Below are positions 1 through 64,000 of a stretch of DNA of 64,000 nucleotides, piece after piece (the stretch's first letter is position 1; every line of letters begins with the position of its first letter). Made by a program: the position numbers and the translations under genes. The stretch is taken from the NCBI RefSeq assembly GCF_006345805.1, contig NC_043012.1, forward strand, positions 57,040,001-57,104,000, read 5' to 3'. The DNA comes from Octopus sinensis (Eukaryota). A model generated the notes under the pieces. The model ran no database searches. It saw nothing but the letters and a program-made list of their open reading frames with translations, and was not told the DNA's origin.

Positions 1-369
1 TCTCCCTATAAAGGACCTTTTCGTGTGCTTTCTCGCACACCAAAGGTTTTCACGATTGAGATAAATGATCGTTCGGAGACCGTTTCCGTGGACCGTTTAA
101 AAAAGGCACATTTTGAGACGTCTTCATCTTTTGATGACAACCTTGACACACCCACCTATGCACCTTTAACAACACTTTCACCTGCACAAACGCCTTCACC
201 TGCACAAACGCCTTCACCTGCACAAACGCCTTCACCTGCACAAACACCTTCACCGGCTCCTACAACACCACCCTCGCCGTCAACGGGTGCCCCGAGCACA
301 CCGTATGTTACAAAATCGGGCAGAACAGTGCATTGGCCCAAGAAACTTTCAAAAACAATTTACATTTAA
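1..369 (+). mobile_element. Ty3/gypsy LTR retrotransposon, C-terminal end of integrase ORF (5' part outside window)
   Basis: Frame +1 from base 1 reads SPYKGPFRVLSRTPKVFTIEINDRSETVSVDRLKKAH, a GPY/F-type integrase C-terminal motif. It is followed by 18-bp SPAQTP repeats and a stop at 367-369. Confidence 0.85.
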
Positions 370-494
370 CTTTAAAATGTTTCTTATTGTATAATAGTAT
401 GTACCAAGTCTTCTGGGGGATCGGCAAGCCTTCTGTTTTCTGCAGCACCACCACAATATTCTGGTTGCCGTACTTCGCACTCGGAGGGGAGCCC

Positions 495-912
495 TGTAGT
501 GATGCTACAGTGTAGGGTTCGGCGCGCATGCGCAGAATGGGACTACTTCCGGGTGGCCACCGGAAGTCTTCCCCATGCGCATGTGCGGGAAAACATCTCT
601 CGAGCCCGCGAACCTCAAATCGCTCTCTTCGGCTCAAGACAGCACTGCGATCGGTCACGGTTTTCCTGGCTCTGACAGCCACACACCAACTTCAACCAAC
701 TTCAACCAACCTCAACGACCAACACCAGCAGTATATCAGAGGCTGTCTATTCCCCCATCAGACAACGTACAACCATGAATCAATAAACCAAGTTGTCTGT
801 TCACCTTTAACCTGAGTTTCGTCTGTTTGTTTTCTACAAGAATTTTTGTATGTGACTAGAAAGGATCTCGACACCCTGCCAGTGCTTCGATGATAGATCC
901 TTTCACGTTACA
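495..912 (+). mobile_element. 3' LTR of the gypsy element
   Basis: Purine tract GGAGGGGAG at 483-491, then TGTAG at 495. The LTR ends GTTACA at 912, exactly where homology to the second duplicated block (17529) begins. Confidence 0.75.
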
Positions 913-3900
913 ACTTGTTTTAATTATTGGACATCTGCCATGTTGGGGCACTGTTTTCAGAGGTTTAGTTATCTTTTCGCTTTGACCGGCAGATTTTAAA
1001 AATAATTTCTTTGTAACTAAACACTTTTAAACTTCGTATACCGGTAGAATGTGTTTATAAAACATCTTTTTCTCTTGGCTTTCTTCAGAGAATTATGTAG
1101 TTTGTAAGCTATTTGTTGTTTAATTTCTTGCATTTCGGCAATTTCAACCAATCAATGACGTCTATTGAGGTGAATTTTTTTTTAACCCAGAAATACTGTA
1201 AATGTGTGTGTTTCTTTTGATGAAAGGGTGTTTTAAGAGAGATTTGCTATATTTGTAGTAGCTCAAGTTACCAGACACACACACACGTGTGTGTGTGTGT
1301 GTGTGTGTGTGTGCATGTGTGTTTTGTTGTGGGGAAAAAAATACTTTCCCTCGGAATATTTTGCACGATAATTTTTAAAGAAATCTGGTCATCTTTCTTA
1401 CTGCCAACCATCCCACTTCAGATTACAATTGTTAATTGTTGGAAGTCAAGTAGACTGAGATGCACATATACTGTTACCGTATAGAGTGGAAGTTCAATAC
1501 GAAGTCTTGAACTCATTATCCTGTGGTTAGTAACCCATTACCTTAAAGTTGAAACCATTAAGTCTTTAAACATTATTTTGTTTGGTTTTCTTTCGACTGT
1601 TGCCATGATGATGTATCGCCTTCAAAAATTTAATTGATCATACTGACCTCAATACGTATTTCAATCTGGCATTTATTTTATAGATCTCTGCTTGATGAAC
1701 TTCTAACTTGGAGACATAGTGGGACGAATGACTGTGTAGTTGAGAAGTTTGCTTCCCAACCATATGGTTCCATGTTCAGTCGCTTTGCATAGTAGCTTGG
1801 GCAAGTGTTTTCTACTATAGCCCCTAGATCAACCACAGATATCTGACTGAATTTGGTAAACGGAAACTGCAGGGTTGTTAATCACAAAATGACCGAAAAG
1901 CATGTTCATAAGGTAGAGTTGTTTGCTTCATGTTCCACGTGTGCTAATTCTGCCCGTAAGAAAGAAACAATGTGACTGTAGGTCATTACACCTGGGCAAC
2001 TATACACCTAAAACCACACTAATAGCTTAGGAGTGAAATTTAGGATTTCACAGTTTTCTGTGAATTGATTTTGATAAAACTTTTCCCAGCTGGTTTGCAC
2101 ACTATAGCAACACTATTGTTTTGTTTTCATTATTTTGCGTAACGTCCTTTCATTTTTTTTTATTTCAGATTCTTCAGTTTTTGGGTGTACCACACTAATA
2201 ACTTTTAAATGAAAATAGTCTATCTAGACATTTTTCCAGAAAGTGAAGGGGGATCTTTACCTTTTGACTGACAGATTTTAAAAATAATTTTTTGTAACTA
2301 AACACTTTCAAACTTCGTATACTGGTAGAATGTGTCACATAAAACATCTATTAATCTTGGCGTTGTTGAGAAAATTCTGTATTTTGGAAGTTACTTCTTG
2401 TTAAAGTTGTCGTATTTTGGTAATTTCAACCAATCAATGACGTGTATTCAGCTGAATAAAATTACTGCTGTTGTTTGTTAACTACAACTATTGGCGGTGT
2501 TTGTCACTGTTATTTTTGACATTGTTCATGCATTTGTACTGGTTTTAGCTTTAAGGTGTTAGGGTTAGGATTTTAGGGTTAAGGTTTTAGGGTTAGGGTT
2601 TTAGAGTTAGGTTTAAGGTTTTAGGGTTAGGGTTGGGGTTTTAGGGTTGGGGTTTTAGGGTTAGGGTTACGGAAAAAAATGAAAAATGAAGCACGAACAA
2701 TTATGGTGGTGCTATAAAGTAAACATGCTTCAGATACACTCGTTTATTCATACAAACGTAACTGAGATTAAATATGTCATAAATAAAACGACAAACGAAA
2801 TATACACTGCCGGAAGTTGTTGATAAGAAACAACAGCATTAATTTTATTCATCTGAATACACGTCATTGATTGGTTGAAATTACCGAAATATGACAACTT
2901 TAACAAGAAATAACTTCCAAAATTTGAGAATTTTCTGTGACACATTCTTACCAGTATACGAAGTTTGAAAGTGTTTAGTTACAAAAAATTATTTTTGTTA
3001 CAAAACTTTACAACCATGATATTTAGGGTTCAGTCCCACAAGACAATACCTTCAGCAAGTGTCTTCTATTATAGCCGAGAGCAGACCAATTCCTTGTGAG
3101 TGTGTTTGGTACACAGGAACAGGGTGGAGGCCCATTTTGTGTGTGTGTGTGAGTGTGTTTATTATACCTCCTCATAATTTAGCTGTTCTACCATAGAGAC
3201 TGATGGAATAACTACCCAATTTTAAAATAAATGAGTTTTGGGGTTGATGTGTTTAACTAAAAAATGCCTTTTAGGTTGTGACTTAGAATGGCTGCAGTCC
3301 AACGACCAAAATGAGTTGTGGATAAAAGACGGGATATGGTATACACATAGTTACATTAAAATTCCGATTCACAAAACGTGTACAGGGCCAGAAATGTGTG
3401 TAGAGTATGTAATTGATTTAATCAATTTTATTTCTTAATTGGCCATTCTTTTATGGACATCAAAAGCATAAAAAGCAAAGCCAAGATTGGTGACTATTGC
3501 ACCTACAGCTAAAAAAAGAAAAAAATCAAATAATTCAGTTCCATGCAGAGTTAAATGTTCAGTACTCAGTTTGAATGTCTTTAAACTTCATATATTCATA
3601 TTGCACACAGAAAATAACACAAGTTCAATAAATATAAGGATTATGGTTTTATATTTTATTATATTTTACAGCTGTATAGATATATAAAATATTTGTTTAT
3701 TGATCTGTTACAGGAATTAGCTGAGTAAAAGTAATGATATACAAGTTAAAATGTTAAGGTATTTTTCTCAGTTATACAGTAGTGAAAGTCTTAAAATATG
3801 AAATAAACAGAAATTGTTAGGCAACCATTTTGTTTTTTATGAAGTTTGTAGCTTTTTCTAGTAACTTCTCTGAATACAGTGGTTGTATATTCTGAGATTC

Positions 3901-6107
3901 CAGCCACACAATTGCTTTCTTTTCAATAAATTCCCATTCACAGTGCTGGGAAGCTAATTTTTCTCTTAGTACAGCAACAACAAGAGCTGTAGCCCATACT
4001 TTATCACTAACAGATGGATTCTCATCGTTCAGATCCTTAAGAGAAATATTGAGAGCTTGAGCCAATTGATCATCTAGATTCCAGAAACCAGAGAAAGCTT
4101 GTAGATCAACCAAACCTGTTAAAATGTCCTTAATTGTTCCCTTTGAAGAGGTTAAGTCTGAGTGAGGTGACTGTCTTGAATTCTCAGCATTTATACTTAA
4201 GGAATTATTTATGGAAGCATACATTCCAGCTATATCTTCTCTCGGACGTACTGGCTTTGGCATAGAGTGTTGTAAAACTCTGTTGTAAAACTTACGGAAC
4301 ATTCTTACTATTGCAGGAACATTCTTACTACGAGAACGCGTGGCTTTAAATGTAAATGCCATAGTGACTGTTTGAATAGCATCTGGAACATGTTCATCCA
4401 AACCAACAAAACTTGTGTACTTTGAAACTAAATTAGCCATTGTACCCAAATCGATAATCTCTGATTTTATTTCATCACCTTTACCCAAATCTTCATTTAA
4501 TTCCAATTCCTGTATTTTCCTTTTCACACAAAGACGGTGTATTGTCATTTCCTTATTATTCTGTCCCAACAACCTTGCTTCAAAATCAAGTGAAAAGTCT
4601 GATTCACCAATTTTACCACAAAGATTCAATTTCACATTTTTGCAACTAGTCTCAGCTTCATGCAAAACTAGATAAAGGATTAATTTTTCTTCACTGAAAA
4701 TACATGGCAGCCTTTCTGGAACTGAAATAAAGGATAATTCTTTATTGTTTTCACCATGTTTAGCAGAGAGACAAACCGAAGATACAAATGGTTGCATTGA
4801 CAATTTTAATAAACGCATAACTTTTGCCTTAAGGTTGTCGTTTGTCATCACAAACTCTGCTTGTCCCTTCCCTGCGCGGGCAATACCTTTGACCAATTCT
4901 GTAGAAGCTCCAGAACCAATACCAATTGTGAAGTATCGTGTGTTGTTTACTTGTGACTTGACCAATTGAATGACATCGTTTGTGCTGTAGACTTCACCAT
5001 CAGTTATTAAGAATACTTGTCGATGGAAATTTTGAAATGGTTTTTTGTCAGAGAGTGATTTCAGTGCACTAAGAATTTCTGTTCCTCCTGAAGCATATAG
5101 ATTTTTCTGGAATTTCAATGCTTCATTCAGAGAATCTTCACTATATTCTTGGCTTCCTTCTTTGAACAGAAATTCAAAATCATTATTGAAGCTGATAGCA
5201 TTAAATGAGCAACCCAAAGGTAAACTTTTTAAGAAAAGTAACAAGGTATCTTTTGCTGCTTCAATTTTCTCTCCACTCATGCTTCCTGAGCAATCAATAA
5301 CAAAAATATAGTCATTAGCGGCAGATTGTTTTACTTGCGGAAGTTCTGGAAACACATTTATCATCATAATATCTTTAGAAAACATTCCTTTAGAATTCTC
5401 ATCTCCTTTCTCTAAAATTACTTGTGGTTTTTCTACATCTTCATAGTACACTTGCAGAAGAAGGTCTTTCTCAAAATTGAATTCCTTTGCCATTCTCACA
5501 GTAGCATGACACTTGTTATCCTGATATTCCACCTTAACTGGATGTTCTGATTTGATGTCTTTGATTTGTGAATTCCAGTTGACGGAGGCATTGAAACTAA
5601 ACTCTTTTGGTTTAGGTGCATTTTGATAATTTTCATCTGCAGGTTTAAGACCATATCTGGGATTAAGCACAAATGGCATATGAAATTTCACTGCCCCATC
5701 AACTTCACAAGAAAGTTCAGAAACAAGGCATATTTGTAAATGGATCTTTTCATTTGCTGGAATATTACCTAAACTATACTCAAAAATATCACCAGATGTA
5801 CTTGTCTCTCGCAACAAAATGGCAGACTGACCTTTATCTACAGCTTCTTTGTATTCCTTTTTGGCAACATCTTTGTCTTTAGATTTGGCAACTAAATGGA
5901 CATCACCAATTTTAGCTTCGAATTTATATACGGCACTGTCTTCTTCCACAGGGAAAACAAACTTAGCTTCTGTTTTGTGTTGGCTTTCATTTATATATTC
6001 AGCCTCGATGTTGACGTGTGATGTAAATCCATTAATGGAAATTGTATGTGTGGCATAGAGAAGAGAAACCTTTGTTTTATTTTCACAGATGATTCCAAAT
6101 ACCATTA
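913..6107. repeat. Segmental duplication copy 1 (VWA5A block)
   Basis: Co-linear near-identity with 17529-23692, seen directly and in identical translated ORF pairs (e.g. 3238-3438 = 20847-21047). Confidence 0.95.
2263..2999. mobile_element. Fold-back/MITE-like element with ~250 bp inverted arms and internal TTAGGG-like tract; second copy ~19905-20608
   Basis: 2280-2340 (AAAATAATTTTTTGTAACTAAACACTTTCAAACTTCGTATACTGGTAGAATGTGTCACA) is the reverse complement of ~2937-2996. GGGTTA/GGGTTTTA repeats at ~2560-2668. Confidence 0.6.
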
Positions 6108-6117
6108 TACAATCCAT
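3817..6117 (-). CDS. VWA5A: von Willebrand factor A domain-containing protein 5A-like, copy 1 (~766 aa, single coding exon)
   Basis: Uninterrupted ORF with an N-terminal VIT domain (EAKFVFPVEEDSAVYKFEAKIG), a VWA domain with MIDAS DCSGS, GGTEIL and LITDGEV, and the C-terminal VDLQAFSGFW / WATALVVAVL / WEFIEKKAIVWL block typical of VWA5A. First ATG at 6117; acceptor-like TTTTTTTCTATACAG 16 nt upstream. Confidence 0.9.
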   Translation of the reverse strand: MDCIMVFGIICENKTKVSLLYATHTISINGFTSHVNIEAEYINESQHKTEAKFVFPVEEDSAVYKFEAKIGDVHLVAKSKDKDVAKKEYKEAVDKGQSAILLRETSTSGDIFEYSLGNIPANEKIHLQICLVSELSCEVDGAVKFHMPFVLNPRYGLKPADENYQNAPKPKEFSFNASVNWNSQIKDIKSEHPVKVEYQDNKCHATVRMAKEFNFEKDLLLQVYYEDVEKPQVILEKGDENSKGMFSKDIMMINVFPELPQVKQSAANDYIFVIDCSGSMSGEKIEAAKDTLLLFLKSLPLGCSFNAISFNNDFEFLFKEGSQEYSEDSLNEALKFQKNLYASGGTEILSALKSLSDKKPFQNFHRQVFLITDGEVYSTNDVIQLVKSQVNNTRYFTIGIGSGASTELVKGIARAGKGQAEFVMTNDNLKAKVMRLLKLSMQPFVSSVCLSAKHGENNKELSFISVPERLPCIFSEEKLILYLVLHEAETSCKNVKLNLCGKIGESDFSLDFEARLLGQNNKEMTIHRLCVKRKIQELELNEDLGKGDEIKSEIIDLGTMANLVSKYTSFVGLDEHVPDAIQTVTMAFTFKATRSRSKNVPAIVRMFRKFYNRVLQHSMPKPVRPREDIAGMYASINNSLSINAENSRQSPHSDLTSSKGTIKDILTGLVDLQAFSGFWNLDDQLAQALNISLKDLNDENPSVSDKVWATALVVAVLREKLASQHCEWEFIEKKAIVWLESQNIQPLYSEKLLEKATNFIKNKMVA

Positions 6118-6469
6118 ATTGTATTTAAAATACCTGTATAGAAAAAAAATAAACAAAAATTAATGCAAAAAACCCCCAAAAATGGAATTATTGAGGATCC
6201 TGATGATAATTACATGTAAAGATCAAAATAGGAAAAAAATTCATATATAAATATGGCATGTTAGTCATGATTGCCACTTGTAACATGTCACCTAGTACAG
6301 TCTGTACCATATCTGAACTGTCAACGACTAAACTGGCAAAAACACCAAGAGTGCTTGGTGGGTAGGATGCTATCTGGATGCATTGAAGGATGTAAAATCT
6401 GTCAAAGACCTGCCAAAGGTTTGGTGAAGTGAAGAGAGGCACAGGCCATTCAATTACATAAAATTTATA

Positions 6470-7110
6470 TACATTGATCCCTTGCTACTACGCAGTTCAA
6501 CTATCGCAGATTTTTAAAATATATATATATGAACACCTAAAATTTTTCATTTAATCCATTAAAATATTAATAATAAATATTATTTACTAGTCTAGGAACA
6601 ACAAAACAAGCATAAAATAGCAAAAAAGCATATACAGGGGTATTTGAACTTAAGACAGGCTGTGATTGGTGCAATGGAGAGAGATGACGAATTGCAGCTT
6701 CCTATTTTGTAATCTGGCCTGTGATTGGTGCTTTGTCTGACGCTCAGATCTGCAGCATCTTCCCTTTCGCGGCCATTTCGCTTCAGGCTTTCTCGCTTAG
6801 TGGTTTACTGTACTATTTTACGCTGTGCAGTGTGTAATTCTTTTTGTTTCTTTGTGTTGAATTTTGCATTTTCATCCCCTGCAATGGCTCCCAAGCGTGC
6901 TGCTTCTTCCAAGGCTCATACTGAGCCTAAATGCAAACGAAGAATGATGTCGATTGCTGAGAAGGTGAAACTTCTGGATATGTTGAAGGAAGGGAGAACT
7001 TTCGCTGCCATAGGCTGCCATTTTAGTGTGAACAGAACCACTGTTCACTACATCAAGAAGGACGAGGCTAACATTAGGAAAATGGCTGCCATCACCTTTA
7101 ATATGTCAGT
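6470..7110 (+). mobile_element. Tigger/pogo DNA transposon 5' fragment (CENP-B-type HTH), truncated
   Basis: ATG at 6884 gives MAPKRAASSKAHTEPKCKRRMMSIAEKVKLLDMLKEGRTFAAIGCHFSVNRTTVHYIKKDE (psq-type HTH). Tigger-like TIR sequence near 6471-6510. No DDE domain follows. Confidence 0.75.
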
Positions 7111-7276
7111 GAAGACATTTGACTTTGCTAACACTGAATATGGATTCCATAAGTTTTGTGATAAAACTCTTCCAACATATTCCTGTGTCTTACAACACTA
7201 CCCAACAAGTTGTACTTTTGGTCTTTAGTGTTTGTTCTATATTATCCCATGATGAAACTAAAATGGATTCATCTTA

Positions 7277-7890
7277 AGTTATAGATATCCTGTAACCGTT
7301 CTTTTCGTGGTGATATTTTCACACTAACAGTATGAGAGGTATCTGTAACATCTTGTATTAATGGTGGCCGTCTGCCTTTCGAACTGGAACATGATTGAGT
7401 ATGCTCTGTGTGGTCAGAGGTTCACCCTGAGAAGGACTAGAAGCAAAGACGAACTCTGTGGTCAGAGGTTCGCCCTGAGAAGGACTAAATACCTAAGATG
7501 AACTTTGTGTGGTCAGAGGTTAGTTCTGAAAAGAACTAAAACCAAAACGAACTCTGTGGTCAGAGGTTTAGCTCTGAAGAGAACTAAAAACCTAAGACGG
7601 ATATTTGTCTGAGAACACTTCTTTTATAAGGTTTATGTGGCTCAAAACTAACTTCAGAAATAGAAAGCTGTGATTGGCTGCTTGGAACAATGGCGCGAAA
7701 ATAAGCGGAGGCAAATCGCGTCACGTGACAACCAGCGGTGCGAACGTAGTAGAGACCACGTGTCAGCCAATCGAATTAGAGTTTACAACAATGTTAAACT
7801 AGCCGAAGATGTTTGTAATCTCGAACGAGATTATTCTTAATACTCTTCTCAAACAGTGAAGATAGCAATGAGTGTAACGATATCGCTACA
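7277..7890. mobile_element. LTR-like direct repeat, copy 1
   Basis: Nearly identical to 8548-8878 joined to 13463-13744. The core 7344-7890 has TGTAAC...GCTACA ends and four ~50-bp internal repeats (TGTGGTCAGAGG at 7409, 7457, 7508, 7555). Confidence 0.65.
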
Positions 7891-8950
7891 TATAACCTCT
7901 TGCCAGACGTTTTGTTGTAGACAAAACGGCGATAAAATTGATATTATTATATATATATTTTTTTGTTTTTCTTATAAAGTTCCTTCTTCAGCGTTCTCGT
8001 GTCAGTTCCGTAACTAATGGTTACCGTTGGCCGCGCAGGATATCAGAATGGCTGCGTATTAAAGGGGGTCACCAGTATAAGAAATAGTGACCAGAGGAAT
8101 AACAATGGAATTTGGTTCACAGTTCATGTTGTTGGTATCAGCCTAGCAACAGGTAGTAGCAGTAACAATCGCATATCTCTAAGTTGAGCAGCAGGTGGCC
8201 TAAGTTCTTAGAAGAACTAGAACTCAAGAACAGATAATTGATTTACCGTTTATGACGTACACGGAGTGTAAGCGTTCCATATCAAGATGTTGCGTGTCGT
8301 AGTTGAGATTAATTGAATCACTTGTTGTGTTTTAGCTTTCTCTTGATATGAATGTACTTTCAGATATATCAACTGTAGCCGTTTTTCCCGTGGTGATATT
8401 TTCACCTAACCGCTTTAGTTGAATCTGTAGTTGTCTTGTGTACAAATTAAACCTTAGTAGATAGAGACGATGTTTGGCGATGAGTTGTGTCTGTCGCTTG
8501 GTTTTTGCTGCGTCTTCATTATATATTCTGTTTGGTTATTTTTCTCTAGTTATAGATATCCTGTAACCGTTCTTTTCGTGGTGATATTTTCACACTAACA
8601 GTATGAGAGGTATCTGTAACATCTTGTATTAATGGTGGTCGCCTGCCTTTCGAACTGGAACATGGTCGAGTATGCTCTGTGTGGTTAGAGGTTCGCCCTG
8701 AGAAGGACTAGAACCAAAGACGAACTCTGTGGTCAGAGGTTCGCCCTGAGAAGGACTAAATACCTAAGATGAACTTTGTGTGGTCAGAGGTTAGTTCTGA
8801 AAAGAACTAAAACCAAAGACGAACTCTGTGGTCAGAGGTTTAGCTCTGAAAAGAACTAAAAACCTAAGACGGATATTTAAAATAATAATAATAATAATAA
8901 TTGTGTACAGTGCTCAGGTGCACTACAACTCATCTAAAGTGTATATATAA

Positions 8951-18283: not shown

Positions 18284-21200
18284 TTAACGTCCGCTTTCCA
18301 TGCTAGCATGGGTTGGACGGTTCAACTGGGGTCTGGGGAGCCCGAAGGCTGCACCAGGCCAGTCAGATCTGGCAGTGTTTCTACAGCTGGATGCCCTTCC
18401 TAACGCCAACCACTCCGAGAGTGTAGTGGGTGATTTTATGTGCCACTGACACAGGTGCCAGACGAGACTGGCGAACGGCCATGCTCGGATGGTGTTTTTT
18501 ATGTGCCACCGACACAGGTGCCAGACGAGGCTGGCAGACGGCCACGCTCAGATGGTGTTTTTTATGTGCCACCGACACAGGTGCCAGACAAGGCTGGCGA
18601 ACGGCCACGCTCGGATGGTGTTTTTTATGTGCCACCGACACAGGTGCCAGACGAGGCTGCAGACGGCCACGCTCAGATGGTGTTTTTTATGTGCCACCGA
18701 CACAGGTGCCAGATGAGGGTGGCGAACGGCCACGATCGGATGGTGTTTGTTACGTGCCCACAGCACGGAGGCCAGTCGATGCGGTACTGGCTACGGCCAC
18801 GTTCAGATGGTTTTCTTGTGTGCCACCGGCACTGGTACCACAAAGATACAAATTCCATTGATGTTCATCTATTTTGATTTGTTTTGATTTTGATTTTCAC
18901 TTGCCTCAACAGGCCTTCACAAGTGTCACAAGAAGGAAGGTATGCCCAGGTGGACTGACTACGTCCCAGGTAGGGGCCACGGGTTATGGCCTGACTAGTC
19001 TTGCCGGGTCTTCGGATGGTGTTTTTATGTGCCACCGACACAGGTGCCTAGTCTTGCCGGGTCTTCGGATGGTGTTTTTATGTGCCACCGACACAGGTGC
19101 CAGATGAGGCTGGCGAACGGCCACGATCGGATGGTGTTTGTTACGTGCCCACAGCACGGAGGCCAGTCGATGCGGTACTGGCTACGGCCACGTTCGGATG
19201 GTTTTCTTGTGTGCCAACGGCACTGGTACCACAAAGATACAAATTCCATTGATGTTCATCTATTTTGATTTGTTTTGATTTTGGTATTTCAATCTGGCAT
19301 TTATTTTATAGATCTCTGCTTGATGAACTTCTAACTTGGAGACATAGTGGGACGAATGATTGTGTAGTTGAGAAGTTTGCTTCCCAACCATATGGTTCCA
19401 TGTTCAGTCCCTTTGCATGGTAGCTTGGACAAGTGTTTTCTACTATAGCCCCTAGATCAACCGTAGATATCTGACCGAATTTGGTAAACGGAAACTGCAG
19501 GGTTGTTAATCACAAAATGACCGGAAAGCATGTTCATAAGGTAGAGTTGTTTGCTTCATGTTCCACGTGTGCTAATTCTGCCCGTAAGAAAGAAACAATG
19601 TGACTGTAGGTCATTACACCTTGGCAACGCCGGGGTGCATTGCTACTATACACCTAAAACCACACTAATAGCTTAGGAGTGAAATTTAGGATTTCACAGT
19701 TTTCTGTGAATCGATTTTGATAAAACTTTTCCCAGCTGGTTTGCATACTATAGCAACACTATTGTTTTGTTGTCATTATTTTGCGTAACGTCCTTTCGTT
19801 TTTTTTTATTTCAGATTCTTCAGTTTTTGGGTGTACCACACTAATAACTTTTAAATGAAAATAGTCTATCTAGACATTTTTCCAGAAAATGAAGGGGGAT
19901 CTTTACCTTTTGACTGACAGATTTAAAAAATAATTTTTTGTAACTAAACACTTTCAAACTTCGTATACTGGTAGAATGTGTCACATAAAACATCTTTTAA
20001 TCTTGGCGTTGTTGAGAAAATTCTGTATTTTGGAAGTTATTTCTTGTTAAAGTTGTCGTATTTTGGTAATTTCAACCAATCAATGACGTGTATTCAGCTG
20101 AATAAAATTACTGCTGTTGTTTGTTAACTACAACTATTGGCGGTGTTTGTCACTGTTATTTTTGACATTGTTCATGCATTTGTACTGGTTTTAGCTTTAA
20201 GGTGTTAGGGTTAGGATTTTAGGGTTAAGGTTTTAGGGTTAGGGTTTTAGAGTTAGGTTTAAGGTTTTAGGGTTAGGGTTACGGAAAAAAATGAAAAATG
20301 AAGCACGAACAATTATGGTGGTGCTATAAAGTAAACATGCTTCAGATACACTCGTTTATTCATACAAACGTAACTGAGATTAAATATGTCATAAATAAAA
20401 CGACAAACGAAATATACACTGCCGGAAGTTGTTAACAAACAACAGCATTAATTTTATTCATCTGAATACACATCATTGATTGGTTGAAATTACCGAAATA
20501 TGACAACTTTAACAAGAAATAACTTCCAAAATTTGAGAATTTTCTGTGACACATTCTTACCAGTATACGAAGTTTGAAAGTGTTTAGTTACAAAAAATTA
20601 TTTTTGTTACAAAACTTTACAACCATGATATTTAGGGTTCAGTCCCACAAGACAATACCTTCAGCAAGTGTCTTCTATTATAGCCGAGAGCAGACCAATT
20701 CCTTGTGAGTGTGTTTGGTACACAGGAACAGGGTGGAGGCCCATTTTGTGTGTGTGTGTGAGTGTGTTTATTATACCTCCTCATAATTTAGCTGTTCTAC
20801 CATAGAGACTGATGGAATAACTACCCAATTTTAAAATAAATGAGTTTTGGGGTTGATGTGTTTAACTAAAAAATGCCTTTTAGGTTGTGACTTAGAATGG
20901 CTGCAGTCCAACGACCAAAATGAGTTGTGGATAAAAGACGGGATATGGTATACACATAGTTACATTAAAATTCCGATTCACAAAACGTGTACAGGGCCAG
21001 AAATGTGTGTAGAGTATGTAATTGATTTAATCAATTTTATTTCTTAATTGGCCATTCTTTTATGGACATCAAAAGCATAAAAAGCAAAGCCAAGATTGGT
21101 GACTATTGCACCTACAGCTAAAAAAAGAAAAAAATCAAATAATTCAGTTCCATGCAGAGTTAAATGTTCAGTACTCAGTTTGAATGTCTTTAAACTTCAT

Positions 21201-23692
21201 ATATTCATATTGCACACAGAAAATAACACAAGTTCAATAAATATAAGGATTATGGTTTTATATTTTATTATATTTTACAGCTGTATAGATATATAAAATA
21301 TTTGTTTATTGATCTGTTACAGGAATTAGCTGAGTAAAAGTAATGATATACAAGTTAAAATGTTAAGGTATTTTTCTCAGTTATACAGTAGTGAAAGTCT
21401 TAAAATATGAAATAAACAGAAATCGTTAGGCAACCATTTTGTTTTTTATGAAGTTTGTAGCTTTTTCTAGTAACTTCTCTGAATACAGTGGTTGTATATT
21501 CTGAGATTCCAGCCACACAATTGCTTTCTTTTCAATAAATTCCCATTCACAGTGCTGGGAAGCTAATTTTTCTCTTAGTACAGCAACAACAAGAGCTGTA
21601 GCCCATACTTTATCACTAACAGATGGATTCTCATCGTTCAGATCCTTAAGAGAAATATTGAGAGCTTGAGCCAATTGATCGTCTAGATTCCAGAAACCAG
21701 AGAAAGCTTGTAGGTCAACCAAACATGTTAAAATGTCCTCATTTGTTGTCTTAGAAGACATAAAGGATTCTACATCACTCACATTTAATGATCTTCTAAA
21801 TGCCCAAGACAAGCAGCGAGAATCTACAAAATCAAAACCAGAATCCACAAAATCAGTACTAGAATCTACAGAATCAAAACTCATGCATTCAAACTCTTCT
21901 TCTAAATACTGTGGTGGTGGTGATCCTGGCACTGAACAAGAAGCCCTTTGAGACATTGGCTTACATTCCGGAATAAGCTTCTTCAAACCAACAAAACCTG
22001 TGTACTTTGAAACCAAATTAGCCACTGTACCCAAATTGACAATCTCTGATTTTATTTCATCGCCTTTACCCAAATCTTCATTTATTTCCAGTTCTTGTAT
22101 TTTCCTTTTCACACAAAGACGGTGTATTGTCATTTCTTTATCATTCTGTCTGAACAACCTTGCTTCAAAATCAAGTGAAAAGTCTGATTCACCAATTTTA
22201 CCACAAAGATTCAATTTCACATTTTTGCAACTAGTCTCAGTTTCATGCAAAACTAGATAAAGGATTAATTTTTCTTCACTGAAAATACATGGCAGCCTTT
22301 CTGGAACTGAAATAAAGGATAATTCTTTATTGTTTTCACCATGTTTAGCAGAGAGACAAACCGAAGATACAAATGGTTGCATTGACAATTTTAATAAACG
22401 CATAACTTTTGCCTTAAGGTTGTCGTTTGTCATCACAAACTCTGCTTGTCCCTTCCCTGCGCAGGCAATACCTTTGACCAATTCTGTAGAAGCTCCAGAA
22501 CCAATACCAATTGTGAAGTATCGTGTGTTGTTTACTTGTGACTTGACCAATTGAATGACATCGTTTGTGTTGTAGACTTCACCATCAGTTATTAAGAATA
22601 CTTGTCGATGGAAATTTTGAAATGGTTTTTTGTCAGAGAGTGATTTCAGTGCATCAAGAATTTCTGTCCCTCCTGAAGCATATAGATTTTTCTGGAATTT
22701 CAATGCTTCATTCAGAGAATCTTCACTATATTCTCGGCTTCCTTCTTTGAACAGAAATTCAAAATCATTATTGAAACTGATAACATTAAATGAGCAATCC
22801 AAAGGTAAACTTTTTAAGAAAAGTAACAAAGTATCTTTTGCTGCTTCAATTTTCTCTCCACTCATGCTTCCTGAGCGATCAATAACAAAAATATAGTCAT
22901 TAGCGGCAGATTGTTTCACTTGCGGGAGTTTTGGAAATACATTTATCATCATAATATCTTTAGAAAACATTCCTTTAGAATTCTCATCTCCTTTCTCTAA
23001 AATTACTTGTGGTTTTTCTACATCTTCATAGTACACTTGCAGAAGAAGGTCTTTCTCAAAACTGAATTCCTTTGCCATTCTCACAGTTGCATGACACTTG
23101 TTATCCTGATATTCCACCTTAACTGGATGTTCTGATTTGATGTCTTTGATTTGTGAATTCCAGTTGACGGAGGCATTGAAACTAAACTCTTTTGGTTTAG
23201 GTGCATTTTGATAATTTTCATCTGCAGGTTTAAGACCATATCTGGGATTAAGCACAAATGGCATATGAAATTTCACTGCCCCATCAACTTCACAAGAAAG
23301 TTCAGAAACAAGGCATATTTGTAAAAGGATCTTTTCATTTGCTGGAATATTACCTAAACTATACTCAAAAATATCGCCAGATGTACTTGTCTCTCGCAAC
23401 AAAATGGCAGACTGACCTTTATCTACAGCTTCTTTGTATTCCTTTTTGGCAACATCTTTGTCTTTAGATTTGGCAACTAAATGGACATCACCAATTTTAG
23501 CTTCGAATTTATATACGGCACTGTCTTCTTCCACAGGGAAAACAAACTTAGCTTCTGTCTTGTGTTGGCTTTCATTTATATATTCAGCCTCGATGTTGAC
23601 GTGTGACGTAAAACCATTAATGGAAATCGTGTGTGTGGCATAGAGAAGAGAAACCTTTGTTTTATTTTCACAGATGATTCCAAATACCATTA
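17529..23692. repeat. Segmental duplication copy 2 (VWA5A block)
   Basis: Co-linear with 913-6107 except for a ~1.03 kb insertion (18254-19283), small indels and the divergent cassette. Confidence 0.95.
18254..19283 (-). mobile_element. RTE-tail-type SINE/retroelement insertion with ~63-bp internal tandem repeats, only in copy 2
   Basis: (CAT)n tail, GGATGCCCTTCCTAACGCCAACC motif shared with many copies in the window, about five 62-63 bp units at 18438-18730. Absent at the equivalent position (~1654) of copy 1. Confidence 0.7.
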
Positions 23693-23702
23693 GTCTATTC
23701 AT
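21426..23702 (-). CDS. VWA5A: VWA5A-like, copy 2 (~758 aa from ATG 23702; an in-frame upstream ATG at 23774 is probably intronic)
   Basis: Same VIT-VWA-C-terminal architecture, MIDAS DRSGS. Acceptor-like TTCTATTTTATCTAG 16 nt before ATG 23702, the same spacing as copy 1. Confidence 0.9.
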   Translation of the reverse strand: MNRLMVFGIICENKTKVSLLYATHTISINGFTSHVNIEAEYINESQHKTEAKFVFPVEEDSAVYKFEAKIGDVHLVAKSKDKDVAKKEYKEAVDKGQSAILLRETSTSGDIFEYSLGNIPANEKILLQICLVSELSCEVDGAVKFHMPFVLNPRYGLKPADENYQNAPKPKEFSFNASVNWNSQIKDIKSEHPVKVEYQDNKCHATVRMAKEFSFEKDLLLQVYYEDVEKPQVILEKGDENSKGMFSKDIMMINVFPKLPQVKQSAANDYIFVIDRSGSMSGEKIEAAKDTLLLFLKSLPLDCSFNVISFNNDFEFLFKEGSREYSEDSLNEALKFQKNLYASGGTEILDALKSLSDKKPFQNFHRQVFLITDGEVYNTNDVIQLVKSQVNNTRYFTIGIGSGASTELVKGIACAGKGQAEFVMTNDNLKAKVMRLLKLSMQPFVSSVCLSAKHGENNKELSFISVPERLPCIFSEEKLILYLVLHETETSCKNVKLNLCGKIGESDFSLDFEARLFRQNDKEMTIHRLCVKRKIQELEINEDLGKGDEIKSEIVNLGTVANLVSKYTGFVGLKKLIPECKPMSQRASCSVPGSPPPQYLEEEFECMSFDSVDSSTDFVDSGFDFVDSRCLSWAFRRSLNVSDVESFMSSKTTNEDILTCLVDLQAFSGFWNLDDQLAQALNISLKDLNDENPSVSDKVWATALVVAVLREKLASQHCEWEFIEKKAIVWLESQNIQPLYSEKLLEKATNFIKNKMVA

Positions 23703-23829
23703 GTTTGCAATGAAAGTGCTAGATAAAATAGAAGGAGAAACATCATATTTAGAAATGATATATACATGTTGCATTTAAAAGGTTATTTTATTTTTGGCGA
23801 GAGATGATAGTGCTAAGTAAATATGACTT

Positions 23830-24500
23830 CTAATTGCCAGGTCCATTGACAGCAGTTATCCTGATAATGTTCTTGGAGGCATGTGGATGAGGGGAATCTA
23901 GTGCCCCTGCTTCTGCTGTTGCTACCCATACCACCACCACTTGAACATGACAGGGGTCGAAAGAGACCAATTTAAAACTTCTTGTTTGGCTTGCAGTAGG
24001 GCCTGTGTGTACTGGAACCAAAGTCTAGAGTGACATCTAGGAAATCTACGGTGGTGAGATTAATCTTGATAGTGATTTTGTATCCCATAGAGCCTAGGGT
24101 GATAATCAGGTCCTTTCTGAGCCTATTGTGTGCCCATTGGTTCCTTTAGAGATGGCCGGACTGTCATCTCTGTAGAGACCGAAGTAGACTTACGGGAACA
24201 TCTTCCTTAAGGTAGTCATGATGTACAGTCCTATGAGATCACATATGTGAGCGCTGTCATGGGGTCCCATTACCCCATCAAAGGAAATCTAAGGGTTGGA
24301 TTGCTTGACCCATGTCAAATCTTTACTGAACAGCACTGTTCTCCTGGCATGTATGATAACATCTATGTCTCCACTGTTAATATCTATGAAGCCCTTAGTT
24401 AAGGAAAGTGCCTTGACCAGCAGCCCTTTTGATATAAATAGATAAAAGTTGACTATATTGAATTGTGTAAACCTTGCTTCACCTCTTCCCCCGGTTGGCA
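23830..24500 (-). pseudogene. Degenerate Penelope-like element reverse transcriptase fragment
   Basis: Across frames reads FNIVNFY...LLVKALS...HARRTVLF...WVK, SFDGVMGPHDSAHICDLIGLYI, GLYRDD, VDFLDVTLD, with stops and frameshifts. Confidence 0.75.
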
Positions 24501-25554
24501 TTAAAACCAGAGGGCCACCTCTTTGGTGCTATGCCATAGAGAGGAGCTGGATGCCCTCCCTAGAAAGAAACTCATGAATCTCTCTCTCTCCCTGTCACTC
24601 TCTCGTACACACACTATGCATGAACTCAGAATGTCTGTGTGAGAAGGAGGGAGAAAAAGAAACAGAGTGAATGAATTTACGTGTGAAAGAGAGACATGGA
24701 GATTGAGGGAGAGAGAGGGGAGGGAGACAGAGAGAGAGAGAGAGAGAGAGAGGGAAGAAGTATTTCAGCATAAACAAGGCAGCTCCTTCGCAGTTGCTCG
24801 ACCTGCTCGAAATAGCAGCCAGTTCTTCTGAAATTTCACCCTACAGTCTTAAATAAATTCACATCGGACAACATAATCCTGTGTGAGGATGAGGTGAACC
24901 AGAAAGAAAGGGCAGGGCAGTGACGTCAATGGCTGAAGGGCCCTACTGGAAGAGGAAAAGACCAGTGTGGGTCTCTTTGACCTTGGGCAGCAATAGTGGA
25001 CGGAAGCATGTAGACATGCGAGTGAGACAGGGCATTAGTGGTAGGTTCTAGTGGTAGGTCAGAAGAATTTTTCCGAGGGATTGGGAAGAGGAGTTTCGGA
25101 AAATTCACATAACCTGGCTTTTTCCCCTCAAAACTTTCAGGAAAATGGGTATCTTTTAATGAAAGTTTTTACAAATCCCTTTCAAACAGCATAGATTACG
25201 ATTGTAAAGAAATTTGTGAGGAAAATTTTTTCCCAGAGGAGTTTTGGATCAATAAGACCACATAAGTTGGAATTTCTCTGTTTTGGTTGGGACTTTTCCA
25301 ATTTGTTTTTCACCACAGCTTCAAAATGATGGCGGGTGAAGGTGAGAGGGTCATCATTTTATGGAAAAAAGTTTTGAAAATTTTTTATACAACCCCCTTC
25401 CCCTCATCATCTCACTCTGGACCGATTTTGGCCAGTTCATTTTTGCACTTAAAAACCATGGAAGGAGCCTTTTCAGTAAAAATAAAGAAAACTTATAAAT
25501 ATATTCAGAGGAAAAGGTGTGCAATTCAAGGGAGAGTTGGCTGTTGTTTCTAGG

Positions 25555-26055
25555 GGATTTTCAGAAAATTCACAAGGTCCGATTTTTCTGTCATAAATTC
25601 GGGTAAAATAGATATATATTGATTTTTTTTACGGAATCCCACATTTTTAGTTATGGAGGATCCGATTCTGAAAAAACAAAAATTTCAAAAATCACATTTC
25701 TGAAATTTCATTATGTTTTGTGAGATTTGGTTATTATTTCTAGCATGTGGATAGCTGGCTTGAAAGCCTGAGAGTATATTATATATTTTTTTTTTGCTTG
25801 TTGAAAAACTGAAATTTTACAAACGATTTTTTTCCAAAATCGTAATCTTTGTATTTTTCTACGTATTTTGCAAAAAAAAGAAAAAGGTTCTTGAAAAATG
25901 CAAAATGAAGAGTGGAGGATTGAAATTTTGAAAATGCGATTTTGAAATTTTTTTTTCAGAATTGGATCCTCCATAACCAAAAAAATCAATATATATCCAT
26001 TTTTACCTGAAGTTATGACGGAAAAATCGGATCTTGTGAATTTTCCGAAAATCTC
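25555..26055. mobile_element. MITE-like element with ~125-bp inverted arms
   Basis: GAAAATTCACAAGGTCCGATTTTT...GGAGGATCCGATTCTGAAAAAA is mirrored by TTTTTTCAGAATTGGATCCTCC...AAAAATCGGATCTTGTGAATTTTC. Confidence 0.5.
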
Positions 26056-26439
26056 CTCCCCCCACCACCCCAGGGTCATCAGTGTGCATTTTTTATTTTC
26101 ATATTTGTTTTCCACTCACTTGTTAACACTCCCCAGGCTGGTTATTTTTTTTCTTTCTTTTGTTCTTGGGTGAAGGTCATTATATTGGCCAAAATATTTT
26201 CATTGCTTTGAGACTGCGACCTGTTCACTGACAAAATTCTGTGCTGCACGTTTTCAAAATTTTACTTTACCCCTACCTATTCCTTGCTTTCCAAAAGCAT
26301 AATAGTCCATACAAAAATGCGCACAAAGGAACAGTGTGGGGTGGGGAGAGGACTTTCGGAAAATTCACAAGATCCGAGTTTTTCCCTCATAACTTTTAGG
26401 AAAATCGGTTTCACTTTTTTAATGAAATTTTATATAAAT

Positions 26440-26680
26440 AGTGAGCTGGCGGCAAGCTGGCAGAAACATTAGCGCGCCGGGTGAAATGCTTAGCGCTATT
26501 TCGTCTGCCGTTACATTCTGAGTTCAAATTCCGCCAGAGTCGACTTTGCTTTTCATCCTTTCGGGATCGATAAATTAAGTACCAGTTACGCACTGGGGTT
26601 GATGTAATCAACTTGATCCCTTTGTCTGTCCTTGTTTATCCCCTCTATGTTTAGCCTCTTGTGGGCAATAAAGAAAGAAG
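26440..26680 (+). mobile_element. tRNA-derived SINE family B (representative). Other copies ~31370-31575, 33100-33740, 34360-35000, 40237-40870, 47205-47415, 48410-49110, 49760-50170, 59640-60250, 63400-63615
   Basis: Pol III-like head GAGCTGGCAGAAACGTTAGC...GAGTTCAAATTCC followed by GCCTTTCATCCTTTCGGGGTCGATAAA (resembles the MetaSINE central domain); many dispersed copies. Confidence 0.8.
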
Positions 26681-28154
26681 AAATTTTATATAAATAGCTT
26701 GCAAACGGAATAGATTACGATAATATTGAAATTTGTGGGGAAAATCTTTTAAAAGAGGTTGGAGAGAGGACATTCAGAAAATTCACAAGGTCCAATTTTT
26801 TCCCCATAACTTTGAGGAAAACTGATAGCTTTCAATGAAATTTTATATAAATATGCTCAGTGTTTTGAGTGTGAATAGAAAGGCATGCCATTTGAAAGGT
26901 ATTAATATAGGATCACTCCATTGGTTACAACAACGAAGATCCCAGCTGATACAATCAACGGAACAGCCTGCTCGTGAAATTAACGTGCAAGTGACTGAGC
27001 AATCCACAGACACATGTACCCCTAACGTAGTTCTCAGGGAGATTCAGCGTGACACAGAGTGTGACAAGGCCAGCCCTTTGAAATACAGGTACAACTAATT
27101 TTTGCCAGCTGAGTTGACTGGAGCAACGTGAAATAAGGTGTCTTGCTCAAGGACACAACGCATCATCAGGAATTGAACTCATGACCTTAAAATCGTGAGC
27201 CGATTGCCCTAACCACTAAGCTATGCGCCTTCATATTAATATAAAATTTCATTAGAAGATATCCATTTCACCCGTTGCTCTATTTTCTTTGTTTTTGTTT
27301 CCAGGTAACATTGTAAACATTAACCCCTATCATTTATAGAAAAAATAAATATTGATCAGGTCACCTGTCAATGATGATTGATGTCCAATATAGATGTTTT
27401 AGCAACTTTTTACAGAAAGGTAAAAGCAATATCACCAACTTCGAGGAAATAGATTTCAAAAGGGGTAAAAATACGTTTAAAAGCAATAGAAAAACTAATG
27501 AGCACAAACTAATTATAAGAAAAGACCGTTGTTTAGATTAAGTCATTTGTCAATTATCACGGTCCATGAAGAAGCTTTAAAATTATCGCAGTAAGTTGTT
27601 ACTTACCTGTTGAGAGAAGTAAAAGGTGAAATATGTCTCGTTGATAAGTTTAAAGTTCTTTGCTGATAATAATGAGTTTATAATTCAAGAGGATAAAATA
27701 AACAATGGGTATATAGCCTGGTTTTTTTTTTTTTGTCTCTTTTCTTCTATCCAAATAAATTGTACGAAATGAAACTGGGAATATATTAAGTTCTGGGTGG
27801 AAAGAGTTAAGAAATGTTATTTTTTTTAAAGCAGTGTTATTGTATTATTGTTATTGGTATTGTAGTGGCTCCTAATGGCTTAAAGGTTCTGTTTTCGGTG
27901 TACGATGTGTCAGAGGAGATGTATGAACAACTGGGGTTGGAGAAAATAGTAAATGTTTTGAATAAAACATATTTTAAACACAACACAAAAACAGTTAATG
28001 AACCGGATTACATAATTGTCCATCAATAACAACAATGTATATATTCATATAGATTTTAAGGAGTACTCAAGCAGCTGCAGTCAAATGACTGAAACAAACA
28101 AAAGAATATATATATATGTATGTATAAATAAATAGATAAATGTATATATATATA

Positions 28155-28557
28155 GGAGTGGCTATGTGGTAAGTAGCTTGCTTACCAACCACATGGTTCC
28201 AGGTTCAGTCCCACTGTGTGGCACCATGGGCAAGTGTCTTCTACTATAGCCTCGGGCCGACCAAAGCCTTGTGAGTGGATTTGGTGGGTGGAAACTGAAA
28301 GAAGCCTGTCGTATACATGCATATATGTTTGTGTGTGTATATGTTTGTGTGTCTGTGTTTGTCCCTCCAACATCACTTGACAAATGATGCTGTTGTGTCT
28401 ACGTCCCTGTAACTTAGTGGTTTGGCAAAAGAGACCAATAGAATAAGTACTAGGCTTGAAAAATGAAAAAGTCCTGGGAGTAGATTTGCTTGACTAAAAG
28501 CGGTGCTCCAGGATGGCCACAGTCAAATGACTGAAACAAGTAAAAGAGTAAAAGAGA

Positions 28558-28560
<3 letters not shown>
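28155..28560 (+). mobile_element. tRNA-derived SINE family A (representative). Other copies ~29551-29985 (-), 32180-32480+33870-33990, 45033-45465, 51450-51790, 60545-60900, 61975-62340
   Basis: Head GGAGTGGCTGTGTGGTAAGTAGCTTGCTTACCAACCACATGGTTCCAGGTTCAGTCCC with A/B-box-like motifs, internal (TG/TA)n and a shared 3' tail. Confidence 0.8.
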
Positions 28561-28599
<39 letters not shown>

Positions 28600-28610
28600 A
28601 GAGAGAGAGG

Positions 28611-28650
<40 letters not shown>

Positions 28651-29999
28651 AGGAAAAGCCGAGAGGCTAGCAAAGCCCATCAATGTTTATACTGACCATT
28701 ACCAAAACAGCATCCTTCAACCACTAAGGACCAGTTGAAGCACTTAAGTATTGAATTGATGTTTTTTTTACTTTTTATTTCCTTTTTTTCTCCTCTGACA
28801 TACTTTTGTTTTCCTGATAGTTAAATCAAGCAGTGACTAACTGAATCAAAGGTTTAGTGTTTGAGTTGATAGCTAATCGTATATCTATCTTTTGTGTGTC
28901 ATGTTTGTCACAGTAGATTCCGCAATCATATCCTGGAGTGGTTTCCTAAATACAAGGGGTCTGTTCTGCGTGTATTGTTATATATATTCTGTTATTCAGT
29001 TACTTGTTTGAATCATTGGGCTGTGGCCATGCTGGGGTACTGCCTTCAGACATTCAGTTGAATATATCTGTTAAAACCACATTTCATTTTCCTGGCTGAG
29101 ATTTGAAACTGAATCTAACAATTCTTGCTCGCCGGATCCACCCGCTACTTGCTTACCAAGCGAGAAAATCTTTTTGTCCTCTCAAAGTGATTGATGAGTT
29201 TCCACTTGACCTCTGACCTGGTTGTGTCACTGGGAAATTCAAATGGACAACAAGTGACCACACTGAACATAAAGTACTCTTATAAATGATATATCCATCC
29301 TTCTTGCTAGAACGGGCCATAATAAAATACCAGTTCTGTAGGCAGACACGAACAGTGGGCCGAGAGAAACTAGAGAGATAGCTACAGAGCAGAGAAGGTA
29401 GAGAGACAACATAGCAAAAGTGATGGGCAAATGCACACACAGACATGAAATATGTCTTGTCCCATTAACATTCTCTTTCCCCCATTTTACTTCTCACAGT
29501 TCTCTGTGTACACAGCTTCACCAACTCGAAGTAGTTGGCTGCATTAAGTACTCTTTACTCTTTACTTGTTTCAGTCATTTGACTGTGGCCATGCTGGAGC
29601 ACTGCCTTTAGTTGAACAAATCAACCCTAAGACTTCTTCTTTGTAAGCCTAGTACTTATTTTATCGGTCTCTTTTGCTGAACCACTAAGTTACGGGGGAC
29701 GTAAACACAACAGCATCAGTTGTCATGCGATGTTGGGGGGGGGGGGGCAAACACAGGCACACAAACACACACACACAAGCACATGCACACACACACACAC
29801 ACACACGCACATACATATATACGACAGGCTTCTTTCAGTTTCCGTCTACCAAATCCACTCACAAGGCTTTGGTCAGCCCGAGGCTATAGTAGAAGACACT
29901 TGACCAAGGTGCCAAACAGTGGGACTCAACCCAGAACCATGTGGTTGGTAAGCAAGCTACTTACCACACAGCCACTCCTGCGCCTCCTGCACTACCTGA

Positions 30000-31200
30000 A
30001 CTTTTCCCATCCTATTCTTTTTCTAGCAGTTACACTTTCAGAGTATGCATCTCTGGTACTAAGTAGGTGATTCAGGTAACAGAAACTATCCATCATTCCA
30101 GGAAGCTTCCTGGATTTTTTGAGGGTGTATTTTCCATGTACATTTTCCATGCTACATATGAACATTACTTTCTCCATTAGCCTTCCTGTGATTTCACTGC
30201 ACTTCGTGTGTGTCCGTAGTTTGCTCTATATACACCATATGGAATTCTTGCTTCCACCTTTTCCACACATCAAGCATAGCGATTTCTCTGAAGGAAATAG
30301 AATTCTGTCTGTTTTCCTGCTTACTAAGACTTTGGTTTTTGCAAAGTTAACTTTAAGATCTTTTGATTTCAGGTTTTGTTTCTACACCAGGAAATCTTTT
30401 CTGATTCTCTTACAGATTCCACTATGAGGATGAGATCATCTGTATACAGTAGTTCCCAGGGACTAACTGTCTTGAACCTTTTGTTTTTATGGCCTGGGAG
30501 GCAATAATAAAAAGGAGGGGACTGAGAACAGAGTTCTGGTGAGATCCTACCTATACTATAAATTTGTCACTGTAGACTCTTCCCGAGTCATATAGAGTTT
30601 CTTGGCTTCTGTGTCATAAATAGTGACACAAACATTCCTCACCTGAGTAAGATTTTAGTCCACCACAGGTTTACTTAGTTTTGCCACTTGAGTGGATTGG
30701 ATTGGAGCAATGTGAAATGAAGCGTTATGTTCCAGAACTCAATGCATTGCCCAGTCTAAGAATTGAAACCACAGTCTGACAATCATGAGTCCAACATCCT
30801 AACCACTAAGCCATGTGCCTCCGCAGTTTGTCACTGTACTCATAGCTAACTTTCATCTTACTGGCAGCGACTATATACATGGCTTTTATAACTCTCAAAA
30901 GTCATTCCTCCAAGACCACCAGATCACAAAGGATCCTGTCAAAGGCTTTCTCCAAGTCGACGAATGCCAAGTATAATGTCTGACCTTTAGCTAAATACTT
31001 TTGCAGTTGTCTTACCAGAAAGAAAGCATCAGTAATACTCCTCACTGGTACAAAACCAAACTGCGTCTGATCTAGACTAATTTTCTTCCTAATTAATTAC
31101 ACTATGACTCTTTCTGTAACTTTCATGATCTGATCCAACAATAAGATATCTCTGTAATTATATTTGTCTAAAGCGTCTCCTATACCCATGTACAGTTGGC
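30000..31200 (-). pseudogene. Degenerate RTE-clade LINE reverse transcriptase fragment
   Basis: QFGFVP...AFVDLEKAFDR, ELLYTDDLIL and SVTARKRIGWEKFR pieces with disruptions. Confidence 0.75.
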
Positions 31201-32514
31201 TGTAATTATGAACCAATTTAATTGTGTGTAAATGGATGCAATATGTATCCTGGTGTAAATAATATCATCATAGTTAAATCAAGCTGTGAATAACTGAATC
31301 AAAGGTTTACTACTGGTGTTGATAGTTAATCACATATCTCTCATGTACAATATTTATCATAGTAAGTCGGTGAACTGGCAGAAACGTTAGCTCACCGGGC
31401 GAAATGCTTAGCGGTATTTCATCTTTACATTCTGAGTTCAAATTCTGCTGAGGTCAACTTTGCCTTTCATCCTTTTGGGGTCAATAAATTAAGTACCTGT
31501 TGAGTACTGGGGTCGATCTAATCGACAGCCGCCCGCAAAAAAAAATTTTGGGCCTTGTGCCTTGAGTAGAAAAAAATATTTATCACAGTAGATTCAGTGA
31601 TCAAATCCTGGAGGAGTTTCCTCAATACAAAGGGTCTGTTCCACATGTATTGTTATGCATATTCTGTTATTCTTTGACTCGCTTTAATCATTGGACTGTG
31701 GCCATGCTGGGGCACTGCCTGTAGAGATTTAGTCAAATATATCGACCCCATGAGTTGTTAAAATATTTTTTGTTTGATATATCCTTACACACACACACAT
31801 TGAAAAGACATGCCAAGCTAGGTAAAAGTGTGGCTGCCCCTGCATACAGGCTCTTCTCCTGCAACCCTCTCCAGCTGAGCATCCCTAATCTTGTGGGCTC
31901 ATAGGTGATGGTGCCATGTAAAAAGCTGTGTAGAAGCACCCAGTACACTCTGTAAAGTGGTTGGCATTAGGAAGGGTATCCAGCCATAGCAGCTATGCCA
32001 AAACAGACATGAACCCTGAACAGCCCTTCAGCTGGTCACCTCCTATCAAACCACCCAACCCTTGCCAGCTTGAAAAATGGGAATTAAATGATAATGATGA
32101 CGATGATGATATATACACATACGCACACACACACACATATATATCATCATCAATATATATATATATATATATAAACACACACAGGCATAGGTATGGCTGT
32201 GTGGTAAGAAGCTTGGTTTCCATCCACATGGTTCTGGGTTCAGTCTCACTGTGTGGCATCTTGGGTAAGTGTCTTCCACTATAACCTTGGATCTACCAAA
32301 GCCTTGTGAGTAGATTTGGTAGACTGAAACTGAAAGAAGCCTGTCATATATACATATATGTGTGTGTATGTGTGTGCATGCTTGCATGCGTATGTGTGTC
32401 TGTTCCTATATTTGTCCTCCTCCATCACCTCACATCTGGTGTTGGTGTGGTTATGTCCTCGTAATTTAGTCATTTGGCAAAAGAATATAACATACTTTTC
32501 TTTTATAAGACTAG

Positions 32515-35500
32515 CATTAAAACATAGTGCATATGCACAGCAGAGTTCAAAGTCAATCTTTGTCAAGCAACTTCACTGTTTATGTGCTTGAACTTTGTTA
32601 CTAGTGCAACAATCTGGATACTTACGTTATTTTTTTGTTTTTTGTTTTTTTGCCTTTGGTCAGGAAATGTTATTCCCTATTTGCTTCTATCTTGAAATCA
32701 CTACTATTCCCTTCAAACTTTGCTTATGTCACCTGGACATCAATGTTTTGAAACTGACCTATTTCGCCATTACGTTTCAGACAGATTCAGTGTCTGAGTT
32801 GCTGAAGCAGAAATATTGTTACAGCAAATACTCTGATCAATACCTCAGATTGGCTTCTCAGTTGATTGACCGTAACCACTTGAGCATGTCCTTTGGTGGC
32901 TGACAATATGTACACCTTTGCTGATGAGCAGGAGTTGTGGGAGAACACCACAGCCATGTATTGAGAGGGATTCTTTCAGGTTTGAATAAATGTAACAAAA
33001 GCAAAGTTTGAAGGAAATAGTGTCCATTTTTCATGGTTTCTAGGGGTAAGCAAAAAGGAAATATCAGTTGCTACCCTAGGACACATTGTTATTATTATTA
33101 TATTGAGCTGGTAGAAACGTTAGCATGCCGGGTGAAATGCGTAGCCGTATTTCGTCTGCCGTTACATTCTGAGTTCAAATTCCGCCGAGGTCGACTTTGC
33201 CTTTTATCCTTTCAGGGTCGATAAATTAAGTACCAGTTGCATACTGCGGTCCATCTAATCGACTGGCCGCCTCTCCCAACATTTCAGGCCTTGTGCCTAG
33301 AGTAGAAAAGAATATTATATCTGTTTAAGGCATTGAGCTGGCAGAATTGTTAGCATACTGGTAAAATGCTTAGTGGTATTTCATCGATTCTGAGATCAAA
33401 TTCCGCTGAAGTCGACTTTGACTTTTATCCTTTCGGGGTCGATAAATTAAGTACCAGTTGCATATTGGGGTCAATCTAATCGACTGGCTACCTCCCCCAA
33501 AATTTTGGGCCTTGTGCCTAGAGTAGAAAAGAATATTATTATTTCTGTTAAAGGCATTGAGCTGGCAGAATTGTTAGCACACTGGCAAAATGCTTAGTGG
33601 TATTTCATCCATTCTGAGATCAAATTCTGCCATGGTTGACTTTGCTTTCATTCTTTTCAGGGTCAATAAAACAAATACCAGGTGAGTATTGGGGTTGATG
33701 TAATCAATTATACCCCTCCCACAAAATTTCAGATCCCATGCCTATCATAAAAAGGGTTAACATATTTATTTGTTTTGCTGTTAAGATTGAAAACAGTCGA
33801 CTTTGTCTGTAAAAAAATTTGGACCTGGGTCCAAAGAATATAACATACTTTTCTTTTATAAGACTGGTACTTGTGTACCAGTCTTATAAAAGAAAAGTAC
33901 AGGGGTCGATTCATTTGACTAAAAGCTTTTCATGCGGTGCTCCAGCATGGCCTCAGTCTAGTGACTGAAACAAATAAAAGAGTGAAAAAGAATATACACT
34001 GACATACATATAAAAAGACAAAGCCTTGATTGCTTATGCATTATTATCACTTAGGACAGAAACTTCCATTGTGTTTTTTATGGAGGACCATAAACAAGCC
34101 GTGGTTCATTTTGACATGACCTGAATGTATACAATACACCTACATACATCCATACATACATATATGAATAGTGTCAGGTTTCTATTCTTTCATGAATATA
34201 TCAATTGAGTGAACAATAAGCAACAAAAATCCAGTGGTGGGAGAATGAAGTTTGCTTGACTCCAAACCCAGGTCCAAATTTTTTTACAGACAAAGTCGAC
34301 TGTTTTCAATCTTAACAGCAAAACAAATAAATATGTTAACCCTTTTTATGATAGGCATGGGGTCTGAAATTTTGTGGGAAGGGTATAATTGATTACATCA
34401 ACCCCAATACTCACCTGGTACTTGTTTTATTGACCCTGAAAAGAATGAAAGCAAAGTCAACCTTGGCAGAATTTGATCTCAGAATGGATGAAATACCACT
34501 AAGCATTTTGCCAGTGTGCTAACAATTCTGCCAGCTCAATGCCTTTAACAGAAATAATAATATTCTTTTCTACTCTAGGCACAAGGCCCAAAATTTTGGG
34601 GGAGGTAGCCAGTCGATTAGATTGACCCCAATATGCAACTGGTACTTAATTTATCGACCCCGAAAGGATAAAAGTCAAAGTCGACTTCAGCGGAATTTGA
34701 TCTCAGAATCGATGAAATACCACTAAGCATTTTACCAGTATGCTAACAATTCTGCCAGCTCAATGCCTTAAACAGATATAATATTCTTTTCTACTCAAGG
34801 CACATGGCCCAAAATTTTAGGGGAGGTAGCCAGTCGATTAGATGGACCGCAGTATGCAACTGGTACTTAATTTATCGACACTGAAAGGATAAAAGGCAAA
34901 GTCGACCTCGGCAGAATTTGAACTCAGAATGTAACGGCAGACGAAATACGGCTACGCATTTCACCTGGCGGGCTAATGTTTCTACCAGCTCAATATAATA
35001 ATAATAACAGTGTGTCCTAGGGTAGCAACTGATATTTCCTTTTTGCTTACCCCTAGAAACCATGAAAAATGGACACTATTTCCTTCAAACTTTGCTTTTG
35101 TTACATTTATTCAAACCTGAAAGAATCCCTCTCAATACATGACTGTGGTGTTCTCCCACAACTCCTGCTCATCAACAAAGGTGTACATATTGTCAGCCAC
35201 CAAGGGACATGCTCAAGTGGTTAAGGTCAATCAACTGAGAAGCCAATCTGAGGTATTGATCAGAGTATTTGCTGTAACAATATTTCTGCTTCAGCAACTC
35301 AGACACTGAATTTGTCTGAAACGTAATGGCGAAATAGGTCAGTTTCAAAACATTGATGTTCAGGTGATATAAGCAAAGTTTGAAGGGAATAATAGTGATT
35401 TCCTTTGATTTCAAGATAGAAAATAGGGATAACATTTACTGACCAAAGGCAAAAAACAAAACAAAAAAAGACATAAGTATCCAGGCTGTCGCACTAGTAA

Positions 35501-35581
35501 CAAAGTTAAAGCACACACAGTGAAGTTGCTTGACAAAGATTGACTTTGAACTCTGCTGTGCATATGCACTATGTTTTAATG
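32515..35581. repeat. Inverted duplication: 1316-bp arms (32515-33830, 34266-35581), 435-bp spacer
   Basis: Arm ends match as reverse complements; ORF 33033-33224 (+) is mirrored by 34872-35063 (-). Confidence 0.92.
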
Positions 35582-35585
35582 TTCT

Positions 35586-36280
35586 AGATCACTTCTGCTG
35601 CTTACAGCAGTGCTTGGGAGGAACGTGTATAGTGTATTATTGTCGCATTAATCATAACAGAGAAAGTTGAGCAGGAAGTCTGCATCAAATTTTTCCAAAA
35701 GCTCGGTGATATCTGCTTAGAGGTCTGCACAAAGTTTTCAAAAAATATTCATCGTTCTCAACACAATCAAGATCCTGTGCAACCGAAACCCGAGTGTCTT
35801 TTTGGTCAGCTGAAAGCAGTTTTGGCATAAACTTGGCAGACATGCATCTCATACCCAAATCTTCTGTGATAATGGACTGAACTGAACTGTAACTAATCTG
35901 CACATCTTCTGATAACTCACAGATGGTGATTCGACAATTTCCCCTCACAGTTGCATGCATATCTGCAATGTTTTTCTCAGTTCTGCTGTTTGCAGGTCTC
36001 CCTGGACATTCATCAATATTGACATTTTTTCAGCCATCTTGAAAATATCTGAACCACTTGTATACTTGTGTGCGGCTCATACATTCTTCTCCATACACTT
36101 CCTGCAACTTTGCATAGGCCTCTGAGTAGGTATTGCCATGACAACTTTCTCCATCATGACCAATGTGATGATCACACGCTACACACCTTCCTTCCAAGCA
36201 CTGCTGCAAAAAGCAGAAGTGAGCTAGAATGTTAAAATTTAGTGTGCACAAACAGCAGAGATCAAGGTCAATTTGTGCCC
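35586..36280 (-). mobile_element. Mariner-family transposase relic (two 5' pieces in opposite orientation)
   Basis: VYGEECMSRTQVYKWFRYFQDG and ITEDLGMRCMSAKFMPKLLS (HTH and WVPRLL-like linker), with stops. Confidence 0.7.
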
Positions 36281-36840
36281 AGCATCTTCACTCTGTGTGC
36301 TTTAGCTTCATTACTTTGGCAACAGGCCGGATACTTATTGATCAGACCGCGTATATATACTAAACAATTTTTACTTAAAACACTTTGTAGAAGAACTTTG
36401 TGTACTAGAACTAAAATTGGTGAACTCCTTCATGCACTATGACAGAAACTGTAGAAAAAGCTTTTTCTTTCTCTCCATTTTTCTCTTTTCTCTTTTTCTT
36501 TCTCCTTTATTTTTCATAAAAATTTAATATGACTGGGCTTTCAATCATGTATATTTGTTATGATCTTCATCAAACATTCAAACTCAATGAGATTTCTATG
36601 AACATTTGATTGTTTAAACATATTTTTCTGAAGTTTACCTTGTAATTTCAGACTCTCCTAAATCCCTTATGTATTTACTTTCCATCACTGATAAAAAAAA
36701 AAATTGTTGAAACCGGTTTGGTATTTGAATAAATCTAAAACAAAATTTTTAAATGACTAGATGTTTTGAGATTCAGGTTCATTTTCCAACCCAAAACGAA
36801 TTCTCCTATATTATTTTCTGTGTGGAAATACACTTCTTTC

Positions 36841-36890
<50 letters not shown>

Positions 36891-37405
36891 ATGATATATA
36901 TATACTATCATAAGCATAATCATCATCATTGTTTAACATCTATTTTACATGCTGGCATGGGTCAGACGGTTTAACATGAAGCTGGCCAGCTGGAGAGCTG
37001 TCCAGACTACAACTGCTGTAGCATGGTTTCTATAGCTAGATGCTCTTCCTAACGCCAACCACTTAACAGTGTGTTGGGTGCTTTTTACCAGCCACAGGCA
37101 TGGGTGCGTTTATGCAGCACTGTCATGGGTGCATTTTATGTGGCACAAGCACCTGAAAGGACAAGCCAGTATGTGTGACAGATTGTGATTTTATTGGGTT
37201 GTCCGGAAAGTTCGTGACGATTTATAGTAGCTTACCTTTCGACCTAATTTAGAACATGGTTGAGTCCATAAAATAGGATTTGACTACACCTCCATTTGTC
37301 TTAAAGCATTCAGACAAGAAAATTCAGATGTAGCACATGGGGTATTATTCCATACGAATATCCACATATTTATATTCAGAGTTTCATGATAAAAACATAG
37401 AAATA

Positions 37406-37971
37406 TTGGGTTGTCCGGAAAGTTCGTGCCGATTTATAGTAGCATATCTTGCGACTTATTTTAGAACATGGTTGAGTCCATGAAATAGGATTTGACTACA
37501 CCTCCATTTAGAACTCAGTTTAAGCTATCTTTTCATAGAAGAAGGTTCATGTTCCTATAACCTGTGTTAATTCTGTAACCCTTTAAAATGGAAGATAAGA
37601 AAGTTCATTTTCGGCACTTGATGCTTTGGGAACCAAACAAAAATTGCTGCAGCTCGGCTGGGATGTGTTACCTCACCCTCCACATTCACCAGATATTGCT
37701 CCTTCGGATTTCCACTTATTCAGGTCTCTGCAGAATAGTCTTAATGGTAAAAATTTCAATTTCTTAGATGACGTAAAAAGATACCTTGATGAATTCTTTG
37801 CCATGAAACAATCTCAATTCTGGAAAGAGGTTATTTTCAAGTTAAAGGAAAGATGGAGAGGCATTGTGCAACAAAATGGTTCATATTTGGTTGATTAAAA
37901 ATGTAATGGCAAGTATTTATTGACCTTTTTCTTTCCTTTAAAAATCAGCACGAACTTTCTGGACAACCTAA
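37406..37971 (+). mobile_element. Internally deleted mariner element with TIRs and TA flanks (extra partial 5' end at 37194-37297)
   Basis: TA-TTGGGTTGTCCGGAAAGTTCGTG...CACGAACTTTCTGGACAACCTAA-TA; encodes WDVLPHPPHSPDIAPSDFHLFRSLQN. Confidence 0.85.
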
Positions 37972-40246
37972 TACTTAGCTTGACACATCTTTTCAGGTAC
38001 AGCAAATTTCCACAATTCCTAGTCCCTTGTCAGCATCAACTGGAATTTTTATGTATCTCTAATTGACTGAGGATTCCTTTAGTTTCCATAGCTTCTTTCT
38101 CCAGATTGTATTGATATTTTGTTTCTGAAACTGTCACTAAAAACACTAATACATGCTGGGTGATGGCATTCACCAATCAAAAAATGATTAATACTTACAA
38201 ACATCTGTCTCTCCCATTTCATGGTGAGAATAAAATCTATCTGACTTGTGCATTTGTCTAATTAGGAAGGGGATCAGATGGTTGGCTGATTTCTTGAAGT
38301 TTGTGTAGCAGATGGATATAGGGTTGGGAACAGGAGATGCAAAGGTAACTCCTAAAATTTTTTTTGGAGGAGCAATTAAAATGTTTTGGACATCTTGGGT
38401 TTGCACCCACTAATCATATTTTAGTTCCTGCACTTATGCAGCTGGACAGTACGTGCTTTTCAAAGTACTCTGATAACCTTCATCATACATCATTTCTCAT
38501 ACTAAAACCAATGCCACCAGGTCTATCAGAGAAGCCCTCATGGTTTTGTCCAGTATGTCTATTAAAATCTTCAACCACAATAATGAGGTTGCTGTTAATT
38601 ATAGTTAACAAAGTCAATTGGTAACAGCTATCCTTCTGGTCAGTGGATGTATAGAGATAAATGTTGTTAGAAAATTGGCTATAATTAGTCTAAGCTTAAT
38701 CAATTACCTTACCCTAACTTCCTCAACTATTTTAACTACTGTTAAAATACACATGTACACACACATTTCCCAAAGATATTCACAGTAAAAAAAAAGCGAA
38801 ATTAGAATAGAAAATATATAAAAACAAAGAAACCTAACAAAATAAAAAGAAAAGTTGTAAACATCATTTAAATGTTAAAAGGACTTCTTAATTACATTCA
38901 TCATCATCATTTAACATGCAGGTTCTGTGCTAGCATGGTTTGGACAGTTTGACAGGATCCAATGGGCCCCAGGACAGTATCATGCTCCAGTGTCTCCTTT
39001 GGCATGATTTCTTCAGTTGGAATGTGTCTGTGTGTGTGTGTGTGTATGTTTGTGCTTGTGTACATATCATCATCATTCTTTAACATCAGTTTTCCATGCT
39101 GGCATGGGTTGCACTATAAATATCTTTATATATATAAAGCAGGATGTGTGTATGTACGTAATTGTAATTTATGCATGTCCACAAATTAGCATGCATGTCG
39201 CTCCAATTTTAGGAGGACATTCGTCAACATCCTACCTGGGTTTTGTCAACTTATTTTTTTCCCAAGGCACCCACGGATACAGGTAAAAATCTATTTTCAG
39301 CCATAGTTTTTACCTATTTTGAAGGTTGTTAACATAAGTTAAGTCCCTTCTAGCCATAGTCAAGTGAAAGTGCGTGTGTGAGGGAGAGAGAGAAGTTGTG
39401 TGTTAATGTATGTGTGTGTGTGTGTGTGAGGGAGAGAGAGTGTTTCGAAACGTCTAACAAAAATAGTAAAGTAAAAGTATGTGTAATGAAGAGTGGGAGA
39501 TAGTTTGATAGTGATCTAACAAAAAAAAAGGTAAAGACAAAGTGAGAGAGAGAGAGGGGGGAGGGAGAATAAGTCACAGCGTTCATAAAAAATAAAATGT
39601 TTTGTTTTTTCTTAAACACAAGATATAGTGTTCAAATTTAGGATGTTTTTGAAAAACACTATATTTTATAATCAGAGTATATAAATTTTCTCACACAACA
39701 ATTACAATATATTTATCTTAAATCCTTCATCTTTCTCCACTCCCCTCTCTCACACATATATTACTTTGGGTGTGAAAGAGTTTTGTTTTTATTTTACGCT
39801 GAGTAAAAAAGTGTTTTGTTGAGAATCCATTTATTTAACATATCAGCACTGCCTTTCAAATATCTCATGAACATTACAAACACCTGACAGCAGAGCCGTC
39901 AAGCATATAACAGAAGTTATCTTTATTTCCTTAAATAACCCTACCAATTTCAACGGATTTCGCCCAAATTTGACGTCGATATTACTTAGTTTGGCTTGAA
40001 ATAAAGAACTTGATTAGCTAAATAATCGTAACTTAATCCCGGGCAAGACCGAGTTAAACTGCTAGTAATATATATGTGTGTGTGTGTGTGATTATTATTA
40101 TTATTGTTGTTTTAACACATTTCTGGACTGGAAACAAGGAAAAAGTGAAATATGGGAGAAATCAGTAAATTAGAAAAACCAATTTATGCATTTTATAATA
40201 TATGTATGTGTTTGCAGCTATATATATATCTATGAAGGTGGTGAGC

Positions 40247-40615
40247 TGGCAGAAACGTTAGCACGCCGGGCGAAATGCTTAGCTGCATTTCGTCTGCCGT
40301 TACGCTCTGAGTTCAAATTCCGCAGAAGTCAAATTTGCCTTTCATCCTTTCGGGGTTGATTAAATAAGTTGGCAGAAACGTTAGCACGCCGGGCGAAATG
40401 CTTAGCTGCATTTCGTCTGCCGTTACGCTCTGAGTTCAAATTCCGCAGAAGTCAAATTTGCCTTTCATCCTTTCGGGGTTGATTAAATAAGTTGGCAGAA
40501 ACGTTAGCACGCCGGGCGAAATGCTTAGCTGCATTTCGTCTGCCGTTACGCTCTGAGTTCAAATTCCGCAGAAGTCAAATTTGCCTTTCATCCTTTCGGG
40601 GTTGATTAAATAAGT
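40247..40615 (+). repeat. Triplication of a 123-bp SINE head
   Basis: Units start at 40247, 40370 and 40493 and look identical. Confidence 0.9.
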
Positions 40616-42159
40616 ACCAGTTACGCACTGGGGTCGATATAATCGACTTAATCTGTTTGTTTGTCCTCCCTGTGTTTAGCCCCTTGTGGGTAGTAAAGAA
40701 ATAGGTATTTTGTCTGTCTTTACATTCTGAGTTCAAATTCCTCCAAGGCTGACTTTTTCCTTTCATCCTTTCGGGGTCAATAAATTAAGTATCAGTTGTG
40801 TATTGGAGTTGGTCTAATCGACTGGTCCCCTCCTGGAAAATTTCAGGCCTTGTGCCTAGAGTAGAAAAGTATATATGTATGTATATAACTATATATGTAA
40901 GTATGAATTTTTGCTGAGCTGAATTTCTTCTTGAGAGAGTCCAAGCCAGTCACTAACAAGGCAAGAAAATTTTTTGAGTTGAGTTGTGATACCCGTGTTG
41001 ATGGCACGTAAAAAGCACCATCCAAACGTGGCCGATACCAGTGCCGCCTTGACTGGCGTCCATGCCGGTGGCATGTAAAAAGCACCATCCAAATGTGGCC
41101 ATTGCCAGCCTCCTCTGGCTCCTAAGCCAGTGGCACGTAAAAAGCACACACTACACTCACAGTGGTTGGCGCTAGGAAGGGCATCCAGCTGTAGAAATAC
41201 TGCAAGATCAGACTGGAGCCTGGTGCAGCCTCCTGGCTTCCCAAACACCGGTCAAACTGTCCAACCCATGCTAGCATGGAAAACGGACGTTAAATGATGA
41301 TGATGATGATGAGAAAGTTCTCTGTGTCTGTCGGTGTGTTGGTTGAACTGTTGCTGTATACACCCAAGTGTGTGCGTCAATTTACATAAGAATCTCAGTT
41401 GGAGAATTTGGGGAATATTTTACAAATCTTTCACTATTTCAATAACAAATTGGATTTGGAGAAACCATGTCAGTTTCTTTTGCTCTTTCTCTGTGAAACC
41501 AAATAATTCTAGGTTTTTGTGCAAATTTGTTGGTACATAACCTGATGCACCTATGATGATAGACACAAATTTATGCATGAATGTCTGTATGTATAGGTGC
41601 TGGCATGGTTGTGTGGTTAAGAAGTTTGCTTTTTAACCACATGATTTTGAGTTCAATCTCACTGCACAGCACCTTCAGAAAGTGTTTTCTGCAATAGCTC
41701 CTTGTGATCGATTTAGCAGATGGAAACAAAAAGAAACCTATCATTTATATATTCTTGCATATCTCTGTGTGTGTGTGTGCATATGCATTTGCACAGGCAT
41801 ATATGCATGTATCCATATGTGTATGTTTATGTCTGTGCTCGCTCATTTGGAACTTATCACATTCAGGCTGTGTTGTTGATGCTCTGGTCAATGACTTTCT
41901 ACTTGCTCTGAAAGAATGAAGGATCCTTTACTTGAAGAACTAGTAAGGATTAGCAACAGGGAGGGCATTTGGCTGTGAAACAGCACCTCAATACCTACAC
42001 TAGCACTGCAAAAAAATGGATATAAAACATATGAATGAATATATATTATTAGAAGATAGAGAAAGAGAAACAAGTTGTGCTAAAGACCATTTGAGCTAGC
42101 AGTGCATTATATATATATATATATATATAGACATACAGACATTCATGCATATATACATA

Positions 42160-42199
<40 letters not shown>

Positions 42200-42331
42200 G
42201 TGTATACATATATATATTATATGTGTATATATATATATATACACACATATATACATATAAATATATATATGTATATATACATACATACATAAATACATAT
42301 ATATATATATACACACACACACATATATATG

Positions 42332-43595
42332 TCAGGTCATCCCATAAGTTCTGTCCAATTTTACCTTTTTTAAAATTAAATGAAATTTAATAGTATTTTA
42401 GAATGTCTAATGGAATTAAAAATTATTTTTATGCATTTGTGTACATTTAAACTAATTAAATATTATTTTACAGAATAATAGAATTAGAATTTCTTTGATT
42501 AAAACCCTTTCTGACATGGAAGTATCCAAAGAGCATTTGAGGCACATAATGCTTTATGAGTACAAAAAAGGAAACTCTGTAGCCAAAGTTACCCGAAACA
42601 TACACTCAGTTTATGGGAAAGAATGCTTGAATGAAAGAACTTGCAGAAGATTGTTTGCAAAATTCAGAAGTGGAAATTTCAGCCTTGAAGATGAAGATCG
42701 AACAGGACGTCCAGTTGAGTTTGATGATAAGCTCCTTGAAGCATTACTTGAAGAAAATCCTGCATTATCAGTTGAAGAATTGGCAATAAAGCTTAGTTCA
42801 AACTATACAACTGTTCATTATCATCTTCAACAACTTGGAAAATGGGTGCCTCATGAATTGTCCAAAAGCAACTGCAAATCCTGAGTTGACATCTGCTCTT
42901 CTCTGCATTCTCATGAACTCATTTCACCCTTTTTGGATAGACTTGTGACTGGTGACAAAAAATGGATCTTCTATCGAAATGTTAAATGTTGTAAACAGTG
43001 GCTTGGTGAGAAGGGAACTTCATAGGAAAAAGGTTCTTCTCTCTATCTGGTGGGATTTCAAAGGAGTAATTCACTTTGAATTGTTACTACCTAATGCAAC
43101 AATCAATGCTCAAGTCTACTGTAAGCAATTAGAGCATTTGAACCAAGCTTTGAAGAAAAAAAGACCTGCTTTAGTGAATCAAAAAGGAGTGATGTTTCAT
43201 CAGGACAATGAGTGACCCCACACTTCAAAGATCACAACACAGAAGATTGAAGAGCTTGGTTGATAAAAAATTCCTCATCCACCCTATTCTCCTGACCTTG
43301 CTCTTTCAGACTACCATTTGTTTCGTAGTTTACAAAACCATTTGGGGGACATAACTTATGCAAACCAGGAGGAGGTCGAAACTGACATTTTCAAATTCTT
43401 CACTTTGAAACCAAAAGAGTTTTAAAATAATAATAAGGAAACTTACATTGATGGGATTAAAAAGCTTGTAAATAGATGGAAGGAAGTCATAAATAATCAC
43501 AGAAAGTACATTGATTTAAAATTTCAATTAAATATAACTTTTGATCACTTGTTTTCTTTATTCAAAATTCGGACAGAACTTATGGGATGACCTGA
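42332..43595 (+). mobile_element. Near full-length mariner element (1264 bp), transposase pseudogene
   Basis: TIRs TCAGGTCATCCCATAAGTTCTGTCC / GGACAGAACTTATGGGATGACCTGA. Motifs WVPHEL, GDKKWI, HQDN, YSPDLALSDYHLF, broken by stops and frameshifts. Confidence 0.9.
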
Positions 43596-43880
43596 TATAT
43601 AAAATATAAAGGAATAAGGATTTGGAATTTGGGTAGGTACTTAGCTCTCTGATATAATCCATGTTCTGGCTAACCACATCAAATGATATGGAACACATAA
43701 AATTGTTTGAGATAAACAATTACAAGGTATTTCACTTGGTAGGTAAATCTTGAGTTTGCCTCATTGGATTTTATATAAAGCATACAAATTATATAATTAA
43801 GACATCATATGAAAGAATGAGGAATTATACATCCTCAAAATTTGTTTTCTTCATTCTTTTTATGGAGTCTTATTTGTATG

Positions 43881-43912
<32 letters not shown>

Positions 43913-43953
43913 TGTGTGTGTGTGTGTGTATGTGTTTATATGTACATATATAT

Positions 43954-44021
<68 letters not shown>

Positions 44022-44099
44022 TGCACACATACACATTTATATTCTATTAGAGAGAGAGAGAGAGCAATAATGAAAATGGTTGTAGAATTCACTAGTTAG

Positions 44100-44540
44100 A
44101 GCCAGTCATCAGGATATCTCTGATAAAGAATATTTAATAAAAGGCGAAGGAATGAGCAAACATAGTGGAATCAATTCTAGTATCTCAAGAAAACCATGTA
44201 ACTGTCCTAACACAGATTTGTGTCTGGTTGACCGGCAATGCCAAATGAATGACATTGCTTTCAAAATACATTGGTCTACAAGTACCACCATATGAGCATT
44301 TATCAGTAATAACCTCAAACTCCTTCAAAATGTGGTGCTACTTTCATACACACGTATTTAAAAATCCCAATAAATCCAAATGGACATCACTGGTTGCATA
44401 CATTTTTGGGTAGTTATGATTGAACTGCTATCATTCCAACTCTATTGGAAACTCCTAAAGATAATGAATTTCCCTGTAAAAACAAGGAATATTGTAACCT
44501 GGAGATCTCAGAAATCTATCACTCTTACACAAAGTCACTG
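44100..44540 (+). pseudogene. Possible Penelope-like element linker/GIY-YIG relic
   Basis: KPCNCPNTDLCLVDRQCQMNDIAFK resembles the CNC...C...C linker of PLEs; heavily decayed. Confidence 0.3.
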
Positions 44541-45200
44541 AACTCTTTTTTTTTTATCATCATGTATTCACAGTATTTTTAAGGTATATACACACATTAA
44601 ACCAATTGACTAATTAGTGAATTAATGAATTCTGGATGTTTTCTTTTTATTTATTTTTTTTTCATATATTCATTTTACCTTTCCCATATTGCTTATCACA
44701 CCGGGATGACTTAGGATCACTTTCCAATATATTTCATGCTGCCATGGTGCTTTTGCCATCAGTTTTGCATGAAGTATTTAGAATTCGATCAGCGTTTAAC
44801 ATGTGCATGGGTATTTGACTGGAACTTAATTGTTGTTGCCACTTATAGTTGCTTACAGAGTAAGAGGTGGAGTAGGAAGAGGAAGAGGAGAGAGACAGAT
44901 TACTGAGAGATTAGAGAGAGGGTGGATATTCTTCTTAAGGGAAAATACATCTTACTTTTTAAAATATATATTTCTATTAATTTTCTCCACATTTATCTTA
45001 TTCCTTCAGCTTTTATTATAATTATATATACATAGGAGCGGCTGTGTGGTAAGTAGCTTGCTTACAAACCACATGGTTCCAGGTTCAATCCCACTGTGTG
45101 GCACCTTGGGCAAGTGTCTGCTACTAAAGCCTTGGGCCAACCAAAGCCTTGTGAGTGGATTTGGTAGATGGAAACTGAAAGAAGTCCATCGTATATATGC

Positions 45201-45238
<38 letters not shown>

Positions 45239-45559
45239 GTATGTGTGTGTGTATATATGTTTGTGTGTCAGTCTTTGTCCCCCCTCCCCAACGTCGCTTG
45301 ACAACCGATGCTGGTGTGTTCACGTCCCAGTAACTCGGCAAAAGAGACCAATAGAATAAGTGCTAGGCTTACAAAGAATAATTCCTGGGGTTGATTTGCT
45401 TGACTAAAGGCGGTGCTCCAGCATGGCCACAATCAAATGACTGAAACAAATAAAAGAGTAAAAGAGATACATATACATACACGCACACACATGTATATTA
45501 CACACATCATTATGGCTTTGTAACAGCAGAGTAGCATCAAAACAAGAGATTGCACCACA

Positions 45560-46502
45560 ATTTTTTTTTATCTTGTTGACAATTTCATATTTTATTTATT
45601 TTATTTTTATTTAATATTCAATTTGTTTTTGATTTTTTTTTCATCTTTGTTTTATATTGTTTTTGTTAATATTTTGTTTTATTTATATATATATTTTTTT
45701 TGTGTTTCCGCTTTATTTCACATATACACACACCAAATGTTTGCCGTTTACCTTGTTTTCTTCTTTTTTTTAATCCTTTTTGTGTGTTTGCTCTTTTTTT
45801 TTCCCTTTCTTTCTTCAAATAGAACCATTGCAATTTATCTAATGCAAGTGAGTGTTTTTTGATGTTTTTTTTTCTTTTCTTTTTTCAAAATTTGATTTGA
45901 TCTTCCTTTCTATTTTCTTCTTGTTTTATATTTGTTTGTCTGTTTTGTTTGTTTTGTTTTCGTACACTTACAAAAACCCCACACACAAATAATATATACA
46001 CACACGTACACTCACTCACACATACGTACATATATGAATCCAACGAGATTGCATATGTTGACTGTGAATGTCGGATAGTAATTAAAACCTTTTTTTCTTC
46101 TTTCTTTTTTTTGTGAGTTTATTTATTGAAAAAAAACATAAACAAACAACAACAACAAAAAAAACTCACTATCGTTGTTTTGTTTCACCCATTTTTCTTT
46201 CTTTCTTTTCTTTTCTTTTCTTTAGTCAGTTTTAAGAAAAAATATATAATTTAAAATTTCTTAATTTTATTATTATTATTATCATTATTATTATTATTAA
46301 TATTATTATTATCATCTTGGGGGTTCTTATTTATTTTTTTTTCAAATGGGTACATAACAGATCATCGGTGCTGTGTCATTCATTTACTAGCCAACATTTT
46401 GTTTCGTTTGCTCTTTGTTCATACACACTGTCCATTGTGGAACAAAAAAAAAAAAATTGGTAAAAAAAAAAAAGAACGTAAATACATCATTTCTTCTCCC
46501 GC
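45560..46502 (-). other. Probable plexin 3' UTR
   Basis: Follows the plexin stop; A-rich on the sense strand, with AATAAA candidates near 45590-45610. Confidence 0.45.
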
Positions 46503-46613
46503 TCACAAATATGCCATTTTTGGTTGACCTTCTATCATAGCAATGACTTGTCCTAATTTGTGTGACAACTGTTGTTTGTGTGTTAAAACCTCATTGTCTA
46601 ATGCAAGTAGAAT
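46503..46613 (-). CDS. PLXN: Plexin, terminal coding exon (ILLALDNEVLTHKQQLSHKLGQVIAMIEGQPKMAYL*)
   Basis: Acceptor TTTTATTTTCCAG, phase 0. Matches the plexin C-terminal helix pattern (IL.ALD......Q.L..KL.QVI). Confidence 0.85.
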   Translation of the reverse strand: MLLALDNEVLTHKQQLSHKLGQVIAMIEGQPKMAYL

Positions 46614-47416
46614 CTGGAAAATAAAATAAAATAAAAATTAATAATAATAATAATGATAATGATAATAATAATAAGATCTTAACTGATTGGAAGTGTTATC
46701 ATGTACATTGTTTTGTCTTGGTATAAAAGATGGGCTACAGCAAATATTCTGCTCAATACCACAGATTTGCTTGTCAGTTGTTTGACCGTAACCAGTTGAG
46801 CATGTCCCTTAGTGGCTGACGATATCTGCATCTCTGATCATGATCAGAAATAGTGGGGAGCATCATGGCCATGTGTTGAGAGGGATTCTTTGGGGTTTGA
46901 ATAATTCACCTCTGGAAACATAGGTGTTTTGTTCAATATCCTTAAACAACTCTTATTCAGGGACCTTTTGAGTGGGATGGGTTACTTGACCAGAAGAAAA
47001 TTCTAACTAGGTCCCACCTGTGGTCATGTGCTGTTTATCTTGATATGAGATCACCATGTTGCACACATATGGTTGTGAAGCATGTGCCTGGTGTACCCTT
47101 ATCAGATGGGTAGTCATGATGGGTATACTGAGCTTCATATATTTTACCCCAGTGTCACTTTGATGGCATGCACTGCTCTCTCTCTCAATCATAATAAATA
47201 ATAGAAATAATCCTTGCTACTATAGGCACAAGGCCTGAAATTTTGAAGAAGGGGACTTGTCGATCACATCAACCTCAGTACACAACTGGTACTTAATTTA
47301 TCGACCCTGAAAGAATGAAAGGCAAAGTCGACCTTGGTGGCATTTGAACTCAGACCATAGTGACAGGTGAAATACCACAAAGCATTTCATCCAGTGTACT
47401 AACAATTCTGCCATCT

Positions 47417-48845
47417 GGATGGAGCACTTGCAGAAAACAGCAATGCTTGGAACTGCTCGAATACTCCGGAAGGTGCTTGAAAAATAAGAGGTGTTACCTT
47501 AGTTCACTGATAGTGAACAGCTGACACCGTAGTACATCTCCAGCGTTAGAAGCTGTGCAAAGGCAATGATGATAATAATAATAATACAAAGATATAGAAG
47601 CCAAAATATAGACAAATGGCTAAAGTAGACTGAAACAGAATGCCCAGTAGAGCCCAGTAGAAAGATAATTCTTGCTATCCTCTTAGGGATAGCAAGAATT
47701 ATCAAGAGGGTTCTAAACACTTGAAAGACTGCTGAAAGCTTGTTGGATACCTAAGGTTATAGGTAGTAACCTGCTACCAATATAAATCTTTCCAGGAATA
47801 GGACCAAACCTGAGCTAAACCAAAATAATAGTACAAACATTAAGGACAAGTTACATGAAGTTCAGAATTGATAATACATTTTGAGAGTGACAAATGCAGA
47901 ATGTGAGTTGAGAGGAGTGAAACAGTATGGCACATGAAATGTAAAAGATGACATGATAATGTGGCAATGATGATCCATTGGAAGTTCTGTGGAAATTATG
48001 GTCTAGAAAGATCAAAAGACGTGGTATGATTCAATCCCAGAGGGAATTACTGAAAATGAAGATTGGAAAAACCTGTGAGATGCACTGATTCAGTGAAACC
48101 AATCAGATTAGACATCAGAAACTTGATATTGTTGTGGTGATCAGAAAAAAAACAAAACATGCCTGATAGTTGACTTATGTCCTGGTGACAACAAGATTGA
48201 AAAGAAAGAAGAAGATAAAAAAATGAACAGCAATGATAAATTGAAGTGGGAAATATGCAGGTTGTGGGCAATGAATGTGATACCAATAGTAACTGGCTCA
48301 CTTGGAAGCATTGGCATTCAACTACCAATGTGACTCAAAAAGATTGGTACGAATATGAAGTTAGAATGCCTACAAAAATTAACATAGTGGAAGATGAAAT
48401 ACCTATGTCTTTACTACCCACAAAGGGCTAAACACACAGGGGACAAACAAGGACAGACAAACGGATTAAGTCAATTTTATTGACCCCAGTGTGTAACTGG
48501 TACTTATTTAATCGACCCCGAAAGGATGCAAGGCAAAGTCGACCTTGGCGGAATTTGAACTCAGAATGTAGCGGCAGACGAAATACCGCTAAGCATTTTG
48601 CCTGGCATGCTAATGAATCTGCCAGCTTGCCATCTTAACGATAATAATAATGGTAATGGTTTCAAATTTTGCCACAAGGGCAGCCATTTTGGGGGGAGGG
48701 GACAAGTCGATTACATCAACCCCCAAAAAGATGAAAGGCAAAGTTGACCTCGGCGGAATTTGAACTCAGAATGTAGCAACGGGTGAAATACTGCTAAGCA
48801 TTTCATCCAGTGTGCTAATGATTCTGCCAAGCTTGCCACCTTAAC

Positions 48846-48889
<44 letters not shown>

Positions 48890-49770
48890 TAATTATAATA
48901 ATGATAATAATACTTTCTACTATAAGCACAAGGCCTGAAATTTGGTGGAAGGGGACAAGTCGATTACATCAACCCCAGTGTTTCACTGGTACTTAGTTTA
49001 TTGACCATGAAAGGATGAAAGGCAAAGTCGACCTCAGCAGAATTTGAACTCAGAATGTAGCAATGGGCAAAATACCACTATTCATTTCGTCCAGCATGCT
49101 AACGATTCTGCCTGCAATAATAGCAACTCATTGACAACAACAGCTTCCCTTTTGAATAAAAAGGATGTAAACGTGTGTCTTGTGGATGAAAGGATCAACT
49201 GTTAATTAACAAAATGATTTTTTAAAGGAAAAAAAGGAAAAAGAAAATCATCCCTCAGTCTCCAACTCTTATGGAAGAAAGGATCAACTGTTGATTAACA
49301 AAAGGACTTTTGAAGATTTTCACAACAGGAAAAAACATCTCTAGACTACAAGAAGGCCTTTCATAGTCTTCTCAGAGAAAGAAGTGTTTGTTCAAAATTT
49401 TACCAGTAATCAGGAATTTTGAATCTCGTGCTATGAAGCTCTGGAATAGAACATCAAATCTCAATACTGCCACTACAAATATTAACACTGGACAACTCAA
49501 TACACATTGTGGAATCTTTCAAGGAGACTCCTTATCTCCTTTTGTTATTCTGTTTAGCACTGTTTCCTCTAAGCAAAGTCCTGAATTAAATAAATTATGG
49601 ATATAGGATATATGGAAAAGCAGTTAATTGTCTCCATGATTTATAACTGTTTGCAAAAAATGATCAATAATTGCAAGCACTCTGATATACAAACAGTTTA
49701 GTGATAGGATCAAAATGGGATTTGGGCTTGACAAATGTGCCAAAGCTACATTTCTTATTTCTTTATTGCC
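47417..49770 (+). pseudogene. Scattered relics of R4/Dong-like (restriction-like endonuclease) LINEs among SINEs and (TAA)n
   Basis: LQKTAMLGTARILRKVLE* (~47427-47505), LLGIARIIKRVL (~47680-47720), an LDIVV...KIEKKE...ICRLW...IPIVTGSLG-like segment (~48050-48320), GIFQGDSLSP and GFGLDKCAK (~49500-49750). Confidence 0.6.
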
Positions 49771-52769
49771 CACAAGGGGCTGAACATAGAGGGGACAAAC
49801 AAGGACAGACAAAGGGATTAAGTCGATTACATTGACCCCCAGTGCGTAACTGGTACTTTATTTATCGACCCCGGAAGGACGAAAGGCAAAGTCGACCTCG
49901 GCAGAATTTGAACTCAGAATGTAATGGCAGACGAAATACCTATTTCTTTACTACCCACAAGGGGATAAACACAGAGAGGACAAACAAGGACAGACAAATG
50001 AATTAAGTCGATTACACTGACCCCAGTGCATAACTGGTACTTTTTTTATCGACCCCGAAAGGATGAAAGGCAAAGTCGACCTTGGCGGAATTTGAATTCA
50101 GAACGTAATGGCAGATGAAATACTGCTAAGCATTTCGCCCCGTGTGCTAACATTTCTGCCAGCTTGCCGCCTTTGTGCCAAAGCTACATTTAGGCTGCAG
50201 TAAGAGACACTTGTGTAAGGTACCAAGTCATGGAATTGAAACCACATCTTTCAGGTTGCAAAGTAAACTTCTTGGTCACATGATTATACTTTTGTTTACA
50301 TACAAAATTAATTATTATTATTTCCCATCTGCCCATTAGCTCAACAATTTATTGGAAAATAGAAAAAAAAAATATCCCCAAAATCTAACTAAATAAAAAA
50401 GAAGACAACAAAAACCATAATAAACAAAGAATAAAAGTAAACAAAATATTGTGAAAATAGAAATTTATGGGAAGTTTATCATCAATTTCTTATATATTTT
50501 TGGGGCAGTTTAAATTTTTACTTTTATGTAGAAAGGTTTAAGGAAAGAGAAAAAAAAACAAACTACTTAATACTTTTATATCATATTACTGATTCAGTGA
50601 AAAAGAATAAGAATTACTGTTCATTGGATCAGGCATCCAGAAGAATCTGTGTGTCAACTGGTCTTATGGCAGTCAGTTGAAGGAAGAATCAACAGGGGAA
50701 GAAAACATCTAACTTATATGGATGACTGGCTTCAGGGCAGTGGAATGACAAATGTTGATGAGTTAAGCACATGCATGGGGGACCATGATGGATGGTATGC
50801 TAGCGTGAAATCATTGAAGCAGCCAGGAGGTCAAACCAAACTAAACAAAACTAATTTCTATTGTAATAAAATGGCTTTATTTCAATTAATTTTGAAAATA
50901 ACGAAGTATTTAGTTAAGTAACTTTGTCACTGTTAAGTTGATAATTAGAACATAAATTAACATGAAATTTTGAAGCAAAGTTTTAATTTATATCATTTTA
51001 ACTCTTTTGTATCATATTTCATTAAAATGCACTGGATTTGTTCCAATTAATTTTGGAAATAATGCAATATAAGGAAGCTGCAGGTATGCCTGTGTGGTAG
51101 GAAGTTTGTTATTGTATTGAAATGTATTGCCTCATAAATGGTTTGTGTATTGTAAAAAATGTAAGAGGTTTATTGCCTCATAAATGATTTTTGCATAAAA
51201 CTGTGAAAAATGTAAGGGGTTTGCTGCCTTGTTAAGGAATTTTTATATTGTGAAAAATGTAAGAGGTTTATTGCCTTGAGTATGAAACTTAAAAAGAACA
51301 ATGTTCTCAGGTAAACAGCAATTGGTGGGCGTTGCTTGTTGCCCTCATTTTCCCCCCATTTCATTTGTCATTCATATCATTATGTTTACGTCCAGCCCGT
51401 AACTTCCTTTCTATGTAAGGCCTTTATGGTCAATGTAATGAATAAAAGAAGTTTGCTTCCCAACCACATGGTTCTGGGATTGGTCCTGCTGTGTGGTACC
51501 TTGGGCAAGTATCTTCTGCTACAACCTAGGACTGACCAAAGCTTTCTCAGTGGATTTGGTACACAAGAAATGAAAGAAGCTTGTTGTGTGTGTGTGTGTG
51601 TCTGTTTGTCTCACACTACAACTTGAAAACCAGTGTTGGTGCATTTACATCCCTGTAACTTAACAATTCAGCAAAATGGACCAACAGAATAAGTACCAGG
51701 CTTAAAAAAAAGTATCAGGGTTGATTTGCTTGACTAAAATTCTCCAAGACCCAGCATGGTGGCAGTCTAATGACTGAAACATGTAAAATATAGAAAATAT
51801 TTAATAAAATAACTTAACCATTATTAAGGTGGTGTTTGGAATGTGAATTATCAAGAACTTTTGATAGAAGAATGTTTTAATTTAGATCATTCCAAAACAG
51901 GGTGAGTCGGTCCTGTTAGACCTCAGCACATGATGCGCACCCTTATTTTATTGATACTGGAGGGCTGAAAGGCTGTGACTTGAAAAAACCAGGCTATTAT
52001 TTCTAGCTACTCAATCAAACACCTTACATTGACACTAGGCCAAGCATTGATTGAAAGAAAACCAAGTTTTTGAGGAAATTTGAGTAGGTCTGCAGTGGAA
52101 ACAGTATTTTAAAAATGTTCAAGAAAAGTTTCAAGGTGCCCATGAATTTAGTTGTTGCAAAGAGAGGAAACTTTCTGGTGTTTCAAACACAAGGTCTTTG
52201 AGGAGTTAAAAAGGGCTGCATCCTTCATTTCAGATACAAGACCATCATCAAAGGACTTATGTCTTAAGACATCGAACTTTATTTATATTCACAGAAATCA
52301 AACTTGGGGAATCAAACAAATTCTCCAAAATTGATTGAGCAGACCTCACTTATTGCTATATATTTTATTGACCCAACCTCAGAAGGATGAAGGGTAAAAC
52401 TGACTTTAGTTAGATTTGAATACAGATTGAACCCAGAATGTAATAAGTTGAAATAAATACAGCAAGGCATTTTGTCTGATGTGCTAACGATTCTACCAGC
52501 TTACTGCTTTCATACTATTAATTAATAATGTATTTTAACTTCAGTAATTATGTTATTTTATAATGATTTTGCAGTGATGTTTCATGTGAAGATGAAATAT
52601 ATATAAAGCTAAATGAGGCTTAATGATGATTTTGATATCATTTGATATCTTTATCGAAATGTGGGAGAAAATAAAAAACAAACAAACAAAAGAAAACAGA
52701 AAAACAAAACAAAATGGTACTAAATGATCACCTTATCACTAAGTAGTAATTGTTATATATATGGCTTAC

Positions 52770-52844
52770 CTCTTTATTATATTTAGAAATATAATTGTAG
52801 AGTTCAACGAGTGCACTTGGAACATAGAACATTCCAGTAGGCAT
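52770..52844 (-). CDS. PLXN: Plexin coding exon (MPTGMFYVPSALVELYNYISKYNKE)
   Basis: 75 bp, TATTTTTTTAG acceptor, GTAAG donor, phase 0/0. Fills the expected F...AL.ELY.Y..KY..E segment. Confidence 0.85.
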
Positions 52845-55337
52845 CTAAAAAAATATACATACAAATAAAATCAAATTAAAACAGAAAAAATTTATCAAGA
52901 AAGAAAAAAAAAATAATTAAAAAAATTCCTTCCCTTTATTATATACATCAATTTTAAAGAAGCTAGTGAGGGAATTGCTTGACATGGCAGAAAAAGCAGC
53001 TAAATTTCCCTAAACCACACTTTATTCCCCCCTCGCCCCCACCTAACCCTTCAGCATTCAGATTACTCTGTCAAATGTAACACTTATTTATTCACACTTT
53101 CGAATTAATCATGTATTTTAATCTTGTACTTTTTTTTGAGAATTTGATGATGTGATTGTTTGATTTTAGAATGACATTGTAGTGTAAGTGTGAGAGGACA
53201 GATGTGGCCAGTTTGAGTGTAAAACTAGAAGAACATTTGGGCTGGATATGGTCAGATTAAATGCTAAAGGAGACTTGTTAGATATCGGTATCTATTGGAT
53301 TTAGAGCAGACCTGTTTGGATAATGATGTCTAGGGTATATAGTTTGTCTGGTAAAATAAACAAAACAAAAGGTGGTGGTGGTCAAGTATAGATTGTCTCT
53401 GAGTATAATAGGTTTATTTGATTAGAACTGACTTGGAGTTAAATAATATCAGCAACTACTAAATAAAAAATTGTTTTCTGCATCCACCATATTCAGTATC
53501 TTATTGATCTATTGTCCATAGCACATATCGATTGATTTTGATTTTCTATACATCAGCAATTTTTGCAAGCAAGATAACAAGGATGAGTAGATTTACTTGA
53601 ATAAAAACCTACTTGTTGTTGTTTAACCACAGGCCAACCAGAACTGAGTGGGCAAACCTATGATCAAAGTAACTATAACCATAACCGGCCAGTAGGCTTA
53701 CAACTGTGTCAATCTATAATCAAAGACATTCCAAATGTGACTCTCTTGTCTTTTTCCTGAAGAACACTATCTAATGTGATTTTTTTGGTTCTGATCTGTT
53801 AATTCTAAGTGAAGCAACCATGTAGAAAATTAACTATTTCTCAGCAATGATAAAGAGATTAAAGTGTAATTTGAGGGAAATTTGGCTGCTATTTCTACCC
53901 AACTGAACAATCATTTACATGCTGTTATTTCTTGTAAGGTGAACATGTTATAAAGGTTTGTTGTGTTTACATGTCATGTGACCATGAGCATGTAATTGTG
54001 ACCACAGGACTGACCAGGCTATCAGATGTTGTTATACATCACTGGTCACAATGTGCTTTTGCATTGTTTTAGCCTTCAAATGATGCCACCCTGCTGGCCA
54101 GGTGAGCAGGTCGTGTTTATATATACCAAAGGAAAATATCATTTAAATCAAGTGTTCTCAACCAATTTTTACCTTTGTACCCCTTCGATTCCTATTTTGC
54201 TCTACTGGACCCCATTATCTATTCAATATTTTAAAAAAAATCCCATTATATTTTTGAAATTAAATATTATTAGGAATTGAGTTAAGAAACTTGTTGAAAT
54301 ATATCTTGTATTCTAGAAATATAATCAGTTTATTGCACAAGAATATTAGCAACAAAACCTTATGTCGCCCCCACCCCCAATGGGTTATGTGGATCTCCAA
54401 AAGTCATGAGAACCCTCAATAGTCATATAAACCTCTGAGGGTCATGTGGACCCTAAGAATCATGTGGACCTTGGTTGGGAACCAGTTTTAAATAAATATC
54501 AGTTAATGATATTCATTGCCAGCACTGCCAGACTGGCCCTTGTGCCGGTGGCATGTAAAAGCACCCACTACACTCTCAGAGTGGTTGGCGTTAGGAAGGC
54601 CATCCAGCTGTAGAAACTCTGCCAGATCAGATTAGAGCCTGGTGCAGCCATCTGGTTCACCAGTCCTCAGTCAAATCGTCCAATCCATGCCAGCATGGAA
54701 AGCAGACGTTAAACGATGATGATGATGAAACTGTTGTGCAGGGAGTCCACAAAAGCACAGTTGAAGACATAACCTCCTTCCTCCATCTGTCTTGGTTATC
54801 AACCAATAGGCCCTGATTGCTCCAGTATGGTATTTGAGTTTCATCATGTAATCATAGAGTGTTTCAACAGTCAGATGACCAGATGTCATCCATTTATGCC
54901 CCAGGTACAGTTCGTCACTAACTGGCTTCTCTATAATAGGTTTGAATATATAAATATATAAGTATGTGTCGTTAGAAAAGCGATTATAGCAGCGACTCCA
55001 TCTAAGAATATCTGAAGAAGGAATATAGCCTATTGTTTGTATTATAGTGCATTGTTGTACCATTCAAAACTTCTTTATTCTTTACAAACAATACACAATG
55101 CTTCATGCAAACTACAATAGTCTCATACATATACATATATATACATATCATCATCATCATCGTTGTTGTTTAACATCTGTTCTCCATGCTGATTTGGCAT
55201 GGTTTCTAGAGCTGGATGCCATCCTAATGCCAACCACTTGAAGAGTGTAGTGCATACATTTTACCTGCCACCAGCACAGGTGCCAGTCAGGTGGCACTGG
55301 CATTGTCCAACGTTTGAATGGTGCTTTTTACATGCCA

Positions 55338-55380
<43 letters not shown>

Positions 55381-55404
55381 TCACATATAGAGCAAATGTA
55401 TTTA

Positions 55405-55436
<32 letters not shown>

Positions 55437-55444
55437 CATATATA

Positions 55445-55998
55445 TATAAACAAGAAAAAAGCAACAAAAATGGATCAGTATTTCGGTACAATTGTTTCAT
55501 ACGAAGACCAGCTGTATGAAATCTCTCCTCATATCTCCAGAAATCAAACCTACTTCAATATGGATGGATTTACATTTTCATTTTCTGTGAAACTAACAGG
55601 TTTTTTAAAATATTTTTTTAAAACCTGTTATATAACTGTGCAACATTAGAGAACTTTGGAAGTCCGTTTATTATCTAAATCTGATTTTTATAGAACTATC
55701 CCTGATGTTTCATGAGTGTAGCCTCACCCCCTTAGATGTTTGGAGAACTCAGATGTGTTTTTGGCTGATGAGTACGGGTCACTTGTATTTGTTGCAATAC
55801 TTGCAGCCTTAATAAAGCTGGTCTTCGTATGAAACAATTGTACCGAAATACTGATCCATTTTTGTTGCTTTTTTCTTGTTTATAATCACCCCGCATTATC
55901 TTATGGTTAATACCATATAGATTTCTGGTGCATCTAAGTTAAGTACCGCATTCATGTGAATTCAACAGAACTCACTTGAATCTTAATTGCTTTTACTA
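55445..55998 (+). mobile_element. Truncated Penelope-like element end with a 69-bp inverted duplication, between (TA)n tracts
   Basis: 55445-55513 is the exact reverse complement of 55816-55884. Hammerhead motif inside. Weak GIY-YIG-tail-like HISRNQTYFNMDG near 55530-55570. Confidence 0.6.
55759..55848 (+). ncRNA. Type I hammerhead ribozyme motif with enlarged stem II
   Basis: UUUUGG-CUGAUGA-GUACG...CGUAU-GAAA-C AAUU G-UA-CCGAAA. Palindromic stem III ACAAUUGU, GUA triplet. The 10.1-11.1 pair is G.U rather than G-C. Confidence 0.65.
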
Positions 55999-57384
55999 CA
56001 TATATATATATACACATATACATATATATGCATACACACACACATATATACATATATATGCACACACACACAAGAGATCATAATTTCTTGTGTTTTAAAC
56101 TTTAGTTAAGAGTGTAGATTTGGGTAATGAAAGCTGAAAGCTGGTGTGTCATGTCAAGTTTGTGTATATATAAATATATATATATAATTTAAACAAGCCA
56201 TTAACCTTTCTTCCTATGATATTTTAATGAGTCATTTAACTTTTCTGATAATTTAATCATACACCTTAGTAAGGTTAACAATATGACTTTATCTTTGTCA
56301 ATTCATCAGGGGTGTGATGAATATATATATAGAATGAAGAAATCTAGTGATAAGACATTATGTTGACACTTGATCACAATACACTTTATCAAAAAACATT
56401 TCATTGAAAAAATGAAGGAAAACAATACCAAACAAAATATAAAAAAAGCAATTGCTTGATCAATTGTAACAGCTGATTGAATCCTCATCATCATTTAATG
56501 ACCGTTGTCCATATTGGCATGGGCTGGTAAGCTGAGGGCTGCACCAGACTCCAGTTTCTTTGGCTGAGCGATTAATTGAATCTTAAGGGAATATTACATT
56601 TTCTTTTTTAAAAAGTAATATTATATATATATTACAGTTATGAATTTCATTTTTGCATAAATAAGTAAATGAGTGGAAATCGAACCAGTGAGTGTGTTAA
56701 ATAAAAGGGCACTAAAAGAGAATGACTCTCCCCAGACACAATAAAATTTATGAGTTTGTTTTGTAAGATTCTCGATGTGAAATCCTATGTTGAAACAGAT
56801 ATTGTTATATTTCGAGATAGTCATTTAACAAATTTTTTTGCTAAATAAACACATACACATTCTGAGAATGGACTAAACAGAACAGGAGACACATGGGGTG
56901 GAGAGTTGGTGAAGAGGTCACAGGATATGTGACAAAAGATTTCCAGACAAAGGATAATAAAATAAGAACAATAATAATTCAGAAGAATGAACAAATAGTG
57001 CATGTGTTTATTTAAAAAAAAGAAAAAAACCAAAAAAGACTATCCTGAAATATAACAATATAGTATTGTGATATGTTTTATTAAAATAATATTTCAAAAC
57101 CATGAAAAACCCATTGTAGAATACACACATCCATCTGTCCGTTCGTCCGTCAATCCATCCATCCATCTATCTTTCTCTCTCTCTCTATATATATATATAC
57201 TTTTTATTAAAGCCGAAAAATTCTTCAAAAACTGTTACTCAGAGTTTCATGTTACCATTCTTTGGACAGTAGTGATCACAGTGTGTGTAGAATTGGTTTT
57301 GGCTTCAATAAAACACATATCACTCTACCTTTCATATTTGAAAACTATTTTTTCCACCTTGTTTTGCATTATGTGCTTACTCTA

Positions 57385-57424
<40 letters not shown>

Positions 57425-57461
57425 GTAAATGTATAATATGTGACAATTATTCGGTAGCCAT

Positions 57462-57522
57462 GATAAAACTCCGAGTTTCGGATGTCACGGTGGAAATCCA
57501 CGCCGCCATCTCTTCAGTTATC
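57462..57522 (-). ncRNA. Type I hammerhead-like motif, sense to plexin pre-mRNA
   Basis: GAUAA-CUGAAGA-GAUG...CAUCC-GAAA-CUCGGAG-UU-UUAUC. 5-bp stem I, one bulged C in stem II, GUU triplet. Confidence 0.55.
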
Positions 57523-57552
57523 CGGCCATCAGAAAAAATGTCCTAATTGCTG

Positions 57553-57613
57553 GATAACTGAAGAGATGGTGGCGTGGATTTCCACCCCGACATCCGAAAC
57601 TCAGAGTTTTATC
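57553..57613 (+). ncRNA. Type I hammerhead-like motif, mirror copy in the other hairpin arm
   Basis: GAUAA-CUGAAGA-GAUG...CAUCC-GAAA-CUCAGAG-UU-UUAUC. Confidence 0.55.
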
Positions 57614-60600
57614 ATGGCTACCGAATAATTATCACATATTACATTTACAGTGTCGCCTCATTAGCACATCGTGCTAGATCCTGGTTAGCATAGTTCACCT
57701 TAGTCAACCACAAAAATAAAAAAAAATAATAAAAAAATTGATTTTCAGATGTTGGGCAGCTGAGCGCATGATAACTATGGCAACATCTGGCAACGCAGGC
57801 CTCTTTCAGACCCAGGCATCCACTGTTTGTCACTGTCTCTCACTCAGTCACTTTCAAACATCAGTTGCATGAATGAAAGTAGTGCTGAAAAATACAAATC
57901 CGACATATGATCAGATCGACATATGACCTGTCAGTCAAAACTGAGCTCCATCATTAGTTGAGGCGTAGCTGTATTCCAAAATCAAAAGTGGATCCATAAG
58001 ACCTTGACTGATATACCCAACTGCAAACTGAGATTCAGTAAGCATAAATAAATAAATATATATATATATAATGAAAGCTGGCAAGTCATGTCAAGTATGT
58101 ATATATATATATATAATATATATAATATATAATAACATAGCGGTGTACATTTACGTCTACCAGTTTATGAAAATGAACTATGTGAAGCTATTTATCATAA
58201 TATGATATACACGAGTTATTCTGCTCAAGTTAAAAAAATAGCTTGCGTGTGGTACAACTCAAAACATGGTATTATGCATGTAGAGTATCCGCATGTCGTT
58301 GGTCTACTGCTAGTCTCATGACTTGAACGTAACCTAAAATAGCTAAGATAATGCATGGGATGGTGAGTGCACGCACCTCAAGAGGTAAAGTACACGATAA
58401 TGAACGTAAACATACGTCAACCACTAAAAAGTCCTTGATAGATGTAGGGCAGCTCTACATCATATATTTACATTAACAGTGAGTAGGCAAGCAAAAGTGT
58501 GATCGCATATTTGTGTCAACCATTGTCAAGGGGTTAACTTGACCTATGCCTGTCACTATGTTATTAAATATAGTGACAGGCATAGGTTGGGACAGGTGTG
58601 ATGCCCAAGCAATAAATGTTAATTACCTAATATTCTTTTTATATATGTGTTTATAGGTTTTCTATTTAATTAATTTAGCTTCATTTCGTTATTAAAATGT
58701 TTGAAAGTTTACATTAATTTATTCTATTTTACTTAAGTTTTTATATTTCATAGCTATATGTGTGCATGTTTGTTCATGCATATATGTGTATATATGTATA
58801 TATATGTGTGTGTGTGTTTGTGCACGTAAATGTGTATGTCATCATCATCATCATCATTATCATCATTTAACGTCTGTTTTCCATCCTGGCATGGGTTGGA
58901 CAGTTTGACTGAGGACTGGCGAGCCAGTAGGCTGCACCAGGCTCCAATCTGATCTAGCAAGGTCTCTACAGCTGGATGCCCTTCCTAAGGCCAACCACTC
59001 TGAGAGTGTAGTGGGTGCATTTTACGTGCCACTGGCATGGAAGCCAGTCAGGCAGCACTGGTATTGATCACGTTTGGATGGTACTTTTTATGTGCCACCA
59101 GTACAGGCACTAGTTGGGCGGCACTGGCATCTATGTGTATATATATTTCCATGGGTTTAAAATCAATTAAAATAATTTAAAAAATTTTCTTTCTTTCTTT
59201 CTATTTTATTCTTTTAATCATTTTAATCCTTTAATTTTTAACTTTAATTTTTTATTTCCATTCCAGTATTATTATAATCCTAACCCTCTTACTGTTGTTC
59301 TATTATTATCTCATGGTTATCATACCTGCAGAAGAGGGAGATCTAGGAAGACATAAGATGAAGTGGTAAGGACCAATCTCAGGATATTGGGCCTCATGGA
59401 GGAAATGACAATGGACCATGATGTCTGGCACTGTTTATTTTCCAGTACAGTTCCCCTACTATGCTAGATAGCAACAACTGAACATTACTGTCTTAGACTG
59501 ACCATAAATAGCCCATAACAAATTTCATCACAATGGCTGGAGAATATCTAACATACATACAATACTAATATGGTAATGTGTGTTGCATGTCACATTAAAT
59601 ATTACAGTCCAGCCCAGTCCATCGCACCCCACCCACCACCTTCGTGTTCAACTGGTACTTATTTTATTAACCCCCAAAATATGAAAGGCAAATTCAACGT
59701 TGGTGGAATTTGAACTCAGAATGTAGCAACGGTCGAAATACCTATTTCTTTACTACCCACAAGGGGCTAAACACAGAGAGGGCAAACAAGGACAGACACA
59801 TGGATTAAGTCGATTATATCGACCCCAGTGCATAACTGGTACTTATTTAATCGACCCCAAAAAGGATGAGAGGCAAAGGCGACCTCGGCGAAATTTGAAC
59901 TCAGAAGGTAACGGCAGATGAAATATGGCTACGCATTTTGCCCGCAATGGTTGAAATACCATTAAGAATTTTGTCCAGCATGCTAACAATTCTGCCAGCT
60001 TACCTCCTTAAATGATAATAAAAATAATAATAATCCTTTCTACTGGAAGGACAAGGCCTCAAATTTCGGGGAAGGGACTAAGTCGATTACATCAACCTCA
60101 GTGTGTAACTGGTACTTATTTTATTGACCCCGAAGAGATGAAAGGCAAAGTCGACCTTGGTGGAATTTGAACACAGAACGGAGTGACAGGCGAAATACCA
60201 CTAAGCATTTTGTCCAGTGTGCTAACAATTCTGCCAGTTCACTGCCTTAATAATATGTTTAGCCCCTTGTGGGCAATAAAGAAATAAGAAACTGAAAGAA
60301 ACCTGTTGTGTATATGTGTGTATGTGTCTGTTTGTCCCACCGCCATCACTGGTTTGTTTATGTTCCCGTACCTTAGTGGTTCAACAAAAGAGACCGATAA
60401 AATAAGTACCAGGCTAAAAGGAAAAAAGAAAAAGTACTTGGCTTACAAAGAATAAGTCCCGGGGTCGATTTCTACAGCTAAAAACCCTTCAAAATGGTGC
60501 TCCAGAATGGCTACAGTTAAATGACTGAAACAAGCAAAGAATAGGCACAGACATGGGTGAGTGGTTAAGCAGCTTGCTTTGCAACCATGTGGTCTTGGGT

Positions 60601-60926
60601 TCAATCCCACCATGTAGCAACCTGGGTAAGCGTCTTCTACTAAAGCCACAGGACAACCAGTGCCTTGTGGCTGAATTTGGTAGAAGGAAACTGTGTGGAA
60701 GCCTGTCTTATGTGTGTGTGTGTGTATTTGCCCCTCTCCCCACCACTTCATCCTCATAACATAGTAGTTCAGCAAACGAAGCCAATAAAAAGAAAAAAAG
60801 AAATGAAACATTGGGGTTGATTTGGTCAGCTAACCCCTTCAAGACAGTGGCCCAGCATAGCTGCAGTCCTATGACTGAAACAAATAAAAGGTTAAAGGTA
60901 GCGAAATATTTTGGAAACATATATAC

Positions 60927-61067
60927 CTGTGAGACTTCTGTTAAATAGGAATTCATATCTTGGTCACTGACTGGCGGCATTTCCAATATGTCATTATAAT
61001 ATCGTTCAACTAATTTCTTGTAATTTGGAATATCTTTTGCATACAGCAGTTTATTTGATGGTGAATC
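60927..61067 (-). CDS. PLXN: Plexin coding exon ([47 protein letters not shown])
   Basis: 141 bp, TTTCCAG acceptor, GTATAT donor. Contains the hallmark [14 protein letters not shown]. Confidence 0.92.
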
Positions 61068-61070
61068 CTG

Positions 61071-61112
61071 GAAATAATAATCATAATAATAACAATAATA
61101 ATGATGATGATG

Positions 61113-61185
<73 letters not shown>

Positions 61186-61223
61186 TAAAAATAATAACAA
61201 TAATAATAATGATGATGATAATG

Positions 61224-61273
<50 letters not shown>

Positions 61274-61281
61274 AACAATAA
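61071..61281. repeat. (AAT/GAT)n microsatellite, ~210 bp
   Basis: Read directly from the sequence. Confidence 0.95.
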
Positions 61282-61506
61282 TGATTTCAAAGTTTGGCAT
61301 GAGGCTAGCAGATTTGGAGATGGGGATAAGTCAATTATATCAATCCTAGTGCTCAACTGGTTTTTGTTTTATTGAGTGTGAAGGAAGAAAAACAAAGCCA
61401 ACCTCAGCGGAATTTGAACTCAGAACATAAAGATGGACAAAATGCTGCTAAGCAATTGTTTTGGTGTGCTAACCCTTTTTGCTAGCTCACTGTCTTTAGT
61501 AATGAA

Positions 61507-61550
<44 letters not shown>

Positions 61551-62608
61551 TAATTATAACAGCTTCAAATTTTGGCACAAGGCCAGCATGTTTGGTGGGG
61601 GGAGGGGTAAGTTGGCTACACTGACCTCTAACAATTCTGCTAGCATGCTGCCCTAAAACAAATGCGCATCAGCCAGGAAATGAACCTGGTTCTGTGGTGT
61701 GGGAGGAGTGCATCCCACCATTGAAACACATGAATAATTCTTTCTACTAAAAGCAGAAGGCCTGAAATTTTGGGGCCTTGAGCTAGTTGATTACATCGAA
61801 CCTGGTGCTCAACTGGTACTTCTTTCATTGACCCTGAAAAGTTGAAGGGCAATGTTGGTCTTGGAAGAATTTGAACAGAGAATTGTAGAAATGGACAAAA
61901 TGCACCTAAGCATCATATTTGGCATGTCAACCATTCTATCAGTTCACTGCCTTACTAACAAGATTGAAAGTATAGACATAGGCATAGCTGTGAGATCAAG
62001 AAGTTTGCTTCGTAAGCATGTGGAATTGGTTTCCGTTTCAGCGTGTGGCACCTCAGGTAGGTGTCTTTTACCAGAGCCCCTGGACCAGCCAATAACTTGT
62101 GGATGAATTTGGTACACAGAATCTGCATGGAAGACTGTCATATGTAAATGTGCATACGTGTATGTATGTGTGTGAGTGTTAGTGTATGTTTGTTCCCCCT
62201 CACTTGACAACGAATGTTGGTTTGGTTATGTTCCCCTAGCTAAGTGATCTCAGCAAAAGAGATCAAGACTAAAAACCGTCTGACGGTAGAGCCCCAGCAT
62301 GGCCACAGTACAATGACTGAAAGAAAGTAAAAGATAAAGATCCATGGTCATTTTATTGTAGTTTGTAAAAAATCTTCAGTACCAGAGATTACAGTATATT
62401 TTGCAACCTTTTTTTTTGGCCTAAAAGAGGGTAGGATTTTACTTAAGGGATATTTAGCTGCTAACTTCACCAGATCGAGTAACTGAATAGTGGTGCTGAC
62501 CCTTGACTGAAGTATCTTCTTTTCGATGTGGAGAGAAGAATTAACCATCAGGACGTATGAAATCAAAATGAGTTTGTCTAGATTAAAGTATTAAGTTACT
62601 GCTCTTAC

Positions 62609-62756
62609 CTTTCCAAGTCGATGCTCTGTTGTTGAACAGCTGTCCATAAAGGTTTGTGCTATCACAGATAGACAGGAATCAACAATATGGGGCTTGTTGA
62701 TATCATATACAAAATCAGGATTTTTAATTATGTTGACCCAAAATCGTAGAGGTAAA
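62609..62756 (-). CDS. PLXN: Plexin coding exon ([49 protein letters not shown]); upstream exons lie outside the window
   Basis: 148 bp, CCTTTTATCTTTCAG acceptor, GTAAG donor. LPLRFW is the plexin GAP-domain arginine motif. Class A versus B cannot be settled from this piece. Confidence 0.95.
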
Positions 62757-62814
62757 CTGAAAGATAAAAGGAAATATATATATATATGAGAGGATATATA
62801 TATATATGTATGTG

Positions 62815-63150
62815 AAGGTGCATGCCTCAGTGGTTAGAGCATCAAGCTTACAATCGTGAGGTTGTCAGCTCGAATCCCGGACCGGGCTGCGTGTTGTGTT
62901 CTTCAGCAAGACACTTTAGTTCATGTTGCTCCAGTTCACTCAGCTGTAGAAATGAGTTGCGACGTCACTGGTGCCAAGCTGTATCGGCCGTTGCCTTTCC
63001 CTTGGATAACACTGGTGGCATGAAGAGGGGAGGCCGGTATGCATGGGTGACTGCTGGTCTTCTATAAAAAACCACCTTGCCCAGACTTGTGCCTGGGAGG
63101 GTAACTTTCTAGGTGCAATCCCATGGTCTGTGTTGTGACTGAAGGGGGTC
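62815..63150 (+). mobile_element. tRNA-derived SINE, third family (related head on - strand ~27030-27230)
   Basis: Head CTCAGTGGTTAGAGCA...TCGAATCCC followed by TTGTGTTCTTCAGCAAGACACTTTA, with no tRNA 3' end. Confidence 0.6.
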
Positions 63151-64000
63151 TCAGAATATATATATGTATATATATTTGGAGTGTTTTGGAAATTCCTTGA
63201 TAGAGTTATAATATTTGGAGAGAAGATTTTTTTCTCAAAGAGTTAAGATTGAGAAAAGAACCTTTTTTAGAAAGTTGAAAGGCACCATTAACCTTTGGGA
63301 AGAGTCCTAAAGGATAGTGCCTTTCGACTTTCTAAAAACGTTCTCACAATCTTAACTCCTTGAGAAAAAAATCTCTCCAAATATATATATTTCTTTATTG
63401 CCCACAAGGGGCTAAACATAGAGGGGACAAACAAGGACAGACAAAAGGGATTAAGTCGATTACATCGACCCCAGTGCATAACTGGTACTTAATTTATTGA
63501 CCCTGAAAGGATGAAAGGCAAAGTCGACCTTGGTGGAATTTGAACTCACAACGTAACGGCAGACAAAATACGGCTACACATTTCGCCTGGCGTGCTAACG
63601 TTTCTGCCAGCTTGCATAGATCATTTAATGTCTGTCTTCCCTGTTGGCATATGTTGGATGGCTTCACAGGAGGTGGTAAGTCTGAGGACTGCACAAGGCT
63701 CCACTGTCTGCTTTGGTATGGTTTTTTTTTACAGCTGGATGCCAACCACTTTACTGAGTGGGGTGGGTGCGTTTTATGTGGCACCACTACTGGCAAAGTC
63801 TGCTTTGGAATGGTTATCCTTCCTAATGCCAACCACTTTGCAGAGTAGACTTGGTGCTTTTTATATGTCACCAGTACTGGTGTGTTTACACGAAATGTTT
63901 GGCAGAAAACAATATTCACAGTAATATATTCACTGCATGTATATAAAACTTAAACAAAAAGAATTTCATCTCTCTTGGGATACATGTTGATGATTTATTT

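What the first reader, a model, noticed from the sequence alone, without database searches (positions are those of the whole stretch)
4131..4398. Swapped, non-homologous hypervariable cassette in otherwise near-identical VWA5A proteins
Between YT(S/G)FVGL and DILT(G/C)LVDLQ the genes carry unrelated in-frame segments: 268 bp here and 244 bp at 21740-21983. Copy 1 is basic (KATRSRSKNVPAIVRMFRKFYNR). Copy 2 is Pro/acid-rich (SPPPQYLEEEFECMSFDSVDSSTDFVDSG). The C-terminal ~90 aa after the cassette are identical. A constant scaffold with an exchangeable exposed segment recalls the bait region of alpha-2-macroglobulin-type proteins or variable recognition modules. For a VIT-VWA protein this could be a diversified bait or specificity loop in a defence-related family (inference; no function is shown by the sequence).
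Basis: partly seen in the sequence, partly recalled or inferred. Interest (0 to 1): 0.8.

Follow-up and report, generated by a model that had tools for sequence, protein, structure and literature searches.

The report
Variable disordered tether in octopus VWA5A paralogues
Two neighbouring octopus VWA5A-like genes differ wholesale only in the floppy, unstructured loop that ties the protein body to its C-terminal domain; this loop is unconserved across the whole family, so the pattern looks like ordinary paralogue history and recombination, not a purpose-built variable "bait".

Summary
Two intronless VIT-VWA (VWA5A-like) genes of Octopus sinensis lie 17.6 kb apart. They are 96-98% identical over about 5 kb, except for an in-frame block with no detectable DNA similarity: 4150-4398 (83 codons, basic) against 21759-21983 (75 codons, acidic).

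The block coincides with the only unstructured stretch of both AlphaFold models. This is the loop between the VITpt2 strand and the C-terminal helical domain, already described as a "long disordered loop" in Dictyostelium Vwa1 and human VWA5A. Across 63 family members this loop is 37-347 residues long and unconserved.

The two variants are not a swapped pair. O. sinensis and O. vulgaris carry a tandem array with at least four tether types, and these are re-assorted with two upstream classes and two 3' classes. Divergence rises towards the cassette on both sides.

Between species, orthologous cassettes are nearly unchanged (1/75; one indel in about 160; 4/83), which is roughly the neutral rate. 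Both cassettes carry slippage-type duplications.

No A2M-like features, silent donor copies or alternative exons were found. Secretion and any defence role were not tested. Verdict: old, diverged linker types kept in paralogues whose structured parts are homogenised. Low to moderate interest.

The parts
3817..6117 (-). Copy 1 (W1): intronless VWA5A-like CDS, 766 aa, with the basic (type B1) tether
   Evidence: ORF. Pfam VIT and VWA domains. The exact protein is annotated in O. sinensis on CM016874.1. AF2 mean pLDDT is 81.8.
4150..4398 (-). W1 tether cassette: 83 codons, residues 574-656, net charge +5, predicted disordered
   Evidence: Gap in the BLASTN alignment. No similarity to copy 2 above shuffles. 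pLDDT is below 50 for residues 577-661 with no secondary structure. The off-frame translation read has 9 stops (window span 4106-4423), while the coding frame is open.
4268..4330 (-). Two perfect short duplications inside the W1 cassette: 12 nt x2 spaced 13 nt, and 15 nt x2 spaced 20 nt. The shifts sum to 33 nt, so the frame is restored.
   Evidence: the repeat finder. Type B2 relatives carry single copies (alignment).
4105..4567 (-). Wider island of raised W1-W2 divergence around the cassette (3-helix/VITpt2 region and first CTD codons)
   Evidence: Positions of differences.
3820..4149 (-). W1 C-terminal domain (CTD) helical bundle, 3' class I
   Evidence: AF2 helices at residues 665-765. Identical to copy 2 after the first 12 codons. 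CTD as described in PMC10539598.
21426..23702 (-). Copy 2 (W2): intronless VWA5A-like CDS, 758 aa, with the acidic (type A2) tether
   Evidence: ORF. Pfam domains. Exact protein annotated. AF2 mean pLDDT is 82.6. The O. vulgaris orthologue differs at 5 of 758 residues.
21759..21983 (-). W2 tether cassette: 75 codons, residues 574-648, net charge -6, predicted disordered
   Evidence: pLDDT is below 50 for residues 577-654. Homologous to the P0005 cassette at about 80% identity with indels.
21819..21880 (-). Three copies of a 21-nt in-frame repeat encoding (F/T)D(S/F)VDS(S/G/R)
   Evidence: TRF and the repeat finder.
913..6107 (.). Duplicated segment, copy 1 (gene plus about 2.9 kb downstream)
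   Evidence: BLASTN. Downstream non-coding divergence is 0.99%, against dS 0.053 in the gene body.
17529..23692 (.). Duplicated segment, copy 2
   Evidence: BLASTN.

Best explanation
The 'cassette' is the intrinsically disordered tether that links the VIT/hybrid/VWA body, ending at the VITpt2 beta-strand, to the about 100-residue helical C-terminal domain. This is a standard but sequence-unconstrained element of the intracellular VWA5A/BCSC-1 family.

In the O. sinensis / O. vulgaris lineage the gene is an intronless tandem array next to a plexin gene. Array members carry several old, mutually diverged tether types: basic B1 and B2, and acidic A1 and A2. The structured parts are kept 97-99% alike by gene conversion, unequal crossing-over or recent duplication. 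These processes stop at the linker because no homology is left there.

Copy 2 combines an A2-type body and tether with a 3' end and downstream flank of the W1/Sb kind. Hence the flanks are near-identical around an unalignable core.

Within the tether, slippage and template-switch duplications, in-frame repeats and compensated frameshifts generate new peptide sequence. Selection appears to keep only an open frame, an approximate length, and perhaps composition.

Shown: the anatomy, the predicted disorder, the multiple types, the mosaicism and the conservation of orthologues.

Inferred: homogenisation as the cause of flank similarity, and the tether's role as a flexible leash for CTD docking on the VWA domain (the autoinhibition model of PMC10539598).
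For: - AF2 models of both proteins are confident everywhere except residues 577-661 (W1) and 577-654 (W2). These stretches match the cassettes, which lie between strand 568-573 and the CTD helices.
- PMC10539598 describes the same 'long disordered loop' between VITpt2 and the CTD in DdVwa1 and HsVWA5A.
- The top Foldseek hit is ITIH1, 6FPY.
- In 63 homologues the loop is 37-347 aa long, has net charge -24 to +12, and its column conservation is 0.29 against 0.53 for the body.
- At least 11 array copies in two species fall into types B1, B2, A1 and A2. One copy (P0006) carries a B2-type N-terminal module in tandem with a full A1 cassette.
- Upstream class, tether type and 3' class occur in nearly all combinations.
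- In the 1.7-kb body, 177 of 496 site pairs fail the four-gamete test and Rmin is 12.
- The body is 97.3-99.4% identical among all copies, but the 3' ends fall into two classes about 8% apart.
- W1-W2 differences pile up next to the cassette. The downstream flank is 0.99% diverged, against a body dS of 0.053.
- Orthologous cassettes are stable between species: W2 versus P0127 1/75; P0136 versus P0005 one indel in about 160; W1 versus P0122 4/83.
- Slippage marks are present in both cassettes, and P0005 has an internal duplication of about 190 bp.
Against: - No DNA or cross-frame similarity links the core of the basic type to the acidic types. Its origin is therefore unexplained, and a non-homologous replacement cannot be excluded.
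- In W1 versus its closest relatives, changes are enriched in the first 20 residues of the cassette and all are non-synonymous: 6 substitutions in 124 bp against about 0.6% elsewhere, with Fisher p = 0.001-0.02 at the protein level. This could also reflect selection.
- Orthology was inferred from similarity in an array that recombines.
- Disorder is predicted, not measured.
- No expression data were available.
Confidence: 0.72

Rival explanations
1. The tether is a diversified bait or specificity module of an expanded defence-related family. It is kept different between paralogues by diversifying selection, while the scaffold stays constant.
For: - Lineage-specific tandem expansion with at least four tether types, all in frame.
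- Opposite charge classes.
- Clustered, exclusively non-synonymous differences in the first about 20 cassette residues among B1 copies.
- The segment is exposed.
Against: - No Pfam A2M, thioester or MG domains were found, and the fold is ITIH1-like.
- The family is described as nucleocytoplasmic. The N-terminus forms part of the VIT sandwich rather than a leader (by inspection; no signal-peptide predictor was run).
- The same loop is equally unconserved in single-copy VWA5A genes of vertebrates and protists.
- Orthologous cassettes are almost unchanged between species.
- No paper links VWA5A to octopus or cephalopod immunity.
Confidence: 0.1
2. Recent duplication followed by non-homologous replacement. 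The array is young. In one lineage the ancestral acidic tether DNA was physically replaced by an insertion/deletion, a template-switch event or captured foreign DNA, creating the basic type de novo. Flank similarity then simply reflects youth, with no homogenisation needed.
For: - The acidic type resembles the tethers of Argonauta and other phyla (Cys/Met/Pro-rich N-terminal half, acidic/aromatic C-terminal half). The basic type was seen only in O. sinensis and O. vulgaris.
- The basic core matches nothing.
- Local duplications within it show template-switch activity.
- Body dS is only about 0.05.
Against: - This view does not explain the re-assortment of upstream, cassette and 3' classes, or the four-gamete failures.
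- It does not explain the gradient of divergence towards the cassette.
- It does not explain the 8% divergence between 3' classes beside a 1-2.5% diverged body.
- No donor sequence was found in the window or the loci.
Confidence: 0.2
3. Assembly or annotation artefact, or one copy is a dead gene whose linker has decayed.
For: - The O. sinensis assembly places other array copies on an unplaced contig that may be a haplotig.
- Some RefSeq models in the array look chimeric or are flagged 'low quality'.
- One O. vulgaris copy (Vc) is a pseudogene.
Against: - Both cassettes recur in an independent O. vulgaris chromosome assembly at about 99% protein identity (P0122, P0127).
- Both ORFs are intact over 758-766 codons, with dN/dS 0.34 in the body.
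- The one alternative frame that was translated across the cassettes is full of stops.
Confidence: 0.03

Closest known systems
VWA5A/BCSC-1 clade of intracellular VIT-vWFA proteins (human VWA5A; Dictyostelium Vwa1-5; PMC10539598)
   Same: Same domain order: VIT, Hyb1a, vWFA, Hyb1b, 3-helix bundle, VITpt2, a long disordered loop, then a helical CTD of about 100 aa. Lineage-specific amplification is also reported for Dictyostelium.
   Different: Here the gene is intronless and tandemly arrayed. Paralogues are 97-99% identical outside the loop, so the loop is the only large difference. A basic loop type lacking the usual Cys/Met-rich and acidic composition has arisen.
Inter-alpha-trypsin inhibitor heavy chains (ITIH1, PDB 6FPY)
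   Same: Best structural match for the VIT/hybrid/VWA body.
   Different: ITIHs are secreted, lack the CTD, and are cleaved C-terminally for linkage to hyaluronan. The octopus proteins have the VWA5A-type CTD and no evident leader.
Bait region of alpha-2-macroglobulin / insect TEPs (for example Drosophila Tep2 alternative bait exons)
   Same: A flexible, exposed, highly variable segment in an otherwise conserved protein, varied between paralogues. This is an analogy only, recalled from general knowledge.
   Different: No MG domains, thioester or secretion signal. The variation comes from paralogue history, not alternative exons. Orthologues are conserved.
Concerted evolution of tandem gene arrays, where conversion tracts end at non-homologous islands
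   Same: Homogenised flanks, mosaic copies, four-gamete failures, and divergence rising towards an unalignable core.
   Different: Conversion was not shown directly. Part of the similarity may be due to recent duplication.

Membership tests
VWA5A/BCSC-1-type VIT-vWFA protein | N-terminal VIT domain | tested here: met
   PF08487, E = 5e-28 and 1e-27.
VWA5A/BCSC-1-type VIT-vWFA protein | vWFA domain with MIDAS residues (DxSxS ... T ... D) | tested here: met
   PF13768 and PF00092 match. D275, S277, S279, T346 and D373 are invariant in 63 homologues. The motif is DCSGS in W1 and DRSGS in W2.
VWA5A/BCSC-1-type VIT-vWFA protein | ITIH1-like arrangement of the VIT sandwich, hybrid domain, VWA, 3-helix bundle and returning VITpt2 strand | tested here: met
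   Foldseek match to 6FPY, E = 7e-32. AF2 helices at 525-560 and strand at 568-573.
VWA5A/BCSC-1-type VIT-vWFA protein | Conserved helical CTD of about 100 aa joined by a long disordered loop | tested here: met
   Helices 665-765 have pLDDT of about 90 and the loop 577-661 has pLDDT of 30-40. W2 gives the same pattern. Described in PMC10539598.
VWA5A/BCSC-1-type VIT-vWFA protein | Intracellular location (no signal peptide) | tested here: inconclusive
   No predictor was available. The N-terminus aligns with the start of the VIT domain of homologues, and residues from about 17 onward form the first beta-strand.
alpha-2-macroglobulin / TEP bait-region proteins | Macroglobulin domains, thioester motif, A2M receptor-binding domain | tested here: not met
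   No such Pfam families at E <= 0.01. Foldseek matches are VWA-containing proteins only.
alpha-2-macroglobulin / TEP bait-region proteins | Protease-sensitive bait whose cleavage triggers trapping | not testable with these tools
   Needs biochemistry.
Programmed cassette diversification (silent donor copies, template/variable repeat pairs, or mutually exclusive exons) | Extra donor copies of the variable segment near the gene, or alternative exons with splice sites | tested here: not met
   No second copy of either cassette in 64 kb at word size 7. Each gene is a single uninterrupted ORF. The reverse transcriptase between the copies has the EEP-RT domains of an ordinary non-LTR retrotransposon.
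Tandem array under concerted evolution / gene conversion | Mosaic copies: incongruent similarity of adjacent segments and four-gamete failures | tested here: met
   (177 of 496 incompatible pairs, Rmin 12). All four combinations of upstream class and 3' class occur.
Tandem array under concerted evolution / gene conversion | Paralogues within a species more alike than orthologues between species | tested here: not met
   Orthologous pairs are 99.2-99.4% identical, against 97.3-99.1% for paralogues, in the 5' CDS. Homogenisation is therefore partial or older than the species split, or the array is simply young.

The most novel reading that the evidence does not exclude
The tether types are functional variants, not neutral ones. 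The ancestral acidic, aromatic and Cys/Met-rich tether may act as an intramolecular pseudo-ligand or regulatory motif, for example for the VWA MIDAS site or for CTD docking. The octopus-specific basic tether would then create a differently regulated or differently targeted paralogue. On this reading the array is a small repertoire of VIT-VWA proteins with distinct partner specificities, possibly in innate defence.
Probability: 0.1. Interest if true: 0.6.

Novelty: new member of a known kind. Interest (0 to 1): 0.25.

Why it matters
This is a clean natural example of how a disordered linker can differ completely between paralogues that are otherwise 97-99% identical. It shows how recombination in a tandem array stops at such an island.

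It also documents an undescribed, intronless, tandemly expanded VWA5A-like family beside a plexin gene in octopus.

For VWA5A biology, which is poorly understood, the array offers natural tether-swap variants (basic versus acidic, 75-160 residues) for testing the proposed CTD-mediated autoinhibition.

It does not, on present evidence, reveal a new diversification or immune-recognition system.

Tried and rejected
1. Frameshift origin. Six-frame translations of three basic cassettes were compared with six acidic cassettes. Nothing was significant after multiple testing, except the shared M1 module in P0006. DNA local alignments were no better than shuffles.
2. Donor copy in the window. None was found at word size 7.
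3. Protein database search with the basic cassette alone. It returned nothing, not even the known positives P0001, P0002 and P0007, so it is uninformative rather than negative.
4. A proposed 'GAAnATGTTCC' recombination motif occurring three times in W1. The pattern search found it only once in W1. The shared core is only ATGTTCC, so I dropped the idea and kept only the exact 15-nt and 12-nt duplications.
5. Intron or alternative exon. Rejected, because both genes are single ORFs and the RefSeq proteins include the cassette.
6. Literature. There are no papers combining VWA5A with octopus. A broader search was noisy, and one search failed on syntax.
7. Bookkeeping error, corrected. The file L001.fa holds both L001 and L002, so the coordinates are mixed. 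supersede them.
8. Rfam and tRNA scans of the window found nothing.

Full report
**What is there.** The window is Octopus sinensis chromosome CM016874.1; window position x equals record position x + 57,040,000. Two uninterrupted ORFs lie on the minus strand. With the start codons used by homologues, they are CDS 3817-6117 (766 aa, "W1") and CDS 21426-23702 (758 aa, "W2"). Both exact proteins are already in NCBI. Pfam finds VIT plus VWA domains in both. [quoted passage not shown]

**The observation.**
- BLASTN aligns 913-6107 with 17529-23692 at 95-98% identity. This span includes about 2.9 kb of non-coding DNA downstream of each gene.
- There is a single break: 4150-4398 (249 bp) versus 21759-21983 (225 bp). 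Both are multiples of three and open in frame.
- The two blocks are no more alike than shuffled sequence: score 19 against 17.8 +/- 2.3. Neither block has another copy in the window.
- One block is basic (net +5, pI 10.3) and the other acidic (net -6, pI 4.3).
- After DILT(G/C) the last 98 residues are identical.

**What the segment is.**
- AlphaFold2 models of both proteins, built with a 63-sequence alignment, are confident throughout (mean pLDDT 82, pTM 0.81). The exceptions are the first few residues and residues 577-661 (W1) or 577-654 (W2). These stretches have pLDDT 30-40 and no secondary structure.
- The cassettes are residues 574-656 and 574-648. They lie exactly between a beta-strand at 568-573 and the first helix of a C-terminal helical bundle.
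- The body matches the crystal structure of ITIH1 (6FPY, E = 7e-32).
- A 2023 study of Dictyostelium Vwa1 (PMC10539598) lays out the family architecture: VIT, Hyb1a, vWFA, Hyb1b, 3-helix bundle, VITpt2 and CTD. [quoted passage not shown]
- The cassette is that loop.
- In my 63-sequence alignment the loop ranges from 37 to 347 residues, with net charge from -24 to +12. Its column conservation is 0.29, against 0.53 for the body and 0.46 for the CTD.

**More than two variants.**
- Fetching the loci of the closest homologues showed a tandem array. O. vulgaris chromosome OX597828.1 carries at least six or seven copies between 19.30 and 19.40 Mb. An unplaced O. sinensis contig of the same assembly as the window carries at least four.
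- mixed two loci because one file held both records. Searches give the correct coordinates.
- The tethers fall into four types:
  - basic B1: W1, P0007, P0122;
  - basic B2: two intact copies and one pseudogene;
  - acidic A1: P0003, P0004;
  - acidic A2: W2, P0005, P0136, and the C-terminal part of P0127.
- P0006 carries a B2-type N-terminal module in tandem with a complete A1 cassette, each starting (D/K)(E/K)HV.
- The acidic types share a conserved end (…DSVDSxC…F…V.D.ESFMSS..T) that is also recognisable in Argonauta. Their composition recurs in amphioxus, vertebrates and protists: a Cys/Met/Pro-rich first half and an acidic/aromatic second half. The acidic state is therefore probably ancestral and the basic one derived.
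- The basic core has no detectable relation to the acidic types in any frame.

**How the pattern arose.**
- The 1.7-kb 5' CDS is 97.3-99.4% identical among all nine full copies of both species. The 3' CDS plus UTR falls into two classes about 8% apart, and there are two upstream classes.
- These classes combine freely with tether type. B2 occurs with both upstream classes and both 3' classes. A1 occurs with both upstream classes. A2 occurs with both 3' classes.
- Within the 5' CDS, 177 of 496 pairs of informative sites fail the four-gamete test (Rmin 12).
- Between W1 and W2, body dS is 0.053 and dN/dS is 0.34. The 2.1 kb downstream is only 0.99% diverged.
- Differences pile up beside the cassette: 13 within 200 bp upstream, 7 within 45 bp downstream, and 2 in the next 515 bp.
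- W2's downstream flank continues like that of the W1-type copy on the unplaced contig.
- The simplest reading is that W2 is a recombinant. It has an A2-type body and tether joined, at the tether/CTD boundary, to a W1-type 3' end. More generally, conversion and unequal exchange homogenise the structured parts and stop at the unalignable linker.
- Orthologues are slightly more alike than paralogues. Homogenisation is therefore partial or old, and youth of the array may contribute.

**Rate of change.** True orthologues between O. sinensis and O. vulgaris have nearly the same cassette.

| Comparison | Changes in cassette | Changes elsewhere |
|---|---|---|
| W2 vs C-terminal part of P0127 | 1 of 75 | 4 of 683 |
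| P0136 vs P0005 | one Pro indel in about 160 | 4 elsewhere |
| W1 vs P0122 | 4 of 83 | 4 of 475 (Fisher p = 0.02) |

- Pooled, this is about 1.9% in the cassette against 0.65% elsewhere.
- By my own estimate, about 1.9% is roughly what about 1% neutral nucleotide divergence would give in unconstrained coding sequence.
- One hint points the other way. Among B1 copies the changes cluster in the first 20 cassette residues and are all non-synonymous (6 substitutions in 124 bp against about 0.6% elsewhere). Several of the variant residues match B2-type copies, which suggests micro-conversion.

**Mutational marks.**
- W1's cassette has two perfect duplications: 15 nt spaced 20 nt apart and 12 nt spaced 13 nt apart. 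Their frame shifts sum to 33 nt, so the frame is restored.
- W2's cassette has three copies of a 21-nt in-frame repeat.
- P0005 has a 36-bp indel and an internal duplication of about 190 bp relative to W2.
- The coding frame is open. The one alternative frame that was translated holds about nine stops. Read-through to the CTD is therefore maintained.

**Comparison with known systems.**
- Membership of the VWA5A/BCSC-1 clade is met on domains, MIDAS residues, fold, CTD and disordered loop. Intracellular location is inferred only.
- The bait-region analogy fails on every structural criterion tested: no A2M, MG or thioester features were found.
- There are no silent donor cassettes or alternative exons. 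The reverse transcriptase between the copies has the EEP-RT domains of a non-LTR retrotransposon.

**Verdict.** This is a real and tidy pattern with an ordinary cause. It is the family's unconstrained disordered tether, present as several old types in a recombining tandem array. A functional meaning of tether type (charge-swapped regulation or partner choice) is not excluded, but nothing found here supports it.

Noticed in passing
window 8951-12915 (minus strand): An apparently intact non-LTR retrotransposon lies between the two VWA5A-like genes. It has a 380-aa ORF1-like protein with long poly-Q tracts (11773-12915) and a 921-aa endonuclease/reverse-transcriptase ORF (8951-11716; Pfam Exo_endo_phos plus RVT_1).
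   Followed up: partly
window 15401-16474: A satellite of about 25 tandem copies of a 43-bp unit, 97-98% identical, lies downstream of copy 2. The flanking sequence is shared with the O. sinensis unplaced contig and with O. vulgaris.
   Followed up: no
window 62764-62609, 61070-60924, 52844-52770, 27665-27609 (minus strand): The last exons of a plexin gene lie upstream of copy 2 on the same strand. The O. vulgaris annotation fuses plexin with the copy-2 orthologue into one 2617-aa model (P0127, CAI9733728.1). As a result, the protein database clusters copy 2 with plexins.
   Followed up: partly
L001 10001-14072 (O. sinensis VCDQ01002883.1): The RefSeq model XP_036356115.1 (P0001) spans a complete 764-aa ORF (10001-12295) and a partial second copy (13275-14072), and does not translate colinearly. 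It is probably a chimeric model or an assembly problem. This unplaced contig may be a haplotig of the window region with a different copy arrangement.
   Followed up: partly
window 23703-23774: Copy 2 has an in-frame upstream ATG 24 codons before the conserved start (MQHVY...). The same upstream peptide is spliced onto plexin in the O. vulgaris fused model.
   Followed up: no
alignment A4, linker columns: Across animals and protists the otherwise unalignable linker repeatedly shows Cys/Met/Ala/Pro-rich runs (for example CAAPM-like) in its first half and acidic/aromatic/Cys runs in its second half. This suggests conservation of composition or of short motifs. The W1 basic type has lost it (no Cys).
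   Followed up: no
Foldseek hit 9e5c_4s: A protein of the Trypanosoma brucei flagellar doublet-microtubule 96-nm repeat matches the whole VIT-VWA model (TM 0.5, E = 2e-27). This hints that intracellular VIT-VWA proteins can be structural axoneme components.
   Followed up: no
window 33080-34986, 47188-50173, 59724-60248, 63370-63621: A repeat unit of about 224-250 bp occurs both in short tandem runs and dispersed through the plexin introns (60-86% identity). It was not classified.
   Followed up: no
window 5290-5292 region (W1 residue 276): W1 and its B1-type relatives have Cys in the MIDAS motif (DCSGS), where almost all other array copies have Arg (DRSGS).
   Followed up: no
all cephalopod copies: The octopus VWA5A-like genes are single-exon. 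My recollection, not tested here, is that vertebrate VWA5A is multi-exon. This suggests origin from a retrocopy before the tandem expansion.
   Followed up: no
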